From: a virus
DNA: 64,000 nucleotides
Virus genome (UHGV): UHGV-0018639
Reading direction: 5' to 3' (one strand)
This document shows positions 1 through 64,000 of this stretch, in pieces. The translations under genes and the position numbers were made by a program. The notes beneath the pieces were generated by a model that had not been told where the DNA came from, did no database searches, and saw nothing but the letters and a program-made list of their open reading frames with translations. Positions within the stretch are counted from its first letter, which is position 1. Each line of letters opens with the position of its first letter.

Positions 1-1644
1 GCAGCTGTAACTGGCACTTTCAAAGAAGGCTACATTCAGAAGGCTATAATTGGTAATGAAAATAGTAATTATATTTTATTAAGTGATACAGATGGAATCA
101 TTCATCACGATGCAGGAAATGAAAACATTAGCAATTTTTCAATTTCTCTTGATGGTTCTGTAATTGCAAAACGTATAACTCTCGATGAAGGTCGCATAGG
201 TGATTTGACGTTCAATAACTCCACAATTCGTGGTGGTGATTCTTGGTATATTAATTCAACTGATGCTGTATTTAATAATATAACAGCCGCTGGTAAAATT
301 ACAACAGCGATTTTTGAGCAACAAAAACTTCAGTTGTGTGGTGGTACTTTCTTATTTAAAGATGCCTACCGAATTAATGATATTGAGGTTCAAATAGGAG
401 CAACTTCATTTATTCCTGTTTTCCGCGATTCAATTCAACCTAGCTCTACTAATCTATACATGGTTACAAATGAGAATCGATCTGCGCAATTTTATGCTAG
501 CCCAGCTGAGAATGGAGTTTGGACTATTTATGGCAGTGCTCAATATGGTATTTATAATTTAGTTCTTAATTTAGGAGCTATAAATAATGGGAAAACTGAT
601 GACTGGCTTATTGCAATAAATTCAACGGCTACTGACTTAACGGCATCAGGATTACCACAGAATAGTGTGAGTTTGTCTTGTCTTGAGGCTGATAATGAAT
701 CTTATAAAATTGTTCCTAAAATAATCTTAGGCAAGATTCCTGCACGAACAATTTCTACAACAATTCAACAAGATACTTATGGACTTTATGCTGAAAGCGC
801 CTATCTTACTGGCACACTTACTACACAATATTCAGCAGATGGTGGAGTCGGTTATGCTGGTGTTAATACACTAAATGGCGCACGCTTCAATAAAAAAGTT
901 TCTGGACTGAAAGATGATAATAGTCGTATTGTATTTTGGGCTGGATCAAATGGTTTGACAGACGCGGCGATTCAAAATTCAGTTTTTCAAGTTTCTGAAA
1001 ATGGTACGCTCTATGCAAGTCAGGGCTACTTTGAAGGTTCTATTCTGAGTAAAGCAACAATTGAAGCTTCAACGCTTCGCACAGTTAAAATTGAAGGCGC
1101 AGGAACAGGTCCCGCGCTATCAATTAGTGATTGCCAGACGGGTATTGTTTTTACAGGAACAAAAAATGGTATCGGACAAAATATTTTTTCTTTAACAAAT
1201 AATGGAATTGAGTCATCTGTTCCTTTAACTTTTACAGGAACAACAGGCTTCAATATTATAAATGCTCGTGCGTCGATGGATAGACTGATAATTGTAGATA
1301 ATCAAAATCAGTCTGGTACGATTGTCATAAATCCACTTTCACTTGACTTTTATAATCAATATAAGAGTGATAGTGCGCTGGCTAATGATTATACTCACGG
1401 AGATTATCATTTACAAGTTAGCTCTGATGGTCTTGCAATTTATGATACTGAAAAGCGAGTAAATTTTGATAAGGATAAAACGAGCATCTATTCTGGATTG
1501 GATATACAAGATAATCTTTCTTTTGGCAATATTGATAAAGAAGAATACACTGCACAGTATCGTAAAGTTGCTGAAGCAGATTCTAATGGGAAGAATTATC
1601 TAATTGGATTAGACCTTTATATTTCTAAAATAGAGGTTGGGTAA
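1..1644 (+). CDS. tail fibre / receptor-binding-like structural protein, 5' partial
   Basis: Reading frame 1 is open from nt 1 to the stop at 1642-1644, so the ORF-track Met at 205 is internal. Composition is Asn/Gly/Thr/Ser-rich and beta-type, typical of phage fibres. A second large structural gene follows 11 nt downstream. Confidence 0.45.
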   Translation, partial: AAVTGTFKEGYIQKAIIGNENSNYILLSDTDGIIHHDAGNENISNFSISLDGSVIAKRITLDEGRIGDLTFNNSTIRGGDSWYINSTDAVFNNITAAGKITTAIFEQQKLQLCGGTFLFKDAYRINDIEVQIGATSFIPVFRDSIQPSSTNLYMVTNENRSAQFYASPAENGVWTIYGSAQYGIYNLVLNLGAINNGKTDDWLIAINSTATDLTASGLPQNSVSLSCLEADNESYKIVPKIILGKIPARTISTTIQQDTYGLYAESAYLTGTLTTQYSADGGVGYAGVNTLNGARFNKKVSGLKDDNSRIVFWAGSNGLTDAAIQNSVFQVSENGTLYASQGYFEGSILSKATIEASTLRTVKIEGAGTGPALSISDCQTGIVFTGTKNGIGQNIFSLTNNGIESSVPLTFTGTTGFNIINARASMDRLIIVDNQNQSGTIVINPLSLDFYNQYKSDSALANDYTHGDYHLQVSSDGLAIYDTEKRVNFDKDKTSIYSGLDIQDNLSFGNIDKEEYTAQYRKVAEADSNGKNYLIGLDLYISKIEVG

Positions 1645-1655
1645 AGGAGGCAAAT

Positions 1656-4600
1656 ATGGCGCAAATACATTATAATTGTCTCGTTCCGGGCTGGACAGCA
1701 GATCAATGGAATGGGCAAGTAAATATAGGTTTTGAGCTTTCTTATAATAAAAACACAAATGAAACCACTGTAATTTTTACCGCTAATGAATGTTATCACA
1801 AGTATTTTGGTATTAATGGATGGGGTACTGAAGCCACCACTAATATCACAATTTATGCAACTGATAACACAGGTGATAAAAAAACTGGCTGGTTTTATAC
1901 TTACGGATATACTGATGGTGGAACAAAACAATTCAATGCAACACCAAGTAATATTGTTGTAAAGCACTCAAATGCAATCGGTGCAAAAAGTATCATTATT
2001 GAAACTTCGACTACAATAAAGGTGTATTTGAAAAAAGGTGTCCAATCAACTGGCACTGGTACTTATTCTGAAGCAGTTGCTTTACCAGCATCTCCAGTCA
2101 GCGTGCCGACTAGTTTTATGACCTCTGCGCAATCAATAATCATTCCGACTGGCTCAATTCCTTTGAGCTGGTCGGGTGCAACGGCTGGTATAAATAATGC
2201 AATAAAAGGTTATCACCTTTTCTGGAAAGTCGGCGGCGCACCAACAGCTAGTTCATATACAGATAAAATTGATGTTTCAAGTGCATCTTATACTATTAAA
2301 CTAAACTTGGGAGATAATCAACGAGGGCAAACGGTCTATACAGCAATTCAGACTTATGGTGAGATGGGGGTCAATTATGATTCTGACTTATTGGCTGGCC
2401 CTTCTGTTAAAATAAACTCACGACCAGCCGCGCCGGCCCTTTCGGCAACAAATGCAACATTGCCGTCAACAGTGGGTGCTTATAAGGTAAAAGTTGTGGC
2501 TGGTAAGGATAATGATCTATCACAAACTATTCAAGTAAGGCAAGGAGACGATGGCGAAGCGCAGGCAAGTGGAACGCAGTTCTCTTTTAATGGCGCTGGC
2601 ACTTTTACATTCTACTCTTTTGATGGATTAGAAAATTCAGCTACTGGAACCTCTATTACTATTATTCGTAATTCTAAGCCTGAAGTTGGCTCAATAAATA
2701 CGACTTTCTCAGCATCAATAAATACAAATGATAAGACTTTTTCAACAGCTCAACTCAAAAACGCAGATTCAAAAAAGCTAACTGCGGCGCAATGGTATAT
2801 ACGTTCAGCGGCAACTTCCGCTGAAATTTCAAGCGCAGCCGCGAGACAAATTACAACTGGCACAATTACAAACTCGTCAAGCGATGATAGCTCAAGTTGT
2901 ACTTTGATTATCAATCCATTAGCTTCTACTCCAATTGTTAATCCCGGCTACTACTATCAGATTGGCGTTCAACTCAAAGATGAGTATGAGTATAGTGATA
3001 TTGCTTGGTCAAGTAATATAAAGCAAATTTATGGCCAGCTTTCACTTACTTTGAATTCTATAACCGCTACTCATTTTGAAACAGGAATATCAGCGGCTTA
3101 TGCGTCTTATTATCGTATACCAAAAATAAATTTAAGCTGGAAATCGCCTGCTACTTTTCCAACTGGTCTTTCATCTTTATGGTATTCAATTTTCTATTCA
3201 ATAGATGCAGGTAATTCTTGGAAACAATGGAATAGTGGTATCCAATCACTTACTGCTAATACAACTTATACTCCAACAATTGATTTTTCAAGTGTAGGCC
3301 GTGGTGACTTTTTAGCAAAAATTGTTTTGTATGATAAGAAAGATGGCAGCAACCAGCAACTTGAGACTTCTATGTCAAACAAATTGTATTATTCACCAGA
3401 TCCGCAATGGATGGCTGGTTCAACCCCAACATTGGCCTATACAATAGAAGCGGACGACAACCGCACTTGTGTCCGTCCAAATTATAGTTCAAAAGGAACC
3501 AATGCGCTTACTTTATCTATTCCTTATCCGAGTACGATTAATACACTACTTCAAACTAATAAGGCTGACTTACAATATGCAATATATCTTTATCAAGATG
3601 GTAAAGATGTAAGTGCTGAAGTTCAAAGCAAGCAAAAAATTACGATAGGCGATAGTGCTGCAACAGAGACTGGCCCACTAAAACTTAATGTTGCTTACAG
3701 CAAGTTAACAAATCTTTATTCAACTTTTTTTGATAGCGATAAAACAAAATGGATTGGCCCTTATAATATGTCCATTATGGTGCGATTCTTTGATGCTTTT
3801 GAGGAATCAATTGATACGCCTAAAATGAGTTTTGTTTTAGACTTTCGTGAGAAACCAAAAAAAATTGAAACTTTAAAAATAGGTCGTGATGGCGTTCTGT
3901 CAAATAATTATGCCGCAGTAGCCGCAAAACGAAGCGCTAATACTGTAATTTTTCCGACTAGCTCTATTGACGCTGAAAAATCAATTTTAGTCGGTGAACA
4001 TTTAATAATTGCTTTTCAGAAGCCAGCCCTAAGCTATGAAGCACAAACAATTGGGCAATATATATTTACACTTTATAATAGTGAGCATAGTGCAATTTAT
4101 ACATATAGAACAGCCGATATTATTTCAGCTTCAATATATGGTGAGTCATCACTAAACTGCGTAGTAATTCCCGCGGCTGATTTTCTCAGTACAGCAACTA
4201 CTTTTTATGCAACAATTCGTCAGCAAGATAGTCAATCTTATAATGATAACATTAGTATCGAAAGCGATGGAAGTAATTCATTATGTGGTGGCTCATTAGA
4301 ACAACCAATAATCAATTTTGAAATGCCGGAACTATCTGTAAGTGGTGGTTCAATGAACATAACTGTCACTAAGAAGACGGCTTCTTTGAGTTGGAGCGGA
4401 ATTCAAGCAAAATATAATTCCTATTTGCGTACTATGGTATATGATGACATATCTTATAGCCCGCTTTGTAATTTATTTTTACAAATAAGTGAAAATAATG
4501 ATTTTAGTTCATCTTTTGAACTTCCATTGGCTAGTTACTCAAGCACTAATAAAACCTATAAGCTGGAAGCAAATGAATTTTCAAAAACTCTGAGTGATTT

Positions 4601-4967
4601 GACTGGCAACTGCTTTGTTCGTATTGGCGTTATTTATAATACTGGTTTAAAGCTCGATTCAAGTGGCAGTATTGTTGCTAATCAAATTACACTTTATTCA
4701 ACTCCTAAGATATTTTTTAGTGAAGCTCCAACTGTAAGTTATCGTCAAAATCAAATTGGTGTAAATGGTATCCCTGATGCTAATACCGCTTTCAAAGTAT
4801 CAATAACTCAAAACAATTATCTTGTAACGCTTGAAGGCTATAATGTAGCTGACCCTACAATAATCCATTCTATCACATTTGACCTATGTAATGGAAAAAT
4901 AATTTCTACTAATTTTATGGCGACACAAGATGAAATTGACCAGATTTGTAATGGCACTTATATTTAA
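1656..4967 (+). CDS. large structural protein (tail fibre/adhesin-like, 1103 aa)
   Basis: RBS taaaggagg 8 nt upstream of the ATG. Very Ser/Thr/Asn/Gly-rich with repeated beta-sandwich-like segments and no enzymatic motifs. Position and size fit a fibre or host-recognition protein. Confidence 0.45.
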   Translation: MAQIHYNCLVPGWTADQWNGQVNIGFELSYNKNTNETTVIFTANECYHKYFGINGWGTEATTNITIYATDNTGDKKTGWFYTYGYTDGGTKQFNATPSNIVVKHSNAIGAKSIIIETSTTIKVYLKKGVQSTGTGTYSEAVALPASPVSVPTSFMTSAQSIIIPTGSIPLSWSGATAGINNAIKGYHLFWKVGGAPTASSYTDKIDVSSASYTIKLNLGDNQRGQTVYTAIQTYGEMGVNYDSDLLAGPSVKINSRPAAPALSATNATLPSTVGAYKVKVVAGKDNDLSQTIQVRQGDDGEAQASGTQFSFNGAGTFTFYSFDGLENSATGTSITIIRNSKPEVGSINTTFSASINTNDKTFSTAQLKNADSKKLTAAQWYIRSAATSAEISSAAARQITTGTITNSSSDDSSSCTLIINPLASTPIVNPGYYYQIGVQLKDEYEYSDIAWSSNIKQIYGQLSLTLNSITATHFETGISAAYASYYRIPKINLSWKSPATFPTGLSSLWYSIFYSIDAGNSWKQWNSGIQSLTANTTYTPTIDFSSVGRGDFLAKIVLYDKKDGSNQQLETSMSNKLYYSPDPQWMAGSTPTLAYTIEADDNRTCVRPNYSSKGTNALTLSIPYPSTINTLLQTNKADLQYAIYLYQDGKDVSAEVQSKQKITIGDSAATETGPLKLNVAYSKLTNLYSTFFDSDKTKWIGPYNMSIMVRFFDAFEESIDTPKMSFVLDFREKPKKIETLKIGRDGVLSNNYAAVAAKRSANTVIFPTSSIDAEKSILVGEHLIIAFQKPALSYEAQTIGQYIFTLYNSEHSAIYTYRTADIISASIYGESSLNCVVIPAADFLSTATTFYATIRQQDSQSYNDNISIESDGSNSLCGGSLEQPIINFEMPELSVSGGSMNITVTKKTASLSWSGIQAKYNSYLRTMVYDDISYSPLCNLFLQISENNDFSSSFELPLASYSSTNKTYKLEANEFSKTLSDLTGNCFVRIGVIYNTGLKLDSSGSIVANQITLYSTPKIFFSEAPTVSYRQNQIGVNGIPDANTAFKVSITQNNYLVTLEGYNVADPTIIHSITFDLCNGKIISTNFMATQDEIDQICNGTYI

Positions 4968-5045
4968 TGCACGTGAACTACTAAAATTTGATTTTTCCTT
5001 CAATTTATGTTATACTATTTATATATAAAGTAAAGGAGGATTAGT

Positions 5046-5426
5046 ATGCAGCTAGCCGAAGTAATACAATTTCAAACTGTATATAACACACTTGCTGAAG
5101 CAAAGCTTCCATTCAAGGTGGCTTATAAACTGAACAAGTTATACGAAGAAGCTCAAAAAGAAGCTGAGTGGTACAATAAAGAATTTAATTCAATCTTGAA
5201 TGAATATGGAATGAGAGACGAGAGCGGCAATTTCATTCATACCACTGATGGCCTTGCAATAAAAATACAAGAGGGTCGTGAAAGTGAGTGCCAAGCAAAG
5301 GTTCAAGAACTCGCGCAAGTTGATATAGAACTGAAATCTCCAAAACTTACAATGGATGATCTTTCAGCAATAGATGCTGAACTAACTGTGCGTGAGGTTG
5401 CAATTTTGATGAATTTCATAGAATAA
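5046..5426 (+). CDS. hypothetical protein
   Basis: RBS aaaggagga upstream. Followed by a rho-independent terminator. Confidence 0.45.
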   Translation: MQLAEVIQFQTVYNTLAEAKLPFKVAYKLNKLYEEAQKEAEWYNKEFNSILNEYGMRDESGNFIHTTDGLAIKIQEGRESECQAKVQELAQVDIELKSPKLTMDDLSAIDAELTVREVAILMNFIE

Positions 5427-5427
5427 C

Positions 5428-5467
5428 AAAAAGTCCCGAAGAGGCATAATGCTTCTTCGGGATTTGT
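5428..5467 (+). terminator. rho-independent terminator
   Basis: Hairpin cccgaagaggcat/atgcttcttcggg followed by a T tract. Confidence 0.6.
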
Positions 5468-5592
5468 GCATTTTGTTCAATTTATTCTGAGATAATTAAG
5501 TAAATTGCTGAATTTCTTTTACGCTTACCAATAAAATGTCTAATAAGTCCACTAGTGCTACTTCCATATGAAGAAACAAAGGAGGTAGTAAA

Positions 5593-5940
5593 ATGAATCC
5601 TTTTCAAACCAATACCGTGCAGCCACAAAATAGATTTACGCCATCTATGTTTATGACGCCGCAAGGTAATGTTTATGTCATTGATAGTCCACTTGAAGTA
5701 GCCAATGTTCCTATGGGGACGGGTTTATCTGTCGCAATTTGTCCTAATGAAAGTCTTATGTATCTCAAGATGTATCAAAATGGTGCGCCATCAATTACGG
5801 CTTATAAACTCGCTCCCTATGAACAGCCAACTGGCAATAGTAATTTAGACAAAGTTCTACAAAACATAACTGATAGACTTGACAAAATTGAAAAATCTCT
5901 TTTACCTAAAAAGGAGGAAAAAATAAATGACCTTCTCTAA
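5593..5940 (+). CDS. hypothetical protein
   Basis: RBS aaaggaggtag upstream of the ATG. The ORF overlaps the next gene by 14 nt. Confidence 0.4.
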   Translation: MNPFQTNTVQPQNRFTPSMFMTPQGNVYVIDSPLEVANVPMGTGLSVAICPNESLMYLKMYQNGAPSITAYKLAPYEQPTGNSNLDKVLQNITDRLDKIEKSLLPKKEEKINDLL

Positions 5941-6166
5941 CCCTTTACAAGCACTTATGCAGATGGGAAGAGGCCCAATGATGAACGCTCTTCCCAATAT
6001 ATCAAAACCAGCTCAAAATCCACCGATAAATATACAACAATTGAAGCAAGCACTCCCGCAACTCACTAAAGAAAATTATGTGCAATTGGTTTCTCAGGCC
6101 CGCGCACAAGGAATTAGTGAGCAAGATATTGAATCAGGACTCAACTTTCTTTTACAACTAAATTGA
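5927..6166 (+). CDS. hypothetical protein
   Basis: RBS aaaaggaggaaaaa upstream. Small Gln/Pro-rich protein. Confidence 0.35.
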   Translation: MTFSNPLQALMQMGRGPMMNALPNISKPAQNPPINIQQLKQALPQLTKENYVQLVSQARAQGISEQDIESGLNFLLQLN

Positions 6167-6220
6167 TTTACGTCCGGGGTAAGTCAATTTATATTATAAA
6201 TTTTTAGGAGGTTTTTTGTA

Positions 6221-6919
6221 ATGAACGAAGGACTTAGCGCTGGCGATATTCTCGCTTTGACACGTGATAATGATGATGGTATGAATAATGCTTGGAATAA
6301 CCCTTTTATTTATCTTGTTTGGCTGGCATTGTTAGGTGGTAATGGCGGACTCTTTGGCCGTCGTGACGACTGTGCAACGCAAGGTGCAATAACTCGTTCC
6401 GACTTGTTCGAAGGTTTCAGCAATCAAGATGTAAATGGCCAACTTCGCGGTATTACTAATGGTATATGTGATGGCTTCTATGCTATTAATAGTGGAATGA
6501 AAGACGGCTTCTATGGTAATCAAGCCGTAATCAAAGATGGCTTTTATTCCACTCAAGGCGCACTTGCTGAGAATAGGTTTCAACAGCAACAGTGCTGCTG
6601 CGAACTCAAGGGTGAAATTAAAAACATCGCAACCGAAGGCTATCGCAATACCTGCGAAATCACTACCGCAATTCATAATGAAGGCGAAGCAACTCGCGCT
6701 CTCATAAATGCTAATACAATGCAAGAACTCCGTGATAAGCTTGCTGATAAAGATAGAGATTTGCTTTATGCAAACTTCCAGAACTCTCAGCAGCTCCAGA
6801 ACGCATATTTAGTTGATACTTTGCGTCCAGTTAGCAGACCTGCATATATCACTTGCAGTCCATATCAATCTGTCAACTCTTGTGGCACATCCAGCTGCGG
6901 CTGTGGCTATGGCATTTGA
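6221..6919 (+). CDS. hypothetical protein with Cys-rich C-terminus
   Basis: RBS taggagg upstream. N-terminal hydrophobic segment. C-terminus reads CSPYQSVNSCGTSSCGCGYGI. Confidence 0.4.
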   Translation: MNEGLSAGDILALTRDNDDGMNNAWNNPFIYLVWLALLGGNGGLFGRRDDCATQGAITRSDLFEGFSNQDVNGQLRGITNGICDGFYAINSGMKDGFYGNQAVIKDGFYSTQGALAENRFQQQQCCCELKGEIKNIATEGYRNTCEITTAIHNEGEATRALINANTMQELRDKLADKDRDLLYANFQNSQQLQNAYLVDTLRPVSRPAYITCSPYQSVNSCGTSSCGCGYGI

Positions 6920-6963
6920 GCCAACTCACCGTGAGTACATATCCGTATCAGGGGTGAAACTAA

Positions 6964-7380
6964 ATGGTAGATAGTTATAATATTCAATCTCAAACTGTTG
7001 ATGTAAATGGCTTACTTACATTTCCTATCAATTCCATATTGACAGGCTGTACTGTTAGCCATACAGCAGGTAGCACGACATTCTCACTCAATAAGCCCGG
7101 ACTTTATTTTGTCTCCTTTAATGCGGTTGGCACTATATCTGGTGCTACTGCTGGCGCAATAACCGTTCAACTCCAGAATAATGGCACAGCAGTTCCGGGC
7201 GCGCTTAGCTCAGATACATCTGCATCAACAACTGACGTTCGCAATCTTTCTTTCACAAAAGTAATTCGAGTCAATCCATCTTGCTGTGCGGTTAATAATC
7301 AAGCTAATCTGACATTTGTAAATATAGGACTTGGTGCGATTTATACCAATGCTAACGTGGTAATTACCAAATTGGCATAA
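6964..7380 (+). CDS. hypothetical beta-rich structural-type protein
   Basis: Gly/Thr/Ser/Asn/Val-rich 138 aa. Weak resemblance to C1q/BclA-C-terminal-like folds only. Confidence 0.35.
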   Translation: MVDSYNIQSQTVDVNGLLTFPINSILTGCTVSHTAGSTTFSLNKPGLYFVSFNAVGTISGATAGAITVQLQNNGTAVPGALSSDTSASTTDVRNLSFTKVIRVNPSCCAVNNQANLTFVNIGLGAIYTNANVVITKLA

Positions 7381-7389
7381 GGAGGCAAT

Positions 7390-7692
7390 ATGGTAAAATA
7401 TAAAGCGCTTTATAAAGCAATGTATGATGACTTGAAAGATAGTGAAATGATGATTTGTTATGCTAATGAAATTCGTGAAAATAAAGAAGATGCGGCTTTG
7501 GCCGATGTTATAGCCAAATATGCACAATATAGGCTAAATCACTTTATGGAGTTTCATAAGTTGTTTGAAAATGAAGCGTCAAAAGAGCCGCAAGTCAATG
7601 CTGAATCAGTAGCTTATTGTATGTGGGATATAACCCACGAAATGATGATGGACTGGTATGGTTCCATCAAACAAAAAATAGAAAAATTCTAA
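7390..7692 (+). CDS. hypothetical protein
   Basis: RBS aaggaggcaat upstream. Last gene of the plus-strand block. Confidence 0.4.
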   Translation: MVKYKALYKAMYDDLKDSEMMICYANEIRENKEDAALADVIAKYAQYRLNHFMEFHKLFENEASKEPQVNAESVAYCMWDITHEMMMDWYGSIKQKIEKF

Positions 7693-7696
7693 TTTT

Positions 7697-7735
7697 GAGG
7701 GAGGAGCATAATGCTCCTCTCTTTTTATTCCCAAG
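7697..7735. terminator. bidirectional terminator at the convergent strand switch
   Basis: Palindrome gaggagcat-a-atgctcctc flanked by T/A tracts, between convergent genes. Confidence 0.5.
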
Positions 7736-8468
7736 AAATCATTTTTCGGTTTGGTGCACACTGTCGGACGGCATAGGTGCCAATTCCTATTGCATCAGCT
7801 TCGTCTTCACTAACAGATACGTCGTACCATTGTTTTGCTAGCTGACGCATTGATCCTTTTTTGTCGCTTCTTGATCGCCCTTTAACCCCGCACTCTTGAC
7901 GCCAGACCCCTGTGTGACATAAAGTGTAGGCAATTCCTAACTCAAAGCAACACTCAATCAAAATTCCTTGAAGCCACGCAAGCTGTTGAAAAACATCAAC
8001 ACCCATCATACGTTTGCCTTCGCTTTCATTTTGAAGTTGAATATTTTCCAATGCCACTAAGTCAGGCTGCCAATTATGTAACATATTGACGAGCCAAACC
8101 TTTACAGCATTACTCCGCGCTATTGTATCAGGTAATTGAGTTTGGTAGGTTCCATATTTAATAAGTTCTTTGTCGTCAAAAATTGAGAATCCTGTGATGT
8201 GTGTTGCTTGATCGAGTGCAAGCACACGAAACACATTCTTCTTTTTTGGAACAATTTTAGATGTAGTTGCTTCTGTCTTATATACATTAGCCTCGCAGGT
8301 AGGGCATATTCGTTTTGCGCGAAGCTTTTTCCAAGGGGCGAATACGGAGTGCCCTTCTGGGCACTCGAATCGCATTTCTGTTTCAAGATTTGTGTATGTG
8401 TCGCTTATAACTTTCCAGCCGTCTTGCTCTAATTCCTCTTTAATTGAATCTAATGAAATTTTTGCCAT
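7725..8468 (-). CDS. RuvC-family Holliday junction resolvase with N-terminal zinc finger
   Basis: VLALDQATHITGFSIF matches the RuvC motif I acidic site. SEDEADAIGIG matches the C-terminal catalytic Asp motif. The N-terminus has a CPEGH...CPTC zinc ribbon. Confidence 0.65.
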   Translation of the reverse strand: MAKISLDSIKEELEQDGWKVISDTYTNLETEMRFECPEGHSVFAPWKKLRAKRICPTCEANVYKTEATTSKIVPKKKNVFRVLALDQATHITGFSIFDDKELIKYGTYQTQLPDTIARSNAVKVWLVNMLHNWQPDLVALENIQLQNESEGKRMMGVDVFQQLAWLQGILIECCFELGIAYTLCHTGVWRQECGVKGRSRSDKKGSMRQLAKQWYDVSVSEDEADAIGIGTYAVRQCAPNRKMISWE

Positions 8469-9409
8469 TAAAACTTTCCGGTAGAACCGAAACCGCCCTG
8501 ACGGTCTTCCGCTCCATAGAGAGTTATGTCATCAACTTCTTGCCAACTTATTTTGGGGACTTCGGCAAGAACTAACTGGGCGATTTTCTGACCTTTTGTT
8601 ATGTAGATAGGGGAGCCGTGAAGAATTGACGTGATGATAGGACGATGAGTTTCATCGTCAAACTCATAAGTTATATCTTTGATTGCAGGCTCATTGTTTT
8701 CAAGAATTATGCCAATCTCGTCGTGAAATCCTTCATCGACAGTGCCAATTGAATTGGCGATACGCATATGAGTGCGAGCTGATAGACCTGACTTAGCGCG
8801 CACCTGTATTTCATAACCTTTCGGCAAAGCCACTCTCAAACCAGTCGGGATTATCTTGATTTCGCCGGGGTCAATCGTATAATCATCGAGCGCAAACACA
8901 TCAAGGCCGCTGTCAGTTGTATGGGCATATTCAGGAAGCCTTATTTCACTAAACAGCCGCTGTACAGGCACACTCACAACACGACGTGCGATTCGCTCAT
9001 TTTCACCAAGCGCATTTGCAACTATACCAAGAATGGATTTGAAGAAATCTATTTTGACTTGAGAAATCTTACCATCCAGATTTGTTTGCAGTTTTTCCGC
9101 AATGTTGGCCAGCTCATCCATCATATCCTCAGCCGCGACGCCTTGAATTGAAAGGTTCTGCGCAATACCAAGCTGAATCTGCGGGTCTTTGAAGGCACTA
9201 TAAAAGTTCTCCAAAACGCCAGCCGCAACTACCATAAATTGCTCGTCATCAAGGCTCATCAAGCTAGAGAATGCCTTGACATACTCATCAGCCTCGTCTT
9301 CGTCTATTAAATTACCGAAGAAAAACGAAAAGGTGTCGCGCAATGTCTGTTCGATATCTTCTTCAGGCATTTCAATCGGCTTACCTGAAATATCTATTAT
9401 TTCACTCAT
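8468..9409 (-). CDS. dut: dUTP diphosphatase (dUTPase) with ~150-aa N-terminal extension
   Basis: All five trimeric dUTPase motifs are in the C-terminal half: AKSGLSARTH, GTVDEGFHDEIGIIL, GQKIAQLVL, RQGGFGSTG. Confidence 0.8.
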   Translation of the reverse strand: MSEIIDISGKPIEMPEEDIEQTLRDTFSFFFGNLIDEDEADEYVKAFSSLMSLDDEQFMVVAAGVLENFYSAFKDPQIQLGIAQNLSIQGVAAEDMMDELANIAEKLQTNLDGKISQVKIDFFKSILGIVANALGENERIARRVVSVPVQRLFSEIRLPEYAHTTDSGLDVFALDDYTIDPGEIKIIPTGLRVALPKGYEIQVRAKSGLSARTHMRIANSIGTVDEGFHDEIGIILENNEPAIKDITYEFDDETHRPIITSILHGSPIYITKGQKIAQLVLAEVPKISWQEVDDITLYGAEDRQGGFGSTGKF

Positions 9410-9648
9410 TCAAGCCCCTCCCATATTGTGCTATATACCATAGTGCAAGAAACGACTTCGCAACTGTCAATTATTTCACCCTTGGACTTCTTATCCTTAT
9501 GGGTGTAGCCGCACTTGGTTATCTGATAACCCTTTTCGTGGGCTTCAGTGCGAAATTTTTCCATTAAATCTTTTGCCTCATTTTCACTTTCAACTCTATA
9601 TTCTTTGGTTTCCTTGAGCAGTATCATTTTATTTCTCCTTTTATCCAA
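9406..9648 (-). CDS. hypothetical protein
   Basis: 80-aa ORF with a consensus promoter immediately upstream at 9665-9714. Confidence 0.35.
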   Translation of the reverse strand: MDKRRNKMILLKETKEYRVESENEAKDLMEKFRTEAHEKGYQITKCGYTHKDKKSKGEIIDSCEVVSCTMVYSTIWEGLE

Positions 9649-9720
9649 TACATATAGAAAGGACTTCCTTTCCTTTTTATAATATAATTATATCACAAAA
9701 AGATAAGGAAGTCAAATTTT

Positions 9721-10983
9721 TCAATCTTTATTTTTCAAAATCAGATTGAGAATAATACCAGCTATAAGAGCAAGTGCAGTAGCGGAAATTGAAAAATCAG
9801 CGCCACCAATCGCAAGGCCGCTTATGCCGAGAGAAAGAACCGCAGAGACAATTATCAAGTTCTTTTGCTCATTCAAATCAACTTGCTGCAGCATTTTTAC
9901 GCCACTACAAGCAATAAATCCATAGAGAACAATTGCCGCGCCAGCAAAAACGCAAGCCGGGATTGAACTAATAAAAGCTTGGACCGGCACAAAGAAGCCC
10001 ATAAGTATCAATATAAATGCGGCGGTTCCGCTCACTTTCGCAGAAGCAACTTTGCTAAATCCAACACAAGCAACGCCTTCACCATAAGAGCAAGCGCCGA
10101 GTCCGCCAAGTAAACCACTAACAGCATTTGCAAGTCCTTCACCAGCAAAGATACGGTTAAGGCCGGGCTTTTTGTAAAGATCAATACCAATTATATTACT
10201 GAGCGCGGCGTGATCGCTAAGAGCTTCCATCATTGCACTTATAGTGTAAGCAATAAACAAAATTATAAGAGGAATAAGCTGCGGCAGTTCAATAAATTTG
10301 CCCCAATCAACGTGAGAAACCGCGAGGTCAGGCAATGCGAAAAGGGCCATATTTTCAAAGACGTTAAAATCGACAACAGGAAAAATCTTCGTGATTGTCA
10401 GAATAATTGCATAAATATAACCAACTAAAGTGCCAAGCAGGAACGGGAGAATCTTTATAATTCCTTTCGCATAATGTGAAAAGAGTGCAATTGCTATCAT
10501 TGTGATGATAGCTACACTAACGCCCCACATATTAGTTTCGCCATTTATCTGAACATAAGTCAAGATAAAAGGCATAAGGTTAATACCTATAACAACCGTG
10601 ACTGCGCCGATCAATGACTTAGGAAAAATTTTATATATATTTTCAACAGGAACACGACTAAAGATAAGACCAAAAATTGTATAAACAACCCAAATTACAA
10701 AACAGCCAATAATTGCGCCTTCATAACCACAAGAAGTAAGTGCAATTATGATAGGAGCGACAAAAGCGCCAGAGTTTGAAATGAACATTGGGGATTGTCC
10801 TTTTGTTATAAGAATATAAGCCAGAGTACCACAGCCCGCGCCAACGAGTGCACCAGATACGGCGACACCACAAATATTAGCAATGAGCGTTGTGGCAACT
10901 ATAATTGACAGCATCATTTGTATTGAGAATAATAAAAGCTGCCCGAATGGAATTTTATCATCTAAAGAATATTTCATTACCAA
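9721..10983 (-). CDS. nucleobase:cation symporter-2 (NCS2) family permease, uracil/xanthine permease-like
   Basis: About 12 TM segments. Spacing and motifs parallel UraA/PyrP: LGYIYA, EALSDH, and GLLGGLGACSYGEGVACVGFSKV matching GFFGSTPNTTYGENIGVMAITRV. Confidence 0.7.
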   Translation of the reverse strand: MVMKYSLDDKIPFGQLLLFSIQMMLSIIVATTLIANICGVAVSGALVGAGCGTLAYILITKGQSPMFISNSGAFVAPIIIALTSCGYEGAIIGCFVIWVVYTIFGLIFSRVPVENIYKIFPKSLIGAVTVVIGINLMPFILTYVQINGETNMWGVSVAIITMIAIALFSHYAKGIIKILPFLLGTLVGYIYAIILTITKIFPVVDFNVFENMALFALPDLAVSHVDWGKFIELPQLIPLIILFIAYTISAMMEALSDHAALSNIIGIDLYKKPGLNRIFAGEGLANAVSGLLGGLGACSYGEGVACVGFSKVASAKVSGTAAFILILMGFFVPVQAFISSIPACVFAGAAIVLYGFIACSGVKMLQQVDLNEQKNLIIVSAVLSLGISGLAIGGADFSISATALALIAGIILNLILKNKD

Positions 10984-11825
10984 ATCACCTTATATTTTAT
11001 TTTATTTGTTTTAGCTATTTGCCTTTTTAGAGGGTCTTTTTCCGTCCAATTTTTTATAGCGTATTGGAAATATTTAGATGACTTGGCTTTTTCTTTCCAT
11101 TTTTTTAGTTGTTTTATATCTTCTGGATTCGATTCCTCAAAAAAATGGCCTCCATGAGTCCAATGCCTATTTAGTTCAATAAATAAATCTTCCGATACGA
11201 TATAAAAATCACAAAAGAAAGGATACCGTTTTTCATCTTTATAATTTCTCAAAACATTTTCTTTTCCATATTGTTGACAAAGTTGTAAATATAAATCTTC
11301 CTCTGGTTTGGAAATTCTAAAACTATTATTTTTTCTTTTTGTCTCAGCTTGTTTTTTTAGGGTTTTTGGCCAATCCATATTTTTTGTACGCCATTTATAA
11401 AAATTTTCTAAAGATCCATATTTTTGTATCATGGTTTTATTTCTTTGGGCTATATTATGATAATTATGAGGATCTGGCCATAAGATTTGATTTGTGGCTT
11501 TAGTTTTTTCTTTTATTTTCTCGGCTTTTGCTGGATTAGAAACCCCATATTTTTGATAACAAGTTTTTTCAGCTTTCTTTTTTACGGAATCTAATTGATG
11601 GACATTATCTACTCCGTATTTTTTTTGGCAAGTGGCTCTTCGTCTTTGGTTAGAAACTTTAATTTGAGTTGGATCACGGGGTTTCATTCCTCGCTGCCAT
11701 CCTTGCTCTAAGTATTTTTCTAGCTCTGATGATAGGACTCTTTTATTTATTTGCCCATTGTTGATAAAAAGCCCTGACGAATGAGATTGGCTCATTCGTG
11801 AGTCGCCTCCCAGTCCTGAAGCCAT
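10977..11825 (-). CDS. homing-endonuclease-like protein: N-terminal KYGV-repeat basic region plus C-terminal PD-(D/E)xK-like motif
   Basis: Repeated QKKYGVDNV / QKYGVSNP / IQKYGSLENF motifs in a Lys-rich region. The C-terminal FFCDFYIVSEDLFIELNRHWTHGGH resembles the FDFAIF..EYNGEQHY nuclease core of the paralogues at 32037, 35326, 36184 and 43476. Confidence 0.35.
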   Translation of the reverse strand: MASGLGGDSRMSQSHSSGLFINNGQINKRVLSSELEKYLEQGWQRGMKPRDPTQIKVSNQRRRATCQKKYGVDNVHQLDSVKKKAEKTCYQKYGVSNPAKAEKIKEKTKATNQILWPDPHNYHNIAQRNKTMIQKYGSLENFYKWRTKNMDWPKTLKKQAETKRKNNSFRISKPEEDLYLQLCQQYGKENVLRNYKDEKRYPFFCDFYIVSEDLFIELNRHWTHGGHFFEESNPEDIKQLKKWKEKAKSSKYFQYAIKNWTEKDPLKRQIAKTNKIKYKVIW

Positions 11826-12298
11826 TTTATTACGTCTTCAATATTATCTACTAAAACGCCGCCTTGCTTAATAAGACCAACAGTATAAAGATTCTGATAA
11901 CAGAACTGACTCTCACCAATATCAAAACGCATTATTTCGGCTTTAGCATCATTGTATGTGCGACTTGCCATACGACTATCAGTACAAATACCGATAATCA
12001 TTTTCTTGTCTCCGCGCGCAATTTTTTCGTGAAATTTGCCAATTTCTGCACTTGTTCCAGAAGGAATCACATCGCCATCAATGCAAGCAACAAGAACATC
12101 AGTTTCATCCAAGCGTGCATTATCTCCATCCGCAATCTGCCAAGAGCTTGCACATTTTGTTTTATCATTTATTTCTTTATTTTCCAGAGGATTATAGAGG
12201 TTGATTCCGGGAATAGCATCACGAATTTGTGCGCTCCATTTCTCATTTCTCATTCTATCTCCTTCACAAAAGATTGGCCCCGCCAAATAAACATTCAT
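11792..12298 (-). CDS. nucleoside 2-deoxyribosyltransferase family protein
   Basis: MNVYLAGPIF, the N-terminal NDT motif. Acidic catalytic region DVLVACIDGDVIPSGTSAEIG. The likely start is the internal Met, which overlaps the upstream gene in an ATGA arrangement. Confidence 0.65.
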   Translation of the reverse strand: MNVYLAGPIFCEGDRMRNEKWSAQIRDAIPGINLYNPLENKEINDKTKCASSWQIADGDNARLDETDVLVACIDGDVIPSGTSAEIGKFHEKIARGDKKMIIGICTDSRMASRTYNDAKAEIMRFDIGESQFCYQNLYTVGLIKQGGVLVDNIEDVIKWLQDWEATHE

Positions 12299-12696
12299 TC
12301 GTCTATATCCTCCAAATAAATTATTTTTTTCTCTAATTGCTTTGCCCATTCAATTTCACGTTTTGTGGATTCACCAATATAGCCATTCTTGTTTATTACA
12401 AAAATCATATCAGACATTGAAATTTTAGCTAGATGCATACGGTCGAGCTGTTGTTTTTCTTTCTCTGTCATTGTATCACCGTAATGCCCATAAATCTCAG
12501 GACTTAGGACAATATAGCCTGCAATTGTAAATTCTTTGCGATATTGCTGAAACAAAGGAAGAAACTTAGTACTGCCACACAATGTAATAATGGGAAACTC
12601 ATTTTGGTAGTTCCGCACTAAAATTTTATTAGTTATTTGTTGTCCCACATTCATCCTCGATTCCCATTGCTGCACTAGCTGCTTTATAGCCCTCAA
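12295..12696 (-). CDS. NDT-superfamily / DUF4406-like protein
   Basis: IITLCGSTKF parallels the hhhhaGP nucleotide-binding start. The C-terminus MIFVINKNGYIGESTKREIEWA parallels the DUF4406 W-E-S-G-E-A motif. Confidence 0.4.
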   Translation of the reverse strand: MRAIKQLVQQWESRMNVGQQITNKILVRNYQNEFPIITLCGSTKFLPLFQQYRKEFTIAGYIVLSPEIYGHYGDTMTEKEKQQLDRMHLAKISMSDMIFVINKNGYIGESTKREIEWAKQLEKKIIYLEDIDE

Positions 12697-12883
12697 TATA
12701 GCCCATTGTATGTTCTTTATTCAGCCTTTCTTGAATATTCTTATAAACTTGCGGGAATAAACTTGCTATCACAAACTCAAAAGAAAGTTCAAGCTCATCT
12801 GTGTTTCCATTATACGTTTTTTCTACTTGCTCAATTACTCGTTTTATGTGCATGAATCGAACCTTATCTAAATTTTCGTCCAT
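12629..12883 (-). CDS. hypothetical protein
   Basis: 84-aa ORF overlapping neighbours; start uncertain. Confidence 0.25.
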   Translation of the reverse strand: MDENLDKVRFMHIKRVIEQVEKTYNGNTDELELSFEFVIASLFPQVYKNIQERLNKEHTMGYIEGYKAASAAMGIEDECGTTNN

Positions 12884-13461
12884 AATTTCTCCTTTCCATA
12901 ATGTAGGGTTAAAGCGCCAAATGAATTACCTAATGCAGCAACTAAAATTTTTCGGAAGGAAATTGGTATAGAGCTTGCTGCTGAATAAAACATATTAGCA
13001 ATGCAGTGATCAAAACCACAATAAACAAATAAAAATACAGGGAGCATTATAGCAAGAAGAGACTTTGTTCGTTTGAATCCTTCAACTGCGCAATAGACAC
13101 ATACTCCGCACAAGTAGGAGCTAAAGAGTAAATTGGCATATGACATTTCTGCTTTTGAAGAAGCAACTAAATCGGCCAAAAATGGATTTACCCACCACAC
13201 CAATAAACCCAATAGTGCGGCGCCAGCGAAATTTGCAATAAGCATTATACTTAAATCAATAAGATCTGCGCCATCACCTACATAAGCAATGCGGCCAGTG
13301 TAAAGCGGAAGGCCAAGTTCTAAAATTGAGACAAGCCCAAAGCTAAATAACAATGCACCCAATATCTTATTTTGGCTAATGAGGTTGGCATATCCGCCAA
13401 CCCCAATTAGCATACCTGCAAAGAAAGCAGGAATTATATTATAGCTATCTTTTTTTATCAT
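12868..13461 (-). CDS. formate/nitrite transporter (FNT) family channel, short form
   Basis: FNT signature GFDHCIANMF matches FocA GFEHSIANMF. ELGLPLYTG matches GAELFTG. C-terminal LGNSFGAL matches LGNIVGG. Consensus promoter just upstream. Confidence 0.6.
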   Translation of the reverse strand: MIKKDSYNIIPAFFAGMLIGVGGYANLISQNKILGALLFSFGLVSILELGLPLYTGRIAYVGDGADLIDLSIMLIANFAGAALLGLLVWWVNPFLADLVASSKAEMSYANLLFSSYLCGVCVYCAVEGFKRTKSLLAIMLPVFLFVYCGFDHCIANMFYSAASSIPISFRKILVAALGNSFGALTLHYGKEKLWTKI

Positions 13462-13492
13462 ATTTATATTATACTAAAATTTTGATGAAAAA

Positions 13493-14002
13493 TCAAATTT
13501 TGAGTTCACAAATGTGCGCTTTTTCCAAAGTTTGGTGAACATCTATAAGGCGCTGATTACGAGAGCCACGGAATGGCAAAGTTAAATCACGCTGCTCAAG
13601 AATAAAAGGGCCATCTACCACAACATCGCAAAGTTGGAGTGTTGTTGAAATGCGGCGAGGGGGATTGAAATCCTCCCAGTCCAAGTGGTAGCCAGTATAG
13701 AGCCAAATGTCTTTATTAGGAAATTTTTCTTTGATTTCTCTTAACAACTTATAGATAGTATTGTTGTTTTGTGGCTCAAGTGGATGACCGCCAGAAAGAG
13801 TGATTCCTTTTATCCAAGGCTTTGAAAGAGCGTCAAATAGTTCTTCTTTCGCGGTGTCATCAAAAAGTTTACCTGCGCAGAAATCCCAAGTTTCAGGATT
13901 ATGACATTCTTTGCAATGGAGAGAACATCCTGAAACCCAAAGAACGACACGCACGCCAAGACCATTTGCGATGTCGCATTTTGTTATTTTGATATAATTC
14001 AT
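13493..14002 (-). CDS. nrdG: anaerobic ribonucleoside-triphosphate reductase activating protein (radical SAM)
   Basis: CSLHCKEC (Cx3Cx2C) cluster in VVLWVSGCSLHCKECHNPETW. Start taken as the internal Met MNYIKITKCDIANG, overlapping the nrdD stop. Confidence 0.8.
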   Translation of the reverse strand: MNYIKITKCDIANGLGVRVVLWVSGCSLHCKECHNPETWDFCAGKLFDDTAKEELFDALSKPWIKGITLSGGHPLEPQNNNTIYKLLREIKEKFPNKDIWLYTGYHLDWEDFNPPRRISTTLQLCDVVVDGPFILEQRDLTLPFRGSRNQRLIDVHQTLEKAHICELKI

Positions 14003-14982
14003 TATGATTCTCCCAAATGTAAGACACGCTCTTTTATTTCTTGGGTACGGCCAAAATTCCAAAAATTAGAGCCAATATAGCCGCAAGTACGACGTGCAAC
14101 GTTCAAGGTAGAATGATCACGGTTGCCGCAATTTGGACAATACCACTCCATATTATCATCAATGAGAATTTCGCCATCGAAGCCACATTTCTGACAGTAG
14201 TCGCTCTTTGTATTAAGTTCAGCATACATTATGTTATCATAAATAAACCTATAAAGCTCTAAGACGGCAGGAATATTGTTTTGTAAATTAGGAACCTCTA
14301 CATAGCTTATTGCACCGCCCGGACTAAGTTTTTGAAACTCAGCCTCGAAAGCAAGTTTATCAAAAGCATTGATTTCTTCAAAAACAGGAACATGATAACT
14401 ATTTGTAATATAATTACGGTCATGCCCATCGAGTTTAATAAATATATCATTGCCAAATCGCTGTTTTAGGCAACGCGCAAACTTATATGTTGTACTTTCA
14501 ATAGGAGCACCATAGAGAGAATAATCAATTTTTTCAGCAGCTTTCCATTCAGCACACTTCTCATTTAAACGTGCCATTACTTCAAGAGCAAAAGGTTTCC
14601 CATCAGTCTGTGTATGGCTATGCCTTGTCATATATTTTACGCACTCATAAAGACCAGCATATCCAAGTGAAATTGTTGAATAGCCATTATGAAGCAATTT
14701 ATCAAGCCTCTCACCTTTTTCAAGACGAGCGAGTGCGCCATTTTGCCAAAGAATAGGGGCAACATCACTAAGGGTTCCCTCAAGACGCTTATGTCTAAGT
14801 TGAAGTGCTTTGTGGCATAATTCAGTACGCTCTTCAAATAGCTGCCAAAACTTATCAATATTACCGCCTGAACTAAAAGCTAAATCTGGTAAACTAATTG
14901 TAACAACACCTTGGTTAAAACGACCATAGTATTTTGGGTTATTATTTTCATCAACATAAGGAGTTAGGAAGCTCCTGCACAT
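14002..14982 (-). CDS. nrdD: anaerobic ribonucleoside-triphosphate reductase, exon 2 (C-terminal half with glycyl-radical domain)
   Basis: Glycyl radical motif RRTCGYIGS near the C-terminus. Zn ribbon CQKCG...CPNCG. The exon boundary lies upstream of the listed Met. Confidence 0.8.
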   Translation of the reverse strand: MCRSFLTPYVDENNNPKYYGRFNQGVVTISLPDLAFSSGGNIDKFWQLFEERTELCHKALQLRHKRLEGTLSDVAPILWQNGALARLEKGERLDKLLHNGYSTISLGYAGLYECVKYMTRHSHTQTDGKPFALEVMARLNEKCAEWKAAEKIDYSLYGAPIESTTYKFARCLKQRFGNDIFIKLDGHDRNYITNSYHVPVFEEINAFDKLAFEAEFQKLSPGGAISYVEVPNLQNNIPAVLELYRFIYDNIMYAELNTKSDYCQKCGFDGEILIDDNMEWYCPNCGNRDHSTLNVARRTCGYIGSNFWNFGRTQEIKERVLHLGES

Positions 14983-15742
14983 ATTATCCCATATCCCTAT
15001 GGGTACTGACTATATCTTCATTCCACTAAAAAGTGGAGTTGTCTTCCGCTTCGAGTGAGTGCCTATCTCTCACCCTACTCCCTTACATTCATCAGGGATA
15101 GTCGATACACTTCATTCATCATAATAAAAATTATAAGGAGTATTATTTGTCCGTTGCTGTAAAAGAAAGGTCCTGATACGATGTCTATCAATACCAGTTT
15201 TACGTTCGCATTCTCTCATTGACTTATAGTGAAAACGTTCTTTTGTCTCTTTATTTTCAGCAATTATCCAAATTCCACGCCCTTTATGCGGATTTATATA
15301 ATTGTTTTCCTGATAAGCCTTTCTAATATTTTCGCTGTGAGATACGGCCCGCAAATTAGAAAGTTCATTATGTGATTTATTTCCATCAATATGGTCTACA
15401 ACTGTACAATTATCAAGAAAAACTTCCGCCATAAGGCGATGAACGCGAGTTCGTATTCGATTGCCACCAAGACAAAGAACTACGTGTTGATACATATCAA
15501 TGCCAATATATGGACTAATTATTCTTCCCGTTTTAAAATTGATTATTTGAGCATCTTCATTTATACCAAATTGATTATTCAAACTTGGAATGGGCATAAA
15601 TTCTTTCATTATCTCACCTCCTTTTCATATTTATGATATATGATGAATTTTAGCACGGCCTCATCTGTTCTAGACCTAGCCGTTAGCCGCATTTGCGACA
15701 CCCGCGGGCGCGGTTCAAAAGATTTTATATGAGCTGCAGTTT
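14983..15742 (-). mobile_element. group I intron in nrdD carrying an HNH homing endonuclease ORF (boundaries approximate)
   Basis: About 760 nt separating the two nrdD halves. Non-coding flanks are structured; the flank motif ...gggatagtcgatac... recurs in the ORF-less insertion at 23919-24132. T4 nrdD (sunY) also has a group I intron. Confidence 0.6.
15112..15609 (-). CDS. HNH homing endonuclease (intron-encoded)
   Basis: HIDGNKSHNELSNLRAVSHSEN HNH motif. N-terminal IINFKTGRIISPY is AP2/NUMOD-like. Confidence 0.75.
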   Translation of the reverse strand: MKEFMPIPSLNNQFGINEDAQIINFKTGRIISPYIGIDMYQHVVLCLGGNRIRTRVHRLMAEVFLDNCTVVDHIDGNKSHNELSNLRAVSHSENIRKAYQENNYINPHKGRGIWIIAENKETKERFHYKSMRECERKTGIDRHRIRTFLLQQRTNNTPYNFYYDE

Positions 15743-16927
15743 TCACTTACCCATACAAGGATAACAACGACCCTTACCAGTTTTGTCTTTTTTTAATTCT
15801 AACATCATTTTTTCAGAAATAATATCAGGGACAAGACGCTTTGCTGTACATTTTGCTGCAAGTTCTGTTAAGTAAAAATACTTATCGCCCGGCTGTAAAT
15901 TATCAGGTTCAAGGACATAAAGTAACTTAGGAAATGCAGGCGTAATATAAACGCCTTTTTCATTCTTGAAACCTAAAATACGTTGTTTAATAAACTCCTC
16001 TATCAGCATTGCTAATTCATTCTTATATTCTTCTGTCTCGTTTAAATACATAAATACAGAAAGAAATGGTGCTTGACCATTTGTTGTTGTCATTGAATTG
16101 ACTTGATAGTTGAAAGTCTGAACAGCATCAACAACTTCTTTTTTTGTATCAAGTTGCGCATACTTATGCGCATTCTCATCGTCAAATCCCCAATCTTTAT
16201 ACTTCTTGAGATAAGCTTCATAAGAGCTTCTAACAAAAGGTGCAAGATGTGTAAGAGTAATAGTAGCACCACCATATGAAGAAGAAGCGACGCCAAGAAT
16301 TACTTGCGTTGCAATCGTAGAAGCTGTCAGAATTCTATGCGGCTTTTCAATTTTAACGTTATTAATTACAGTACCATTTTGAAGGACATCCTCTAAGTTA
16401 ATAAGATCGCAATTATGGAGGGTCTTCTGGCCGAAATAATCAATATCGTGGAAATGTATAATACCTTTCTCATGCGCGTCCACAATCTCAGGGGGAAGAA
16501 GAAATCGTTTAGAGATGTCTTCGCTAACAATACCGGCCATATAATCACGCTGTGTCGTTACAAGGTCGGCATTTTTATTTGAATTTTCAGCGTTCCAATA
16601 ATCACTTGTACCACTGATTAGTTCAAGTAAATCTTTGTCTGTTGTATTGCCTTCGCGCGCGAGTCTATGTTTATACCTGTATTCAACATAGCGCTCAGCC
16701 ACGTCTTTTCTTGAACTAGCCATAAGCCGCTCAACTACTAAGTCTTGAATTTCTTCAACGCTCAAATCTCTATTAAGCTTTTCTATTTGAGTAGCCACCA
16801 TTCGTGCCTTATTTTTGGCATAAGATGTTTCACGTCCATCTACTTCCAAAAAGGCTTTGAGAATGGCGACTCTAATTTTCTCTTTATCAAATGGAACCGT
16901 AGTTCCATCACGTTTTATGACGTACAA
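15743..16927 (-). CDS. nrdD: anaerobic ribonucleoside-triphosphate reductase, exon 1 (ATP-cone plus N-terminal catalytic half)
   Basis: ATP-cone VIKRDGTTVPFDKEKIRVAILKAF. Conserved NrdD core GIIHFHDIDYF. Last codons before the stop are probably intron-derived. Confidence 0.8.
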   Translation of the reverse strand: MYVIKRDGTTVPFDKEKIRVAILKAFLEVDGRETSYAKNKARMVATQIEKLNRDLSVEEIQDLVVERLMASSRKDVAERYVEYRYKHRLAREGNTTDKDLLELISGTSDYWNAENSNKNADLVTTQRDYMAGIVSEDISKRFLLPPEIVDAHEKGIIHFHDIDYFGQKTLHNCDLINLEDVLQNGTVINNVKIEKPHRILTASTIATQVILGVASSSYGGATITLTHLAPFVRSSYEAYLKKYKDWGFDDENAHKYAQLDTKKEVVDAVQTFNYQVNSMTTTNGQAPFLSVFMYLNETEEYKNELAMLIEEFIKQRILGFKNEKGVYITPAFPKLLYVLEPDNLQPGDKYFYLTELAAKCTAKRLVPDIISEKMMLELKKDKTGKGRCYPCMGK

Positions 16928-16928
16928 A

Positions 16929-17129
16929 TCAATCCCTCCCCGGTTCCTCTAAATAACAAAAACGACAGTAGCCATCAATAAATTCATGAGTACATTGCTT
17001 CTGTAATTCACGATTTTCTTTTATCAGCGCAGCTACTGTATTATTTAGAGTATAAACATTCGGGGACATAATGGATTGAATTATATCATTGTTTGCTTCA
17101 ATTTTTTCGTGTATTTCTTGATTAGACAT
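16929..17129 (-). CDS. hypothetical protein (C-terminal CxxC)
   Basis: 66-aa ORF tightly packed between nrdD and the next gene. Confidence 0.3.
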   Translation of the reverse strand: MSNQEIHEKIEANNDIIQSIMSPNVYTLNNTVAALIKENRELQKQCTHEFIDGYCRFCYLEEPGRD

Positions 17130-18267
17130 ATTCTAGTTTTCCTCCTTTTAGTTCTACATTACGGGCCTCATAGAAGGCCTTGAATAGGTCATAGTTTTTT
17201 ACACGGGTTTTAGTCAAAGACAACCGCGCGTCAATCTTAGTTGGAACGTGCGGTCTTTTTGTTGTTTCATCAGGCAACGACCGGCAAAAAGCATAAACGC
17301 TATCACTATCAAGATATTCCTCAAAGATATCTCGATGGCGTGGAGACATTAGTGATACTGCATAGCAATTCATTAGGTCAATTGTTTTGTCCCATCCCAT
17401 TTTCTCAAAGTATTCTTGATCATAGCGAAATTTGATTCGAGAAAATGTGTGGCGAAAATATATAATTTGCTTGTGAATTAGCGGCAAAACGCGTTCATAA
17501 AAATCATCTTGTGAATTACATTCACGTGTAATGTCACATTCAAGTTTACTTTTCTTTTTATCCCCTGTTATATAGACATTTTCCAACATATCATTTGGAA
17601 TAAGCCCATCATAAAGAAAAGTAAAATAGTGCGCGGAAGTTGGTAAACTCATCCATTGGAGAAGAGATTCTGTGTTCTCCGCATAAACAGGAAATTTGCT
17701 TGAAACGTAGGGGTGAAAGATACCCCAATTTTTCATTTGCCTCAACAAATCTTGAACAGTTTCATATGCCCCGTTTATCTGACCGGGCGTAAAATCGTGT
17801 AGAAATAGATTTGTTTTCCCTTTGATGGAGGATGTTAGTTGTTTAGCAAATTGTGGATTTATTGTCGAGCCATTGAGCGAAAGCCGCAGATGTTGTGCTT
17901 TTGACAAGGACTCAAAAGTTCGTCCCATTTCTGTGCTTGTCTCAAATAACCGCCGCTGTGTCTGATAGATAGACGTATCAGGCGGCAAATTTTCAATTTC
18001 TGGTGGTAATTGCAGATATTGATTGTCTGAAAAAGCAAGCCCACCAGTTTCAACATTCTTATAAGCGCGGAAATCGGGGATAAATTCTCCATCATTGTAA
18101 TCTTTACGGTAATATAGCTTGGTGTAATATTCCGGCGCGAAAGAAGGCGTCAAAGAAATGATATCCCTCTTTTTGCGATAGTAAGTTGCCATCTTCATTA
18201 TTTCAAGGTTGAAGGCCGTGTGAGTAAAGTGCTTCATATCTTCATCATAAAATCCAATTGCCGCCAT
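17122..18267 (-). CDS. hypothetical protein
   Basis: 381 aa with no recognisable motif. Operon position is between nrdD and the polymerase. Confidence 0.35.
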   Translation of the reverse strand: MAAIGFYDEDMKHFTHTAFNLEIMKMATYYRKKRDIISLTPSFAPEYYTKLYYRKDYNDGEFIPDFRAYKNVETGGLAFSDNQYLQLPPEIENLPPDTSIYQTQRRLFETSTEMGRTFESLSKAQHLRLSLNGSTINPQFAKQLTSSIKGKTNLFLHDFTPGQINGAYETVQDLLRQMKNWGIFHPYVSSKFPVYAENTESLLQWMSLPTSAHYFTFLYDGLIPNDMLENVYITGDKKKSKLECDITRECNSQDDFYERVLPLIHKQIIYFRHTFSRIKFRYDQEYFEKMGWDKTIDLMNCYAVSLMSPRHRDIFEEYLDSDSVYAFCRSLPDETTKRPHVPTKIDARLSLTKTRVKNYDLFKAFYEARNVELKGGKLEYV

Positions 18268-19728
18268 TTACTCACCCCTTACATGAGTTGTTATACGGCC
18301 ATATTCATCAATATCTGTTATTTCTTCAACCAGATGGTATGGGGTTCGGGAATATTTCTTCGCCAGAAATCCATCATCCTTTCTAATGCCACATACGATT
18401 ATCTTGTTGCCACGTGAGAAAGTGCTGCGACTGATAACGTGTTTCTTCCCATCAGGCCCTCTCTCCGAAATTTGCTTATCATAATTAGCAAATGCTTCGC
18501 CAAAAATTTTGACCTGAACAACGCCATCTTTTGTCAATAACGAAACAATTTTCTTTGCCTTATCCCTATCCAATACAGTTCCGCAAATACGATGTATTCT
18601 ATAAATCGGAACCGGCGCGCTATCACTATCCTTGCCGCGCGGTTTGAAGTAAGTCTCAACATCAGGCTGCTCTTTCAGTTTGAAGAAGTTTGAAAAGCCT
18701 TGCGCACGTTCATCAACATTTTGAAGTTCATGTTCGTGGAAATAACATGAAACGCTATCCATCTCCCACTTGCTTATTGAACCAAGACAATATTTATTCC
18801 AGATATCTCGCGTTAATCGCTCATTCACGGTATCTAGCAACTCATCATGATTTTCTTTTATCCACTTGCGGACATTATCCATATATTTCTTATAAATTTT
18901 GTCCCAAGCCGTGATGTTAATTTTGAAGCCACTTTCAGTTTCATTGCTTGCGCTCAAACAGTCAAGTGAAAAATTCTTATCAAGGAAATTCAATGCGATA
19001 TTATCTATGCCATAGAATGATGTGTCTAACTTCATTTTCTTGAGATACTTTGTGAAGTTATAAACACGACGCTCAAAATCAAGATTTTCGGGAATCAACC
19101 CAAAGTTTATCAACATTGCCATATTCTGAAGAGTGATACGTTTCTTTGTGTCGCTAATCAGGCTGACATATTCGCGCATTAAATCTACTCTATCACCAAA
19201 TGCATCAAAAGCTCCGCATTTTATGAGGTTTATCATTTGTGGCTTGTTGATTTTTACTTTGGAAAGAAAATCGGAGATTGAGTTATAGGGTCGATTTGCG
19301 ATTATGGATTTAACGATGTCTTCGCCGACTTTGACGATACCGCTCATACCATAACGAATTGTTGAATTTTCAACATCAGGAGAGAAAGTAAAAGTAGATT
19401 TGTTGATATCTGGAGGAGAAACCGAAATACCGGCCATTCGCATTTTACCGATTGCTGATGCAATTTTGCCATAGTTAGTCGTTTTGACTTTTTTCTTTTT
19501 CTTTTTTACATCAATTTTTTCTTCTTCGTCTTCATCTTCGTCGTCATCTTCGGTATCATCAACAAATTCTTCAATACAGTTGTTATAACTATATTCAATA
19601 ATATCTTCTGGCGTTTCGTCATCGTTCTCATCATTTGATTCATTGCCGCCGCTATCGCTAATCAAACACGCGCAATTCCAAAAAATTGTTGGAAAACGAT
19701 ATGCAAGATTCATTTCCTGCAAAGCCAC
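18268..19728 (-). CDS. DNA polymerase III alpha (DnaE-like), C-terminal portion (fingers/HhH/OB)
   Basis: GISVSPPDINKSTFTF matches the DnaE (V/I)LPPDIN.S..F motif. Long acidic linker. C-terminal OB-like region. Confidence 0.6.
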   Translation of the reverse strand: MALQEMNLAYRFPTIFWNCACLISDSGGNESNDENDDETPEDIIEYSYNNCIEEFVDDTEDDDEDEDEEEKIDVKKKKKKVKTTNYGKIASAIGKMRMAGISVSPPDINKSTFTFSPDVENSTIRYGMSGIVKVGEDIVKSIIANRPYNSISDFLSKVKINKPQMINLIKCGAFDAFGDRVDLMREYVSLISDTKKRITLQNMAMLINFGLIPENLDFERRVYNFTKYLKKMKLDTSFYGIDNIALNFLDKNFSLDCLSASNETESGFKINITAWDKIYKKYMDNVRKWIKENHDELLDTVNERLTRDIWNKYCLGSISKWEMDSVSCYFHEHELQNVDERAQGFSNFFKLKEQPDVETYFKPRGKDSDSAPVPIYRIHRICGTVLDRDKAKKIVSLLTKDGVVQVKIFGEAFANYDKQISERGPDGKKHVISRSTFSRGNKIIVCGIRKDDGFLAKKYSRTPYHLVEEITDIDEYGRITTHVRGE

Positions 19729-20855
19729 AAGCGAGTAGGAAAGAGTATGTGCTCGACAACTTACCGCACATAGTTTCTTATGCCAGATTTACTCTGTTGC
19801 GGTCTGGACTATACCATCAATTTCATTGTTTCCAATGAAAAAGTCCTTATTATAGTCTCTGAACGTTTTTCTTATCTCAATATATTTTCTATTCATACCA
19901 AAAGGCTTATTATAAACTAGAGCGATTAGTTTTAGGATATTGAACTGATTAGCGGTTTCAACTCTATATAAGCTATCTTCAGTTTTTCTTATATGTAAAT
20001 CTTCCATAAAGAAATTTTCTACTAAGATTTTTTCAATCCATTTGATAAATTCTTCAGATGCTGATACTATATAAAATTGAGCACCGCCATAAGAAGTTTT
20101 ACTGACACACCCATCACCGTCTATTATACCACGAATAATGTAAGGCAAATATCGCTTTTCTTGCTCATACAATTGCGGCGCCGGTATAATATATGTTTTA
20201 TTCTTTATTATACCATAACGGGCAGCCTCAGCTTGAAGACCCGGCCTATTTATCAATACCCTATATCGAGTTTGCTTTCCAGCTTGAGGATAGGCCTTAT
20301 AAGTTATTCCAATTCCTTTAGCTATAAAAGCAATAACATCTTCGTCCACCATATCCAACCCTAAGCCATCTCGATCGCTCAATAGATATCCATCCGTAAG
20401 CAGTAGCCCGATTAGATATGCATCGAACGGACTTTTGATTTCAGATAACGAATAGGTATATCCTCGACGATTATCTTGCGCTTGCCGTATAATTTCTTGA
20501 TATTCATCTGGATAATACTTTTTTACCTTGTCGGTTATAGACTTCTTTGTTTTATAACCATATCGACCCATTAGCTCTGAAACCGATGCCCCATTCTTAT
20601 ATTCTTCAACTAATTTTAGTTCATCTTCTTTTGATATTTTCTGATAACCCATAGTATATCCCTCCTAAGAATAAGTAGCCCTATTCAAATAGAAATACAC
20701 TAAAATAAGAAACTTCGCTGCGGATTATCCAATTCTAAATGATTTTACTATACCCTCTCTCTTTCTGAGAGGCCGCGATATTATTGCTAATATCGTTTAG
20801 TTATTTAGACTCTAAGGAAGTCCCCGCAATTTCAAGGATTTATACTCGTCTTGTA
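19729..20855 (-). mobile_element. intervening sequence in DnaE-like gene carrying a LAGLIDADG endonuclease (probable group I intron; boundaries approximate)
   Basis: Polymerase N- and C-terminal parts are contiguous ORFs on the same strand separated by ~1.1 kb. About 200 nt of structured non-coding flank lies at 20653-20855. Confidence 0.45.
19789..20652 (-). CDS. LAGLIDADG homing endonuclease (double-motif)
   Basis: Two LAGLIDADG motifs: LIGLLLTDGYL and IIRGIIDGDGCV. N-terminal HTH-like region. Confidence 0.8.
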   Translation of the reverse strand: MGYQKISKEDELKLVEEYKNGASVSELMGRYGYKTKKSITDKVKKYYPDEYQEIIRQAQDNRRGYTYSLSEIKSPFDAYLIGLLLTDGYLLSDRDGLGLDMVDEDVIAFIAKGIGITYKAYPQAGKQTRYRVLINRPGLQAEAARYGIIKNKTYIIPAPQLYEQEKRYLPYIIRGIIDGDGCVSKTSYGGAQFYIVSASEEFIKWIEKILVENFFMEDLHIRKTEDSLYRVETANQFNILKLIALVYNKPFGMNRKYIEIRKTFRDYNKDFFIGNNEIDGIVQTATE

Positions 20856-23360
20856 TTAGTCAAACGAGTACCCGCGCTGAACTCTGAACAAAACGTCCCA
20901 TACATAATGGGCAAAAGTCATATCACAACCTTTTTCTTTTGCATTTTCAAAATAGGCTTTTTCACATTCATCAAAGAGTTTGCCTTGTTTTTTTGCAATT
21001 GCCTTTCGACATTTATCTGCAAAAGTCAGATTATTCCCTCCGAGTCTTTCTTCCTGCAGAAGCTGCATCATTCCTTCTTGACTCTCACATATGCCACTCG
21101 TTATCGCATTATGTCCAATTAACCATTTTATATCTTCATTTTTTAATCCATATTGAATCATTTCGTCTCGCCATTCATTGATATTCAAACGATATCTTGC
21201 CCACATATCAAGTGGCTGCTCAGCTCCTTTTTCAGGAGCCATTAGACGAATTACTGAATTCAAAACAGCTAATTCACTAACGTTTTTAGGATGAGTTAGC
21301 GCTATGCCAGAAATGCCGCTCGGTTGTTCCATTTGAAACAAACTGGATATCTTATGATTCCAAACCATTTCCCACATTTCTGGTGCAGTTCGTTCAAGAT
21401 TATATATGCCAATTACACTTTCATAAGTTTCACGTAATGTTGGCTTTCGCTCTATATAACCATAATCACATAACAAATCTAGCTCATTGTGTATTTTATC
21501 AAGAGCTTCAATTGACAACATATCAATTTTGATCAGCGATGCGTCCTCCGCATCATGGAGTTCAAAAGCCGTAATGACCGTGCCATCAGGCGCGCGTGTT
21601 AGCGCTGTCGATTCCGTAAAAGGCTCGTCAACGAAGATCACTCCACCGGCGTGGACGCCAATGCCACAAATTAACCCCTCAATTTTTGAAGCAACTTCCC
21701 AAACATCACTGTAGGTTTTCATTGCTTCAACAAATTGCTTTACTGGCTTAAAACCTTTATCTTCATCACCCTCTATACATTGGGTAAGTGAGCGAAGTTG
21801 CCCGCGATCAGCTGGAATCAGAGATGCCAAATAGGATGCTACATCAACATCAATTCCCAAGCCACGGCAGGCCGTTAGAATTGCTGATTTAGATTTTTCT
21901 GTTTTGAATGTAATAACATTCGCAACTCTGTCTTCCCCATAAAACTCACGGAATTTCTGTAAAACTTGTGCACGACGTCCGCCTTCAATATCAGTATCAA
22001 CGTCCAATACCGACGCACGTTCGGGATTAAGAAAACGCCAATGAAATACTTGAGTTTCTTCTTGAATTGGATTTATCTGTGTTATATCTAATGCATATAA
22101 CAAAATAAATCCTGCACCTGAACCACGCCCCGGCCCAACAAGAGAACCAGCTTCCCAACATAAATCAATATTTTTCTGCAGATTCAGAAAATAAGTCGAC
22201 CAATGCGTGTGATTTGTTATCGACGAACGCCATGTATCATCAAGACAAATATTTATCTCATCATACGCTCGTTTGTTCTGCAAACCCGGCTTCCGTTGGA
22301 TGCCGTCAATAATCGCCCAAACCAGTTTTCTATCACCCCAATAATCAGAGTTATAGAAAGTTTCTAAATAAGGAATTTCATGTTTGAGAATATCATATGC
22401 TGCCTCATCTTCAGGAAATGTTTTCCAATAAAGTTCTGGAATTTTTAAGGGGCGCATTAGTGAAAAATCTTCACACATTTCACCTATCTTGAGAATATTA
22501 TAATATGCAACTTGAAGTTGTTCTTCGGTGAAATAATCGAAATACTCTTCTATTTCTTTCGTATTCATAAGATACGTAGTAGCATAGAAATCATCTACTT
22601 CTCGTTCACCATTCTGTGCATTGAGATATGCCTTATGAATCGCGCGATCTTCTTTTTTGAGATAATGGCTATCAGTTGTTATAACATAAGAAATGTCGTA
22701 TTTAGCTGATAATTCAAGCAACTTTTTATTTACATAAATTTGTTCTTTGTTATGACTTGGTTGCATTTCAAAAAAGAAATTACCGTGCCCAAAAAGTTTA
22801 TCCAAAGATAAAATCCAATTTTCAATTTTGCTATTGAGCGAGCTATCATTTCGTGCTTTGAGAAGCTGAGTAGGAAGACAGCCACCGAGGCAAGCTGTCA
22901 TTCCCACAATGTGTCCCGGATTAGCCCCTACGATTTCAAACAAATCACTATAATAAGTTGGCATACGACGCATACCACGCGCCATATAACTACGTAATCC
23001 TGCACGAGTAGATAATTCTCTAATTTGTTTATGCCCAATCGCGTCTTTTGCTAACAAAATAAAGTGATAATATTTATCTTGTCCTGTAATAAAATTCGAT
23101 GCATTTAACCCATTTCGACAAAGATAAATTTCATTTCCTTGAATAAATTTGAAATCAGGGTATTTTTCTTTTACTTTTTTATAATACTTTTCTGCCTTAA
23201 TCGCGCCAGATATTGACTCATGGTCTGTAAGAGCGACGACTTTATGACCCAACTCGATGGCGCGATCAATTAGGTCTGAGACTTTTATTATACAGTCTCG
23301 AAGCCTTTCATTAGAATAATCCGAGTGGTTATGTAATGACCCCGGATACGGAATATTCAA
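20856..23360 (-). CDS. DNA polymerase III alpha (DnaE-like), N-terminal portion (PHP and polymerase core)
   Basis: PHP domain start NIPYPGSLHNHSDYSNERL...ALTDHESISG. 834 aa. Consensus promoter upstream at 23393-23421. Confidence 0.8.
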   Translation of the reverse strand: MNIPYPGSLHNHSDYSNERLRDCIIKVSDLIDRAIELGHKVVALTDHESISGAIKAEKYYKKVKEKYPDFKFIQGNEIYLCRNGLNASNFITGQDKYYHFILLAKDAIGHKQIRELSTRAGLRSYMARGMRRMPTYYSDLFEIVGANPGHIVGMTACLGGCLPTQLLKARNDSSLNSKIENWILSLDKLFGHGNFFFEMQPSHNKEQIYVNKKLLELSAKYDISYVITTDSHYLKKEDRAIHKAYLNAQNGEREVDDFYATTYLMNTKEIEEYFDYFTEEQLQVAYYNILKIGEMCEDFSLMRPLKIPELYWKTFPEDEAAYDILKHEIPYLETFYNSDYWGDRKLVWAIIDGIQRKPGLQNKRAYDEINICLDDTWRSSITNHTHWSTYFLNLQKNIDLCWEAGSLVGPGRGSGAGFILLYALDITQINPIQEETQVFHWRFLNPERASVLDVDTDIEGGRRAQVLQKFREFYGEDRVANVITFKTEKSKSAILTACRGLGIDVDVASYLASLIPADRGQLRSLTQCIEGDEDKGFKPVKQFVEAMKTYSDVWEVASKIEGLICGIGVHAGGVIFVDEPFTESTALTRAPDGTVITAFELHDAEDASLIKIDMLSIEALDKIHNELDLLCDYGYIERKPTLRETYESVIGIYNLERTAPEMWEMVWNHKISSLFQMEQPSGISGIALTHPKNVSELAVLNSVIRLMAPEKGAEQPLDMWARYRLNINEWRDEMIQYGLKNEDIKWLIGHNAITSGICESQEGMMQLLQEERLGGNNLTFADKCRKAIAKKQGKLFDECEKAYFENAKEKGCDMTFAHYVWDVLFRVQRGYSFD

Positions 23361-23423
23361 CTTATCACCCCTTTCCTTTATTTTCTAATATAATTATACC
23401 AAAAAATTCCCCAAAAGTCAAAC

Positions 23424-23918
23424 TCAAAAACTCCACTCCGCGTTTTCAACTTCAACGTCTACGATTTGCAATTGTGGGGTATAATTTCCAAGCCATTCGT
23501 TGACATTCGGCTTGCCCACAATCGTTAAACACATTTCAGGCCATTTGTGAAGTTTTTCAATCAAATCTTTCGCACGGAACTTTATGTAAGTAATTCCATT
23601 CTTTTCAATTCGTATCGTGTCTTGACTCTTACCAATTATCTTTACATCCGCAGGTCTTATGTAAAGGTTTGTTATCGCCATAAGACTTTGAGGATTGTTC
23701 TGACCCCAAACTCTCTCATATCGCGCGAGGTCGAATATGATGTTGGATATATCATTGTCGCTTGCTTTGCGGACAAAATCGACGTCGTAATTATTATCGC
23801 CAAAATCGTAAGCCACGAGTTGAGTGTTAGATAAGGCAAGAAGTTCATTATAGCTATTAGCTGGAATGGCAAACCCAGCTGCATTAGCGTGCGTGTAATC
23901 CCTTGTTTCCAAGGGCAC
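23424..23918 (-). CDS. RecJ-like DHH nuclease, exon 2 (DHHA1 C-terminal part)
   Basis: THANAAGF matches the DHHA1 GGGHxxAAG motif. The listed start is GTG inside the probable intron 3' end. Confidence 0.5.
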   Translation of the reverse strand: MPLETRDYTHANAAGFAIPANSYNELLALSNTQLVAYDFGDNNYDVDFVRKASDNDISNIIFDLARYERVWGQNNPQSLMAITNLYIRPADVKIIGKSQDTIRIEKNGITYIKFRAKDLIEKLHKWPEMCLTIVGKPNVNEWLGNYTPQLQIVDVEVENAEWSF

Positions 23919-24132
23919 TGACTATTTCTTACATATGTAAAACATATGAATACCCATTTCGGGCGGCGTACCAATAGCCGTCCTACTTCTCCGATTCGAG
24001 AATAGTCGATACAGGTTCCTTGTCGTATGACAAGTCTTCCCACGAGATTAGCATATCTTTCGACTTAGCTTTCCTCGTTAGCCGCGAATGCGACCCCACT
24101 GGTAAGTGGAAAAGGTATAACGGGCCAATTCC
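23919..24132 (-). mobile_element. ORF-less group I intron-like insertion in RecJ-like gene
   Basis: 214-nt non-coding insert. It shares sequence blocks with the nrdD intron flanks: gcactgactatttctt, cgattcgagaatagtcgatac, cgttagccgcgaatgcgacc. Confidence 0.55.
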
Positions 24133-25383
24133 TCAACCCTGTACGTAATCAAATAAACTAGTATCTAACAAATAATCCTTGAACGACGTAAGCGCGCTCT
24201 GTGAAAGACCTCTAATACTTCCCTTTATCATTCCATCGGGGCCTTCGCGGCCTATCATTGTAGGCTTATGATACCGCGCGCTAAGCTGTGTTGCAATCAA
24301 ACCATTCAACTCAGGCGGGAAGTTATCATCGTCATCAAGTTTTACAAATAAAATTTTGTTTTCAAGTAAATCATACTTATGTATCTTATACTCAAGTTGC
24401 TCAGTTGCTTTTTCTTTTGCTTTATCTTGGTGCGACTTCGCGTTCGTACATTCGCGTGCACTTTCGATTGCAAGCTTTTCAAGAGTCCCCTTCGCACCAC
24501 GCTTGCCGCTAGGCACAAGTTCCTCACCAGCAACAACTGCACGATAGAGACGTTTTTTCTCATCTTGTGAACCTACACGTATCATTGCGTTGATAAGCGG
24601 CGTTATGTAAAATGCGACAGTTGTTGGATTGACCTCGCCGCCCATTGAGTAGGACTGCTTTTCAACAAGAGTTTTGAGGAAAAAGTTTCGTATGTTGGCA
24701 CAACCTTGCTGGACAATGAACTGATTTTCGTATGATAGCATACTTACCATATCACTTATAATACCCAACGCCGCTAAGTCAATATATTCCCAAGCCCAAT
24801 TATGGCCAAACGCATCATCAAGCGCACGGCAGAACTGCCACACGACACCAGCGCCGCACAGGTCTTTGTTCTGATAAGCGGGGCTTGTCTGATTGTTTAT
24901 TAGAATCATATTAGGCGGAATTTCGCTTGTGGGTTCTAATTCGTGGTGGTCGATGCAGAGCACGGGACAGTCTAACTGTTTGATATACTCACCATCGTTA
25001 GTTCCCGCGTCCGGGACTATGACACCGCTCCAACTATGTTCAAGCAACTTATCCATCACATCACTACAACCGTGCTGTTTGCCGCTGTGTATTATCTGTA
25101 TAATATGCTTTACGGGATTGAGTCGCTTTATGTATTGATAAATAATGCCGCTTGACGTCAAGCCGTCCGCATCACAATCACAAATTAGCCCCAGTGGATT
25201 TTCATCATTCAAGTTTTGTCTGATAAAATCAATACCTTCATCTATATTATCCAGCGCGCGGTAACTCTGTAAGCACGACTCATCAGGATTCAAGAACAGA
25301 TCAACGTCTTCAATTCCTCTCAATCGTAAAATTTGTTCTCCATAGTTTTCATATATTCCATCGTTTGTCAATTTATATTTCAC
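24133..25383 (-). CDS. RecJ-like DHH-family phosphoesterase/exonuclease, exon 1
   Basis: DHH motifs LICDCDADGLTS and VLCIDHHE. Confidence 0.7.
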   Translation of the reverse strand: MKYKLTNDGIYENYGEQILRLRGIEDVDLFLNPDESCLQSYRALDNIDEGIDFIRQNLNDENPLGLICDCDADGLTSSGIIYQYIKRLNPVKHIIQIIHSGKQHGCSDVMDKLLEHSWSGVIVPDAGTNDGEYIKQLDCPVLCIDHHELEPTSEIPPNMILINNQTSPAYQNKDLCGAGVVWQFCRALDDAFGHNWAWEYIDLAALGIISDMVSMLSYENQFIVQQGCANIRNFFLKTLVEKQSYSMGGEVNPTTVAFYITPLINAMIRVGSQDEKKRLYRAVVAGEELVPSGKRGAKGTLEKLAIESARECTNAKSHQDKAKEKATEQLEYKIHKYDLLENKILFVKLDDDDNFPPELNGLIATQLSARYHKPTMIGREGPDGMIKGSIRGLSQSALTSFKDYLLDTSLFDYVQG

Positions 25384-26426
25384 TGCACTTTTACCCTCCT
25401 GCGTAGCAGTTCTCGGAAAATTTCTTCGCCCCTATCGGTAGGGCTGTCTTTTGGCTCTGTCAATCTATCTCTATCATAAATAAAGGAAAAATTGGTTAGT
25501 TTACTATATTTTTTACACATTGCATAGAGTTTATTAAAGTAAACATCTTCGCCGGGTTTTTCTTCGTTGTCAAAGCAAAGAACAACTTCATCAGGACGCC
25601 CAACTTTGATAATTTCGCGCATGGCCCACTTGTTTAGATGAGAGCCGCACACAGCAACAGAGCAGTTATTCATATTAAACCCCTCTTGCTGAAGCACTGA
25701 CTTCTCTCCCTCAAAAATATAGCAGATATGACTCCGCTTTATCTTTTGTTTATTTTGATAAAGTCCATATGGGTTCAGCGAAAGTGGATGACTATACCAA
25801 ATTCCTTCAACTTGAACTGGCATATACTTACCTACATTCTCAACTTCCCATTGATTGAGCGCACGTCCTCTTATTCCAACGAGTTCGCCCTTTATATTAT
25901 AATGAGGAATTATAATTTTGTTTTGGCTTATTGAATAGCGAATGTCAAACTTATCCATTGCCTCTTTTGTAATTCCATCGTTCAACCATTCAGGTGAATA
26001 AAACTTTGTGAATACATCAAGGACGTGCTTATCATAGACTTTCAATTCTTTCGGCTTTTGCGGCTTGTATTTATCTCGTTCACTGACATATGGTTCTACC
26101 AAAGACGAACGCTCAGCTATTGAGTAAGTAGAACAATTTATTGCAGGAAGTAAAATATCATTATGCCAATCATACAAAATGTTTCTTGTATCATAGTAAT
26201 GCTTCAAAAAACTAAAAATTGACATATTGCCGCACTCACTATAACAAACAAATAGATGAGTGTCAAAGTAATAATACAATTTTGGGCTTCCTTCGTGCGC
26301 ATTATGACAAATTGTTGTGCAGACTAAACAATTGTCCTTTCTTTGAACATCGCCGCTAAGTTGTCGGAGTAGATTTTCTACTCCATCTGGCGTTAGTCCT
26401 TTTACAATACCTTCATAGTCAATCAA
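25380..26426 (-). CDS. DNA primase (zinc-finger plus TOPRIM, DnaG-like)
   Basis: Zn finger CLVCTTICH...CYSECG. TOPRIM acidic motifs YIFEGEKSVL and LCFDNEE. Confidence 0.7.
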   Translation of the reverse strand: MIDYEGIVKGLTPDGVENLLRQLSGDVQRKDNCLVCTTICHNAHEGSPKLYYYFDTHLFVCYSECGNMSIFSFLKHYYDTRNILYDWHNDILLPAINCSTYSIAERSSLVEPYVSERDKYKPQKPKELKVYDKHVLDVFTKFYSPEWLNDGITKEAMDKFDIRYSISQNKIIIPHYNIKGELVGIRGRALNQWEVENVGKYMPVQVEGIWYSHPLSLNPYGLYQNKQKIKRSHICYIFEGEKSVLQQEGFNMNNCSVAVCGSHLNKWAMREIIKVGRPDEVVLCFDNEEKPGEDVYFNKLYAMCKKYSKLTNFSFIYDRDRLTEPKDSPTDRGEEIFRELLRRRVKVQ

Positions 26427-27978
26427 TCTTATTCAACCTTTCTATCAATTCACTTATTTCGTTCGATTCACTATCATCCCAATTATAGACTTCAATATCA
26501 TTTACGACAAAATCATCAAGCGGTTCCAGCAAAGAATTTGTGATAAACAAATCTTTCTTTTTCAAACGCCCCAAATCAACATATGACCAAATACGTGTTT
26601 GCGTCCATCGGCCACTTCTTAACTTATATACGTCCGCAACTTGGTTTGGCGTTCCATACATACTAATGAAATTGTCTTTTAGAATTAGTAGCTCATCATT
26701 TGTTGGACGCGACATAATCAAACCATTATCTGCTTTATTGATAATCGCACGGCTGCCCGCGAGAGAAGATTCGTTTCTTATATCTTTATTATCATCAGCT
26801 TTCGCATTTACTTGTGTCGAAGTAAAAACCGCAACATTCAATTCAACAGCTAAATTTTTTAGTGCGGTTGTCATAAATAAAAGTAATTCATCATTTCGAA
26901 GTGCTGTCCCTTTGAATTCATTTACCAACGAAGGACTTATAAAGATATAGTCATAAAACACAACATCGACTTCGTTTATAATACACTGGTCGCGCACAAC
27001 TGCATTTATGAGTTCAATCGTCGGCTCAGGCATACGTATGACAATGAAATTCTTTTCGTATTGTTTCATTACTTCAAGAGCTTGCTTGATAATGCGCCGT
27101 TCTGCCTCATCAAAGTTTGCATATCGGAACCTGTCTTCGTTAATATCGGTAAGATAGGCTAAAACCATTTTCTGAATTTCTTTTTTCTGCTGCTCAGTTA
27201 TGATGAACAAAATTCTTTGCGTATTTCCGCACTGAATCCATTTGCCATTTTCTGTGTTATAACGAACAGGATAGGCAAGATAACAAGCATCCATTACTGC
27301 AGTACGCGTCTTGCCAAGGCCGCTACCCGCAGAACGGACTGTCAAAGTCCCTTTTAACGCGCCATTCATTATTTCATTACAAATCGCCCCCTGTATCGGA
27401 TAGCCAATTTCTTCTGTTGAGCCAAAACTTTCGACCAGTTCTTCAATACCATCAGCGAGACTTTCAATTTCAACTTCTTCACCAGCCGCATATTCACTTT
27501 CCAAATGAATAAGTTGTTTTTTCAACCCCTTAATAATATCTTGCGGCGTCAGTTCCTTGAACCGCTCATTTATCTCAGTCGCGCGTGGAGCCGTTAAATC
27601 TTTTTCATAGAATGATTTGACACTATACCCTTGCTTTTCAAGGTCAGTCATTAGATTGAACTTTTTGAGCTGATTATAATAAAACCCAAAGTTCTCTACG
27701 TCGGCCAGCTCAATCAAGTCCTGAACTCGTTCGAGTCCATTCGCCTGTTCAAACAAAGACTTTGACATTGGATCTTGCCCAAAAACACCTTCAATATCTA
27801 TTGGCCTTATCTTAGGAGCACCGCCTGTGTATAACATATAAATGGCTTTGAAGACACGCCTATCAAACTTATCCTCAAAGTCGAGTGGCGTCAGTGAATA
27901 TTTGTCCGTTTCATTCAACAGTTTGGGCTGAAGTATCAAACCGCCAAGAACTTGATTTATAGAAGTGCGGTCAGTCAA
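26419..27978 (-). CDS. replicative DNA helicase (DnaB-like, SF4)
   Basis: DnaB N-terminal domain. Walker A SAGSGLGKT. RecA-like core. Confidence 0.7.
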   Translation of the reverse strand: MTDRTSINQVLGGLILQPKLLNETDKYSLTPLDFEDKFDRRVFKAIYMLYTGGAPKIRPIDIEGVFGQDPMSKSLFEQANGLERVQDLIELADVENFGFYYNQLKKFNLMTDLEKQGYSVKSFYEKDLTAPRATEINERFKELTPQDIIKGLKKQLIHLESEYAAGEEVEIESLADGIEELVESFGSTEEIGYPIQGAICNEIMNGALKGTLTVRSAGSGLGKTRTAVMDACYLAYPVRYNTENGKWIQCGNTQRILFIITEQQKKEIQKMVLAYLTDINEDRFRYANFDEAERRIIKQALEVMKQYEKNFIVIRMPEPTIELINAVVRDQCIINEVDVVFYDYIFISPSLVNEFKGTALRNDELLLFMTTALKNLAVELNVAVFTSTQVNAKADDNKDIRNESSLAGSRAIINKADNGLIMSRPTNDELLILKDNFISMYGTPNQVADVYKLRSGRWTQTRIWSYVDLGRLKKKDLFITNSLLEPLDDFVVNDIEVYNWDDSESNEISELIERLNKID

Positions 27979-28550
27979 TCTTCATCATCCTCCATTGAAT
28001 AAGTCTTGCGGTTGTTCTTCTTTTTCGGAGCGGACTGCCGCACAATCTGTTTCTGCATTTCAGCTTGCTTCTTTGCCTGCTCTTCAATTCGCTTTATGAT
28101 ATCACTATCGCGCTGGTTCTGTTGCTTCCAATATTCGCGTGAATCATCATAAACATAATCTACGATTCCAATCGCACCATTAGAACGTTCAATTGAGTTT
28201 TTCTTTACGTCGTAAAAATAAACCAGCGCAAAATAAATACCTTTTGGAGTGCGTTTCTTTTTGAGATTCGATTGCCACTGCTTGTCAAACAACGGATAAT
28301 TGACAGCTATCTTCAAATGATTTTTCAAAAAGTAATATGTGCTATTCTTCCATTCTTCATCTGAAGCTGTATCTGTAATTTTCTTGCCTTTTCTCAGCTC
28401 CATTGCTTTTGGATAACATTCGGTGTGATAAAACCACTTTGTCGGACTTTCAATCCACGTGTCTTCTGGCACGACATTTCTGTCAAACTTTTCGTGGCAA
28501 TAGCGGCACTCGACTTCTCTCTTTGGATATTTTAACTGTGTTTTTGCCAC
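27975..28550 (-). CDS. hypothetical zinc-binding protein (possible helicase accessory/loader)
   Basis: CRYCH...HTECYP. Translationally coupled to the helicase gene. Consensus promoter at 28576-28604. Confidence 0.35.
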   Translation of the reverse strand: MAKTQLKYPKREVECRYCHEKFDRNVVPEDTWIESPTKWFYHTECYPKAMELRKGKKITDTASDEEWKNSTYYFLKNHLKIAVNYPLFDKQWQSNLKKKRTPKGIYFALVYFYDVKKNSIERSNGAIGIVDYVYDDSREYWKQQNQRDSDIIKRIEEQAKKQAEMQKQIVRQSAPKKKNNRKTYSMEDDED

Positions 28551-28575
28551 TTTCTCACTCCTTTCATATATAAAT

Positions 28576-28604
28576 ATTATATCACAATTTTTTTAAAAAG
28601 TCAA
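28576..28604 (-). promoter_or_regulatory. sigma70-like promoter (conserved phage motif)
   Basis: On the minus strand: TTGACT-17 nt-TATAAT preceded by AAATT. Confidence 0.55.
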
Positions 28605-28660
28605 ATTAGAAAAAGGCGACTACAATATAAAGTAGTCGCCCGTGAGCAGTTATACAATAT

Positions 28661-29059
28661 TTAGTTGCTCTTCTCCTTGAGAAGGTCTTCCATTTCAAGA
28701 TTGACAAGATTGAGCAAATCAACTTGATCTTCAGTGGCTTCGCTGAGCTTCATCGGATGACCAAAAACCATTTCGATCTTTTTGGAAATACGACGAGCCA
28801 TATCAGCATCGGCATTTTCGCCTGTGCCGACAAGCTTGACCCAAAGGTCTTGCGCGTGGTTGCGAACAGTTATGTAGTTAAGAGCTTCCTCACTCTTGAT
28901 TATAACATTATCCACCGCAGAACCGCCGCTCACTTCAATCTCCTTATCTATTGCGCGACCTACCGCGTCTTCAAGATAAGAATAACCAAAAGGAAGGACA
29001 GGGTCAAGGAAACGATATCGACTACCCGCGGTAATAGTGGGAGTAGCGCGAGTTATCAA
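28661..29059 (-). CDS. hypothetical protein; possibly the 3' exon of the Sak4-like ATPase
   Basis: Lies directly downstream of the LAGLIDADG ORF that follows the truncated-looking AAA_24 gene. No clear own promoter or RBS was assessed. Confidence 0.3.
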   Translation of the reverse strand: MITRATPTITAGSRYRFLDPVLPFGYSYLEDAVGRAIDKEIEVSGGSAVDNVIIKSEEALNYITVRNHAQDLWVKLVGTGENADADMARRISKKIEMVFGHPMKLSEATEDQVDLLNLVNLEMEDLLKEKSN

Positions 29060-29155
29060 GTGTCTTTCCCAGCCTGTTTTGTCATTCCACTCTTTAGTAA
29101 TGACGCCTATAATATCAACACATTTTGTTATCGTAAAGCTTTTTATCTTTACTTC

Positions 29156-30058
29156 TTACTCTTGATTTTGAGCAAGTTCAGCATATCTTTTTTCCTCTTC
29201 TCCAGAGGAATAGAGTCTCGTGGATTTTATATCATAAAAGTTTTTCATTGCTTGATATTTTCTTTCCATATAAATAGAATTGGGCACATACAGAATCTCA
29301 AAAAGTCTTAAGATAGTGTCTTTTTTATAAACTTGTATTGTATAAAAATGGTCGCCTTGACTGAGCGTCGCTGTGCTGGTCGAAAGAGAGGTAATAATAC
29401 CATATTTATTCAGAAGAACTTGCCGCATCCATTCAATAACTTCTTTTCTTGCTCCACAAATATACCAATTATAATGATATTTTTTATAATCAGTCCAAAT
29501 ACATCCATCTCCATCAAAATATCCTCGAATATAAGAGATAAAATATTGTTCATCAAGAAAAGTCGGCGGTGTTAGAGTAAAAGTTTTACGAGGTATTATT
29601 CCATAATGGGCTAAATCTTGTTTGATAGTATGACTACAAACTCTTAGCCGGCTATACTCACAACCTGAATTATTTGTATAATGCTGAATAGGTCCCTCAT
29701 ATTTTAGTTCTTCTTTTATCTTATACAATATTTCTTCATCGGATCTTTGAATATCTATTGTAAAATGATTCGTATCTTTTGATACTCCGCCATCGGAAGC
29801 TAAAAATCCAAGAATATAAGCCATATTATGAGATTGTATCTTGAAATAATCGTCATTAACATTATAAGCTCGACATTCTTTTGCAGCTTCTTGCCGATTA
29901 CGAACCTTTACTCCCCATTTTTTCAAGTATCTTTGAATTGTCGCTCCTGAAGCTCCTCCAACATCTCGGCCAATAGCATTTACGCCTCTTTTTAGAACTG
30001 TATAATTATAAATTATAAATTCTTTTTGTTCATCTGTAAATGAAATAGATTTACCCAC
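29156..30058 (-). CDS. LAGLIDADG homing endonuclease (double-motif)
   Basis: ILGFLASDGGV and IRGYFDGDGCI. Confidence 0.8.
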   Translation of the reverse strand: MGKSISFTDEQKEFIIYNYTVLKRGVNAIGRDVGGASGATIQRYLKKWGVKVRNRQEAAKECRAYNVNDDYFKIQSHNMAYILGFLASDGGVSKDTNHFTIDIQRSDEEILYKIKEELKYEGPIQHYTNNSGCEYSRLRVCSHTIKQDLAHYGIIPRKTFTLTPPTFLDEQYFISYIRGYFDGDGCIWTDYKKYHYNWYICGARKEVIEWMRQVLLNKYGIITSLSTSTATLSQGDHFYTIQVYKKDTILRLFEILYVPNSIYMERKYQAMKNFYDIKSTRLYSSGEEEKRYAELAQNQE

Positions 30059-30159
30059 TCTGGGTTCCTCCTTTTATGTTTATCAATCTATGCGTTGCGC
30101 GTGTCGGAACTTTTACACTCCGACTTCCGCTCTGATTCCCATCTCAGGGTTCCAGATTT

Positions 30160-30729
30160 TTACTCTAATTTAGATATTTGTTTCCAAATAAATGTCCCAT
30201 TGAGACTATTGACAACTTTTAGGCATCTAGGATTGAGGTCAGGTTTATACCCAACTATAGTTCCCTTATCATCAACTTCCTCTTTCAAATGAGAAGTCAA
30301 AATAAGACCATAACCAAGCATTGTAATTCTGCGAAGAGTGCGCTCAAATTCTTGAGACAGAGACTTATAACCTGCGCCATAAGGAATGTCACCAATCTTC
30401 TGAACGCCAGCCTGTGCACAAATATACTGTTCGCACAAATCCCAAGCAATGGCAACTGTATCAAAACATATCGTCTTATACATTTGCTTTGCTTCAGGTT
30501 TTTCAAGCTGGCGGCAGATGATTTTACAATCACTCCATTTTTCAATGGGCTGAATCATTGCTCCCGGACGAGCATTAGTGCCCATCTCAAAAGCAAGAAT
30601 TAAAGAATCCTTCGCAGTTGTGCAAAATTCCGTTTTTCCGATCTTAGGCTCTCCAGCAAGAAGCACATACTTGCCAGACAAATTTCTCGGAACAACGCTC
30701 GGTTGAATAGATAATATATCAATAGCCAT
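30160..30729 (-). CDS. Sak4-like / AAA_24 RecA-fold ATPase (ssDNA annealing helper), possibly 5' exon
   Basis: Walker A VLLAGEPKIGKTEF. Walker B-like CFDTVAIAWD. 189 aa, shorter than typical AAA_24. Confidence 0.6.
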   Translation of the reverse strand: MAIDILSIQPSVVPRNLSGKYVLLAGEPKIGKTEFCTTAKDSLILAFEMGTNARPGAMIQPIEKWSDCKIICRQLEKPEAKQMYKTICFDTVAIAWDLCEQYICAQAGVQKIGDIPYGAGYKSLSQEFERTLRRITMLGYGLILTSHLKEEVDDKGTIVGYKPDLNPRCLKVVNSLNGTFIWKQISKLE

Positions 30730-30743
30730 AGGTCAAGGCCTCC

Positions 30744-31646
30744 TTAGAAACCGAGGTCAAGACCCATAGACGCAGTGGAAGAAGCTTGAGCGGGCGCCTT
30801 ACGCTGTGCAGCACGAGCACGGCCATTGGCTTTCTGCTGCTCCTGACGTTCCTTTCTCTTATTGAGGCCTGCGCTTATCTCTTCAAGAGTCCAAGCTTTA
30901 TCACCGTCAAGTGGAGTCGGACAGCCACCAGTGATAACAAGCTCACTCAAATTCAGAGTGCGAGTTTCCTCGTGCGGCTCACCGAAGCCCGGATTGACTA
31001 TCTCAGTGCGAACAGTGGAGGTAAAGTTCAGGCGACCTTCAGCTGCAACACAATCATTCTCCTGCCAATATTCGCTTATTGCCGCGCGAACATTCTCGCT
31101 CTTAACAATAAACGGAATGACATCAACAGTATCGCCCCAGCCGGGGACTACGCCACGAATTATCATATTACCAGTCTCAATGCCTTCCTTATCAAGCTCA
31201 GGAGACATATTAGCCAACATCATCTCAATAGAGAAATCAGCTTTAGGCTTCATTTCATCCTTACGCACAACATTAACAAAAGATGCTTGAATCTGAGGAT
31301 AAGAAATCATAGAAGAGCCATCCTGAGACGGATATTCATTCATAGAAATCTTGCCAGTCAGACGGACACGAGTTGCGTCAGCCTCACCAACCTGCGCAAT
31401 ACTATGCATTTCATCAAGAATACGCTGAACAGATGCATATGCAGGATTAGCATTACCATCACGCTTGGTCTTATTTGCAAACAGCTTTACAGGGATTTCA
31501 AGAAGTCCCTCTTTGCTATTGACTCTTATCTTTATAGAACCACCAAGATACTCAGTGGTGCGGCCGTCCTTTTCAAAAGAGCCATTCTTCAGGTCAGTTT
31601 CACTCAATATTCCTTCAATATATACTTTATTAGTTGCTTCTCTCAT
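30744..31646 (-). CDS. single-stranded DNA-binding protein-like
   Basis: OB-like N-terminus NKVYIEGILSE.. Basic linker. C-terminal tail MGLDLGF reminiscent of SSB acidic tips. Adjacent to the Sak4-like gene, as in many phages. Confidence 0.4.
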   Translation of the reverse strand: MREATNKVYIEGILSETDLKNGSFEKDGRTTEYLGGSIKIRVNSKEGLLEIPVKLFANKTKRDGNANPAYASVQRILDEMHSIAQVGEADATRVRLTGKISMNEYPSQDGSSMISYPQIQASFVNVVRKDEMKPKADFSIEMMLANMSPELDKEGIETGNMIIRGVVPGWGDTVDVIPFIVKSENVRAAISEYWQENDCVAAEGRLNFTSTVRTEIVNPGFGEPHEETRTLNLSELVITGGCPTPLDGDKAWTLEEISAGLNKRKERQEQQKANGRARAAQRKAPAQASSTASMGLDLGF

Positions 31647-31726
31647 TTTCTTACTCCTTATTTTTTATTTTGACTCTTTTGAACATAAGGAGCCTGACTA
31701 TTCATCAGGCTCCGATATATTCAAAA

Positions 31727-32005
31727 TTACTCTTCGTCAGCGGACGGAACAAAAACCTTGCCTTCATCAGTCAGATTGACATAAGTGATCTCCTTGGCAT
31801 CTTCGCCTTCACCAGCAACCTTCTCACGAACAACAAGACCCTTCTTCTGAAGGTCAGTTACATTTGCACCGATAGAACGAGCAGCGCGGCCAAGAGCGGA
31901 AACCAGCTCATCAATGGAAATGTGACCACCATTGTCACGAACGTAATTAAAGACTTCACTAGACTTACTTGTCAATTTCACTTTGTTTTTCTCCTTTTGT
32001 TTCAT
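31727..32005 (-). CDS. small winged-helix-like DNA-binding protein (hypothetical)
   Basis: 92 aa. SIDELVSALGRAARSIGANVTDLQKKGLV is an HTH-like segment. Confidence 0.3.
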   Translation of the reverse strand: MKQKEKNKVKLTSKSSEVFNYVRDNGGHISIDELVSALGRAARSIGANVTDLQKKGLVVREKVAGEGEDAKEITYVNLTDEGKVFVPSADEE

Positions 32006-32036
32006 AAATTTTTTATTTTATATAAAATAGATGAGA

Positions 32037-32801
32037 TTATATCTCATTTATTTCTACAAGTATATTATACACAATTTCTTCTAAAAAGTCAAATTTTTGA
32101 TAAGAAATTTCATAAAGAGGAATTTCAAATTGCTTACAAATCTCTCTTTTTTCTCTGTCTCTTTTTTGAACTTTTCGAAGATTTTCTGGTGTATTCCAAG
32201 TATTTATACGATTATATGCTCGATAATGTTGTTCACCATTATATTCTATCAAGCATTTGAGGTTATTTTTTTTATCAAAAATGGCAAAATCGAAATAAGG
32301 ATGCTTACCAGTATCTTGAAAAACAAAATTTGAACGATAATATTGAGTTTGAAAATTGATATTTTTAGATTGCAAAATTGAAGTAATTTTTGCTTCACCT
32401 TTAGAGGCCAAGCAACCGCACGAGGCAACCGCTCCTTTCTTCAAGTTTGCGGCCTCGGCTATATGATAATTACCACACTTACATTGGCATTTCCAATAAG
32501 TCCCATTCTTTACATTCTCTGGACGTGGAACTCTTTCTATTGCCGTTAGCAATCCAAAGGTTTGACCTGCCAAATCTATAAGATTTGATTTACCAACTCG
32601 CCTCATTCGTTCTTGGGCATGAATTCTATCGCCACAAGTAGAAGTCATTCCCTTCCGCAAAGCATCTCCAGCCACAACAGTAGTTTTACCACATTCACAT
32701 TGACAAAGCCAAGTTGCCTTACCACAAGAATTGCTACCAGCACGTTCTAAAACAGTCAATTTCCCATAAATATTACCTGTTTCATCTTTTACTTTTGACA
32801 C
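32037..32801 (-). CDS. free-standing homing-endonuclease-like protein (tandem zinc ribbons plus PD-(D/E)xK/Vsr-like nuclease domain)
   Basis: Repeats GKLTVL..W.CQCECGK...L.KG.TSTCG and W.CQCKCGN...L.KG..ASCGC. C-terminal FDFAIFDKKNNLKCLIEYNGEQHY. Confidence 0.5.
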   Translation of the reverse strand: MSKVKDETGNIYGKLTVLERAGSNSCGKATWLCQCECGKTTVVAGDALRKGMTSTCGDRIHAQERMRRVGKSNLIDLAGQTFGLLTAIERVPRPENVKNGTYWKCQCKCGNYHIAEAANLKKGAVASCGCLASKGEAKITSILQSKNINFQTQYYRSNFVFQDTGKHPYFDFAIFDKKNNLKCLIEYNGEQHYRAYNRINTWNTPENLRKVQKRDREKREICKQFEIPLYEISYQKFDFLEEIVYNILVEINEI

Positions 32802-33005
32802 TTCTAATTCCTCCCGAAAAGAATTTTTATGATAGCTTATGTTCGGGCATATTACTCAATGGGTAATTACTCCATTGCTACCTATCATAAATATTATATC
32901 AAAAATTTCACTCAAAGTCAAATTTTCAATATTAAATTTTGGAAAAGAATAATTTCTTTCTTTCCTTATCTTATATATATATTATACCGCAGATTTTGAA
33001 AAAAG

Positions 33006-35324
33006 TCAAATTTTGACCAAGCCAATTACTTCATTTTTACCAGACAACTTCAATGTTTTGACACCTTGTGCCGCTCGACTTTGAAGCGGCAGATCATCTA
33101 CCTTTATACGGAGCCGCGCGCTTGTAGATATGACAACAAGTTCACGCTCATTCTGTAAGGCAACAAAATCTACAATTCCTTCGGGCATTGCTTTGATACC
33201 TTTCGTATAACGCCCCTGAATGGGTAACTCATCAACAGAAAGCCGCTTAGCAAGTCCTTCTTTTGACACAACAACCACTTCTTTCTCAGACGTAATAGCG
33301 CGGGCACTCGATACTTCATCTCCAAGCCCTAATTTGATGCCGCGAACACCTTTTGTGGCACGTCCAATTGCATTTATTGTATCGGTTTCAATTATAAGGA
33401 ACTGGCCTTTCTTTGTTGCAAGTGCAAGATTTTCTTCATTCATCAGCAATACATTGACCAACTCATCGCCAGCTGCGAATTCAATTGCTTTTATGCCACC
33501 AGAGCGATTGGTATTATACTCCTTGAGTTCAGTTTTCTTGACAAACCCTTGCTTCGTGATGAATATAACATAGCGCGCACTTGTGGTTTTGTTGTAAGAT
33601 GTAAGTGTAAGAACTTTATCATCACCCGCGAAGTCAAGATAAGTTTTCTTTTCATTTTCAAATGAAGACAAAGGCCGTGCGTACATCTGCCCTTTCTGGG
33701 TAAAGAATAGAAGCACGTCGCCTGTCATACAAGATGTCGAATAAGTAATATACTCGCCATCCGCGAGTTTCATTTTACTACCAATCGTATTGCGGCTTTG
33801 TGAGTAGAGCGAAGAAATCTCATTGACATAAATCTCATTCTGATTTGTCAGACTTACCTGATATTTTTTTACTTCAATAGGTTCATCGTCTTCATCTGCT
33901 GACAAATTCAAAATCTGTGTGCGGCGGTCATCTCCAAATTTCTCGGCAACTTCACGCCATCCCTTTTTGATCTCTTCTTTGAACAGCTCCTCATTATTGA
34001 GAATTTTTTCAATAGACTCCGCTTTAGAAACCAAATCAGTCCTTTCATTTTCCAGTTTTTGGACTTCTAAGTGCGCCAAACGGCTTAATTTCATATCCAA
34101 TACTGCTTTGGCTTGTGCTTCATCGAGCAAAAAATTCTGTCGCAATGCAACAGAGGCTGCACTAGCTGATGTGGAACTGCGAATTGTTTGAACAATCTCC
34201 TCAATATGTGCCATACAAATCAGCAGACCATCAATAATGTGAATACGGGATTTGATTTTATTAAGATCAAATTCAAAAGCACGACGATAGACAACACGCT
34301 CATGGTCAATATGAGATTGAAGCATCTCCTTCCAACCAAATACACGAGGAAAACGGCCATTATCTAGCATTGTGAAGTTGATACCATAATGGTACTGAAG
34401 AAATGTATTTTTGAACAGGTACTTTAATACTTTATCAGGATTTGCTTTCTTTGTTAAGTAAATTTTAATTAGCGGAGTAGAACCGGTAAGGTCATTAAAT
34501 CTTTCGATGCCGGGGTTATCCTCTCCATTTACAATTTCCTCAAGTTGACCGCAAATTGTATTGGTGTAAACTCCATATGGAATTTCAGTTATAGTAAAAC
34601 ATTTTTCCTTAGAGTCATACTTGGCCACACTGCGCAACTTACAAGCAAATCCCTGACCATTCTCCATAGATTTTTTTACATCATCTTCGTTATAAAGAAT
34701 GGCGCCAGTAGCAAAATCGGGGGCGCAATAGATTTCATCAAAATCGCAATCTGGATTGTCAATAAGATAAATAAGCGCATTGTTCAATTCGCGCAGGTTA
34801 TATTGAGGAATAGAGCAGGCCATACCCGTTGCAATACCGCTACTACCATTTACGATGTTGTAATACCCCTTAGTAGGAAGTACAGATGGATACAACTCAT
34901 TATCGGCATAATTATCACGCCAATCATCAATAGTATCTTTATCAATGTCAGTAAATAGATATGCAGCAAGCTTAGAGAGCCTTGTCTCTGTATAACGAGG
35001 AGCAGCCCAGTTACCAGATGATAACAAAGTTCCACCATTGCCTTTTACTTCTACAAGTGGATATCTCATAGCAAAAGCTTGACCAGCACGCATTATAATA
35101 CCTTCACAAGAACTGTCACCATGAATATAAAAATGTTTCATAGCATCACCAATCGCTGCCATCGTTTTTTGAAAGGGCTTGGCTGCCACATATTTATATT
35201 TATCCATACAGTAAAAGATTTGACGCGCAGACGGTTTAAGTCCATCACGCACATCAACTAATGCTCGCGATTGAATAACTGCAGCCGCATATTGCGCGAA
35301 ACTTTGCTTTATTATGTCGGTCAT
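33006..35324 (-). CDS. type II DNA topoisomerase, A (GyrA/ParC/gp52-like) subunit
   Basis: QSFAQYAAAVIQSRALVDVRDGLKPSARQIFY matches the GyrA N-terminal signature. Start taken at MTDIIKQ, overlapping the upstream HE-like gene. Confidence 0.8.
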   Translation of the reverse strand: MTDIIKQSFAQYAAAVIQSRALVDVRDGLKPSARQIFYCMDKYKYVAAKPFQKTMAAIGDAMKHFYIHGDSSCEGIIMRAGQAFAMRYPLVEVKGNGGTLLSSGNWAAPRYTETRLSKLAAYLFTDIDKDTIDDWRDNYADNELYPSVLPTKGYYNIVNGSSGIATGMACSIPQYNLRELNNALIYLIDNPDCDFDEIYCAPDFATGAILYNEDDVKKSMENGQGFACKLRSVAKYDSKEKCFTITEIPYGVYTNTICGQLEEIVNGEDNPGIERFNDLTGSTPLIKIYLTKKANPDKVLKYLFKNTFLQYHYGINFTMLDNGRFPRVFGWKEMLQSHIDHERVVYRRAFEFDLNKIKSRIHIIDGLLICMAHIEEIVQTIRSSTSASAASVALRQNFLLDEAQAKAVLDMKLSRLAHLEVQKLENERTDLVSKAESIEKILNNEELFKEEIKKGWREVAEKFGDDRRTQILNLSADEDDEPIEVKKYQVSLTNQNEIYVNEISSLYSQSRNTIGSKMKLADGEYITYSTSCMTGDVLLFFTQKGQMYARPLSSFENEKKTYLDFAGDDKVLTLTSYNKTTSARYVIFITKQGFVKKTELKEYNTNRSGGIKAIEFAAGDELVNVLLMNEENLALATKKGQFLIIETDTINAIGRATKGVRGIKLGLGDEVSSARAITSEKEVVVVSKEGLAKRLSVDELPIQGRYTKGIKAMPEGIVDFVALQNERELVVISTSARLRIKVDDLPLQSRAAQGVKTLKLSGKNEVIGLVKI

Positions 35325-35325
35325 A

Positions 35326-36087
35326 TTATTGCTGTTCACTAAATATTTCCTCCAATCTATCTTCAATAATTTCTTCATAAGTAATATAATATAACTTTAT
35401 ATTGTGTTCTTGGCAATAATTATATTTAATTTTATCTCGCTTTTGGCAATCTTTTAGAGCTTCTTCTGTATTCCAACCAGTTCCAATTTTAAAATGAATA
35501 TTACCTTGAAATTCAATTAAAAAATCAAGCTCTCCACTATCTTTAAATATTGCAAAATCAAATTTATAATAATTGCCTAAAGTTGTGTAAAAATCCTTAA
35601 AGAAATATTCAGCTTGATAATTCTTATGATTAGCATTTAACCAACGCGCTATACTTGCATTGCCTTTTGACTTAGTACATCCACAAGATTCCGTATCACC
35701 AAAGCGCAGATACCTATGATTGACAATACATTCATTACCACAATCGCATTTACATAGCCACATTCTATCTCTATGCCCATTATTATGGTCTAGCCAATGA
35801 CTAAATTTTATTACAGTTAACTTACCAAACCGTTGTCCGGACAGGTCGCCACCACCACGCTCCATATTGCGTGCTATTAGTTTTTCTACACCAAGACAGC
35901 CGCAAGATTGCGTATGCCCATTTCGCAAAAATTTTCCAGCAACTTCAACCTTCTTACCACATTTACAATGGCATAACCACATTGCGCGGTTGTTTTTTGA
36001 TCCGGCCCGCTCAAGGACAGTAAGATAACCATATATCTTTCCAGTTTCATCAATTACTTTTCCCACTGTTTCAAACCTCCATTCCAT
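35326..36087 (-). CDS. free-standing homing-endonuclease-like protein (zinc ribbons plus PD-(D/E)xK-like domain)
   Basis: GKLTVI..W.CKCDCGN...L.FG.TESCGC repeats. C-terminal FDFAIFKDSGELDFLIEFQGNIH. Confidence 0.5.
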   Translation of the reverse strand: MEWRFETVGKVIDETGKIYGYLTVLERAGSKNNRAMWLCHCKCGKKVEVAGKFLRNGHTQSCGCLGVEKLIARNMERGGGDLSGQRFGKLTVIKFSHWLDHNNGHRDRMWLCKCDCGNECIVNHRYLRFGDTESCGCTKSKGNASIARWLNANHKNYQAEYFFKDFYTTLGNYYKFDFAIFKDSGELDFLIEFQGNIHFKIGTGWNTEEALKDCQKRDKIKYNYCQEHNIKLYYITYEEIIEDRLEEIFSEQQ

Positions 36088-36183
36088 TTATATATAAGCA
36101 AAATGGAACTTATGGAATATAGAAAGTTCAATCTATTTGTTCTTTTTATTATATTATATTAAAAATTTAAAGAAAAATCAAAT

Positions 36184-37338
36184 TTATACAACTCTAAATT
36201 GAGTTGTTTCGAGCATTAAATCTTCAATACAAAGAGTGTCTAACTTTGTGTAGGGAATGCGAATTAACGGAATATTATTATCTTTACACCATTGATTTTT
36301 ATAAATATCATGCTCTCGAATTTTTTCAAAATGCTCTTTTATATCCCATCCACTATTTTTATATTCAAAATGCTGAATACCATCAAATTCAATTAAGTAT
36401 TTTTCATCAGCATAAAAATCAAATCTTGCTAATGCTTTTGTGTCATCAAAACGACAGGATTCAAAAGTTTTTTGACTTTTGTAAATAATATCAGCATTCT
36501 CTAAAAGATTGCCGATTACTTCTTCACCCTTTGAAAGTAAACATCCACAAGATAATACTTTTCCATAGTTAAGATTTCCGGGAGTGGCATAATGAGTTCT
36601 ACCGCAATCACATTTACATTCCCACAAAATCCCACCATTTTTATCGCGCTGGTCTGTAGGCTTTATCGCAACTAATCTGCCAAATCTTTTGCCAGTAATG
36701 TCTACAGTGATTTTACACCCGCAAGATTTTGTTGTGCCATTTCTGAGACTAGCCCCCATTACTACACAAGTATTACCACATTCACATTTACAATTCCAAT
36801 AAGTATGATTTGAATAAGAATTTTTAAAATTAGATTTAGATATAACTGTTAATTTTCCAAAAACCATTCCCGTCATATCTTTTTCTGATCCACGACAAGA
36901 AGCACTGCCACAACTAGACACTTCACCATATCTTAACGATGTGCCCCTCACATTAACAACTTTCCCACAATCACATTGACACTCCCAAATTACTTGACGA
37001 TTTGGACCTCGTTCAGATAAAGGCCTTTTTGCTATTAGAGTTCCAAATCTTTGATTGGTAATGTCTTTAAAATTGCATCTTATAATACCATTTTCCCGAT
37101 TTTCTTCATACGCCTGTAAAGTTAATTCTTGATGTTTACACCCGCAAGAGCGAGTTTTTCCAGACTTTAAATTATCTCCATAAACTTCTCTTCGTGTCCC
37201 ACACTCACACTCACAAAGCCAAACCACTTTACCACTACGATTTTTAACTCTGTATAAAACAGTCCAAGCTCCAAACTTTTGCCCTCTTAAATCCTGAGCT
37301 TTTCCAACAGGAATCTCATCTTCATGCATTTTATTCAA
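36184..37338 (-). CDS. free-standing homing-endonuclease-like protein (four zinc-ribbon repeats plus PD-(D/E)xK-like domain)
   Basis: Four W.C.C.CG...L..G...SCGC repeats. C-terminal FDFYADEKYLIEFDGIQHF. Confidence 0.5.
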   Translation of the reverse strand: MNKMHEDEIPVGKAQDLRGQKFGAWTVLYRVKNRSGKVVWLCECECGTRREVYGDNLKSGKTRSCGCKHQELTLQAYEENRENGIIRCNFKDITNQRFGTLIAKRPLSERGPNRQVIWECQCDCGKVVNVRGTSLRYGEVSSCGSASCRGSEKDMTGMVFGKLTVISKSNFKNSYSNHTYWNCKCECGNTCVVMGASLRNGTTKSCGCKITVDITGKRFGRLVAIKPTDQRDKNGGILWECKCDCGRTHYATPGNLNYGKVLSCGCLLSKGEEVIGNLLENADIIYKSQKTFESCRFDDTKALARFDFYADEKYLIEFDGIQHFEYKNSGWDIKEHFEKIREHDIYKNQWCKDNNIPLIRIPYTKLDTLCIEDLMLETTQFRVV

Positions 37339-37552
37339 CCTCTACTAAAATTATTATATTGTTATTTTCATTATTGAAACTAACATTTTTAACAATTTTA
37401 TTATAATAAGGCTCTAATTTATCTAGGAGTCTTCCAATTTTAGGGTTATTATCCATAATAATACGCCAGCAATATTCTCTTTCCTCAATTGAGGTAAAGA
37501 AATATATGCCATCTAAATTACAGAGAGAAATAAATTGCTCTAAATTAATCAT
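37331..37552 (-). CDS. hypothetical protein
   Basis: 73-aa ORF overlapping the upstream gene by 8 nt. Confidence 0.25.
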   Translation of the reverse strand: MINLEQFISLCNLDGIYFFTSIEEREYCWRIIMDNNPKIGRLLDKLEPYYNKIVKNVSFNNENNNIIILVEVE

Positions 37553-37700
37553 GTATCTAGATTATCCTTTTCTTTATTTTCCTCAATTAACTCTTTAAAA
37601 TATTTATACCAATAGCAGGACTTATCTGGTAGACAAGTCCTACACATAGCAGTTTTGCAATTACAGAATTCAAACAAAGGGCATTTATTCCATTTATTAG

Positions 37701-39563
37701 TCATTCTCTGATCTCCGAAAAGTCTACATTCTGTATAATAAAGTCACGTCTTGGACTTACTTCACTTCCCATTAGGGAATAAAGTAAATCCATTGCTTCT
37801 TCATCATACTCTATCACGTCCATACGCTGATATTCAGGATCAAACATAGATTTACGTGCCTGATTGGGTTCAAGAGAACCGAGGCCCTTATTACGCTGAA
37901 CTTCGCCCTTCACCTTGGTTTTATTTGCTTCATATTCTGCATCAGTAAAGAAATAAGACTCAGTTTTTCCATTATTAACAATCCACAAAGGAGAGCGCAG
38001 CCAACACAGTCTGCCCTCACGAATAAACTGAGGAGCAATATGCGCTAAAGCCGCCATAATAAGCAGGCCAATATGATAGCCGTCACTATCAGCATCGGTA
38101 CAGATAGCAAGCTTGCCATACCGAAGTTTTTTTGCATCATACTTTTCGGGTACAATATTCATAGCACTTAATAGCAATTTAATTTCTTCATTCTCATAAA
38201 CCTTCTCATCAGGATTAGATAAAGCATTGATAATTTTACCTCGAATGGCCATAATACCATACTTAGTATAATCACGGCCCTGCGCCAAGCCTCCTAGTGC
38301 AGAATCACCCTCAGCAATCAACAGAGTGGAGTCTTCTCCCAAAAATTCCGCGTCTTTTAATTTATCGCTCGAAAAAACTTTTCGTTTTTGATTTTTTTCA
38401 ACTTCTTTAGAAGCATTTAAAACTTGCTGACGAGTGCGCTCAGCCGCTTGATCGGCCTTAGCCTCTTTTGTTAAAAGCTCCATAACCTTATCAAACTCGT
38501 CACGGTGCTTTCGCTCAAACTCCTCAAGCATTTGGCCGGTCGCACGTTGACACAAGCCACGGAGAACAGGATTGTTTACTTTTGTCTTTGTTTGATCACT
38601 GAAACTAGGCTGAGGAACTTTGCAGCTTACTGCATAAAACAAACCTTTTCGAAGAATATCAGGTGGAACTTCACCCTTTATTTTCTTTTTGAAAAAGTTT
38701 GTAAGTGCTGTCTTTACGCCTGTAAGACTAGTACCACCTGCGGTATTTTCAAGTCCATTAGTAAAAACGTGCCATTCTTCATTGCGTCCATTTGTCCAAC
38801 ACATCACAATTTCAGCTTCTACGTTATCTTCTTTCATTATAACGTGGAGAGGGGTTTTGTTTAGCGATTTACCCGCGCAAGTTTTCATAAAGTCAAGCAA
38901 TCCATTCTTTGCGTGGTACTGAACTGTTTCCTCTTCCCCTTTTATATGATTATTCAAAATAAAAGTAAGAAATGGATAAAGATAAGACCAGTTGCGACAC
39001 ATTTCTTTTATATCAGAAAATTTGATGTTTATTGGCTCAAGATTATACACTTCTTGAGAGGGAATGAAATCAACAAACATCCCATGTGCTTTAGGATTAT
39101 TAGGTTCACCGACTGTAAGTGAAACTTTATTTCCTTTTTCAAGTATCAATTCACATTCTTTTCCATCTCTCATTGATACCGCGCGAAACTTATCACTCGA
39201 CAAAGCAGTGCCCTTTGCGCCAATGCCATTGAGGCCACCAACATTTTGATAAATTTTATCATTGAATTTGCCACCACTATGAGGTAGTGTATAAATTGCT
39301 TCAAGAGCATCAATACTATCATCTCTCAAACCAAATGGACAGCCTCTTCCATTATCAAGCACGGTAATTCGATTTCCTTCATATAAATCAACAACAATGC
39401 GATCACAGTATCCCATAGTTGCTTCATCTATTGAATTTGTGACGATTTCGCGCACGCACTGTAAAACACCTTGATTATCTGCACTGCCCATATACATGGC
39501 TACGCGAGTTCTTACCGCATCTCGAAAGTTTAATGTTTCAATTGAATTGGCATCATAACTCAT
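37701..39563 (-). CDS. type II DNA topoisomerase, B (GyrB/gp39-like) ATPase-TOPRIM subunit
   Basis: GHKL ATPase region GLNGIGAKGTALSS. TOPRIM LIAEGDSALGGL. Consensus promoter at 39596-39624. Confidence 0.8.
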   Translation of the reverse strand: MSYDANSIETLNFRDAVRTRVAMYMGSADNQGVLQCVREIVTNSIDEATMGYCDRIVVDLYEGNRITVLDNGRGCPFGLRDDSIDALEAIYTLPHSGGKFNDKIYQNVGGLNGIGAKGTALSSDKFRAVSMRDGKECELILEKGNKVSLTVGEPNNPKAHGMFVDFIPSQEVYNLEPINIKFSDIKEMCRNWSYLYPFLTFILNNHIKGEEETVQYHAKNGLLDFMKTCAGKSLNKTPLHVIMKEDNVEAEIVMCWTNGRNEEWHVFTNGLENTAGGTSLTGVKTALTNFFKKKIKGEVPPDILRKGLFYAVSCKVPQPSFSDQTKTKVNNPVLRGLCQRATGQMLEEFERKHRDEFDKVMELLTKEAKADQAAERTRQQVLNASKEVEKNQKRKVFSSDKLKDAEFLGEDSTLLIAEGDSALGGLAQGRDYTKYGIMAIRGKIINALSNPDEKVYENEEIKLLLSAMNIVPEKYDAKKLRYGKLAICTDADSDGYHIGLLIMAALAHIAPQFIREGRLCWLRSPLWIVNNGKTESYFFTDAEYEANKTKVKGEVQRNKGLGSLEPNQARKSMFDPEYQRMDVIEYDEEAMDLLYSLMGSEVSPRRDFIIQNVDFSEIRE

Positions 39564-39595
39564 TTTTTCATCTCCAATCTTATTTTTCTTTTTTA

Positions 39596-39624
39596 ATTAT
39601 AACAAAAATTGAGGAAGAAATCAA
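39596..39624 (-). promoter_or_regulatory. sigma70-like promoter (conserved phage motif)
   Basis: Minus strand TTGATT-17 nt-TATAAT upstream of the gyrB-like gene. Confidence 0.5.
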
Positions 39625-39911
39625 ATTTCTTCCTCTAAATTCATTCTGTCGATTTGTCTTTTATCTCTTGGCGAATGATCAACTGCCGCGCCATAGGTTC
39701 CTTTATGTCGATATGACGCATGACCATTTTTGGTTTTAGTTTTCTTCGATTTTCCCGCCGTTATGTATTTACTTATTTCGCCACTATTGGCAAAATAACC
39801 ATCCTCCGCCCCGGCAGAGCGCCCCGCATGGTCAAGATGGGATAGTAAATGGCGGCGGTGTTTGATTTTTCTTTGGCGAGCTTCGCGCATTTCTTCTTTA
39901 GTTCGACTCAT
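39621..39911 (-). CDS. hypothetical basic protein
   Basis: Arg/Lys/His-rich 96 aa. Confidence 0.3.
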   Translation of the reverse strand: MSRTKEEMREARQRKIKHRRHLLSHLDHAGRSAGAEDGYFANSGEISKYITAGKSKKTKTKNGHASYRHKGTYGAAVDHSPRDKRQIDRMNLEEEI

Positions 39912-40314
39912 TTTTTACTTCAATCCTCATTAGCTCATTTTCACCGAAAGGAAGACTACTAAAAGAAACATTTGTTGTCAATCTTGTTTCAGTGCTCATT
40001 CTTGCTATTGCTGAATTTCCAATTCCTCCGGTGATTGAATTTGTTGAATAAAACTGTTCAATTGTTGTCAGTTTTGGTTTTACAAATTGTGTAATATAAC
40101 AATCAATACCATTCCATTTTGTCTTTATCTTTAAATAAAAAGGCTTTTCATTTTCAAAATCAATACAACTCATATCAAAATAAGTAGTCCCGCAATATGG
40201 GCACTTATTTAGTTCGGGTTCGATTGGAGCCGCGCAATTAGGACAATTTATCTTCAAGGCTTTTCTTCCTCCCAATTTGGTGGAACAAAATTTGTCGCAA
40301 AATCCCAAACCCAT
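39898..40314 (-). CDS. hypothetical zinc-ribbon protein
   Basis: CPNCAAPIEPELNKCPYCG. Confidence 0.3.
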   Translation of the reverse strand: MGLGFCDKFCSTKLGGRKALKINCPNCAAPIEPELNKCPYCGTTYFDMSCIDFENEKPFYLKIKTKWNGIDCYITQFVKPKLTTIEQFYSTNSITGGIGNSAIARMSTETRLTTNVSFSSLPFGENELMRIEVKNESN

Positions 40315-40534
40315 TTACCACGCCACACAAGAAAAAAGGTAGTGCCGCACGTGTTGTCAACATAAGTATCCAAAATGGGTTCAATTTTTTGTGTCTTTAC
40401 ATTTTTTGCTTTGAACATTTATTCCACCACCTTTTACTTTTATTATATTATATCAAAATTTCTTTTCAAAATCAAATTTGTAGAGTTTCAGTTATATTGG
40501 CCTACTTATATAAGTCAAAGGAGGGATGATATCT

Positions 40535-40711
40535 ATGGCTGATACCAAAAAAGCCCCTGAGTGCCGTAATAGAATTATGGCATATGTTATGAATAAACGC
40601 ATTAACTATCGTGTATTAGAAACTCTGTTGGACAATCTTGAAGCAGCTATTATTGCTGATAATAAAACCGAAGAAACACCGATTCAACCAGAAGGCCCCT
40701 CAGAGGGATAA
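40535..40711 (+). CDS. small hypothetical protein (lone plus-strand gene in minus-strand block)
   Basis: RBS aaaggaggga upstream of the MADTKK start. Followed by a terminator hairpin. Confidence 0.3.
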   Translation: MADTKKAPECRNRIMAYVMNKRINYRVLETLLDNLEAAIIADNKTEETPIQPEGPSEG

Positions 40712-40717
40712 ATTATG

Positions 40718-40750
40718 CGCCAGTCTTTTAAATAAGACTGGCGTTTTTTA
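40718..40750. terminator. rho-independent terminator (bidirectional hairpin)
   Basis: cgccagtctt-ttaaat-aagactggcg followed by TTTTTT. Confidence 0.5.
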
Positions 40751-40993
40751 TTTATCTTCAGAACTCCATTTGTTAAGAGTTTTTTGATCGACTCGCAGAA
40801 TATATAAATCATCGTCCTCCCCATTTTTCTGAATGAGAAGTGTATTGATACCAAATCTATTCAAATGCGGCATAAACAAATATAGCCCTTCCAAAGTAGT
40901 GCCGCAGAAGTTCATATTACGCAGATTATGATAAATAAACTGGCGTGTTGCTTCGTTTTCTCTTTCCCAATCTATTCTTTCTATCATTCCCAA
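40748..40993 (-). CDS. hypothetical protein
   Basis: 81-aa ORF translationally coupled to the helicase gene. Confidence 0.3.
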   Translation of the reverse strand: MGMIERIDWERENEATRQFIYHNLRNMNFCGTTLEGLYLFMPHLNRFGINTLLIQKNGEDDDLYILRVDQKTLNKWSSEDK

Positions 40994-42093
40994 CTCCTAA
41001 ATTTTTGTTCTTGTTCTTTTTTGACGCGACGGCGTTTTACCCATAAAAGAAAGTCCTGAGCACGTGTAATAGCGACATAAGCAAGGCGTCCTTCCTCAAC
41101 CATATCAAGCGGCACTCTGTGGGTATAATAATTCGGCTCAGGAATTGTTGCGCCAATTACTACAACCTTCTTTTGTTGAAGTCCCTTTGATGAATGTATT
41201 GTGAGGACTTTGACAGTATTCTGCTTCATTTTTTCTTGAAGTTGACCAAGATTTACTTCTTTTTGCTTGAAAGTATCGCAAAAAATGCCGCGACTTTCAA
41301 GATAAGATTTGACAGTTTCAAGCTGCGCATTAGTGCGAGTCAATACAAACCATTCACCAAATTTGCCATCTTGAAGTATATAATTTGCAACTGTTTCCAA
41401 ATTGTAAAGAATTGTAATCTTTTTTCCCATTTCATCGCGCATTAGAGTAGAATTGTCATAATAACCACAATTCATCCGCTCAATGGCCCATTTTGCGAAT
41501 TCGTGAATAACACGCGAATTACGGAAATTTTCAGATAGTTTATAAGTTGCTACTCCATCAGTCTGGCTCAAATTTACAATAAGGTCAGGATTACTACCCG
41601 CAAATGCATAGATTGTTTGCTTTTCATCTCCTAATATTGTAAATCGTTTTGGGTTTACCATTTCCAGAATAAACTCAAACTGATGATTATTACTATCTTG
41701 TGCTTCATCAAGCAGCAAATGATCGACAGGAAAGTTATTTACACAACGTGGGTTCTGTTTTACTAAATTAAATAGTTCATCAAAGTCTTCGCTTTCAATT
41801 GTTTCTCTAGTTGCAATTTGTTCAGTGTGAAGTAAAAAGTTTGCAAATGAATGAACAGTGCCACAAAATCCAATCTGTAAAGGCTCAAGACGATTTATAA
41901 TTTCTTGCGCCGCATTATTTGTAAATGTAATAGCCACAATATGTGAGGGCAATGTTCCTTGAGATACAAGCCACTTTATGCGTTCAATAAGGCAAAAAGT
42001 CTTTGAAGTGCCTGCACTAGACATTACGACAACCTTGTCTTCTGGCGCAGTTATTATTCTATGTTGCTGTTCTGTTATTTTTATTTCGTCCAT
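40984..42093 (-). CDS. SF1 DNA helicase (compact UvrD/PcrA-like)
   Basis: Motif I SAGTSKT. Motif II LLLDEAQD. C-terminal motif TIHSSKGLQQKKVVVIG. Confidence 0.65.
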   Translation of the reverse strand: MDEIKITEQQHRIITAPEDKVVVMSSAGTSKTFCLIERIKWLVSQGTLPSHIVAITFTNNAAQEIINRLEPLQIGFCGTVHSFANFLLHTEQIATRETIESEDFDELFNLVKQNPRCVNNFPVDHLLLDEAQDSNNHQFEFILEMVNPKRFTILGDEKQTIYAFAGSNPDLIVNLSQTDGVATYKLSENFRNSRVIHEFAKWAIERMNCGYYDNSTLMRDEMGKKITILYNLETVANYILQDGKFGEWFVLTRTNAQLETVKSYLESRGIFCDTFKQKEVNLGQLQEKMKQNTVKVLTIHSSKGLQQKKVVVIGATIPEPNYYTHRVPLDMVEEGRLAYVAITRAQDFLLWVKRRRVKKEQEQKFRSWE

Positions 42094-42905
42094 TATCCTA
42101 CTCTCTCATTTAATCCAAATTTTTTTGTGTCATAAAATTCAGTCCAATATTTTTCGCGTTCAGTCAGCTTATCTTTTGAAACTTTTTCCAATAATTCAAA
42201 AGTAAAATTTTCAATCCCATCTTCCTCCATTATAGTATGAAGGCGCGAATGACTGATGGTGCCACAATGATAGGCAGACTTAGCGTGTTGAATCCAACGG
42301 TCGCGCACATTTGTGGATTTGCCTATATAAATTTCGCCTGTTTTTTCGCGTGTGATTTTATAGATGCCACTTGGTTGTTCTCCGTTTAAGACACGGCGTG
42401 TCATTTCAAGGACAGGTTTAGCACAATAAGTATCATATATCATTTTATCTATATCAATGCGGCGATTAAGTTTAGGGGCTATTTCGCGCAAGACTTGTAT
42501 GTCATTTAATGCCTCAGGAGACAAATTGACTTTGAAGAAGGTCTGTTCTTCAATCTTTTTCTTTTCACGGCGTATATCTTCATTTAAAACTTCGCGGCGT
42601 TCGCGCAAAGCATCAAGAGCTTTTTGGACAATATCACATTGATATTGCGCATCTTGTGTTTCTTGGTTTATTTGTTCTATTCGAGCGTTATATTGAAGTT
42701 CAACTTCATCAAGCTCTTGTCGATATTTCTCCCTTGCTTCTAAAACATTGCGCGCCGCTTCGTCTATAATTTCTTTTTCTTTTTGTAAAACTAAATTTTT
42801 TTTATAATAGTGAATGTATATAAAATTAGCAATTATCAGTGCAACTATTATGAATATGGCCATTACAATTCCTCCTATATTTCTTACTATATATAAGTAT
42901 ATCAT
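42093..42905 (-). CDS. GIY-YIG nuclease-domain protein with N-terminal TM helix and coiled coil
   Basis: C-terminal GIYKITREKTGEIYIGKS...R...H...E GIY-YIG fold. Hydrophobic helix at residues ~15-35. Long coiled coil. Confidence 0.55.
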   Translation of the reverse strand: MIYLYIVRNIGGIVMAIFIIVALIIANFIYIHYYKKNLVLQKEKEIIDEAARNVLEAREKYRQELDEVELQYNARIEQINQETQDAQYQCDIVQKALDALRERREVLNEDIRREKKKIEEQTFFKVNLSPEALNDIQVLREIAPKLNRRIDIDKMIYDTYCAKPVLEMTRRVLNGEQPSGIYKITREKTGEIYIGKSTNVRDRWIQHAKSAYHCGTISHSRLHTIMEEDGIENFTFELLEKVSKDKLTEREKYWTEFYDTKKFGLNERVG

Positions 42906-42948
42906 AAAAAATGCTGGAAGTCAAATTTTCTGACTTCCAGCTTATATA

Positions 42949-43434
42949 TTATGGGTTGGGTTCATCTTCTAATACTTGCCAACATGACATTCGTGTATAA
43001 TATTTGTCTATATAACTATTACCTTTAAGCTCTTTATAATCTTTATAAAGAGTATCTAGCTGTTCTTTCACAGACATAGGAAAGGTTCGTGCATCTCGGT
43101 ATGTATGATATATATCCATTATATTTGCACGTAATATATTTTTTTGGCTTACGGCTAGTAAATCTATTTGTTCACTTTGGTAGATGTTTGTCTCTTCAAT
43201 TCTATCCAAGCGCTCATCTATCCCGTCAAGCCGCGTATCAATATTACCCAACTGCTCTTGTATAGGGGCGAGTTTCTTTTCAATTTCTTCTCCGACTTCT
43301 CCTGCTCGTCTCTGTTTTATTTTACTCCAAAGACCTTGGAAAAAGCCAAATTTTTTACAAATTTTTTCAAACCCATCAGCGACAAGATAAATAGTTATAA
43401 TCATGCCACCAATAAGTTCTGGTGAAAGTTCCAT
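42949..43434 (-). CDS. hypothetical membrane-anchored coiled-coil protein
   Basis: N-terminal hydrophobic segment, then a heptad-rich region. Confidence 0.3.
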   Translation of the reverse strand: MELSPELIGGMIITIYLVADGFEKICKKFGFFQGLWSKIKQRRAGEVGEEIEKKLAPIQEQLGNIDTRLDGIDERLDRIEETNIYQSEQIDLLAVSQKNILRANIMDIYHTYRDARTFPMSVKEQLDTLYKDYKELKGNSYIDKYYTRMSCWQVLEDEPNP

Positions 43435-43475
43435 TCGCTCACCTCCTCGTCCTATAAAAGTAGCCGTTAGTCAAC

Positions 43476-43886
43476 TTACTCTACAGAACTTTGGTGCGCC
43501 CGCCAAACTTCATCATTATGCCAGCGAGATTTTGCAAGATATTTATCTTTGAATAGTTCGTGTGCGTCAGTAAGCGAATAAATATCCCAAAATGGGATAA
43601 TGTATAAGGGAATATGATTAGCTAGCGCATAACTGATTTTGCGGCGGTCGTGCTCTTGTTGCTTCAACAGGCCGCTACGCCCCCCGAAAACTTCATAATA
43701 ATGCTGCTGGCCATTTACTTCAATAAGGCCAAATGGTGTTTTGAAGTCATAGCGGAAGCGTCCGCCGCGCAAGTCTGTGTAAGATACTTCCTTCTGGTAG
43801 TAAATGTGCGCCTTTTGAAGTAAATCGCCAATATAGTTCTCATAATGGCTAGGCATTACATTTCCTCTATCTGACGCCACAGGCAC
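43476..43886 (-). CDS. stand-alone PD-(D/E)xK/Vsr-like nuclease domain protein (paralogue of HE-like C-terminal domains)
   Basis: FRYDFKTPFGLIEVNGQQHY matches the FDFAIF..LIEYNGEQHY core at 32037, 35326 and 36184. Confidence 0.4.
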   Translation of the reverse strand: MPVASDRGNVMPSHYENYIGDLLQKAHIYYQKEVSYTDLRGGRFRYDFKTPFGLIEVNGQQHYYEVFGGRSGLLKQQEHDRRKISYALANHIPLYIIPFWDIYSLTDAHELFKDKYLAKSRWHNDEVWRAHQSSVE

Positions 43887-44965
43887 TCAGATTTATCCTT
43901 ATCATCACGGAAACGCACAAATTTGGGGTGTCTGAGCATCTTATCATCTGTAAGTTGCATAGCACTTACTTCAATAACCCGCCCTGCATAGGTATCAGGA
44001 TGGGATTTTATCTCTTCAGTAAGACCGCTAAGGAAGCCAATGGGATGAATCTTGTCATCATTATACACAGCAATTTCAAGACTACCAGCCATTCCATAGA
44101 AGAAAGATTTTGTAACTGGTTCATATTGCGCGCCCTTTGTAAATTCTTTATAGAAATTGCCTTTCTTGAACTCGTTTGTCTTAGTATCAAGCCAATATTC
44201 CCAAGTTTCAATTTCCTTACCAGTATAAGTCCGTGTAGGCTTTGTGTAACGTCCAGTAAAGAAACAATCTATTGTGTCTTCCAGCTCTTTCTTTATTTTG
44301 AGAGAAATCTTAGTGGAACGCTTGCCCGGTTGATAAAGCCCATTTTCATTTAGAATGACACCGCCTTCACCGCCAGCCGCGAGAGTATCAGCTATCATAT
44401 TCCATAATTCCTGTCCCCAAAAATATTTGGCAGTTGAAACATAAAGGTGTCTATTATCTTGAATTATATTGTCTATGTAATACATATACGACATACGAAC
44501 TTTTGCGGGACTGCCCATAAGGGACTTGCCATTCCAAGCTAGCACATCAAAAATATAGAAGTGGAGCTTGTCATCTTTCTGGCGTGCAATTGCTTTATCA
44601 GTAAGAGCGCCCATTACTTTAGTAACTTCACTAGATCCTTCGTGTGTCGGAAAATAAATTTCGCCAAGAGCACAAGTTCCAATCGGCAAGGCATCAAAAA
44701 ATGATTGAAGTTGCGGAACGTGGTCGAGCTTATCAGCAAAATCACCACTTACACCACGAGAGCGGCTAAGTAGCATTATATTGTTATCTTCGTCTTTTAC
44801 AAATTTAGAGAAGTAACCATCCATTTTTCGAGCGCCCATCCATTCACCAGAAAATACACGCTTACGTGCCTCTTCTTTTGGATCGCCTTTATAGGACTTT
44901 GGATGAGCATAATAACGCATCGGCTCCATCTCTTTGAAATTAAATCCATCTATATAGCCAAGCAT
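43856..44965 (-). CDS. ATP-dependent DNA ligase
   Basis: Adenylation motif I ARKMDGY (KxDG). Motif IV/V EGGVILNENGLYQPGKRS. Confidence 0.75.
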   Translation of the reverse strand: MLGYIDGFNFKEMEPMRYYAHPKSYKGDPKEEARKRVFSGEWMGARKMDGYFSKFVKDEDNNIMLLSRSRGVSGDFADKLDHVPQLQSFFDALPIGTCALGEIYFPTHEGSSEVTKVMGALTDKAIARQKDDKLHFYIFDVLAWNGKSLMGSPAKVRMSYMYYIDNIIQDNRHLYVSTAKYFWGQELWNMIADTLAAGGEGGVILNENGLYQPGKRSTKISLKIKKELEDTIDCFFTGRYTKPTRTYTGKEIETWEYWLDTKTNEFKKGNFYKEFTKGAQYEPVTKSFFYGMAGSLEIAVYNDDKIHPIGFLSGLTEEIKSHPDTYAGRVIEVSAMQLTDDKMLRHPKFVRFRDDKDKSECLWRQIEEM

Positions 44966-45135
44966 TTTGTAGCCTCCTATCTTTTCTTTTTTAGAAAGAT
45001 TCTTTTTGTTTATTTTTCTTGAAGTAATTTTTTCTTTTCTTGACTTATAAGTATTACTTATAAGTAAGACACATACATATCTTACCTATAAGTATAACTT
45101 ACATTTTATATTATATTTTTATAATACGCTTTGGC

Positions 45136-45711
45136 TTACGTGTTTACTATACCAGAATTTTGGAAAGAAGTCAAATTTTTAATGAATCGCTTTGCTTCAA
45201 CTTCCAAGTCCTCAAAAGTTTGATTGTTGTCTATTACATAATCATATTTGTAGTTAAGGACATTTGCATCAGCATGATTTGATGCCTTTGAAGCTTCTGC
45301 TGAATCGCGCCGTATAAGTAAGGTCGTACCATTTGTGGCCTTCTTGAGCTTGTCAATTTCGGCAGGTTCGCGCACATCTACAAAAATGAAGCCTTTTCGC
45401 GGATCGATTTGATAGGACAGCAATTCATCTTCAAACTCGCGCACGTATTTCATTATATCACGGAAAGGCGCATTGTTGTATGCACTCATTAGATCTTTTA
45501 AGTCTGACAGGAATTTACGATCACGTGGCTCTTTTACACCTTGCCAACCAACTTTCGCGGCAACCTCCTTTACCAAATCTACACTACTGCGCGCCCTATA
45601 ATATGGACCAAGAATAAAGCTACACATTTGTTCAAATGTAGTTTTACCACTACTGGGCGCGCCATTTACTATAACCACATTTACGTGGTTCTCAACTATG
45701 TTTGTGTCCAT
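45136..45711 (-). CDS. P-loop kinase (dNMP kinase-like)
   Basis: Walker A NGAPSSGKTTF. About 190 aa with lid-like region. Located among nucleotide-metabolism genes. Confidence 0.45.
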   Translation of the reverse strand: MDTNIVENHVNVVIVNGAPSSGKTTFEQMCSFILGPYYRARSSVDLVKEVAAKVGWQGVKEPRDRKFLSDLKDLMSAYNNAPFRDIMKYVREFEDELLSYQIDPRKGFIFVDVREPAEIDKLKKATNGTTLLIRRDSAEASKASNHADANVLNYKYDYVIDNNQTFEDLEVEAKRFIKNLTSFQNSGIVNT

Positions 45712-46189
45712 TTTCTATTTCTCCTTGAATTTTCTTGCGGGCTTGCACTGCCATTTTATCAACTTCTTCATTATAAGCAATGCCAACGTGCCCACGCACT
45801 TTTTCCCATTTGAAGCGTTCATTCTCAAAATAAGGGATAAGTTCTTGCCAAAGTCTTTTGTTTGCGACAGGCTTTTTCTGTGAATTCAACCAGTTGTATT
45901 TCTGCCACGAGCAATACCATTTCTGGTCATAGCAGTTATGAATGTAGGCGCTGTCTGTAAATACCACACATTCATCAAAGCCAGTGAAGGGAGTTTGTTC
46001 GGTAAGATATTTCAGCCCCTCAATAATGCTGCGCATTTCCATCTGATTGTTAGTTGCACCAACCTCACCGCCGCTCTGTCGAGTGATTATTCCTTTTCCT
46101 TTTTGAATAATCATGAAGGCCCAACCGCCAACAGCGCCTTCTTTTCCATTTTTACTGCAGGCGCCATCAGCCCATAGCTCATATGTCAT
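45692..46189 (-). CDS. rnhA: ribonuclease H (type I)
   Basis: YELWADGACSKN, TNNQMEMRSIIEGL, VVFTDSAYI, WEKVRGHVGIAYNEEVDKMA. Start taken at the internal MTYELWADG. Confidence 0.8.
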   Translation of the reverse strand: MTYELWADGACSKNGKEGAVGGWAFMIIQKGKGIITRQSGGEVGATNNQMEMRSIIEGLKYLTEQTPFTGFDECVVFTDSAYIHNCYDQKWYCSWQKYNWLNSQKKPVANKRLWQELIPYFENERFKWEKVRGHVGIAYNEEVDKMAVQARKKIQGEIENGHKHS

Positions 46190-46646
46190 AGATGGTTGCC
46201 CCTTTCGCAAAGTAGGCATCATAAATGTCAGAAAAAATATTGACATTTTCGACGCGATTGGCGTGAAGCTCGAAAGCAATCAAGTCAAGCGGATCGACTT
46301 TAACATCACCGCGTGGCTTAGCAAATGCACCCGCATAGCGGAAGTAATGAAACGCTTTTGGCCCAAACTCGCGCCAGACGAATTTGATATACGCGAACCA
46401 ATTTTTTGCGGAAAGATAAATTTTTGCATCCTTTGTAAAGATAACGGTCTTGAGAGCTAAATGTAGTATTGCTTTATAGTTACGGTCAGCCGTATCTACA
46501 TTAATTGTAAATTGCAGGTCGCCACCCTGTATGTAATGCGCGAAATTGAGGTAAGTTATTTGGCAGAGATAATCATAGTAGCCGAACTTATCATTTACAT
46601 CGACGAATTCATCAGAGCGCTCTTCTCCCGTTTTGAAATCATACAT
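46179..46646 (-). CDS. hypothetical protein
   Basis: First gene of the minus-strand block. Start taken at MYDFKTGEE with RBS aggagg. Confidence 0.3.
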   Translation of the reverse strand: MYDFKTGEERSDEFVDVNDKFGYYDYLCQITYLNFAHYIQGGDLQFTINVDTADRNYKAILHLALKTVIFTKDAKIYLSAKNWFAYIKFVWREFGPKAFHYFRYAGAFAKPRGDVKVDPLDLIAFELHANRVENVNIFSDIYDAYFAKGATIYDI

Positions 46647-46796
46647 AATAGAAAACCTCCTTTTCCATTTTACTATATATAGTATAACATAAAACGCCCA
46701 AAATTTCAAGTTTTCTCTCTTTTTTAGAGGATAGCTCGCACAAATTTACTTTATAATGGATAGAAATATTCAAATAATTTTAGGAGGTTTAACATA

Positions 46797-47081
46797 ATGG
46801 ATATGTTAGCTCTTTTGCTTGCCGTTTCTATGATTGAGTGGTATATTATCGACAGAGCCAAGTCTGCGATTTGGGACCAGTTTTCTTTCGGTAAATACAT
46901 CACTATGGCGGTCAGCCTGATTGCGTCCTTCTGTCTCGCCTTTGCTTTCAAGCTCGATGTGCTTGTTGCTGTTGGCCTTGTTGAGGAAGTTTCCAATGCG
47001 GGCATTATCCTGACTGGTTTTGCACTGTCCAGCGGCAGTTCTGCTATCGCTGAGATTGTTGGTGGAATTAGCGGTAAGTGA
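46797..47081 (+). CDS. small two-TM membrane protein, holin-like
   Basis: 94 aa with two hydrophobic helices and a charged C-terminus. RBS taggagg. Terminator follows. Confidence 0.4.
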   Translation: MDMLALLLAVSMIEWYIIDRAKSAIWDQFSFGKYITMAVSLIASFCLAFAFKLDVLVAVGLVEEVSNAGIILTGFALSSGSSAIAEIVGGISGK

Positions 47082-47085
47082 TATG

Positions 47086-47118
47086 ATAAATGGGAGTAGA
47101 ATTTTTCTACTCCCAATT
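47086..47118 (+). terminator. rho-independent terminator
   Basis: gggagtagaa-ttttt-ctactccc followed by a T tract. Confidence 0.55.
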
Positions 47119-47245
47119 TTTTCTATCCACACCTTTTATTATAATTATATAAAATATTTTGGGTTACGCTTTTAGCATAATCCATTTTTTTTATTTTTTC
47201 AAGTTTTTGAAAATTGCTTATCCATTGGATTTTATGAAAAAAAAT

Positions 47246-47274
47246 TTGATTTTTCAAAAAAATGATGATATAAT
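47246..47274 (+). promoter_or_regulatory. sigma70-like promoter (conserved phage motif)
   Basis: aaaaTTTGATTtttcaaaaaaatgatgaTATAAT. 17-nt spacer. Confidence 0.55.
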
Positions 47275-47299
47275 AAATGTATAAAATGAGAAAGGAGAT

Positions 47300-48652
47300 A
47301 TGTCAATGGTTAAAGTAGGATTGCGTTTTCTTGATAAAAATAATGACATTGGTAATAAAACATATTGGTATATTGTAAAAGATAAAAAGGTTTGGGCGGA
47401 TTTAAATAAGGCCGCAATGATAAGCATTTCGACTCAAAATTCAACGGCATTTAAAATTACAAATGAGACTGGATACGGATATAGAGATGCTTGGGTTGTT
47501 TGGGTTGATATTGATACAATAAAAGAGGGCGATGAAAAAGAACTCGTTGCTATAAGTGAAATTAGAGGATATGATGAAACAAGACCCAGAAAGAAGGTTT
47601 CTTTTCCTGTTTGGGGGATTTGTAGAACAAATAGACCTGAGTGTTATGATAATTGTTTTTCCGAGCCTGTGTCGTATAACTTTGATGCCTCTTTAAATGA
47701 TTCTGCTATAAGTAATGGTACATTTTATCTTAATACTCCTGACAGTTATAAACCGCTCAAGGTTTCATTTGATGGTTCAATGTCTAATACGACAAACACT
47801 TGCGAGTCAGAGAATTCCAAACTTCAATCTGTTTTTGCCAGCTCTAATACTACTTGTACACTAACTAATACTCTCACGACGTCTAATCTTGAAGACTTGA
47901 AAAATTTGATTTATAAAGAAAATTCATCTATAATAAATATACAAAATAAAAAGGAGAAAAATGAAATGAATATGAAAATTTTTGATACCCAGTTTGGTAA
48001 AGTTGATGATGTAGCAATGTCCATTTATGGCGCAACCTTCAAGACCGTTGGCACTGATGGTCTTGCGCGTTCTATCGCATATGATCCAAATACTCAGGAG
48101 TATATTGACGTCCCCAATGAGATGATTATCGCAAAAGGCTCTTATTGCTATGCTATGCCTTGCACTGCTGATAATCTTCATATTGGCGAGTATATTCGTC
48201 ATAATGGCGCATGGGCACGTGTAATTGATGTTGATGATGCCGCGCGCATCGTTGTTGAAAAGATTGCTACTCGTGAGGTTGCAACCATTCTTCCCGTGCG
48301 TTCTATTTTTGGCTATTCGTTTTACACTAAGCTTATTACGCCGTTTCAGAGTGGCTTTATGACGGCTGACGCAGAACATCCTTTCGGCAATATTCTTCCA
48401 CTTCTTATGATGGGTGATGGTAAGATGGATGAAATGCTTCCGCTAATGTTTATGATGGGTCAGGGTAGTACCGCTCAGTTTGATATGTCAAACCCTATGA
48501 TGCTTATGATGTTTATGGGTGATAAGACTGATAAGGACTCTGATATGTTCAAGATGATGATGATGGCTTCTCTGTTTAATCAGGTGAAGTCCAAGTCTGA
48601 CGCACATTTTTGTGAGTGTGATTGCTGTGATACAGAAAGGAAGTCTTACTAA
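47300..48652 (+). CDS. hypothetical protein with Met-rich C-terminal tail (possibly two fused modules)
   Basis: Continuous 450-aa ORF. N-terminal ~215 aa is AT-rich and Asn/Ser/Thr-rich. An internal strong RBS aaaaggagaaaaatgaaatgaatatg at ~47948 precedes a compositionally different second half. The second half ends in MMGDGKMDEMLPLMFMMGQ...MMLMMFMGD...FKMMMMASLF. Confidence 0.4.
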   Translation: MSMVKVGLRFLDKNNDIGNKTYWYIVKDKKVWADLNKAAMISISTQNSTAFKITNETGYGYRDAWVVWVDIDTIKEGDEKELVAISEIRGYDETRPRKKVSFPVWGICRTNRPECYDNCFSEPVSYNFDASLNDSAISNGTFYLNTPDSYKPLKVSFDGSMSNTTNTCESENSKLQSVFASSNTTCTLTNTLTTSNLEDLKNLIYKENSSIINIQNKKEKNEMNMKIFDTQFGKVDDVAMSIYGATFKTVGTDGLARSIAYDPNTQEYIDVPNEMIIAKGSYCYAMPCTADNLHIGEYIRHNGAWARVIDVDDAARIVVEKIATREVATILPVRSIFGYSFYTKLITPFQSGFMTADAEHPFGNILPLLMMGDGKMDEMLPLMFMMGQGSTAQFDMSNPMMLMMFMGDKTDKDSDMFKMMMMASLFNQVKSKSDAHFCECDCCDTERKSY

Positions 48653-49122
48653 TGGATAGCCGTATTCAGTATTCAGTTGACTATGAAAATGGGGTTGTAC
48701 TTGCTCGGTTCAATCCCGATGAAATAATGGACGATCTTCTCAAGGAAACAATGTATCTTTCAAATAAGATGAATAATATAAATTTCCGCTGGAATAAGAT
48801 TTTTGAATTATTTGAAAAGTTTCGCAAGGATAATAAGACGTCTCTTGATAATCTATGTAGCAAGGCTAAGTGCAATATGGATGCCGGTGATAAGTTTGAC
48901 CTTGAGGTCGGTAAAGGGCTTGCGAGGCGTAGGCTTCTCGTCAAGGTAGCATCACTGCGCGCACGTTGGTTTTGGACACTTGAAATGGCAATGATGGATA
49001 ACCTGTTCCGTCTGATGGATAGATATTGTCATCATCAGCAAATTGCTTGCGACTATGATGAGGAACTTGTCAATTATACTCTGTCCGGTGAGTTTTGCTC
49101 TGACCACGAACCGAAGTTCTGA
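48652..49122 (+). CDS. hypothetical protein
   Basis: Start overlaps the previous stop (TAATGG). Confidence 0.35.
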   Translation: MDSRIQYSVDYENGVVLARFNPDEIMDDLLKETMYLSNKMNNINFRWNKIFELFEKFRKDNKTSLDNLCSKAKCNMDAGDKFDLEVGKGLARRRLLVKVASLRARWFWTLEMAMMDNLFRLMDRYCHHQQIACDYDEELVNYTLSGEFCSDHEPKF

Positions 49123-49136
49123 AAGGAGTGAGTGCT

Positions 49137-49676
49137 ATGCGAATTGCAAAGAACTTAGATAATTATGACTATACGAATCGACTGAAAATCCGTAACCTTG
49201 ATAATACTGATATGCTTGATTTCAATTGCGGCGGAGCTGCTTTGATGACGTTCGATGGATTCGTTCCTGACCATGAGCGTGATTCGTATGAAGAAGGCAT
49301 TGACGACGATATTGAAATGGGGCTTGAGTCTTGGGAAGTCATTGACAGACTTCTTTGGCGCGATGTTGATGAAATGCTGCATCTTTTTGCAGGTCGTCTT
49401 CGACTGGCTGACGCGGGAGAACAGCCGCAAGAAAATGAACGTCTTATCGCATATCGCGTAGCACTCTCTTATGAAGAAGATGATGGTTGTGGCACGCTGA
49501 TTGATACTGACTTTCACTTTAAGTATATGGATAGTGATGGGCAGTGGTATCAAAAAAGAGGTTTCTTCAACCCGATTGAGAAGTGTGATTTGTCTGCTGA
49601 TTCAATTTGGGAATGTGGGCCTTTGTGCCCGCCTTATACATCAGATATTGTGTTTATGATGCTTACGAAAATTTGA
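49137..49676 (+). CDS. hypothetical protein
   Basis: RBS gaaaggagtg upstream of MRIAKNL. Confidence 0.35.
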   Translation: MRIAKNLDNYDYTNRLKIRNLDNTDMLDFNCGGAALMTFDGFVPDHERDSYEEGIDDDIEMGLESWEVIDRLLWRDVDEMLHLFAGRLRLADAGEQPQENERLIAYRVALSYEEDDGCGTLIDTDFHFKYMDSDGQWYQKRGFFNPIEKCDLSADSIWECGPLCPPYTSDIVFMMLTKI

Positions 49677-49701
49677 TTTTCTTTCAGATTTTTTATATAA
49701 T
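49673..49701 (+). promoter_or_regulatory. sigma70-like promoter (conserved phage motif)
   Basis: aaaaTTTGATTttctttcagatttttTATATAATatatata followed by gaaagttgaga. Confidence 0.55.
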
Positions 49702-49726
49702 ATATATAGAAAGTTGAGAGAGGAGC

Positions 49727-50026
49727 TTGAAAATGGCTAATCGTATAACCCCTGAACAAATAAAACAAATCAATTTAGCTTATCTTTCGTGCCATACATA
49801 TAATGGCGCGGCAAAAGCAGCGGGTGTTAGCCCGTCAACAGCAAAGAAATATATCGATCCAAATTTTCAAGCTCCGGATACGAATATTGTAGCTAAAGTA
49901 GTAGAGCCGCTACCTATGAATACAATCAATCCGTTTGTGTGCGCGAGTGAAATTTTTGAAGCAACTCAGTTATCTGACGCAGAAAAATCTGAAATGCCAT
50001 TGTTTTGGAAGGAGATTTTGATATGA
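49727..50026 (+). CDS. hypothetical protein
   Basis: RBS gagagaggagc upstream. Confidence 0.35.
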   Translation: MKMANRITPEQIKQINLAYLSCHTYNGAAKAAGVSPSTAKKYIDPNFQAPDTNIVAKVVEPLPMNTINPFVCASEIFEATQLSDAEKSEMPLFWKEILI

Positions 50027-50304
50027 AAACTTGGTTTATGTATCGAGAGAATCCAGATGGGAAATTTACAATAGTTCCTATTTATAAAAACTTTGGTGAA
50101 GATTGGAAAATAATGGGATCTTGGGCGGTGCTTCCCGCACGGCTGTTTGGATTGAGTTGGGCCGATTATCTGCGTTATTGCAGACAGTGCGGCGCCGATG
50201 TGCGAGGTAAGGCGCACCAGTATCCTATTATTGCGTGGGATAAGAAGAATGATGAGTTCTTGAATGAGTTGAATAAGCGCGCGAATGAGTTGATTAAAAT
50301 TTGA
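50023..50304 (+). CDS. hypothetical protein
   Basis: RBS ggaaggag upstream of MKTWFMY. Confidence 0.35.
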   Translation: MKTWFMYRENPDGKFTIVPIYKNFGEDWKIMGSWAVLPARLFGLSWADYLRYCRQCGADVRGKAHQYPIIAWDKKNDEFLNELNKRANELIKI

Positions 50305-50329
50305 TTTTGGCTGAAATTTTTTGTATAAT
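50301..50329 (+). promoter_or_regulatory. sigma70-like promoter driving tRNA-Leu
   Basis: TTGATTttggctgaaattttttgTATAAT. The tRNA starts ~20 nt downstream. Confidence 0.55.
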
Positions 50330-50348
50330 ATATACAGAAAGTTGAAAT

Positions 50349-50434
50349 GCGGGACTGGTGTAATTGGTAGCCACATTTGATTTAAGCTCAAATGGCCTTT
50401 GGTCGTAAGGGTTCGAGTCCCTTGTCCCGCACCA
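50349..50434 (+). tRNA. tRNA-Leu(UAA), type II
   Basis: Acceptor gcgggac/gtcccgc. Anticodon arm tttga-tttaagc-tcaaa. Long variable arm. 3' CCA encoded. Confidence 0.7.
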
Positions 50435-50501
50435 ATTGCCGTTTTCAGTGGCGGCTTAGAAACAGTTCTCAAAGAAGTATCAAAAAGAAAGGAGAAAATG
50501 A

Positions 50502-51404
50502 ATGTCATTTTTCGTAAGAACAGTAACTGATCGGTATGGGGATACAAATACTTATCCTCGTTGGGGCAGAATAGTGGGGTGCGCTATAGGGGCACTACTT
50601 GTTCTAATTATAATTCTCTCTTGTTTTACTAAAGTTCCTACTGGCAATACTGGTATTGTCACTACATTTGGTAAGGTTGAGAATTATACATTGGATTCAG
50701 GCTTTCATCTAAAAGCTCCGTGGCAGAAGATAGTTAAGATGGATAATCGAGTACAGAAGCAGAGTATTGATTTGATGTGTTTCTCTTCTGATATTCAGGA
50801 AGTCTCTATGACTTATACAATTAACTTCCAGATTAGTAAGAGCGATGCAATGACGATTTATTCTACCATCGGCACTCATTATTATGAAACCGTTATTATG
50901 CCTTGTATTACCGAGTCAGTTAAGACAGTTTGTGCACGATATACCGCAGAAGAGCTAGTGGGCATGAGAAGTGAACTTGCTTCAGCAATAGAGGAAGATC
51001 TTTCTGAGAAATTAATTAATTACAACATAGAGCTTGTTTCTACTTCTGTTGAGAACATGGATTTCACTGATGTCTTTACTGATGCTGTTGAAGCAAAGCA
51101 GGTTGCAGCACAGAATAAGCTCACCGCACAGACTCGTGCTGAGCAGGAAGTTATTGAAGCCGAAGCAGCGGCTAAGGTTCAGGTAATTCAGGCACAGGCT
51201 GATGCAGATGCAATGGTGGCTAAGGCTCAGGCCGAAGCAGAAGCGACTCGAATTCGTGCAGAAGCCGAAGCAGAAGCCAACGCGAAGGTTGCCGCGTCTC
51301 TAACAAATGCGCTAATTGATTATACTTATGCACAGCATTGGGATGGTAAGTATCCTACCTATTATGGTGGTAATGGTACGACTCCTGTTATCGATCTTAG
51401 ATAA
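50502..51404 (+). CDS. SPFH/band-7 (prohibitin/HflC-like) membrane protein
   Basis: N-terminal TM. VPTGNTGIVTTFGKV..GFHLKAPWQKIVKMDNRVQ SPFH core. Ala/Glu-rich coiled-coil tail. Confidence 0.65.
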   Translation: MSFFVRTVTDRYGDTNTYPRWGRIVGCAIGALLVLIIILSCFTKVPTGNTGIVTTFGKVENYTLDSGFHLKAPWQKIVKMDNRVQKQSIDLMCFSSDIQEVSMTYTINFQISKSDAMTIYSTIGTHYYETVIMPCITESVKTVCARYTAEELVGMRSELASAIEEDLSEKLINYNIELVSTSVENMDFTDVFTDAVEAKQVAAQNKLTAQTRAEQEVIEAEAAAKVQVIQAQADADAMVAKAQAEAEATRIRAEAEAEANAKVAASLTNALIDYTYAQHWDGKYPTYYGGNGTTPVIDLR

Positions 51405-51643
51405 ATAAATGAGCTGGCATCTCAATAAACTGCCATTAATATGGGTCAGTAGCGAATCGGCAAACGCAACGGGCTGTAAACCCGTCTCCTTCGGGAATAA
51501 TTGGATCGACACCAATCTGACTCACCAAGACGCAGCGGGTGTTAGATTTTCTACTGGGGAATACTGTGTCTAATATAGAGAAAATCATTTTTGTGAAATT
51601 CAAGTATATTCTAGCTAAATATACCGTAAAAGCCGGATTATAT

Positions 51644-51719
51644 GCCCAGATAGCTCAGTTGGTAGAGCAGGGGACTGAAAATTCCCGTGTCGCTGGTCCA
51701 ATTCCAGCTCTGGGCACCA
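51644..51719 (+). tRNA. tRNA-Phe(GAA)
   Basis: gcccaga acceptor. D-arm gctcagttggtagagc. Anticodon loop ctGAAaa. T-arm gctggtccaattccagc. CCA encoded. Confidence 0.8.
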
Positions 51720-51891
51720 TTTTGGGATTGTTTACTGCTTCTTGTTCCCTTGATCGTGAAAATGCATGAGTAGCGATTAAAAAACATCTAAGCGGCGTGC
51801 ATCGTTGGCCATCTGAGGGCTGCGTTAAGGCTTAAAAGGCCACAATCGATTGGGGTTGGTAAACCTCCTGCGGGGAAGCTTCCATTATTAT

Positions 51892-51974
51892 GGGCAAGTG
51901 GTGGAACTGGTAGACACAACAGTCTTAGACGCTGTCGCTTCGGTATAGGGGTTCGAGTCCCCTCCTGCCCACCA
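51892..51974 (+). tRNA. tRNA-Leu(UAG), type II
   Basis: Anticodon arm acagt-ctTAGac-gctgt. Long variable arm. T-arm ggggttcgagtcccc. One A-C mismatch in the acceptor stem. Confidence 0.6.
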
Positions 51975-52094
51975 TAAGTCTCCAAGAGGATGGATTTCGG
52001 CTAAACTACCACCGGCGCACAATGTGTGATATGTGGCTTTGTCATTTGTGGAGACTATAATAAATAAAAACGAAAGTAAGCCGACTTTTGAAAT

Positions 52095-52178
52095 GCAGGA
52101 TTGGTGGAATTGGCAGACACGGTGGATTCAAGTCCCACTGCTTTTAGCATAAGAGTTCAAGTCTCTTATCCTGCACCA
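52095..52178 (+). tRNA. type II tRNA, probably tRNA-Leu(CAA)
   Basis: Acceptor gcaggat/atcctgc. Leu-like D-arm tggtggaattggcagacac. Anticodon loop ttCAAgt with one mismatch closing the stem. Long variable arm. Confidence 0.55.
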
Positions 52179-52307
52179 TTGGTGGTCACTAGGGTTGTAT
52201 TCTTCTCAAGCCAAGTGAGTAGTGTTGATGAAACGAAATAGATGGTAAACAAATAATTGAGATTAAGTATGCAACCCGTTGTATTATTTTAATGAAAGGA
52301 GATAAAA

Positions 52308-52892
52308 ATGTCAGCAAATTTTTATATTAGCGATATCCATTTTGGGCATAAAAATATAATAAAATTTGATCATCGTCCTTTTAGTAGTGTTGATGAAATG
52401 AACAGCATACTTATTGCAAATTGGAATGATATAGTTGGTCACAATGATAATATCTACGTTCTTGGTGATTTTTGCTGGGGTAAATCTGATGAGTGGATTG
52501 ATATTCTGTCTCAACTCAAAGGTAATAAGTATCTCATTGCTGGTAATCACGACTTGCGTAATCCTCCTTCAGATGTGCGGCGTTTCTTTCAGGATTGGCG
52601 CGACTACAAAGAAATTTTTGACAATGGCCGCAAGGTTATAATGTGCCATTATCCAATTCCGTTCTATAAGTCAGACTATAATTCAGATACTTATATGTTG
52701 TTTGGTCATTTGCACACAACATTTGAGAATGGGTATATTGAGGATTTGCGCGAACGGATAGAGCACGATCCATATGAGCGTTCAGCAAAAAATCTTTGCC
52801 AGTTTTATAACGTTGGTTGTATGATGCCTTGGATGGAATACAAGCCGCACACGTTGGATGAGATTGTTGAGGGGTTTGGTAAATATCACTAA
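52308..52892 (+). CDS. calcineurin-like metallophosphoesterase
   Basis: DIHFGH, LGDFCWG, GNHDL, CHYP..GHLH motifs. RBS aaaggagat. Confidence 0.7.
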   Translation: MSANFYISDIHFGHKNIIKFDHRPFSSVDEMNSILIANWNDIVGHNDNIYVLGDFCWGKSDEWIDILSQLKGNKYLIAGNHDLRNPPSDVRRFFQDWRDYKEIFDNGRKVIMCHYPIPFYKSDYNSDTYMLFGHLHTTFENGYIEDLRERIEHDPYERSAKNLCQFYNVGCMMPWMEYKPHTLDEIVEGFGKYH

Positions 52893-52902
52893 ACCCACAT
52901 AT

Positions 52903-52991
52903 GCGGGATGAACTCAGACGGCTCTGAGACCGGTCTTGAAAACCGTGGGCAGGTGAAAGCTTGTGGGGATCGACACCTCCGTCCCGCGCCA
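52903..52991 (+). tRNA. atypical type II tRNA-Ser(UGA) with 8/4-like acceptor/T-stem and 6-bp D-stem (allo-tRNA/tRNA-Sec-like architecture)
   Basis: Anticodon arm ccggt-cttgaaa-accg is nearly identical to E. coli tRNA-Ser(UGA). The 5' gcgggatg pairs with cgtcccgc (8 bp). D-arm ctcaga-cggc-tctgag is a 6-bp stem with a 4-nt loop. The variable arm is 20 nt. T-stem gggg/cctc is 4 bp with T-loop atcgaca. Ends gCCA. Confidence 0.6.
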
Positions 52992-53087
52992 GTATGCGGA
53001 GTCAACCAGTAAGGTGCTGGACTCGCCTGCTAAGCGATGTGTAGCTATTCGGCTATTTGGTTCGTGTCCAAGGCTCCGCGCCAATAT

Positions 53088-53163
53088 GTGTCCTTAGTCC
53101 AATCGGTAGAACAACAGACTGTTAATCTGTAGGGTATAGGTTCAAATCCTATAGGACACGCCA
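53088..53163 (+). tRNA. tRNA-Asn(GUU)
   Basis: Acceptor gtgtcct/aggacac. Anticodon arm acaga-ctGTTaa-tctgt. T-arm ataggttcaaatcctat. CCA encoded. Confidence 0.75.
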
Positions 53164-53166
53164 TAT

Positions 53167-53243
53167 GCGCCATTAGCTCAGTTGGTAGTAGCACTTGATT
53201 TTTAATCAAGGAGTCCGCGGTTCAAGTCCGCGATGGCGCACCA
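53167..53243 (+). tRNA. tRNA-Lys(UUU)
   Basis: Acceptor gcgccat/atggcgc. Anticodon arm cttga-ttTTTaa-tcaag. T-arm cgcggttcaagtccgcg. CCA encoded. Confidence 0.75.
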
Positions 53244-53264
53244 TAATTTTTGGAGGAAGTAAAA

Positions 53265-54385
53265 TGAAATTAACAGAAAAGGGGGTTGCCGCGTTTGCCG
53301 CAGCGTTAGAGCACTGCCCCAATGAATCTTTTTCAGCGGCCAGCCTTTCAGCAAAGTGCGGCGCCTCTATTTCTGCAGCTACACTCAATGGTATTGTCAA
53401 TCAGGGACTTATGACTCGACTTGGTGGTTCGCCTGTCAAGTTTGAATTAGTGCCTAACGCGAAAGACTTGTATAGCAAGGCGCGCGAAGATAAGCCAGCC
53501 AACGAAAATCTTCGTAAAGCACAGGCCGCGAAAAATGATGAGTTTTATACTCGGTATCAGGATATCGAAAAAGAAGTCTTACAGTATGACTTGCGTGGCA
53601 AAAAGATTCTGTGCAATTGCAATGATGGGTTAGATAGTGAATTTACAAATTTCTTTATGGCAAATTTTGAAGCACTTGGACTCGCCGAAGTCGTTTGTCT
53701 GAGTTATGAGAAAGAAAAGCTTGCTTTCAAAACGGTTAGGCGCACACCCACAAAGCCCGATATAAAAGTTGAAGTAGCACGGATTCCCCTTAAAGGAAAC
53801 GGGGCTTTTGATTCATGCGAAGGTCGAGAAGCTTTAGCGGCCTGTGATGTTGTTATCACTAATCCGCCGTTCAGTCGGTTTCGTGAATTTGTCAATTTGA
53901 TTTTGTCTTACAAGAAAGACTTTTTGATAATTGGCAGTAAAAACGCTATTACTTATAAAGAGTTCTTTCCTCTTCTAATGAATGGCAAAGTTCATATTGG
54001 CAATTATAATGTTTCTACTTTTAAACAGCCCGATGATACTGAGAAGAGATTTGGAAACATTGGTTGGTTTACGACCCTTCCTGTCGCAAAGGCCACACAG
54101 CCAATTCCTTTAACAGCAACCTACGATTCCGTCAATTATCCTGCCTATGATAATTTTCATGCAATCGAGGTAAGCCGCACAGCTAACATTCCAAAAGATT
54201 ATGATGGTGTGATGGGCGTTCCTATTTCATTCCTTGATAAGTTTTGTCCTACTCAATTTAAAATTGTTGGATGGAGCAGACATAATGATGAAGGAATGGA
54301 CGGCGGATATTGGACGGGCGGTTGTGCAGATGCTACTATAAATGGTAAACGAGTTTATCGTAGAATTTTGATTCAGAAAATTTGA
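53265..54385 (+). CDS. N6-adenine DNA methyltransferase
   Basis: Catalytic motif IV DVVITNPPFS. AdoMet-binding-like ILCNCNDG. RBS ggaggaag upstream of MKLTEKG. The ORF-track start at 53195 lies inside tRNA-Lys and was rejected. Confidence 0.6.
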
Positions 54386-54410
54386 TTTTTATCAAAATTT
54401 TCGATATAAT
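54382..54410 (+). promoter_or_regulatory. sigma70-like promoter (conserved phage motif)
   Basis: aaaaTTTGATTtttatcaaaattttcgaTATAATatatatagaaagttgagag. Confidence 0.55.
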
Positions 54411-54553
54411 ATATATAGAAAGTTGAGAGAAATGGTTCTAACAAGCCAGCGTGCGCGCGAGTAAAAGTTGTTAGTAAGCGGTTGGCATACGTGATAAGCC
54501 ATTGCCCCAGCGAGAAGATTTAATAAATCTTCTTTGTTGGCGGTGTTCAATTT

Positions 54554-54627
54554 CGGGGATGTGGTGTAATGGTAGCACACTTGATTTGGGGTCAAGAAGA
54601 GTGGTTCAAATCCAACATTTCCGGCCA
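54554..54627 (+). tRNA. tRNA-Pro(UGG)
   Basis: Anticodon arm cttga-ttTGGgg-tcaag. Acceptor cggggat/atttccg with two G-U pairs. Imperfect T-stem. CCA encoded. Confidence 0.55.
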
Positions 54628-54634
54628 TAAAAAT

Positions 54635-54721
54635 GCTGAGTTCCCATAGTGGTCGATTGGAGCGGTTTTGTAAGCCGCAGACTTCGTGTCCGCATCAGTT
54701 CGAATCTGATACTCAGCTCCA
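54635..54721 (+). tRNA. 87-nt tRNA with long variable arm and UGU (Thr-type) anticodon in the 7-nt loop register
   Basis: Perfect acceptor gctgagt/actcagc. Perfect T-arm atcag-ttcgaat-ctgat. Anticodon arm gcggt-ttTGTaa-gccgc, which needs a U-G closing pair; GUA lies one nt 3'. 15-nt variable region agacttcgtgtccgc. CCA encoded. Confidence 0.55.
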
Positions 54722-54725
54722 CTAT

Positions 54726-54801
54726 AAGAGAGTAGCCCAATAGGTAAGGCAGCAGTCTCCAAAACTGAAGATTAAAGGTTCAATTCCTTTCTCTCTTGCC
54801 A
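54726..54801 (+). tRNA. tRNA-Trp(CCA)
   Basis: Acceptor aagagag/ctctctt. Anticodon loop ctCCAaa. T-arm aaaggttcaattccttt. CCA encoded. Confidence 0.65.
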
Positions 54802-54843
54802 ACAATTTCATTTTTTCATTTTTCAAATTTCCTTTCTTAAAAT

Positions 54844-54872
54844 TTGACTTTTTCAAAAAATCTTGATATAAT
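54844..54872 (+). promoter_or_regulatory. sigma70-like promoter driving the large noncoding region and tRNA-Met
   Basis: aaaaTTTGACTttttcaaaaaatcttgaTATAATatatac. Perfect -35 and -10 boxes with a 17-nt spacer. Confidence 0.6.
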
Positions 54873-54896
54873 ATATACATAAGATAAAGAAAAGAA

Positions 54897-55616
54897 AAAG
54901 TCAAAAGGAGGACGATGCTAGTGCCACCTACACGTGGTATCCTCTGTTTTCGCTAAGAGCGCTGGCATATATTCAATTAAATAATACTAACTCAGTGAAG
55001 ACGGAATTCGATGTTCCGGCTGAGAAATTCTAGCTAGCACAGCAGAAACGAAACAAGGATACTTGTGGATACTGGACTGGGAGGCCATCGAGAGATGAGC
55101 CGAAGTAGAGCGGTTGCTCAAGTGGGAAGAAGAGCAGGAATTGTGCTGAGTGAATCGCAAGTAAACGCAGCCGTGGAGTGGCGGGCGCAATAGATAGCTT
55201 GGTGAATAGCCAAGCCGAATCCAAGTTAGGTTTTAGTTGGTGACTGTGACAATCCTTGGAAAAGCCAATAAGCTCGTTCCGTTGAGACGACAGGGAATGT
55301 GAAATCTGTCTTTGACACTCTACAGTATCCGAGTAGCGGAACACAACGGGGACTTTAGATTAAAAAGATGTTGACAGTAATAGAAATTACTACTTTCTGA
55401 ACATCCCGTGAAAGGTAGAGGTAATCAATCCTCTGGCGGATTAGGCGACATTAGACACTTGGGGTTATCCAAGACTAACAAGTCAATGTTGTTGCTGGGG
55501 TAAGAAGTGTATGGGCGACGGCCTGTATGCTCAGACTTATCTCCCGCGTGGCAGAATATGCTTGAAGGTTTATCGAGGTAGGGCGAAGGCCCAGTAATAT
55601 TTAGTTGGATTTATAT
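54897..55616 (+). ncRNA. candidate large structured noncoding RNA (about 720 nt) co-transcribed with tRNA-Met
   Basis: No credible ORF. GC content is locally elevated with many local hairpins. Strong consensus promoter upstream. tRNA and terminator immediately downstream. Context matches that reported for GOLLD/ROOL-class large phage ncRNAs. Confidence 0.35.
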
Positions 55617-55689
55617 GGCAGGAAGAGAAGGTTCTCCGTTTGGCCTCATAAGCCAGACTTCGTAGGTTCGATTCCTACTCCTGCAACCA
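55617..55689 (+). tRNA. tRNA-Met(CAU) (possibly initiator-like; alternatively a lysidine tRNA-Ile2)
   Basis: Anticodon arm tttggc-ctCATaa-gccaga. T-arm gtaggttcgattcctac. Acceptor ggcagga/tcctgca with a 1:72 G-A mismatch. CCA encoded. Confidence 0.6.
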
Positions 55690-55714
55690 AGGAAGATGCT
55701 TCTTCCTCCGTTTT
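55690..55714 (+). terminator. rho-independent terminator
   Basis: ggaaga-tgc-ttcttcc followed by tccgtttt. Confidence 0.55.
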
Positions 55715-55857
55715 AAAAAATGTCTTGAACGACAGGAGGTTTTGCTTATGGACATAACAAAATCTAATGAGGACTTTAGTCCAACGAACAAGGCAAAGAG
55801 TTGGGCTTCTCTATAAAAAAGCCCTCGTTTAAAAAAAATGAAAGGAAGTAAGAAAAA

Positions 55858-56286
55858 ATGAAGTATTATAGTGATGTTCTTCATAGTTTATTTGATACTC
55901 AGGATGCGCTCGAAAAAGCCGAAGCTGAGAAGAAAGAAAAAGATGACGAAAAAGTTCGTCAGAAGGAAAATGCTGATAAGCTCAAGGCCGAGGATAAGAA
56001 GCGTTTTCTTGAGCTAAGAGAGAGGTATTTTAAAGCAAGTGTTGAGTATGAAGCATATTTTGATAAATTGCTGAATAACTACTCATTTAACACCATAATG
56101 GGCTGGGTGTCTGAAGCGGCTACTAAAAAGACCCAGACCCAGACCCAGATTAAGACGATAGATCAGACGGCTGAAAGTATTTTTGATGCTTGCAAGTCAG
56201 CTAAAACTGTCAAAACCGCAAAAACGGCGCGTGAGCCTGAAAATTTGGGAGAAATTCTTATTCGTATTTTTGAGGATATGCAGTAA
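55858..56286 (+). CDS. hypothetical protein (charged coiled-coil N-terminus)
   Basis: RBS gaaaggaag upstream. 142 aa. Confidence 0.35.
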   Translation: MKYYSDVLHSLFDTQDALEKAEAEKKEKDDEKVRQKENADKLKAEDKKRFLELRERYFKASVEYEAYFDKLLNNYSFNTIMGWVSEAATKKTQTQTQIKTIDQTAESIFDACKSAKTVKTAKTAREPENLGEILIRIFEDMQ

Positions 56287-56289
56287 GAA

Positions 56290-56847
56290 TTTTAAATAAA
56301 TCAGGTTACTTGATCATCGGGTTTCCTGCGGAGTTAAAGCTAAAACGTTAGCGGTGAATATGGCCATTCCCGCAAGCTCGGCGACTTGTTAGGCAATCGC
56401 GCTGATGTAAATTATTGATAAGGGAGCTTTGGTATAATTTATTCACTGGGGCTTTCCAAAAGTCGGACTCAAGCCTAAACTGAGTTCGCAGTGCTGAGGT
56501 CGGTATTCGCTCGGAGAGGATGCGTTATTGAGCTAATTAGATTAGCATCAATGTGAGGCAACGGTGGCCAACTCTTAGAGAGCCACGCGATAGAGTTATG
56601 TTAAAAGGCAATACTCAGTATCGGTGCTACTAGGGTTGATAGACAAGTAGTAAAAGTCAGGTGAAGATAATACCGGCTGACATAATTGGGACGTAGCTAT
56701 AGGCGTAGGCCGTGCCAGAACTAAAGTGTGCGGCACACGAAACCCAAGTCAGATGCGGGCGATTGAAACGGCGCCCTCAACCCATATAAGGTTTTACAAG
56801 AGATTTTCCTTGCGTTAGGCTAAAAAATCTCTTTTCTATATAAATTT
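56290..56847 (+). ncRNA. candidate large structured noncoding RNA (about 560 nt) immediately 5' of tRNA-Gln
   Basis: No ORF. Noticeably higher GC than the flanking sequence. Numerous hairpins. Ends in tRNA-Gln plus terminator. Second such region within 2 kb. Confidence 0.35.
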
Positions 56848-56922
56848 AGAGGTATAGTGTAATTGGCAACACATCGGCCTTTGACGCCGTATTTATAGGT
56901 TCAAGTCCTGTTACCTCTGCCA
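56848..56922 (+). tRNA. tRNA-Gln(UUG)
   Basis: Acceptor agaggta/tacctct. D-arm gtgtaattggcaacac. Anticodon loop ctTTGac. T-arm ataggttcaagtcctgt. CCA encoded. Confidence 0.7.
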
Positions 56923-56926
56923 ACAG

Positions 56927-56962
56927 CTCCACATTAGAAAAGCCTAATGTGGACTTTTTTAT
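56927..56962 (+). terminator. rho-independent terminator
   Basis: ccacattag-aaaagc-ctaatgtgg followed by acttttttat. Confidence 0.6.
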
Positions 56963-57029
56963 ATATATCAGCTACAAAAAATCTACTTAGAAATGCGGGC
57001 AACCGCAAAACGTATCAAAGGAGGAGCCT

Positions 57030-57653
57030 ATGGAAGAATTAGGTCTGTTATTGGGTTTGGGAGATGATGCTAACTATCAGCTTGCTAATCCAAGCCTGTT
57101 AGCGTATTATAAAGAACTCAATGAGCGTCGTCTCTGGCTCGATTGCGAGGTAGATGATGAAGCGATAGGTGATATGTGCCGCCAGATTATTCATTGGAAT
57201 AAGGAGGATGACACAATAGAGCCTTCGAAGAGGAAAAAGATTATTATCTATTTTGTCAGCCCCGGTGGTAGTTTAGACAGCTATCTATGGCTCAAAGACG
57301 TAATAAATCTGAGTATTACTCCAATAGTTGGCATTATGATGAGCCGCACAGCTAGCGCGGCTGCTCTTATTTACCTTCATTGTCACGAGCGTTATGCTCT
57401 TGAAAGCGCAAAGATTTTGTTCCACTACGGTTCAATTTCTCTTGCACAGGACGCCGCGAATGCGATTGAATCGATGAAGAAGTATGAGCAAGAAGTTGGG
57501 AAGTTTGTTGATGTAATTCGTGAGCACTCTGACTTTTCAGGCGAATATATTCGTGATAAGTTGGTAAAGGATTGGGAGCTTACGGCTGATGAAGCTCTTG
57601 AGCACGGCATTGTTCAAAAGATTGTAAGTGATATCAGCGAACTTTGGAACTAA
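57030..57653 (+). CDS. ClpP-family serine protease-like protein
   Basis: ClpP signature IYFVSPGGS. Ser region MMSRTASAAALIY matching GxAAS(M)G. His region ILFHYG matching IHQP. RBS aaaggagga. Confidence 0.6.
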   Translation: MEELGLLLGLGDDANYQLANPSLLAYYKELNERRLWLDCEVDDEAIGDMCRQIIHWNKEDDTIEPSKRKKIIIYFVSPGGSLDSYLWLKDVINLSITPIVGIMMSRTASAAALIYLHCHERYALESAKILFHYGSISLAQDAANAIESMKKYEQEVGKFVDVIREHSDFSGEYIRDKLVKDWELTADEALEHGIVQKIVSDISELWN

Positions 57654-57665
57654 AGGAGGACTCCT

Positions 57666-57986
57666 ATGGATAAATATACTGGCTATTACGAATGGCGCCC
57701 ATCAGAGCAAGGGCTTGAGGACTTTTATTCTGGCTTTTTTACTCCTGCGGGGATGGGTCTGGTAGAAAACCAGTATTTGATTATCTATGACGCTGATGGC
57801 AAAGTTATAGATAAATATTTTTGTAAGAACAACGAGTTTGAGAAAGTTCATTATATGACACTCCAAAGCGATTACTGCGGCGTTATCAAACCGCGCAATG
57901 TGTATCAGGAACTAGCAATTCACGCACTGTTAGATAGGCGTGTTCCTGTAAAGGCGCTGGGTGGTGTTTTTGGTTCGGGTAAATAA
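57666..57986 (+). CDS. phoH: PhoH-like ATPase, exon 1 (ends in Walker A GSGK)
   Basis: IKPRNVYQELAIHALLDRRVPVKALGGVFGSGK parallels PhoH I.P.t.gQ..yi.a......vfgiGpAGtGKT. Stop immediately after the K. Confidence 0.6.
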   Translation: MDKYTGYYEWRPSEQGLEDFYSGFFTPAGMGLVENQYLIIYDADGKVIDKYFCKNNEFEKVHYMTLQSDYCGVIKPRNVYQELAIHALLDRRVPVKALGGVFGSGK

Positions 57987-58212
57987 CTTGCCCCTTCTTA
58001 GGGCGACCTAAGAATGAAAATCGCGTGAATTGCTGGAAACCTAAGCCGCGAGGTATGGTAATCAGCAGCCAAGCCGTTTAACAACGGAAGGTTCAACGAC
58101 TATCCCGACAGGGAGTAGGGAGCAATCCCGAAGTGCGCGACAACTTTCAAAGTTGATGATATAGTCTAATCCCCTTTTGAAATATCGGGAAACCGAGGGT
58201 ATAAATGAAGGA
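57987..58212 (+). mobile_element. ORF-less group I intron in phoH (boundaries approximate)
   Basis: About 225-nt non-coding insert exactly at the P-loop. Contains ggtatggtaatcagcagccaagcc, resembling the Tetrahymena intron segment GGUAUGGUAAUAAGCUGACGG...CAGCCAAGUCC (P5/P6-J6/7). Also contains gatgatatagtct. Confidence 0.55.
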
Positions 58213-58738
58213 CTTCCTAATGAGCGGTGCCTGTTTCAGTCTTATCGAAAAAGGCATCTTTGAAAAACTCGTATATATACGCCCTAACATTACACTTGAA
58301 GGTGTGCCTGACATCGGCTATCTCAAGGGTGGAATGGATGAAAAACTTGAATGGACTTTAGCTCCATTATGGGATAAGTTCGGTGGCCGCGAAGCTACTC
58401 AAAATCTTGTTGCTTCTGGCAAGATTGAACTTGTGGCTTTGCCTTTTATTAAAGGTCGTAGCTTTGAGAACAGTATTATCTATGTAAGTGAAGGTCAAAA
58501 TATAACCCGCAAAGTAGCTGGTAATATTATAAGCCGCGCTGGTGAAAACACTGAGATTTGGATAAATGGCGACTATCACAGTCAAACTGACCGTAGAATG
58601 TTTGAGATTGATAATGGTATGCGCGCAATGGAAGAGACTCTGAAGGGTAATTCATTATATGAAACCCTTTATCTCCCAATCACGGAACGTTCGGCTGTTG
58701 CACAGCTTGCTGGAATTGTTTGCAATACTGAAAATTGA
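58213..58738 (+). CDS. phoH: PhoH-like ATPase, exon 2
   Basis: (K)DFLMSGACFSLIEKGIFEKLVYIRPNITLEGVPDIGYLKGGMDEKLEWTLAPLWD; ELVALPFIKGRSFENSIIYVSEGQNIT; GENTEIWINGDYHSQTD. All three match the PhoH core. Confidence 0.65.
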
Positions 58739-58844
58739 ACACTCTTTTTTAGAATGAAATTTCACTAAATCTACTTACTATTGCCACAGGCCAGTTAGTT
58801 CCGTAGTGGCAGCGGCGTTGAAAGGCTAACTGTTTATATATCGT

Positions 58845-58868
58845 GAGGGGCAATTGCCCCTCTTTTTT
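58845..58868 (+). terminator. rho-independent terminator
   Basis: gaggggcaattgcccctc followed by ttttttt. Confidence 0.6.
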
Positions 58869-58892
58869 TATATCTAAAAGGAGGGCTTGTAG

Positions 58893-60584
58893 ATGGGATC
58901 GGTTTATAATGATGTATTACATACTTATTCGCCTTACGGCCCAAACAATTATATGCCGCGCACAGGCCGCTACAAATTCAAACAGCGACACAATTATGAG
59001 AGTAATATAAGAGCTTTGCGAGAAAAAGAGAATACTTTTTATAGCGCCATATTAGGGACAACAGTTTCCTCTTTTGGAGAATTTGTGCGGCAAGTCAAAG
59101 AAAAACTATCAAAATTTCAACAAGATACAAATGCTTTGCGGCAATTGGATAATGACAGGCTTACTCAAGCACTTTATCGTAAATATGGTTTTTCTACAAA
59201 AGGGCAATGGGATCAAGATGCCACTTTTTCTCGTCTTGTCGTTAAATTGGATGCTTCTGTTGCTGAGAACACCTTAGATACTTACATTAAAAAGATAGAA
59301 AAAACTGTTATTGCTGAACTTCAAAAAATAGGTCAAGTTGGAAAAACTGATTTAAAGCTATCAGTTAGTGGCAATTTGAAGACTGGCACACTTACTATAG
59401 ACTTTGGTCTTGAAAAGGGTGCGATTGAGAAAAAACTAGACGAAACTGGCTTGTTAAAAGGTGTTGTCAATGCCACAATGGGGCGTAAGTTAAAAGTTGA
59501 AGCGCAAAGTCTTGAATGGTTTAAAAACCAAATTTTGAATGATCCAAATTTGATAAGCTTGACAACTAATAAAAAAGAATTTGTTTGGGAGGCTAATTCA
59601 AAACTTAGGACGAAAGATAGAGAAGGCAATGCAAATCCTTTTGCGATAAGTAAAAAAGGTTTAGCAAAAAAGAATATTAGTCAACAACAGCAAATAGAGG
59701 AAGAAATCAAATCTTTTATAATGACTACGATTGGTTATAGTCAAACATCGCAAGATTTTCAAAACGTTTTTCAAGAAGCTTGGCGCACGCAAATTTCTAG
59801 TCGGAAATTAGGTATTGCAGGATATACTTGGAACGGCGCGATAGCTAATATAGTTGGTGCTTTTGGCGAGTTTCAAACTTATGTTTTATTCCAATACATT
59901 TCGCATTTGTTTGGGAAAAAAGCACAAGGTAAAATAGCTGATGCTTTTGCTAGTGGCGAGCAAATGAAAGCTGATATTCAGTTTTTCCAAGGGTTTGGCA
60001 TCCAAGTAAAAAATTATTCTGGCTATGGCTCTGAACTAAAGGAGCTCAAATTTAATATTCATCCAAATAAGCTTATTCAATATCCACAAATCAGTGAATG
60101 GATTGGCTCAAGTTTTTCAGAATATATTGCGAATTATTATTTCAATAAAGATATCAATCGCGCGCCATTTGCAAGCATTATTGATGGACTAAAGCGAGCT
60201 TTCGCTGAAATAGCTTCAATGGGGACAGCAGATGATGTGCCCGACACCGTCTGTCTTTATAATTTAGGTGGTGGTTATCTAATCCCAGCATCAGATTTAC
60301 TTGAGCAAGTTTATTTACAGTCTTATCGCTTAGACGATACTCAAGTTGCGATTACATCCGCTTTTGAAGGCTCTACAAATAAGGAGTTTCATAAAAAGAA
60401 AAAAGGAAAAGATGGAAAACAACAAGAGCCAACTTTTCTGAAATACTGGGAAAAGGATGGAGAAAGTTGGAAGCCAAAGGATGAGAACAGAAACCTCTAC
60501 GCACAAATGCTCAATTCAAAAATTTCAATCCGCGCGGTTGTCCCTTATGAACAATTTCTCCGCGAGGGTTATAAATTATGGTGA
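58893..60584 (+). CDS. hypothetical protein (563 aa)
   Basis: RBS aaaggaggg upstream. No recognisable catalytic motif. Possibly a virion or scaffold-associated protein by position. Confidence 0.4.
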   Translation: MGSVYNDVLHTYSPYGPNNYMPRTGRYKFKQRHNYESNIRALREKENTFYSAILGTTVSSFGEFVRQVKEKLSKFQQDTNALRQLDNDRLTQALYRKYGFSTKGQWDQDATFSRLVVKLDASVAENTLDTYIKKIEKTVIAELQKIGQVGKTDLKLSVSGNLKTGTLTIDFGLEKGAIEKKLDETGLLKGVVNATMGRKLKVEAQSLEWFKNQILNDPNLISLTTNKKEFVWEANSKLRTKDREGNANPFAISKKGLAKKNISQQQQIEEEIKSFIMTTIGYSQTSQDFQNVFQEAWRTQISSRKLGIAGYTWNGAIANIVGAFGEFQTYVLFQYISHLFGKKAQGKIADAFASGEQMKADIQFFQGFGIQVKNYSGYGSELKELKFNIHPNKLIQYPQISEWIGSSFSEYIANYYFNKDINRAPFASIIDGLKRAFAEIASMGTADDVPDTVCLYNLGGGYLIPASDLLEQVYLQSYRLDDTQVAITSAFEGSTNKEFHKKKKGKDGKQQEPTFLKYWEKDGESWKPKDENRNLYAQMLNSKISIRAVVPYEQFLREGYKLW

Positions 60585-60590
60585 TTCAAA

Positions 60591-60845
60591 ATGCTTTATT
60601 TCGCACAATGCGGCAGCCCTGTCAACTATGAATCCTTTATTGTTGATGCCGAAAGCCTTTCGGATGTTGTGGAATGGATAAAGGACTTCTCTTCAATTGA
60701 TGAGGAGCCGCAGGACGAAGACCAAACATATGCTTCTGCTATATCTGGACATTTGTGGTATAACATTGAACAGTTTGATTCTCGTAATGAGGAACATTCT
60801 GATGTTTTATCACAAATGAATGGAATCCCACTCTGTATAGAGTAA
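60591..60845 (+). CDS. hypothetical acidic protein
   Basis: 84-aa ORF directly after the previous stop. Confidence 0.3.
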   Translation: MLYFAQCGSPVNYESFIVDAESLSDVVEWIKDFSSIDEEPQDEDQTYASAISGHLWYNIEQFDSRNEEHSDVLSQMNGIPLCIE

Positions 60846-60849
60846 AAAC

Positions 60850-60878
60850 TTGATTTTCGACGAAATTTTCGTTATAAT
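60850..60878 (+). promoter_or_regulatory. sigma70-like promoter (conserved phage motif)
   Basis: aaaacTTGATTttcgacgaaattttcgtTATAATaaattg. Confidence 0.5.
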
Positions 60879-60911
60879 AAATTGTAAAAAGTTTTATTGG
60901 GAGAGATACAT

Positions 60912-61238
60912 ATGGAAACTAAAAAAGACATAAACGTTTCAATATCCAAAGAAGATTTTATTGGCTTGTTGATTTCAGCCGTTGAATATGATGATTGGAT
61001 AGATATGCTGGACAAAAATGGAATTTCTCTCAACGCTCCTGCACTCGATGGCGTAACTCGTAAGATAATAGACTTCTTCGAGAGAGTGCTGGATGACGAT
61101 GAGGGAGCAATAAAATACTACCTTTGGGGTATTGCTGGTGGGCATTATAAATCTGAAAAGAGAATGATAACCCACACAGGAAAACCCATACTTATTGAAA
61201 GCGCGGAAGATGTTTGGAATTATCTTACAAATAAATAA
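60912..61238 (+). CDS. hypothetical protein
   Basis: RBS gggagag upstream of METKKDIN. Confidence 0.35.
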   Translation: METKKDINVSISKEDFIGLLISAVEYDDWIDMLDKNGISLNAPALDGVTRKIIDFFERVLDDDEGAIKYYLWGIAGGHYKSEKRMITHTGKPILIESAEDVWNYLTNK

Positions 61239-61247
61239 GACACTTAC

Positions 61248-61277
61248 AGGTCGTGAGAAATCACGGCCTGTTTTTAT
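61248..61277 (+). terminator. rho-independent terminator
   Basis: caggtcgtga-gaaa-tcacggcctg followed by ttttt. Confidence 0.55.
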
Positions 61278-61336
61278 TGGACTAAAGAACAGTTTTAGCT
61301 ACTTTACAGAAGAGAAAATCTGTGAGGTGAGAAACA

Positions 61337-61666
61337 ATGGTTCGTGGTGGTACACACCGTCATAATTTCTATATTCCATTCGACGCGGCACAAATTGAAA
61401 AAGTATTTGTGTCTTACTCTCAGAATGGAGAAATAATTTTGGAAAAATCAACAGATGATTGCGTATTCAACTCTACCAAAAATTGCCTTCAAGTTGATTT
61501 ATCCCAAGAAGATACTTTGTCTTTTGCCGCGCCCGGAATTATTACGACACCAGAACGGAGCCTCGTGATTATTCAACTCAGAGTCTTATTGGCAAATGGA
61601 CACAGTTATGTATCCGCACCAATCAAAGAAAGATTGTTTGATGTTCTGAAAGGAGGACAAATCTAA
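61337..61666 (+). CDS. hypothetical protein
   Basis: RBS tgaggtgagaaac upstream. 109 aa. Confidence 0.35.
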   Translation: MVRGGTHRHNFYIPFDAAQIEKVFVSYSQNGEIILEKSTDDCVFNSTKNCLQVDLSQEDTLSFAAPGIITTPERSLVIIQLRVLLANGHSYVSAPIKERLFDVLKGGQI

Positions 61667-61829
61667 TGCTTAGAACTATTGATGAAATAGAGCACATTAG
61701 TGAGGACTATCAAGTCAAGTTCTATGATTATGAGAAGACTTTCTATGGCTCAACCTCCAATCCTGATGAATCCGATGATAATGTCATTATATATGATGGC
61801 GGTGGCGTCTCTGGCTGGACGAAGGAGAA

Positions 61830-62213
61830 ATGATGGCAAGAGTAATAAAAATCACATTTCAACTACGTCGCGGTCTGCACGATAAATGGATTGAAGAGAA
61901 CCCAATACTCAGTGAAGGAGAGCCAGCCTTTGAGACAGATACCTTCCGTCTGAAAATTGGCGATGGCAAAACCGCGTATCAGGCTTTACCTTATATTGGT
62001 GGAGATGGGAGTGAGGATGACGCCCGCGTGGTAAATGCGGATACTCACTATGATTTTCCATCTATAGGCAAGGCCAATACGATATATAAGGCAGATAAAG
62101 AAAGAACTCTCTATCAATGGGATGAAGAAACATTGACTTATGTTTCACTAAATTCTTTTGAAAATGTAAAAATTATCCACGGAGGGAACGCTGATGGCTA
62201 CAACTACATTTAA
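61830..62213 (+). CDS. structural-type protein sharing an N-terminal domain with the next gene
   Basis: N-terminus KWIEENPILSEGEPAFETDTFRLKIGDGKTAYQALPYIGG parallels KWLENKDQVLLKGELGVEFEADGGVKIKIGDGAKTWEQLEYFGG in the following ORF. Confidence 0.4.
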   Translation: MMARVIKITFQLRRGLHDKWIEENPILSEGEPAFETDTFRLKIGDGKTAYQALPYIGGDGSEDDARVVNADTHYDFPSIGKANTIYKADKERTLYQWDEETLTYVSLNSFENVKIIHGGNADGYNYI

Positions 62214-63447
62214 TACCCGCATAGTCCTGCGCAATGATAGTACAGCAAAGTGGCTTGAGAATAAAGATCAAGTCTTGCTCAAGGGCGAACTTGGTGTCGA
62301 ATTCGAAGCTGATGGCGGCGTCAAGATAAAAATTGGCGACGGCGCGAAAACTTGGGAGCAACTTGAATATTTCGGTGGAGCAAGCGCCGCACAAGTCTTT
62401 CAAGCCGAGTCCGCTGATGCAGCAGGCGATATTGCAGCAATTACTACCGCAGTAGGTGATGCGAAACTTCAATCTGGCGATTTCGCTATTGTAAGCCACG
62501 ATATTGATGGCACGCATAAATCTTATACAGCTTATGTTTATGATGGTAAAAACTGGAAAGCAATGGACGGCAACTATGATGCGTCCAATGTTTATTTCGG
62601 CGATAACATTACAATGGCTGGCTCTTACAGCCAAATCGGGAATTTGACCAAAACTCAAAATGGTACAGCAACTTTTGCTGTCAAAGGTAAGTCTGTTGCT
62701 GAAGCTTTTACTCAAATTTTCTCTAAAAGACTTCAGCCCGGTGCTCCTACTCAGCCGTCTGTTAGCTTGACCTTTAGCCAAGCAAAAGCTTATGAAGTCG
62801 GTACTACTGTTACTCCGACTTGGAGCGCGACTTTGAGCACTGGTTCTTATACTTATGGCCCTGCTACTGGTATTACCGCTACGGCTTGGGAAATTAGTGA
62901 TACGGCTGGCAATACTGCTACTACAGCAAGCGGCTCTTTTGATGCTATTACTGTTGCTGATGGTACTAACTACAAAATAACCGCTAAAGCAACTCATGGA
63001 GCTGGCGCAGTTGCAAATGATAATCTTGGTAGTCCGTCTAGCCCAGAAGTCAAAATTGCGGCTGGTTCTAAGAGTAAAACTTCTGATGCAATCACTGGCT
63101 ACCGCAATACTTTCTATGGCACTAAAACTACAAAGGATGCACTTGATAGTGCGGCGATTCGTAGCTTGTCTAACAAATCCAATACTGCTTGGGCCAATGG
63201 TAAGTCTTTCACCGTGCAAATTCCCGTTGGCGCTGTTCGTGTTGTTTTTGCTTATCCTGCGACGCTGCGTGATGTCAACTCCGTAAAGGATGTTAATGGC
63301 TTGAACGCGGAAATCAAGAGTGCATTTGCTAAATCCACTATTGCTGTTGAAGGCGCAAATGGTGCGACTGCAATTGACTATAAAGTTTATACGACTGATT
63401 TTGCTGAGCCTGTCGCAAAGGCAAACAGCTACACTATCACAATTTGA
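62194..63447 (+). CDS. structural protein (Ala/Thr/Gly-rich beta-type; fibre- or decoration-like)
   Basis: 417 aa. The N-terminal domain is shared with the preceding gene. The remainder is Ala/Thr/Ser/Gly-rich with no enzymatic motifs. Confidence 0.4.
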   Translation: MATTTFNTRIVLRNDSTAKWLENKDQVLLKGELGVEFEADGGVKIKIGDGAKTWEQLEYFGGASAAQVFQAESADAAGDIAAITTAVGDAKLQSGDFAIVSHDIDGTHKSYTAYVYDGKNWKAMDGNYDASNVYFGDNITMAGSYSQIGNLTKTQNGTATFAVKGKSVAEAFTQIFSKRLQPGAPTQPSVSLTFSQAKAYEVGTTVTPTWSATLSTGSYTYGPATGITATAWEISDTAGNTATTASGSFDAITVADGTNYKITAKATHGAGAVANDNLGSPSSPEVKIAAGSKSKTSDAITGYRNTFYGTKTTKDALDSAAIRSLSNKSNTAWANGKSFTVQIPVGAVRVVFAYPATLRDVNSVKDVNGLNAEIKSAFAKSTIAVEGANGATAIDYKVYTTDFAEPVAKANSYTITI

Positions 63448-63466
63448 TAAAGGAGGGAAAACATAA

Positions 63467-64000
63467 TGGCATTGACATTTGGTACTCTTGATTTTGCTGT
63501 TGCTTTTAGCCGTCAGACGGCATTCCCTCTGGACGCTAAAAGTTATTTTGAAAGTTTAGAACTTGCTCAAGCAGCCGCGGCAACCGCGCAAGAAGCAGGC
63601 AGTTCTGAAACCGTTTATTATTTTGGCCAAACTATTGCTGTTGTTGAAAATAGCAAGGCTACTCTTTATGTAATTCAGCCTGACAAAACTCTCAAAGAGG
63701 TTGGCGGCAATATTGCCATCAATGAGAACGTTTTTGTTAAAACTGATGATAAGCTTGACCTTCTTGGATTTGCTGGCGCTGTTGCTGGTGCGCAACTTGT
63801 TAAAAGCGCCGATGGTAAACTTAGCTGGGTAAAGCCAGACACTACTACAGTTGAGGGGCTTTCAACAAGCGTAACGGCTCTCGAACATACCGTTAATGGT
63901 TATACTGATGATGATGGTGTTGTTCACGAAGGTCTTGGCACTAAGGTTTCTACTTTGGAAACTAAAGTGGGTAATGTCTATACAAAGTCTGAAGTTGATG
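63467..64000 (+). CDS. structural protein, 3' partial (runs off window)
   Basis: RBS aaaggaggg upstream of MALTFGT. Open to the window end. Ala/Gly/Thr/Val-rich. Confidence 0.4.

Follow-up and report, generated by a model that had tools for sequence, protein, structure and literature searches.

A conserved permease-deoxyribosyltransferase gene pair as a candidate nucleobase salvage unit in a lineage of large phages

Escherichia coli UraA and bacterial PyrP and RutG belong to the NCS2/NAT family of permeases. Nucleoside 2-deoxyribosyltransferases (NDTs) are promiscuous towards base analogues and are known from Lactobacillus-type salvage (EC 2.4.2.6) and from Firmicutes phages (phrog_1817). Phages also carry uptake AMGs, for example those for PnuC-type transporters, so that a biosynthetic pathway active during infection is fed by an importer that the virus itself encodes; the pairing of such a transporter with a transglycosylase is not described in the searchable literature. 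Such pairs nevertheless occur in phage genomes. In Lactococcus phage phiL47, the genes for an NDT, a PnuC-family transporter (PF04973, E 7e-19, 8-nt overlap), NrdD, and NrdG follow one another in this order, and in Geobacillus phage GR1, the NDT gene is followed by that of a PQ-loop transporter (PF04193, 4-nt overlap), whereas Bacillus phages carry the NDT gene within an RNR/dUTPase cluster without a coupled transporter. The searchable literature holds no experimental study of any of these phage NDT-transporter pairs.

We analyzed a stretch of 64 kb, hereafter called the window, which covers about half of the AT-rich, ∼130-kb genome of a large gut-type phage. The minus strand of positions 9721 to 13461 encodes a permease of the NCS2 family, an NDT, a small DUF4406-like protein with an NDT fold, and a short FNT channel. 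An earlier note had placed these four gene types at these coordinates, and profile and structure matches confirmed each identity. It had proposed that bases are imported and transglycosylated onto deoxyribose. In our analysis, gene adjacency, translational coupling, and conserved residues speak for this pathway, but the FNT channel falls outside the conserved unit and uracil is too specific a substrate. We consider base import followed by transglycosylation onto deoxyribose, which would feed the dNTP supply, to be the best reading of the locus and give it about an even chance of being correct.

Gene order and the FNT channel

The genes form a packed string in the order nrdD, nrdG, the FNT gene and orf84, the small NDT-fold gene, the NDT gene, a homing endonuclease gene, the permease gene, orf80, and the dUTPase gene. 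The module is thus flanked by nrdG and a split nrdD on one side and by the dUTPase gene on the other, and it lies transcriptionally downstream of nrdDG, not upstream as had been noted. The proposed proximity to dUTPase was borne out: the gene (8468 to 9409, minus strand; PF00692, E 4.6e-14 over residues 156 to 240; phrog_135, E 2.4e-46) encodes an N-terminal extension of ∼140 aa, is found in 18 of the 23 permease loci, and is followed in locus L021 by a 5'-deoxynucleotidase (NT5C) gene. Between it and the permease gene lies an 80-aa ORF (9406 to 9648, minus strand) that is conserved in loci L001 to L003, L014, and L015 and kept in many NDT-sampled loci, without a family match in Pfam, PHROG, and PADLOC searches. 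Two ORFs were missing from the earlier gene list, the homing-endonuclease-like ORF (10977 to 11795) and orf84 (84 aa; 12629 to 12883, minus strand). The latter overlaps both of its neighbors, is conserved in close relatives only (90 to 99% identity in L001 to L003 and L014), and has no match in Pfam, PHROG, NCBIfam, or PADLOC. Scans for promoters and terminators gave no signal above chance.

NrdG, the class III RNR activase, is encoded at 13493 to 14062 on the minus strand (PF13353, E 2e-45; phrog_626, E 7e-54), and the split gene of the class III RNR NrdD spans 14002 to 16927 on the same strand in the ORF listing. An intervening sequence (about 14983 to 15742) that carries an HNH endonuclease ORF (15112 to 15609) interrupts nrdD in the catalytic loop, between MG and CRSFL. 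The gene is uninterrupted in relatives; in locus L003, the loop sequence is PCMGCRSFL, and a search with this NrdD found 9d3x (E 3e-136) and T4 NrdD 1h78 (E 2e-111). The enzyme has the Met-Gly-Cys loop and stands nearest to T4 NrdD.

The FNT channel (12868 to 13461, minus strand, 197 aa; PF01226, E 8.8e-22; 78 bits, cut-off 34.6) matches FocA 3kly (E 4e-6) and has in common with FocA, NirC, and HSC the PF01226 domain, the Omega-loop Thr (LYTG), and the S-loop His (FDHCIANMF). Unlike these proteins of about 250 to 285 aa, it belongs to a short (172 to 197 aa), phage-associated subfamily, scores only 52 bits where the FocA equivalog demands 290, and is encoded directly after nrdG and not beside pflB. 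Only 4 close IMG/VR relatives have it, its adjacency to nrdG is confined to one species-level group, and its closest named relative is DAF81592.1 from a Caudoviricetes sp.; distant short homologues in other phages sit in unrelated contexts, not beside nrdDG. The channel therefore falls outside the conserved unit, although it had been counted as part of the salvage module. NrdD enzymes of the T4/E. coli type use formate as their reductant (PMC4493059). With a burst size of 100 and NrdD as the source of all dNTPs, we estimate that ∼2.6e7 dNTPs per burst correspond to ∼43 mM formate equivalents in 1 fL. Since the adjoining NrdD is T4-like and of the formate type, the channel would most plausibly admit formate as the NrdD reductant. 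It is a late, lineage-specific add-on, and a formate channel tentatively fits better than a role in salvage.

A phage-specific nucleobase permease

The permease gene (9721 to 10977, minus strand) encodes 418 aa, the true start being likely ATG 10977, while the longest ORF begins at TTG 10983. The protein matches PF00860 (E 3.6e-54; 184 bits, cut-off 27) and aligns over residues 8 to 417 with E. coli UraA (E 1e-40, about 28 to 30% identity), which is also the best match of its AF2 model (3qe7, TMq 0.81). Because the alignment spans the entire 14-TM UraA, the protein is not the 12-TM permease initially described; it shares full-length homology, the 14-TM fold, and substrate residues with UraA, PyrP, and RutG. 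Based on the residue roles established for UraA (PMC5539350), we evaluated the substrate-binding residues that the earlier note had singled out as a test, and these are retained: window-type permeases keep the equivalents of both substrate glutamates (E241 = E253 and, in G289-E290 = G301-E302, Glu290) and of Gly289, Ser72, Tyr342, and Ile345, and both Glu, Tyr342, and Ile345 equivalents are present in all 64 NDT-linked permeases. In contrast to UraA, PyrP, and RutG, the phage protein is altered at three positions. An invariant Asp, followed by His, replaces the proton-coupling His245 (H245 = D257), Gly replaces Phe73, and the Asn of the NAT signature (N291 = G303) is Gly in the window subclade, whereas sister clades have Ser, Asn, or Tyr there. 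Among curated models, those for uracil permeases score best, but the uracil-permease equivalog gives 204 bits against a cut-off of 477. Hence, the designation as an NCS2 nucleobase permease stands, whereas uracil is too specific a substrate.

Homologues form >2000 clusters at 90% identity in metagenomes, and every context examined was phage-like. A search of 185,579 species genomes recovered the family in two mis-binned short contigs only. The nearest genuine bacterial permease gene that we found (L023) is 28% identical to the phage gene and adjoins a gene that we recognized as PyrR-like by reading its sequence; compared with bacterial uracil permeases, the phage gene adjoins NDT and not pyrR or upp. 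The permease family is essentially specific to phages, the window protein belonging to a phage-specific clade. Its presence in a virus is unusual, as had been noted, with respect to cultured phages and the literature, but not in metagenomes.

The phage specificity of the family and the altered binding site, in which Asp takes the place of His245 and Gly that of Phe73 and the Asn291 position varies, raise the question of whether the permease imports an unusual base, from which NDT would make the deoxynucleoside for restriction-resistant phage DNA. The promiscuity of NDTs and the phage's own DnaE-type polymerase would suit such a scheme. However, the 64-kb window showed no other modification genes (PurZ, DpdA, hydroxymethylase, glycosyltransferase), the presence of a dUTPase and of an EcoRI-like adenine methyltransferase points to ordinary DNA that contains T and is protected by methylation, and a lytic phage would run a risk by depending on the environment for a rare base. 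We consider this explanation quite unlikely, and the DNA-base modification route offered earlier as an equal possibility found no support.

The deoxyribosyltransferase and its small paralogue

The NDT (168 aa; 11792 to 12298, minus strand) likely starts at ATG 12298, the longest ORF extending to 12349. It matches PF05014 (47.1 bits, cut-off 28.8), phrog_1817 (E 2e-26), and PDB 7m5h (E 4.6e-24), and shares with Lactobacillus-type and Firmicutes phage NDTs the PF05014 domain and the conserved Tyr, Asp, and Glu, here Tyr21, Asp91, and the Glu102 of the SAEIG motif, all three invariant in the family alignment. It is 33 to 45% identical to the NDTs of cultured phages, and those of the Lactococcus 949 group, Bacillus phages Thrax1 and PBC2, and Geobacillus phage GR1 occupy the same place in the RNR/dUTPase cluster.

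The small NDT-fold protein (119 aa; 12295 to 12654, minus strand) likely starts at ATG 12654, within a longest ORF of 12295 to 12696. Its match to Pfam DUF4406 is below threshold (19.3 bits against a cut-off of 22) and no PDB relative was detectable by sequence, but the best folds for its AF2 model (pLDDT 84) are NDTs, DNPH1, and MilB, in agreement with the earlier assignment as an NDT/DUF4406-like paralogue. The family is widespread and strongly conserved, with >1000 clusters at 50 to 60% identity, including one bacterial genome and one archaeal MAG, and 13 positions are invariant: C26, G27, S28, T29, H57, H74, K77, N88, Y92, I93, G94, T97, and E100. At the place of the NDT nucleophile motif GT-x-x-E, the small protein has an invariant Glu after a G-x-S-T motif. 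On the other hand, its core (∼100 aa) is much shorter than those of DNPH1/Rcl and MilB, and the invariant Cys and two His are foreign to NDT and DNPH1. Under the preferred reading, it would be a second enzyme of the same fold that acts on N-glycosyl bonds.

The nucleotide N-glycosidases DNPH1/Rcl and MilB of the NDT superfamily match this model (TMq about 0.6 to 0.66) nearly as well as NDTs do, and its invariant CGS loop, located behind strand 1, is similar to what we take to be a DNPH1 motif. One or both NDT-fold proteins might thus act mainly as N-glycosidases in pool sanitation or catabolism, removing unwanted or host-specific bases that the permease would recapture or expel. There is precedent in a tested phage NDT proposed to deplete dA in favor of dZ (preprint 10.1101/2025.10.22.683976). 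The larger NDT, however, clearly has its nearest relatives among PF05014-type proteins, and a sequence search did not recover DNPH1. Moreover, characterized NCS2 proteins such as UraA are importing proton symporters (PMC5539350), and the pairing of NDTs with the uptake-type PnuC or PQ-loop carriers suits supply more than disposal. Overall, this explanation is unlikely.

TIR and ThsB folds are also among the distant structural matches of the small paralogue, which would be consistent with counter-defense, the NDT-fold enzymes destroying toxic nucleoside analogues or immune signals derived from nucleotides, or bypassing defenses that deplete dNTPs, with the permease as an accessory. Salvage would naturally offset dNTP depletion. 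Yet these matches are weak (TMq 0.5 or less), no module protein had a PADLOC match, and the genomic context is purely nucleotide metabolism, so we regard counter-defense as very unlikely.

Permease-NDT coupling and the proposed salvage route

In all 22 testable loci retrieved via the permease, from genomes of about 120 to 420 kb, the NDT gene was adjacent. Conversely, of the 80 best IMG/VR loci sampled via the NDT, 77 had a same-strand permease gene ≤1.5 kb away (downstream in 73, upstream in 4), and the remaining three contigs stop within 420 bp past the NDT gene, so that 77/77 testable loci are paired. The pair stays adjacent despite ORF insertions and permease identities as low as 34%. The pair-bearing loci all come from a single broad lineage of phages with DnaE-type polymerases, so common descent accounts for some of the adjacency.

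Where no endonuclease intervenes, for example in L001 to L003 and L014, the stop codon of the NDT gene overlaps the start codon of the permease gene (ATGA), and the same overlap joins the DUF4406-like gene to the NDT gene. In the window, the two genes are not directly side by side, as had been stated and as is true of close relatives, but are separated by the free-standing, 272-aa homing-endonuclease-like ORF (minus strand; DUF7487, PF24308, E 7e-14; matches to homing endonucleases in PHROG). This gene, absent from L001 to L003 and L014, is inserted precisely at the junction: its ATG sits at the site of this ATGA, and its TAA shares bases with the ATG of the permease gene. The insertion kept the translational coupling of the string, and the endonuclease gene is a mobile passenger outside the pathway. 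Across ∼100 phage loci, the NDT and permease genes form a conserved, translationally coupled unit. That the two proteins act together is strongly backed by this linkage and by the pairing of NDTs with nonhomologous transporters in cultured phages. The transporter partner, NCS2 in the window, PnuC in phiL47, and PQ-loop in GR1, apparently changes among phages by non-orthologous displacement; relative to phage PnuC-type uptake genes, the window permease is of another family and is predicted to carry a nucleobase instead of a vitamin or nucleoside.

The top-ranking uracil permease models and the location of the pair, always in or near the nrdDG cluster, could also indicate that imported uracil or another base is converted by host phosphoribosyltransferases to NTPs for NrdD, NDT separately interconverting deoxynucleosides from host DNA. 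This would leave unexplained why the permease is coupled specifically to NDT in ∼100 loci and in both gene orders, and why NDTs are coupled to PnuC or PQ-loop carriers in other phages, and we hold it to be rather improbable.

Under the preferred reading, base import and transglycosylation, the proton-coupled NCS2 permease would import a free nucleobase into the infected cell. The cotranslated NDT, acting as a transferase rather than a hydrolase, would then move 2-deoxyribose from an abundant deoxynucleoside to this base via its conserved Glu nucleophile, for example converting thymine and dU or dC to dT. Host or phage kinases would turn the product into a dNTP; within the window, we found no phage deoxynucleoside kinase, only a weak dNMP-kinase match, and no thymidylate synthase among the scanned ORFs of ≥110 aa, the window being about half of the genome. 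The most economical purpose would be to supplement or rebalance the pool of pyrimidine and purine deoxynucleotides while an AT-rich, ∼130-kb genome replicates in an anaerobic, base-rich habitat. If correct, the pair would constitute a phage-encoded, two-step salvage unit that turns external bases into DNA building blocks, and its recurrence in every related phage open to testing suggests that these viruses scavenge free bases from outside the cell for this purpose.

Gene content of the flagged interval

The interval that the earlier note had described as a nucleotide-salvage module (9721-13461) lies in a long minus-strand string of replication and nucleotide-metabolism genes. The element, with a G+C content of ~38%, is clearly a large phage. 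We found 13 tRNAs at 50-57 kb, gyrase A and B, a ligase, an RNase H, a DnaB-like helicase, a RecJ-like exonuclease, and several homing endonucleases; its DnaE-type polymerase gene is interrupted by an endonuclease ORF. On the minus strand, nrdD exon 1 (16927-15743), an intervening sequence with an HNH ORF (15609-15112), and nrdD exon 2 (14982-14002) are followed by nrdG (14062-13493), a formate/nitrite-transporter-family (FNT) channel gene (13461-12868; PF01226, 78.1 bits versus a cut-off of 34.6), the small ORF orf84 (12883-12629), and a DUF4406-like gene (12654-12295; PF14359, 19.3 bits versus a cut-off of 22). Then come a nucleoside 2-deoxyribosyltransferase (NDT) gene (12298-11792; PF05014, 47.1 bits versus a cut-off of 28.8), a homing-endonuclease-like ORF (DUF7487) of 272 aa (11795-10977), the NCS2 permease gene (10977-9721; PF00860, E value of 3.6e-54), orf80 (9648-9406), a dUTPase fusion (9409-8468), and a RuvC-like resolvase gene (8468-7725), all on the minus strand. 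Profile scores thus recovered the four gene types named in the earlier note, the DUF4406-like one below its cut-off; orf84 and the DUF7487 ORF between NDT and permease were both missing from that account.

The region had zero megablast matches to 50,697 phage records, and Rfam gave no riboswitch or other RNA hint to the substrate across 7-24 kb. Scans of promoters and terminators for operon boundaries did not rise above shuffled expectation. The top promoter-like match of the region, at 9715-9656 on the minus strand (TTGACT, 17-nt spacer, TATAAT with an extended -10 TG), lies 3' of the permease stop and 5' of orf80, with a small hairpin after it. Perhaps orf80, dUTPase, and ruvC are transcribed from this site as an internal promoter, although the scan as a whole did not exceed chance. 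The dUTPase (8468-9409, minus strand) has an N-terminal extension of ~140 aa without a family match; the extended form is kept in relatives, and a plain dUTPase of ~147 aa occurs in other clades. On the plus strand at 50349-56922, ORFs are interspersed among the 13 tRNA genes and encode an SPFH/Band-7 protein (50502-51404), a metallophosphoesterase (52308-52892), and an EcoRI-like adenine methyltransferase (53195-54385); a ClpP/NfeD-like protease (57030-57653) and then PhoH (58205-58738) come after the array. In Bacillus phages Thrax1 and vB_BcoS-136, a prohibitin/Band-7 gene likewise adjoins the NDT/RNR cluster.

The replication module is unusually rich in mobile endonuclease genes (LAGLIDADG, GIY-YIG, HNH, DUF7487 type, and one other), located at 29156-30058, 42093-42905, 19789-20652, 15112-15609, and 10977-11795. 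The DnaE-like polymerase (18268-23360, minus strand) consists of 834-aa and 486-aa ORFs parted by a 287-aa endonuclease ORF (19789-20652), and its C-terminal 486 aa are 41-42% identical to PF07733-annotated jumbo-phage genes. The nrdD gene is broken precisely at the codons of the catalytic thiyl loop ("CMG|CRSFL") by an intervening sequence of ~760 nt (about 14983-15742, minus strand) that bears the HNH endonuclease ORF at 15112-15609 and is absent from the relatives L002, L003, and L014. Rfam did not recognize this sequence as a group I intron, even at an E value of 0.1.

Fold, binding site, and distribution of the permease

The permease matched PF00860 with 184.4 bits (cut-off of 27) over profile positions 1-383 of 389, and its HMMER alignment spanned residues 9-407 of UraA, to which it is 28-30% identical. 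Its AF2 model (pLDDT of 70) superposed best on UraA, with a TMq of 0.81 to 3qe7 (431 columns) and 0.74 to 5xls, and the predicted fold is of the 14-TM UraA type with core and gate domains. The earlier note had counted 12 TM segments; this figure is inaccurate, because the permease aligns over the entire UraA, which has 14 (PMC5539350). A hydropathy count of the segments merged helices.

In a MAFFT alignment of the permease with UraA and bacterial PyrP, UraA residues Ser72, Phe73, and Glu241 correspond to S71, G72, and E253 of the window protein; His245, Gly289, and Glu290 to D257 (H258 is next), G301, and E302; and Asn291, Tyr342, and Ile345 to G303, Y354, and I357. Uracil in the UraA site forms hydrogen bonds with Glu241 and Glu290 and touches the main-chain amides of Phe73 and Gly289, and His245 is a candidate proton-coupling residue (PMC5539350). 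We found E253, G301, and E302 to be invariant in an alignment of 13 permeases. Moreover, the equivalents of both glutamates, Tyr342, and Ile345 were constant in 64 of 64 full-length NDT-linked permeases, as were an Asp at the His245 position and a Gly at the Phe73 position. The substrate glutamates are therefore kept, and the loss of NCS2 substrate-binding residues contemplated in the earlier note was not observed. The Gly289 position is Gly in the window clade and Thr or Ser in some sister clades. The NAT signature Asn (UraA Asn291) is not kept, being Gly303 in the window clade and Ser, Asn, or Tyr in sister clades; an Asn after the TM10 Glu/Gln is important in NAT proteins such as XanQ and UapA.

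The label of uracil permease did not hold up, as the protein scored 203.9 bits against a cut-off of 477 for the uracil-permease equivalog NF007995 and has Asp in place of His245; it is not a UraA equivalog. The xanthine/urate members XanQ and UapA typically carry Glu-x-x-x-Asp in TM8. If this holds, the site would mix pyrimidine-type and purine-type features, and a specific substrate is not callable from it.

The permease family is essentially limited to phages. Across 185,579 species genomes, a pattern scan returned two short MAG contigs whose gene context is phage-like; one carries NDT, a GIY-YIG endonuclease, the permease, dUTPase, and an NT5C nucleotidase. The third match was an ordinary permease of 28% identity beside a PyrR-like gene, which we read as PyrR from its sequence. 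Because these three were the only matches, we rejected a recent capture of the permease from a host. Among cultured phage records, tblastn gave matches only at ≤33% identity, mostly to fragments or records lacking annotation, and those with annotation were prophage or bacterial-genome records; this search identified no bona fide cultured-phage homologue.

Pairing of NDT with a carrier

A permease search of IMG/VR yielded 16 loci (57-94% identity, contigs up to 154 kb), and NDT adjoined the permease in all of them, upstream as in the window in some and in the order dUTPase, permease, NDT in others. A large protein database contained >2000 permease homologues, the best 120 all at 67-92% identity. 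Where such homologues sit on long contigs (212-423 kb), these belong to jumbo phages that have DnaE and giant structural genes, and the gene order is nrdD, nrdG, DUF4406-like gene, NDT, small ORF, permease. In a census of 23 loci, the window included, the permease was present in 23, NDT in 22, dUTPase and nrdD in 18 each, DnaE in 15, and the DUF4406-like gene in 10; the sole locus without NDT was a 2-kb contig that begins inside the permease. As an independent sample, we searched IMG/VR with an NDT alignment and took the best 80 loci. A permease lay ≤1.5 kb from NDT on the same strand in 77 of them, and the remaining 3 contigs stop ≤420 bp past NDT. The permeases in these loci were 34-94% identical to the window protein and the NDTs 55-62%. 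The pairing has therefore outlasted extensive divergence, inversions of gene order, and insertions of various small ORFs. In L021, a relative with the bin label "Clostridia bacterium", dUTPase comes after the permease, and next is an NT5C-family 5'-deoxynucleotidase (9083-9940), which would generate deoxynucleoside substrates for NDT.

Close relatives join the two genes by an ATGA in which the NDT stop overlaps the permease start. The endonuclease ORF of the window (10977-11795, minus strand) sits exactly at this overlap, takes over its ATG, and terminates as TAATG on the permease start codon. The closest relatives lack this ORF, which is a mobile insertion that left translational coupling intact. 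At or near the same junction, other relatives have GIY-YIG genes or assorted small ORFs. The DUF4406-like stop and the NDT start also form an ATGA overlap, preceded by GGAGG, and overlaps of 16 nt and 26 nt join FNT to orf84 and orf84 to the DUF4406-like gene.

The NDT (168 aa) matched PDB entry 7m5h (E value of 4.6e-24), listed in the fold-search table as an uncharacterized E. faecalis protein deposited as an NDT. Residues Y21, D76, D84, D91, and E102 are invariant in 11 phage NDTs, the Glu lying within "SGTSAEIG"; an analogy to the Y7F, D62N, and E88Q variants of C. thermalis NDT makes the Tyr, Asp, and Glu putatively catalytic. The earlier note had called the 119-aa DUF4406-like protein an NDT-family paralogue. 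This likeness was recovered at the level of fold and not of sequence: a sequence-profile search of the PDB gave no match, so the kinship is drawn from the predicted fold. The AF2 model (pLDDT of 84) retrieved as best Foldseek hits the NDTs 2a0k and 8pqq (T. brucei and C. thermalis; TMq of 0.58-0.68), then DNPH1 and MilB, and the protein is predicted to adopt a flavodoxin-like fold of the NDT type, in which a conserved acidic residue follows a glycine-rich loop. The family is very large (core of ~100 aa, >1000 clusters) and 50-60% identical even to homologues from a bacterial genome and an archaeal MAG. A precomputed table gave it no Pfam domain, and a homologue in contig L015 (21.4 bits) likewise missed the DUF4406 cut-off. 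Its invariant residues are C26, G27, S28, T29, F31, H57, H74, K77, N88, Y92-I93-G94, T97, and E100. The protein may be either a transferase or a nucleotide N-glycosidase. The gene lies immediately 3' of nrdG in jumbo phages and in L015, making a role tied to RNR possible.

Some DUF4406-like homologues (L015, 8180-8689; proteins P0141, P0142, and P0146) have a Cys-rich N-terminal extension of ~60 aa (CCC...CxC...CHC) without a Pfam match, which may be a metal or redox module; we dropped a ferredoxin-thioredoxin-reductase-like domain, as no such Pfam match was found. In L031 (GCA_965352015.1, a 509-kb contig of a bacterial genome), the gene of a 102-aa DUF4406-like homologue precedes, by ~2 kb and on the same strand, one for a 452-aa Xan_ur_permease (5001-8825), in a gene string that also holds a DHH protein and a flavin reductase; this link may or may not be meaningful.

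The closest cultured-phage NDTs (33-45% identity) belong to Bacillus, Geobacillus, and Lactococcus 949-group phages. Lactococcus phage phiL47 has the order gyrase, two small ORFs, NDT, PnuC-family transporter (PF04973, E value of 7e-19, overlapping NDT by 8 nt), nrdD, nrdG, with class I RNR, guanylate kinase, and dUTPase farther along. Geobacillus phage GR1 has PhoH, NDT, and a 93-aa PQ-loop (SemiSWEET-like) membrane protein (PF04193, 4-nt overlap with NDT), with RNR close by, whereas in Bacillus phages Thrax1 and vB_BcoS-136 NDT is directly 5' of nrdE and has no transporter. NDT within an RNR/dUTPase cluster is therefore an old theme of large Firmicutes phages, and three carrier families (NCS2, PnuC, and PQ-loop) have been recruited 3' of NDT. 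We regard such non-orthologous displacement of the carrier as the strongest argument for importer and NDT as one functional unit. One preprint (10.1101/2025.10.22.683976) reports purine-specific activity for one of the phage NDTs that it tested and proposes that the enzyme helps to deplete dA in diaminopurine phages. Searchable papers name phage NDT and transporter genes and are silent on the pairing, and we found no relevant study on phage NCS2, phage NDT with a transporter, PnuC with NDT, or the function of DUF4406.

The reading that we favor, at about an even chance, is that the permease would take up a nucleobase and the NDT would put deoxyribose onto it, both steps adding to NrdD-based de novo synthesis. 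The dUTPase would belong to the same program, as would NT5C in some relatives. A route from thymine to thymidine without thymidylate synthase would be an attractive candidate. Neither ThyA nor ThyX was found among the scanned ORFs of the window, which is about half of the genome, or in a 30-80 kb stretch of phiL47. Four conceivable alternatives explain the coupling of NDT to an importer less well than uptake followed by transfer. One is a hydrolase or sanitation role of the NDT-fold proteins. Another is DNA modification with an imported non-canonical base, a use that the earlier note had put on a par with salvage. The third is a simple uracil feed for ribonucleotide pools. The last is counter-defence; PADLOC gave no defence or anti-defence gene for the module.

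Possible formate and base supply from outside the cell

The FNT protein (197 aa) aligned with 3kly at "FDHCIANMF" ("FEHCIANMF" in 3kly) and "LYTG" ("LFTS/LFTG"). It thereby keeps the central pore His (S loop) and Thr (Omega loop) of the FocA type. The phage protein is much shorter than FocA, without ~35 N-terminal residues relative to 3kly, and fell far below the cut-off of the FocA equivalog TIGR04060 (51.7 versus 290.1 bits). In IMG/VR, it occurred solely in four near-identical relatives from one sample; the protein database added a few at 86-94% identity, including DAF81592.1 ("Caudoviricetes sp."), and a sparse group of homologues of 172-196 aa with 32-39% identity. In both contexts examined for the distant homologues, which lie in other phages, the gene is not beside nrdDG. 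The narrow distribution and these contexts therefore place FNT outside the conserved salvage unit, in which the earlier note had included it. Short FNT proteins (182-193 aa) are encoded in unrelated phage contigs (L028, 3252-4401; L030, 66-647). In L028, a Hydrolase_2 cell-wall hydrolase gene and then a 55-aa ORF precede the FNT gene, which hints at a membrane or lysis-related role of this subfamily.

The uninterrupted NrdD of relatives has a Met-Gly-Cys loop ("PCMGCRSFL") and matches T4 NrdD with an E value of 2e-111, versus 3e-7 for T. maritima NrdD. Characterized NrdD enzymes of the E. coli and T4 type use formate as reductant (PMC4493059). By calculation, a burst of 100 genomes of 130 kb takes ~2.6e7 dNTPs, equal to ~43 mM formate in a 1-fL cell if NrdD made all of them. 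From the gene order of one lineage, FNT directly after nrdG might supply formate to NrdD, an idea that we hold tentatively and lean against; it stays weak because the distant FNT homologues are not beside nrdDG.

All four protein families are already known, and NDT, NrdDG, and dUTPase are routine phage annotations. The apparent novelty lies in a phage-specific NCS2 clade (>2000 clusters at 90% identity) whose motif is altered, its invariant, translationally coupled pairing with NDT, and the recognition that PnuC or PQ-loop carriers fill the same slot in other phages. It is conceivable, if rather unlikely, that NDT with a dedicated, interchangeable importer (NCS2, PnuC, or PQ-loop) is a general unrecognized strategy of large Firmicutes-type phages. 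It would provide a thymidine or deoxynucleoside route from extracellular bases or nucleosides, free of folate and thymidylate synthase, or bring an exogenous non-canonical base into DNA, and the phage NCS2 clade would have a specificity unlike that of characterized transporters.

Phage genes for nucleotide supply are usually pictured as encoding enzymes that act inside the cell, RNR, dUTPase, and thymidylate synthase among them. Here, very abundant uncultured phages with genomes of ~120-420 kb would encode their own nucleobase uptake, wired directly to a transglycosylase, and their DNA precursor supply would reach the extracellular metabolite pool. The FNT gene beside a formate-type NrdD raises the idea that phages also import reductant for anaerobic dNTP synthesis. 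If the uptake-and-transfer reading is true, it would delimit a new NCS2 subfamily that is easy to assay and whose motif for binding and coupling is altered, and the NDT-plus-transporter pairs would be of biotechnological interest for whole-cell synthesis of nucleoside analogues. It would also give a function to NDT genes long annotated in large Firmicutes phages and suggest that phage productivity in the gut or rumen responds to the bases available there.

Follow-up and report, generated by a model that had tools for sequence, protein, structure and literature searches.

A short FNT-family channel gene is recurrently linked to class III ribonucleotide reductase genes in gut and rumen phages

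Formate-type NrdD, the oxygen-sensitive class III ribonucleotide reductase (RNR), oxidises one formate to CO2 for each ribonucleotide that it reduces. Thioredoxin-type NrdDs carry a third active-site Cys (PMC11226230, PMC4493059) at the position where the NrdD of P. copri has N435, and the P. copri enzyme was found by experiment to require formate (PMC11226230). Among channels of the FNT family, FocA needs both T91 and H209 for formate uptake, variants without the His being able only to export, and E. coli FocA is crippled when its N-terminal helix is removed (PMC11841067). Typical formate, nitrite and hydrosulfide (HSC) channels have 25–32 residues before TM1, and the FFHA constriction is common to FocA, NirC-β/γ and HSC (PMC5525234). 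Phage-borne FNT genes are already on record: a cyanophage focA lies beside nirA and was taken as a nitrite transporter (Gazitúa et al., 2021, PMC8115048).

Here we analyse a 64,000-nucleotide stretch of the virus genome UHGV-0018639 (the window), which belongs to an uncultivated gut phage and in which a short FNT gene follows nrdD and nrdG on the minus strand. A sequence-only reading of this DNA was not aware of any description of a formate channel paired with nrdDG. We found no publication on such a pairing, and it is the nrdDG coupling alone that appears to be new.

The FNT gene and its intron-split neighbour

The FNT gene encodes GFDHCIANMF, on which the sequence-only reading had based its assignment to a FocA-like channel. 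A search against PF01226 (Form_Nir_trans; TC 1.A.16) bore out the family: the protein scores 78.1 bits, where the gathering cut-off is 34.6 bits (E 8.8e-22, profile positions 22–232 of 240). The AF2 model of the monomer (pLDDT 85.2, pTM 0.82) has a complete six-TM aquaporin-like FNT fold, with predicted helices at residues 9–29, 32–48/54–61, 67–91, 97–105, 108–132, 136–148/153–162 and 169–196. The elements run in the order TM1, TM2a, Ω-loop (LPLYT), TM2b, TM3, P-helix, TM4, TM5a, S-loop (GFDH), TM5b and TM6, with TM2 broken by the Ω-loop and TM5 by the S-loop. Foldseek against the PDB matched the model to HSC, NirC, FocA and PfFNT with probability 1.0; the hydrosulfide channel HSC ranked best, followed by NirC and FocA (TM 0.72–0.81 for these three).

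The resemblance to FocA holds for family, fold and pore residues, and not for orthology. The protein falls below the cut-offs of the FocA equivalog TIGR04060 (51.7 bits vs 290.1), of NF008069 (FocA; 18.9 bits vs 440) and of TIGR00790 fnt (51 bits vs 232.3), and it is missing the cytoplasmic N-terminal helix by which FocA binds PflB and controls its pore; we therefore rejected it as a FocA orthologue. Because TM1 begins at residue 9 in the model, with just 8 residues ahead of it, the gating helix is predicted to be absent, and since FocA is crippled without that helix, gating of the phage FNT must differ or its activity could be low. The predicted 197-aa protein is a member of a large subfamily of short FNTs (~170–220 aa) that do without the N-terminal gating helix; at E ≤ 1e-30 and 50% identity this subfamily comprises >500 clusters. 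The FNT gene is under purifying selection, with dN/dS of 0.10–0.16 between the window and its relatives.

Aligned to the pore positions of FocA in 3KCU numbering (Thr91, His209; F75/F202/H209/A212; L79/L89/V175; Asn262; definitions from PMC5525234), the protein shows a predicted pore that is canonical, including the protonatable His that FocA requires for uptake. T55 and H152 correspond to the Thr/His pair, F39/F145/H152/A155 reproduce the FFHA central constriction, L43/L53/T55/V122 form the cytoplasmic slit, and N179 in TM6 is the counterpart of the invariant N262. The exception is N172, replaced by Gly119. Thr and His are invariant in 150/150 short FNTs compared, and the pore residues stay invariant although the short FNTs diverge down to ~30% identity. 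The subfamily has oddities of its own, namely Gly at the N172 position and, in most members, Asp at N213.

All three genes lie on the minus strand in the order nrdD, nrdG, FNT, with the FNT gene directly downstream of nrdG, as originally described, across a gap of 31 nt. The same reading had placed them in one transcription unit, which is plausible since they share a strand, the gap is short and the minus strand shows no terminator-like site from nrdD to FNT. What qualifies it is a promoter-like element that ends 6 nt before the FNT ATG, whose two hexamers are kept in the window and in loci L001–L004 with a variable spacer. No Shine-Dalgarno sequence precedes the FNT start, and together with the promoter-like element this suggests that the FNT gene may also have its own, possibly leaderless, transcript. 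The ORF that overlaps the FNT 3′ end had no match in Pfam. In the window and in most other loci, the FNT gene is placed in an early nucleotide-metabolism/replication module.

Table 1. Features of the nrdD–nrdG–FNT locus (window positions).
Feature	Position	Strand	Size or content	Evidence or context
Conserved ORF	12629..12883	minus	84 aa	16-nt overlap with FNT 3′ end; immediately follows the FNT/nrdG cassette in 15 phage loci
Short FNT-family channel	12868..13461	minus	197 aa	PF01226, AF2 model, Foldseek, pore residues, dN/dS
Conserved promoter-like element	13468..13496	minus	TTGATT-17-TATAAT	Consensus scan, 10/12 matches
nrdG	13493..14002	minus	Radical-SAM activase of NrdD	TIGR02491 173.7 bits vs 126.1
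nrdD exon 2	14002..14979	minus	Starts CRSFL...	PF13597 positions 264–562; PF01228
Mobile group I-type intron	14980..15748	minus	769 nt	Absent from relatives; splice-site bases; weak RF00028
Intron-borne HNH homing endonuclease ORF	15112..15609	minus	165 aa	PF13392 HNH_3 34.1 bits vs 24.8
nrdD exon 1	15749..16927	minus	ATP-cone and N-terminal half of class III RNR; ends ...YPCMG	PF03477; PF13597 positions 1–262

The earlier description of the gene row is refined by the finding that nrdD is split by an intron, which in the finger loop separates the Gly codon from that of the catalytic Cys. Its length is precisely missing from L001, L002 and L004, which have a single uninterrupted 720-aa nrdD that reads ...YPCMGCRSFL... 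over the junction, and the exon junction in the window was set by comparison with L001. The splice borders (...GGU/AAGUG...AUAUG/UGC) have a 5′ exon ending in U and an intron ending in G, and the intron contains the conserved GAAGAUAUAGUC core as well as 33 nt (15072–15104) that are 100% identical to the T4 nrdD intron. The match to Rfam RF00028 is weak (20.9 bits, E 0.008, gathering score 50), the model being split by the ORF. GGAGG, a strong ribosome-binding site, stands upstream of the HNH ORF.

Recurrence of the linkage in phages

The linkage of short FNT genes to nrdD and nrdG is recurrent and phage-specific. In 56/79 IMG/VR phage loci, nrdD lies within 10 kb of a short FNT, on the same strand and mostly abutting or overlapping it, and nrdG does so in 49/79; neither gene was found within 10 kb of a short FNT of the same subfamily in any of 80 bacterial or archaeal loci (Fisher's exact test, p = 1.2e-24), bearing out the association with nrdDG that had been proposed from this one locus. 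The order nrdD-FNT-nrdG (DFG) predominates (33–34 loci) over nrdD-nrdG-FNT (DGF; 11 loci) and FNT-nrdD-nrdG (FDG; one locus). Sampling from the other side, an FNT gene was carried by 4/80 phage nrdD loci, so the majority of phages that encode a class III RNR get by without an FNT. All four were additional linked loci, and each of their FNTs is nearest to a different FNT lineage, three of these bacterial.

The linked NrdDs bear the sequence signature of formate-type enzymes. The spliced NrdD of the window reads ...CMGCRSFLTPYVDENNNPKYYGRFNQG; its finger loop is Met-Gly-Cys, and an Asn, not a third Cys, occupies the position of T4 N311 and P. copri N435. Exon 2 encodes this Asn, the cysteines of the Zn-ribbon and RTCGY, the glycyl-radical motif, and the MGCR finger loop and the Asn recur in every complete linked NrdD. 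In sequence, window-type NrdD is far closer to T4 NrdD (377 bits) than to the enzyme of T. maritima (31 bits). Scored separately, exons 1 and 2 reach 396.5 and 444.5 bits with NF006732, whose cut-off of 657 applies to the whole protein. For nrdG, the TIGR02491 alignment begins at residue 22 of the 189-aa ORF, and the homologue in L003 aligns from residue 21; the start is most likely the ATG at 14002, which would give ~169 aa and overlap the nrdD stop codon. The NrdDs of DFG loci also have a Cys two residues past the diagnostic Asn (NICPV), an observation that we counted against our preferred explanation.

Formate supply and competing explanations

That explanation, to which we assign a probability of roughly 0.65, is that the short FNT is a formate uptake channel feeding the phage class III RNR. 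A minimal channel of the pentameric FNT type would be made during infection alongside phage NrdD and NrdG; formate or formic acid from the gut or rumen lumen would enter the infected cell through it, pulled inward by the RNR's own formate consumption, and dNTP synthesis for a genome of ~130 kb would thereby not be limited by host formate production. The linkage and the formate-type signature of NrdD support the formate supply originally envisaged. What we infer is formate as the substrate, a net flux into the cell and a limit on phage replication set by formate supply. Some bacterial short FNTs sit inside purine operons (purE-purC-purF-purM-FNT-purN-purH-purD-purL), and purine synthesis is another formate (C1)-consuming nucleotide pathway, an independent context for a short FNT.

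Because FFHA is shared by FocA, NirC-β/γ and HSC, substrate specificity is not readable from the FNT sequence, and a channel for another small anion or acid (nitrite, hydrosulfide, lactate or bicarbonate/CO2) with a role other than reductant supply has to be weighed. Such a channel might remove an inhibitor of oxygen- or NO-sensitive glycyl-radical or Fe-S enzymes, or vent the CO2/bicarbonate product. The Foldseek ranking, headed by HSC, the constriction common to formate, nitrite and HS− channels, the nitrite assignment of the sole published phage FNT and the unusual residues at N172 and N213 all lean this way. Against it, the phage loci have no nitrite or sulfite reductase genes beside the FNT, the genes that do recur there are nrdD and nrdG, for which formate is the sole small-anion substrate, the purine-operon setting in bacteria likewise favours formate, and CO2 passes membranes without a channel; we regard another anion as unlikely. 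A holin- or viroporin-like factor for membrane permeabilisation, lysis timing or exclusion is far harder to credit. In its favour, the FNT is small, crosses the membrane several times and may have a promoter of its own, and in the unlinked phage contig L005 a Hydrolase_2 cell-wall hydrolase is encoded two genes upstream of it. Against it, a narrow, hydrophobic FNT pore in which every selectivity-filter residue is invariant would not be expected of a holin, and the module in which the gene usually stands is not a lysis cassette.

Adjacency could also be meaningless, if a short FNT had been captured once beside nrdDG in an ancestor of a large group of gut and rumen phages and inherited within the replication/nucleotide module, perhaps as a moron of general benefit to the cell, e.g. 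in pH or formate homeostasis. The synteny of most DFG loci is indeed wider, with DnaE upstream and dUTPase and ThyX-like genes downstream, and since it is shared by many linked loci the independent events must be far fewer than the loci. The DFG FNTs form a single virus-only clade in a rough NJ tree, and ~23/79 phage short FNTs, some of them on short contigs, have no nrdD within 10 kb. Yet linked FNTs occupy at least 5–7 separate positions in that tree (L012, L013, L014, the window clade, L182, L197 and L222), several beside bacterial sequences, and among related phage backbones that have the flanking orf381 and orf84 in common, both the FNT clade and its position differ. Three distinct gene orders occur, and where the FNT is wedged between nrdD and nrdG their ends overlap. 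The linkage has outlasted replacement of nrdD in L003/L010, in which a copy only 27–42% identical was swapped in while nrdG and FNT were retained. Pore residues invariant at ~30% identity and a dN/dS of ~0.1 likewise speak against a passenger, and the arrangement, present in 0/80 bacterial loci, was not taken over from a host operon already built in this way. Mere inheritance is accordingly quite improbable in our view.

A more ambitious version of formate uptake, which we put forward as doubtful but worth stating, holds that phages of gut and rumen anaerobes repeatedly and independently captured short FNTs into nrdD–nrdG operons, formate supply being rate-limiting for anaerobic phage DNA synthesis, and that the channel may dock NrdD at the membrane, as FocA does PflB, in a formate-channelling RNR 'metabolon' without an N-terminal gating helix.

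The results suggest that these gut and rumen phages import formate for their own DNA-precursor synthesis. If true, the FNT would represent a new class among phage auxiliary genes, in which a transporter supplies a phage enzyme directly with a co-substrate rather than a nutrient element. It also suggests that in the anoxic gut and rumen viral DNA synthesis can be limited by the reductant, formate, and not by the reductase alone. Formate is traded in these habitats, so phage infection may be tied to the formate economy of the community. The linkage would give a first clue to what the very large and uncharacterised subfamily of short FNTs does, and a natural minimal FNT, lacking the N-terminal gate, for work on the mechanism of pore opening; to RNR research it would offer genomic evidence, from many phages, on the reductant used in vivo.

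Comparison with known systems

Like the window, phage T4 has nrdD and nrdG and a formate-type NrdD; the MGC loop, an Asn at the position of T4 Asn311 and the glycyl-radical motif are common to both. The T4 nrdD likewise has a group I-type intron, with the identical 33-nt core stretch. The window intron, however, interrupts MGC after the Gly codon and ahead of the Cys codon, two codons that in T4 are contiguous in exon 2, and it encodes an HNH endonuclease in place of the GIY-YIG I-TevII. No FNT gene is present in T4, whose host produces formate and channels it by its own means.

Short FNTs from bacterial and archaeal anaerobes of the gut and rumen (L087–L166), at 30–40% identity and 180–220 aa, have the same invariant pore residues and the Gly at the N172 position, but they are never beside nrdD/nrdG in the 80 loci, some being found within purine operons. 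The cyanophage focA–nirA pair is also a phage FNT-family gene adjoining an enzyme that uses the transported anion. That focA is full-length, host-derived (86% identical to Prochlorococcus), marine and partnered with a nitrite reductase (PMC8115048), whereas the FNT of the window belongs to a short subfamily of gut and rumen phages and has nrdD/nrdG as its partners.

FocA of E. coli and V. cholerae, encoded in the focA-pflB operon, is alike in Pfam family, in the fold with broken TM2 and TM5, in FFHA, the slit (L, L, T, V), the Thr/His pair and the TM6 Asn, and in having its gene beside that of a glycyl-radical enzyme of formate chemistry. It is longer, at 280–285 aa against 197 aa with shortened loops, has Asn172 where the phage FNT has Gly, and possesses a PflB-binding N-terminal gating helix (PMC11841067) that the phage protein is without. 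The partner enzymes work in opposite directions: PflB produces formate, and NrdD consumes it.

Gene layout and mobile insertions

The sequence-only reading placed an FNT-family gene after nrdD and nrdG on the minus strand, and this observation is correct, since the 197-aa protein matches PF01226 above its gathering score (78.1 bits against 34.6, profile positions 22-232 of 240); the nrdG product likewise exceeds the cut-off of its own model. The window belongs to a large uncultivated phage whose relatives are 75-133-kb contigs, and it encodes DnaE, DnaB, GyrA, dUTPase and a tRNA cluster. Its GC skew reverses sign near 46-47 kb, the point at which transcription changes direction. The genes downstream of the FNT gene include two for nucleoside 2-deoxyribosyltransferase-like proteins and one for an NCS2 nucleobase permease, and the trio of a Nuc_deoxyrib_tr protein, a DUF4406-like protein and then the NCS2 permease was confined to the phage clade of the window (L008-L011). 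With the FNT and the NCS2 permease, this nucleotide module has two transporters that could import inputs for DNA precursors.

Features of the nrdD-nrdG-FNT cassette and other features of the window
Feature	Position	Strand	Details
nrdD exon 1	16927..15749	minus	ATP-cone and N-terminal half of PF13597
nrdD intron, 769-nt insertion	15748..14980	minus	absent from relatives L001, L002 and L004
HNH_3 endonuclease ORF inside nrdD insertion	15609..15112	minus	HNH_3 match
nrdD exon 2	14979..14002	minus	C-terminal half of PF13597 and glycyl-radical domain
nrdG	start most probably ATG 14002, overlapping nrdD stop; end 13493	minus	TIGR02491, 173.7 bits vs cut-off 126.1
Promoter-like element at FNT start	13462-13496	minus	TTGATT-17-TATAAT-6-ATG; at 7960-8000 in relatives L001-L004
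Short FNT, 197-aa ORF	13461..12868	minus	31 nt after nrdG; PF01226
Two deoxyribosyltransferase-like genes and NCS2 permease	9721-12696	minus	permease 204 bits vs uracil permease model, under equivalog cut-off
DUF7487 gene, 282 aa	10977-11825	minus	between deoxyribosyltransferase-like gene and NCS2 permease
dnaE insertion, ~1.1 kb	19729-20855		dnaE (Pol III alpha) in two ORFs, 834 aa and 486 aa
LAGLIDADG endonuclease ORF inside dnaE insertion	19789-20652	minus	
Second LAGLIDADG gene	29156-30058		
13-tRNA cluster	50349-56922	plus	Leu x3, Tyr, Phe, Ser, Asn, Lys, Pro, Thr, Trp, Met, Gln

A mobile intron of the group I type interrupts nrdD; we accept it as such because of its presence/absence polymorphism and splice-site features and not because of its Rfam score, a group I match of 20.9 bits against a threshold of 50. 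The relatives that lack it encode a single continuous 720-aa NrdD reading ...YPCMGCRSFL... across the window's junction; in the window, a U closes the upstream exon, a G closes the insert, and the conserved GAAGAUAUAGUC core is present. Close cultured relatives were not found: tblastn with the window FNT matched two unannotated human-faecal phage fragments, and megablast with 12 kb of the window against INPHARED gave a single match, 33 nt of the T4 nrdD intron that are identical in the window insert. The two introns share this stretch, but a common insertion site was rejected, as the window intron is placed elsewhere, splitting the finger loop exactly between the Gly and catalytic Cys codons (MG/C); moreover, the T4 intron encodes I-TevII, whereas that of the window encodes an HNH endonuclease. 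In further phage loci (e.g., L049, L058, L059, L068 and L072), nrdD also occurs as two ORF pieces without the MGCR motif, and the finger-loop site may therefore have been a repeated target of insertion.

In all, the window has several homing-endonuclease insertions without counterparts in relatives. The two parts of dnaE are separated by only ~30 nt in relatives L009 and L010. In relative L011, the dUTPase gene is broken by a ~1.25 kb insertion (13907-15157) that is without counterpart in the window or the other relatives, a further mobile insertion within the same module. The window's DUF7487 gene is missing from all four relatives, which suggests that it is a free-standing mobile gene, possibly endonuclease-like; DUF7487 ORFs also stand on either side of the FNT gene in phage locus L020.

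That the FNT gene shares a transcription unit with nrdDG, as first proposed, was sustained in part. The genes lie on the minus strand with no terminator-like site on the coding strand between nrdD and FNT, but the promoter-like element preceding the FNT gene allows a separate transcript, so that read-through from nrdDG and separate transcription are both possible. Both hexamers of the element are kept in the window and four relatives, with a variable spacer. We treat it as a lead, because sites in the promoter scan overall were no more numerous than expected by chance. No Shine-Dalgarno sequence precedes the FNT start, the neighboring HNH ORF and orf84 (the ORF overlapping the FNT 3′ end) have strong GGAG sites, and the FNT transcript may be leaderless.

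The channel and its subfamily

An AlphaFold2 model of the 197-aa protein, built from a 16-sequence alignment (pLDDT 85.2, pTM 0.82), contains the complete set of FNT elements: TM1, TM2a, Ω-loop, TM2b, TM3, a short P-helix, TM4, TM5a, S-loop, TM5b and TM6. Foldseek searches of the PDB returned exclusively FNT channels as top matches (HSC, NirC, FocA, PfFNT and LciA; probability 1.0, query TM-scores 0.72-0.81). Pore positions were mapped in E. coli FocA numbering, with the definitions of PMC5525234, through a HMMER alignment to V. cholerae FocA. The central constriction of FocA (F75, F202, H209, A212) corresponds to F39, F145, H152 and A155 (‘FFHA’), the cytoplasmic slit (L79, L89, T91, V175) to L43, L53, T55 and V122, and the invariant TM6 Asn (N262) to N179; FocA N213 and E208 correspond to N156 and D151. 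The exception is FocA N172, replaced by Gly (G119). The description ‘FocA-like’ thus holds for family, fold and pore residues but not for orthology, which was rejected: the protein scores 51.7 bits against an equivalog cut-off of 290 for TIGR04060 and 51 against 232 for TIGR00790 (fnt), and the N-terminal helix is absent.

The protein is a member of a minimal, uncharacterized subfamily of short FNTs. A profile built from the window protein together with its homologues gave 4062 matches (E ≤ 1e-3) among 1.84 billion cluster representatives, 501 of them with E ≤ 1e-30, and nearly all of the best 150 were 180-220 aa long. Across 150 collected short FNTs, F75, L89, T91, F202, H209 and A212 are invariant and L79 and N262 almost so, and 140 have Gly at the N172 position. 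Short FNTs occur widely in MAGs from gut and rumen (Prevotellaceae, Bacteroidales, Lachnospiraceae, Oscillospiraceae, Bacilli and Methanomassiliicoccales) and also in phage contigs from IMG/VR; the FNT classification paper nowhere mentions phages or viruses. In seven phage loci (L050, L060, L072, L073, L081, L082 and L084, with FNT at ~9900-10600), the match within one ORF covers only the C-terminal half of the profile, suggesting frameshifts, stop-codon recoding or insertions in the gene.

Linkage of phage short FNTs to nrdD and nrdG

A profile-guided scan of IMG/VR yielded 79 distinct short-FNT phage loci, whose six-frame ORFs were searched first with the window NrdD and NrdG and afterwards with profile HMMs made from the matches; phmmer with the window NrdD alone undercounts linkage, missing the divergent NrdD of L037, which was recovered by Pfam and then by profile. 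NrdD was present within ±10 kb in 56 of the 79 loci and NrdG in 49; every one lay on the same strand as the FNT, and nearly all abutted or overlapped its ORF. Three gene orders occur: nrdD-FNT-nrdG, in which the channel gene separates the reductase and activase genes (33-34 loci), nrdD-nrdG-FNT, as in the window (11 loci), and FNT-nrdD-nrdG (one locus), with truncated versions of these on short contigs. A cellular scan of one genome per prokaryotic species gave at least 562 matches, and around the best 80 of these bacterial and archaeal loci neither phmmer nor the phage-derived profile HMMs found nrdD or nrdG (Fisher's exact test, phage versus cellular linkage, p = 1.2e-24). The anticipated association of phage FNT genes with nrdDG was thus found, and with 0/80 cellular short FNTs so placed, a ready-made host operon as its source was rejected.

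The reverse survey gave a different proportion: among 80 phage loci with an NrdD 54-71% identical to the window type, 4 carry a short FNT, directly after nrdD or nrdG, and the four channels are each nearest a different lineage, three of these bacterial. Because only 4/80 loci are linked from this side against 56/79 from the FNT side, the FNT is an optional add-on to phage nrdDG that, when present, usually lies within that operon. No second recurrent partner emerged among the neighbors of ten unlinked phage FNTs. Two phage contigs with a short FNT and no nrdDG nearby, L005 (3252-4401) and L007 (66-647), have a Hydrolase_2 gene and RecA beside one FNT and RlaP and a PolyA_pol/HD protein beside the other. 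A holin role, raised by the Hydrolase_2 neighbor in L005, is unsupported by pore conservation or module context.

Locus counts overstate the number of independent captures, because many linked loci belong to one broad phage group (~50-170 kb) that shares wider synteny, with DnaE on the upstream side and dUTPase or ThyX-like genes on the downstream side, and the nrdD-FNT-nrdG channels of that group form a single virus-only clade in the neighbor-joining tree. A single frozen accident is nevertheless argued against by the three gene orders together with several other lines of evidence. Linked FNTs occupy at least 5-7 separate positions in the tree, a rough one given short and divergent sequences, with the window clade, L012, L013, L014, L182, L197 and L222 each beside different bacterial sequences. 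Phages sharing the window's flanking orf381 and orf84 carry another FNT clade, at another position and with another NrdD type. In one close relative (L003/L010, IMGVR_UViG_3300045988_162796), nrdD has been replaced by a P. copri-like copy (27-42% identical, finger loop FSTMGCRTA), and nrdG and FNT are retained (95% and 94% identical). Finally, at 50% identity phage members occur in 25 FNT clusters, of which 11 are nrd-linked, and the FNT gene has a dN/dS of 0.10-0.16 across the window and four relatives. The L003/L010 FNT has TGA at the Trp194 codon, which leaves its tail four residues shorter.

Proposed formate supply and comparison with known systems

Formate-type NrdDs, such as those of E. 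coli, L. lactis, T4 and P. copri, have neither the third active-site Cys nor the Glu found in thioredoxin-type enzymes, and they pair a finger-loop Met with a bottom-face Cys; for P. copri NrdD, which has Asn435 at the third-Cys position, formate was required by experiment (PMC4493059, PMC11226230). By these criteria, taken from the same two studies, the linked NrdDs carry the formate-type signature. The spliced window NrdD reads CMGCRSF...GRFNQG, with its Asn aligned to T4 N311 and P. copri N435, and MGCR plus this Asn are present in 40/40 complete FNT-linked NrdDs. The uninterrupted window-type NrdD of L001 scores 459 bits against 9d3x, 377 against T4 NrdD and 207 against P. copri NrdD, but only 31 against the T. 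maritima enzyme. A caveat concerns phage NrdDs of the P. copri-like kind (L017, L022 and most nrdD-FNT-nrdG loci), which read GRGNICPV ~20 residues after the radical Cys: two residues past the diagnostic Asn they have a Cys (NICPV) that might take part in the chemistry, where P. copri NrdD has Ser (NLSFS).

On the most economical reading, the channel would supply the phage RNR with its co-substrate; formate as the substrate, the direction of flux and the physiological need are what we infer. A formate-type NrdD spends one formate per dNTP made, and by our own estimate from general cell-volume and concentration figures, many copies of a ~130-kb genome need far more formate than the cell's standing pool. 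Formate is present outside cells in the gut and rumen. The equivalents of His209 and Thr91 are invariant in the phage channels, and in FocA protonatable H209 and T91 are specifically required for uptake, His-less variants exporting only (PMC11841067). Seven bacterial loci (L114, L130, L145, L159, L162, L165 and L166, from Lachnospiraceae, Oscillospiraceae and Ruminococcaceae MAGs) offer a separate hint of formate import for anabolism by this subfamily: in them the short FNT lies between purM and purN of a de novo purine operon. In L162 (531-12594) the order is purE-purC-purF-purM-FNT-purN-purH-purD-purL, with the FNT immediately before the formyltransferase gene, which suggests formate import for C1-dependent purine synthesis.

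Phage-borne FNT genes as such are already known: on a marine cyanophage contig, a full-length host-like focA lies beside nirA and was read as nitrite uptake (PMC8115048), and databases auto-label relatives as ‘Formate/nitrite transporter [Caudoviricetes sp.]’ or ‘[Siphoviridae sp.]’. The sequence-only reading knew of no description of the coupling to nrdDG, and searches of open-access full text and bioRxiv found none in phages. In the window, a channel from a known family is thus joined to a known enzyme in a recurrent cassette specific to phages, for which these searches found no description. Formate, nitrite and hydrosulfide channels have 25-32 residues before TM1 (PMC5525234), the window FNT has eight, and the N-terminal helix of E. 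coli FocA binds the glycyl-radical enzyme PflB and is required for translocation (PMC11841067). With that helix missing, the window channel must be gated differently from FocA; NrdD, with which it might make contact, is like PflB a glycyl-radical enzyme.

Follow-up and report, generated by a model that had tools for sequence, protein, structure and literature searches.

A predicted mobile group I intron of IA2 type with an HNH endonuclease gene between the glycine and catalytic cysteine codons of a phage nrdD

Introduction

Group I introns occur in the reductase genes of several phages, among them nrdE of Twort, bnrdE and bnrdF of SPbeta, nrdB of T4 and nrdD of Lactococcus phage 949. Compared by description only, the element reported here resembles these introns, which are self-splicing, often carry endonuclease genes and adjoin catalytic or conserved residues. 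It has long been known that group I introns of phage reductase genes lie near catalytic residues and harbour HNH or GIY-YIG genes, and among the reductase genes of sequenced phages none is split as often as nrdD (PMC3653736). Of 104 genomes of the Jug gut phages, 95 have a split nrdD, with splicing backed by metatranscriptome reads (PMC12880540). Subgroup IA2 makes up the majority of group I introns in viruses (PMC11835236).

In this work, the nrdD locus of UHGV virus genome UHGV-0018639 was analysed in a stretch of 64,000 nucleotides (the window), for which an earlier note had proposed that a group I intron with an HNH endonuclease splits nrdD. This proposal is supported by the fold, the covariation and the intron-less alleles described below. 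The insert, located at 14980..15748 on the minus strand, is very probably a mobile group I intron of IA2 type that separates, in phase 0, a Gly codon of nrdD from the codon of the catalytic Cys, and as such it belongs to a well-known class of mobile elements.

Results

The nrdD gene and its context

The nrdD gene lies on the minus strand, a point on which the earlier note was silent, and the two halves of NrdD are indeed encoded, as the note described, by separate ORFs of the same strand about 760 nt apart. The upstream ORF (15743..16927, minus strand, 394 aa) matched in Pfam the ATP-cone (E 1.8e-21) and positions 1-262 of the NRDD profile, whose total length is 562 positions, and the downstream ORF (14002..14982, minus strand, 326 aa) matched NRDD positions 264-562 (E 7e-101) and Gly_radical (E 2.7e-17). 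Given this split of the profile, the two halves are colinear and abut at one profile position. The coding features of the locus are as follows:

15749..16927, minus strand: nrdD exon 1, 393 codons, with the ATP-cone and the N-terminal reductase half, ending ...CYPCMG
14002..14979, minus strand: nrdD exon 2, starting CRSFL..., with the glycyl-radical domain and the RRTCGYIG motif
13493..14062, minus strand: nrdG activase gene, directly 3' of nrdD (operon context), identified by Pfam Fer4_12 (E 2e-45) and Radical_SAM

When joined, the two exons encode an in-frame NrdD of 718 aa. The alignment of the exons to an intact NrdD, which had been suggested as a check, was gap-free through ...PCMG|CRSFL... 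with two solved enzymes, PDB 9d3x (E 2e-136) and T4 1h78 (E 2e-111). The features of a class III NrdD were all present in the spliced product, namely the NRDD and glycyl-radical domains, the catalytic Cys loop and the C-terminal RxxxGY glycine motif; its MGCRSFL aligns with the equivalent motif of T4 1h78, and RRTCGYIG is also present. By alignment position, Cys394 of the spliced protein corresponds to Cys290 of T4 NrdD, which we take to be the thiyl-radical residue of the T4 enzyme.

The window further contains genes for DnaE, DnaB and both gyrase subunits (A and B), a tRNA array and a ROOL RNA. A blastn search against GenBank phages revealed no DNA similarity to the window beyond 33 nt of the intron core, found in T4-like phages, and the phage is therefore without a characterised close relative in that collection. 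The best NrdD matches in the phage collection, at about 62-63% identity, came from an unannotated human-faecal phage record and from Enterocloster phages. This scarce DNA similarity, the replication genes (DnaE, DnaB and gyrase) and the NrdD matches indicate a phage lineage unrelated to T4, in agreement with the earlier note.

Limits of the insert and intron-less alleles

Read on the minus strand, exon 1 ends with ...UGU AUG GGU and exon 2 starts with UGC AGG AGC, and the predicted sequence of the spliced junction is CCTTGTATGGGT|TGCAGGAGCTTCC. Three IMG/VR contigs (L205, L159 and L160) carry an uninterrupted gene for NrdD proteins 100%, 99% and 96% identical, respectively, to the spliced product. 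When L205 was compared with the window by megablast, the alignment halted at 15749 and restarted at 14979, whereas L205 itself was continuous at this point (4179|4180). Since alleles of the L205 type break against the window at 15749|14979, the insert corresponds exactly to the following feature:

14980..15748, minus strand: predicted group I intron, 769 nt, phase 0, Gly393|Cys394, defined by the intron-less allele L205 and the covariation-backed fold

The gap pointed out in the earlier note is thus real, but the limits given for it (14983-15742) were derived from the ORFs and are too narrow, because the ORFs take in intron bases at both ends. The upstream ORF overruns into the intron by six bases, corresponding to one intron codon plus a stop codon (a UGA in frame two codons into the intron), and the ATG of the downstream ORF is formed by the last three intron bases. 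As found in group I introns, removal of the insert restores the host gene, with an in-frame join, a gap-free NrdD alignment and natural alleles that lack the intron.

The intron is polymorphic for presence and absence among close phages with about 90-94% DNA identity around nrdD. Compared to the window, L205 showed about 1 difference per 100 nt in a region that reaches approximately 1300 nt to the upstream side of the junction and 650 nt to the downstream side, and 12-37 per 100 nt beyond. No co-conversion tract, in the form of a cluster of exon differences, was found at the junction in the comparison with L205, and for this reason a recent gain by homing and a recent precise loss in L205 look alike. 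In either direction, the gain or the precise loss appears to have been recent.

The Gly|Cys site was empty in 53 of 79 relatives of the NrdD clade of the window. Its other occupants were divergent members of the same intron family, a different intron located two bases upstream of the site (L215) and, in two relatives (L218 and L232), an in-frame insertion at the site itself that begins with CVDGKEL... and is intein-like as judged by eye. Given these two cases and the inteins reported in phage nrdD genes (PMC3653736), protein-level splicing of an intein was considered also for the insert of the window. The probability of this is practically nil, as the reading frame meets the UGA two codons past the junction, a stop that refutes an intein; moreover, the internal ORF is equipped with a separate ribosome-binding site and start and is arranged differently, and Pfam detected HNH_3 only in it, with no Hint/intein domain found.

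The ribozyme fold and its covariation

Relatives of the intron were gathered with sequence patterns. A 32-mer from the intron core retrieved 17 IMG/VR contigs, and a P4/P5 pattern retrieved at least 120 IMG/VR contigs plus 25 contigs of a genome collection, the majority of them gut MAGs of Clostridia and Bacilli. The splice sites could be placed by rule in 57 loci, and every one of them was at nrdD ATGGGT|TG(T/C). The window was assigned to this family by BLAST and alignment. A hand-built model of 80 pairs was then scored on an alignment of 38 distinct relatives in which P6a was trimmed to 7 bp per side. The elements of the model in the window are as follows:

15749..15755, minus strand: P1 exon strand UAUGGGU, pairing with the guide GCUCAUA, with a U.G wobble at the 5' splice site
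15728..15739, minus strand: internal guide sequence, read from the sequence as CUGCA (P10 strand, 15735-15739) and GCUCAUA (P1 strand, 15728-15734)
14975-14979, minus strand: P10 exon strand UGCAG, the first bases of exon 2, pairing with CUGCA
15716..15722, minus strand: P3 5' strand UCUUUUG, partner at 15042-15048 (CGGAAGA), compensatory changes in 4 of 7 pairs, 99.2% of cells paired
15702-15713, minus strand: P3.1-like hairpin between P3 and P4, covarying in 3 of 4 pairs
15686-15699, minus strand: P3.2-like hairpin between P3 and P4, covarying in 3 of 5 pairs
15678-15683 with 15655-15660, minus strand: P4, from covariation and the minimum-free-energy fold
15663-15675, minus strand: P5 hairpin, from covariation and the minimum-free-energy fold
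15652-15654 (5' strand) with 15109-15111 (3' strand), minus strand: P6, compensatory changes in 2 of 3 pairs
15639..15647, minus strand: P6a 5' strand UUCAUCAUA, partner at 15115-15123 across the ORF, compensatory changes in 7 of 7 aligned pairs
14980..15123, minus strand: ribozyme 3' half, from the partial RF00028 match, identity with T4 sunY, covariation and the minimum-free-energy fold
15098-15103, with J8/7 and P7' at 15008-15019, minus strand: P7 (GACUAU/AUAGUC), in pseudoknot with P3
15080-15097, minus strand: P7.1 (CCCU/AGGG), compensatory changes in 3 of 4 pairs
15053-15075, minus strand: P7.2 (GGGUGAG/CUCACUC), compensatory changes in 5 of 7 pairs
15042-15048, minus strand: P3 3' strand, pairing with 15716..15722
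15019-15041, minus strand: P8, with compensatory changes
14988-15003, minus strand: P9, with a GGGA tetraloop, compensatory changes in 5 of 6 pairs
14980, minus strand: terminal G, intron end ...UAAUAUG

Standard pairs were formed in 96.0% of the 2887 cells of this alignment, compared to 81.1 ± 0.4% after shuffling and 37-43% when the partner was slid by 1-3 columns. Both sides changed in a compensatory manner in 41 of the 80 pairs, and the covariation score was 0.395 vs. 0.122, a value reached by none of 500 shuffles. P4 and P5 were paired in 99.7% and 99.1% of the cells across the 38 relatives, with compensatory changes present, and P10, which is CUGCA/UGCAG in the window and CUACA/UGUAG in relatives, was paired in 85.8%. 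All 80 modelled pairs are standard in the window (78 directly, plus two at the base of P8 after re-registering). P7 and parts of P1 and P4 were dictated by the patterns used to gather the relatives, so the invariance of those helices is uninformative; likewise, the U.G at the splice site was invariant in 38 of 38 relatives, but the patterns had fixed ATGGGT and GCTCAT.

The pairing between guide and exon could be followed at exon position −7, a synonymous third codon position, which showed with guide position 7 all four Watson–Crick combinations (GC in 17, CG in 14, AU in 3 and UA in 2 relatives). The window has U-A at this pair, so that its guide base A fits the TGT codon of its own exon.

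The elements typical of a group I intron were all found: a P1 with a U.G wobble, a P3-P9 core with the P3/P7 pseudoknot, and a terminal G with P10. The flanks of the endonuclease ORF had already been described as structured non-coding sequence, and the minimum-free-energy fold of each flank alone recovered the hairpins of the comparative model, with modest z-scores (−1.9 and −1.5). The group I fold is established by the covariation together with the exact intron-less alleles, and P7.1 and P7.2, two additional helices that follow P7 and precede the P3 3' strand, assign it to the IA2 type.

An alternative origin for the split is a free-standing homing-endonuclease gene that interrupted nrdD, with the two halves being translated separately and assembling without any splicing, as in nrdA/mobE of Aeromonas phage Aeh1. 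The ATG with which the downstream ORF begins at the junction would fit such an arrangement, and split yet functional reductase genes are documented (PMC3653736). However, this ATG consists of the last three bases of the intron and is unconserved, being replaced by ACG, CTG or GTG in relatives, and it is preceded by the P9 hairpin and not by a ribosome-binding site. Furthermore, the split falls between the Gly and the catalytic Cys of one loop, and neither the complete covarying group I fold nor the covariation between guide and exon is explained without splicing. This alternative is therefore extremely improbable compared to a spliced intron.

Two extra hairpins and a contact with L7.2

The hairpin that follows the guide sequence was initially a candidate for P2, but this was rejected because the covarying pairing UCUUUUG/CGGAAGA (P3) stands 5' of it. 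As this long-range P3 pairing lies 5' of both extra hairpins, the two were placed between P3 and P4. In the family alignment, the loop of the P3.1-like hairpin forms pairs with loop L7.2; the three scored pairs are made in 100% of 114 cells and all show compensatory changes (3/3), with the variants GCC/GGC, GCU/AGC, ACUC/GAGU, UCCAA/UUGGA and GUCC/GGAC.

In subgroup IA, a P11 pseudoknot connects the P7 extension with the P6 extension (PMC12088405), and P3.1 is an optional helix in group I introns (PMC3873408). A shallow search of the literature found no account of hairpins between P3 and P4 with an L7.2 contact, and the predicted peripheral contact between P3.1 and L7.2 appears to be unusual.

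Behaviour with the Rfam group I model

When the whole window was searched with RF00028 at its gathering score (50 bits), no match was obtained at the nrdD locus. In E-value mode, a match of 20.9 bits (E 0.0088) was detected that covers only the 3' half, so that the search proposed in the earlier note yielded a match, but one below the gathering score. None of seven family members without an ORF reached this score either; one of the seven, L010, gave 44.2 bits (E 3e-10), with the model skipping the P4-P5 region. In contrast to the window family, T4 sunY passed the gathering score with 105 bits. The low score of the window is probably due to the 498-nt ORF in P6a and to the two extra hairpins after P3, which are passed over by the model.

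A score below the gathering threshold was consequently rejected as proof of absence on the basis of the E-value run, the ORF-less relatives and the covariation. The earlier note would have taken the lack of an RF00028 hit as a refutation of the intron, a rule that misfires here, as even ORF-less members of the family stay below 50 bits. In practice, surveys with RF00028 at its default threshold would miss this intron family, with its 120 or more contigs in IMG/VR and 25 in the genome collection, and report a split nrdD instead.

The endonuclease gene and its exchange

The HNH ORF that had been noticed in the gap was confirmed by matches in Pfam, PHROG and PDB. Its features are:

15112..15609, minus strand: putative HNH homing-endonuclease gene, 165 aa, I-HmuI-like, in the P6a loop
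15617-15622, minus strand: ribosome-binding site AGGAGG, 5' of the endonuclease ATG

In Pfam, the protein matched HNH_3 (PF13392) with 34.1 bits (cut-off 24.8) at residues 55-94, showing the motif VDHIDGN...NLR...SHSEN. It also matched the HNH endonucleases of PHROG 59 (E 1.5e-24) and, over its full length, I-HmuI (PDB 1u3e; E 2.1e-9, residues 6-163 vs. 5-170).

The P6a 3' strand coincides with the last codons of the endonuclease gene (YDE and the stop), and the HNH ORF of the window shares the ending ..YYDE plus stop with the GIY-YIG ORFs of L007, L011 and L017. Because HNH and GIY-YIG ORFs end in the same P6a codons, the endonuclease gene seems to have been exchanged inside a stable stem. 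Across 59 introns of the family, the cargo of the P6a loop was mostly a GIY-YIG gene, often fragmented, and 12 of the 59 were ORF-less; in L018, a ribosome-binding site and ATG stand immediately before a TGA, the scar of a deletion. The HNH gene of the window type was found in this set only in the window, in two ENA metagenome contigs with identical protein, in L014 and, as a remnant, in L101, and L002 has an HNH ORF that is similar by eye.

The fragmented endonuclease ORFs of many family members, the P1 mismatch and broken exon frame of L007 and the position of the window below the RF00028 threshold could also suggest that the insert is a decayed relic that no longer splices, and that nrdD is a pseudogene. 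Such decay is very improbable in the case of the window, where all the modelled pairs are intact, the guide base A fits its own exon, and the endonuclease ORF is uninterrupted and recurs unchanged on independent metagenome contigs. Besides, neither exon is damaged, and the protein that they encode matches that of the intron-less L205 at 100% identity.

Discussion

How the intron is predicted to work

Self-splicing of the window's intron is predicted from its sequence, and the activity of the endonuclease and its homing are also predictions, for which the presence/absence polymorphism among close phages provides an indirect sign. In the proposed mechanism, P1 would arise from pairing of the guide GCUCAUA with UAUGGGU, the seven bases at the end of exon 1, leaving the U.G wobble at the cleavage site, and a free guanosine bound in P7 would attack the 5' splice site. 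The adjoining guide bases CUGCA would hold the 3' exon through P10 while the terminal G (14980) takes the place of the guanosine, and ligation of the exons would then produce the mRNA for the intact 718-aa NrdD. On unspliced RNA, the in-frame UGA would halt ribosomes two codons into the intron. The HNH enzyme, translated from its own ribosome-binding site in the P6a loop, would cut or nick an intron-less nrdD during co-infection, and repair would copy the intron into it, thus completing homing.

Relevance for annotation and for the study of homing

For annotation purposes, nrdD of the window should be read as one intact gene and not as two fragments or a pseudogene, and the same applies to a large set of uncultivated gut-phage genomes with related introns. 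The family also constitutes a natural series, with occupied and empty alleles in close phages and with HNH, GIY-YIG, decayed and deleted cargo in one and the same loop. The series further spans the putative inteins and the other introns at the Gly|Cys site, as well as a sister lineage, T4 sunY, at a second nrdD site, which makes it useful for studying the homing cycle and changes of site. The known workings of such elements are not altered by the window's intron; what the analysis adds are its exact boundaries, the homology with T4 sunY at another site, the finding that the family is large and escapes the Rfam threshold, and the P3.1-L7.2 contact.

Comparison with known systems

[quoted passage not shown] The host gene and the host clade are different, however, and the sequence identity between the ORF of the window and I-HmuI is low. 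With Aeromonas phage Aeh1, the window shares a reductase gene split by a homing-endonuclease gene, but nrdA/mobE lacks a ribozyme and its halves are translated separately, whereas the endonuclease gene of the window is enclosed by a complete group I fold.

The closest relation is with the sunY intron of T4, which was cited in the earlier note as a parallel. The link holds, and goes further than a parallel: the intron of the window, once its ORF is deleted, aligned with the sunY core with 160 of 219 bases identical (73%), including P7, P7.1 and J8/7-P7', and the 33-nt stretch at 15072-15104 is identical to T4 sunY, all of which indicates that the two ribozyme cores are homologous. Both introns reside in nrdD, have an IA2-type core with P7.1/P7.2 and without P2, and show an early in-frame stop codon. 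Their guides are GCUCAUG in T4 and GCUCAUA in the window, and the respective 5' exons are UAUGAGU and UAUGGGU.

In contrast, the two introns differ in their insertion site, in the family of their endonuclease and in the loop bearing the ORF. The T4 intron lies in codon 180 (AYE|YEV), whereas that of the window is inserted 110 codons downstream, between Gly and Cys, at the position equivalent to T4 Gly289|Cys290; this site (ATGGGT|TGC) is empty in T4 itself. The cargo in T4 is the GIY-YIG enzyme I-TevII, encoded downstream of P9, instead of an HNH gene in the P6a loop, and the window has in addition the two extra hairpins after P3, where the alignment with T4 is gapped, and a longer L7.2 loop. 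With another insertion site and with another endonuclease in another position, the intron of the window was rejected as an orthologue of T4 sunY occupying the same homing site.

A tentative reading of these data, which we regard as rather doubtful, is that T4 sunY and the gut-phage family share a single ribozyme ancestor, which changed place between two nrdD sites under the constraint of P1. Such a move would be permitted because the near-identical 5' exon heptamers (UAUGAGU and UAUGGGU) meet an unchanged guide GCUCAU, which pairs perfectly at the T4 site and with one G.U wobble at the Cys site, an imperfection that many family members would since have mended with GCCCAU. The same doubtful reading would add a P11-like loop-loop contact made through a hairpin between P3 and P4 in place of a P6 extension. 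The common guide sequence is equally compatible with reverse splicing and with insertion at the DNA level followed by selection for splicing. If this reading were true, T4 sunY and the intron family of the window would constitute natural evidence for P1-constrained ectopic transposition of an intron within a protein-coding phage gene.

Endonuclease genes carried by the nrdD introns

The last codons of the HNH ORF of the window (..YYDE and stop, 15112..15126) are identical to those of the GIY-YIG ORFs in the phage introns L007, L011 and L017. These codons constitute the 3' strand of helix P6a, and outside them the HNH and GIY-YIG ORFs are unrelated. The endonuclease gene was exchanged within the P6a loop, the tail encoded by the stem being retained. 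In the ORF-less intron of L018 (1079..1384, minus strand), the P6a loop retains a ribosome-binding site and an ATG followed immediately by TGA, a remnant that is apparently the scar of a precise deletion of the endonuclease gene. The family member L002 (about 1800..2100, minus strand) has an HNH ORF in P6a and, in addition, an extra ORF that interrupts the loop of the second post-P3 hairpin.

Other insertions in nrdD

The Gly|Cys site occupied by the intron of the window also holds an insertion in the relatives L218 and L232 (around 4155-4170), where an in-frame sequence beginning CVDGKEL... directly follows the CMG of nrdD. This insertion looks like an intein, and the same kind of in-frame insertion is probably carried by L221, L229 and L233-L236. 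The intron of L215 is a different one, inserted two bases upstream of the Gly|Cys site and carrying an HNH ORF of its own. Two relatives have a second nrdD insertion further downstream (L003, 3131..4223; L010, about 5571..6665), at a position corresponding to about 14392 in the window. In that of L010 the P7-P7.1 core sequence occurs a second time (6350..6411); therefore, two related introns reside within one nrdD.

Detection by Rfam and a second intron in the window

None of the seven ORF-less members of the nrdD intron family (L010, L012, L018, L021, L026, L033 and L085) reached the gathering score of the Rfam group I intron model RF00028. All seven are clear group I introns despite these scores, that of L010 being 44.2 bits (E 3e-10). 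Therefore, the whole family is missed by default Rfam annotation.

A second group I intron in the window, also ORF-less, passes the same model and splits a PhoH-like gene. The break comes directly past Walker A (..GSGK), and the resulting ORFs match PHROG 2765 at positions 187-264 and 264-439:

57666..58738, plus strand: PhoH-like ATPase gene with ORF-less group I intron at 57971..58189 (RF00028, 88 bits; PHROG 2765)

Split dnaE and RNA genes

The DNA polymerase III alpha gene (dnaE) is likewise split (18268..23360, minus strand), and a Rfam search of this region gave zero matches at gathering level. Separately, an array of 11 tRNA genes (50349..56919, plus strand) encloses a ROOL RNA.

20856..23360, minus strand: dnaE N-terminal part, 834 aa (PHP, polymerase and finger domains)
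19789..20652, minus strand: LAGLIDADG endonuclease ORF, 287 aa, within the split dnaE
18268..19728, minus strand: dnaE C-terminal part, 486 aa (HHH_6)
54967..55612, plus strand: ROOL RNA, 269 bits, inside the tRNA array

Intron architecture and comparison with known systems

The architecture of the nrdD introns was also found with different guide sequences in genes other than nrdD (L005, L006, L009 and L013, the host of the last being apparently a structural gene). All four introns have the two post-P3 hairpins in common with the nrdD family, have GCUAACGG as P4 and do not differ from it in P7-P7.1.

In T4 nrdD (L001, 3763..3771) the sequence ATGGGT|TGC at Gly289|Cys290 is the exact target of the gut-phage intron family, and in T4 it is empty.

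In the window, the loop of the first post-P3 hairpin pairs with loop L7.2 (15704..15707 with 15060..15063). Across the 38 distinct introns of alignment A1, 100% of the cells of this contact (columns 57-59 with 198-200) pair, and 3/3 pairs show compensatory changes. It resembles the P11 pseudoknot of subgroup IA, although the partner in P11 is the P6 extension and here it is the post-P3 hairpin.
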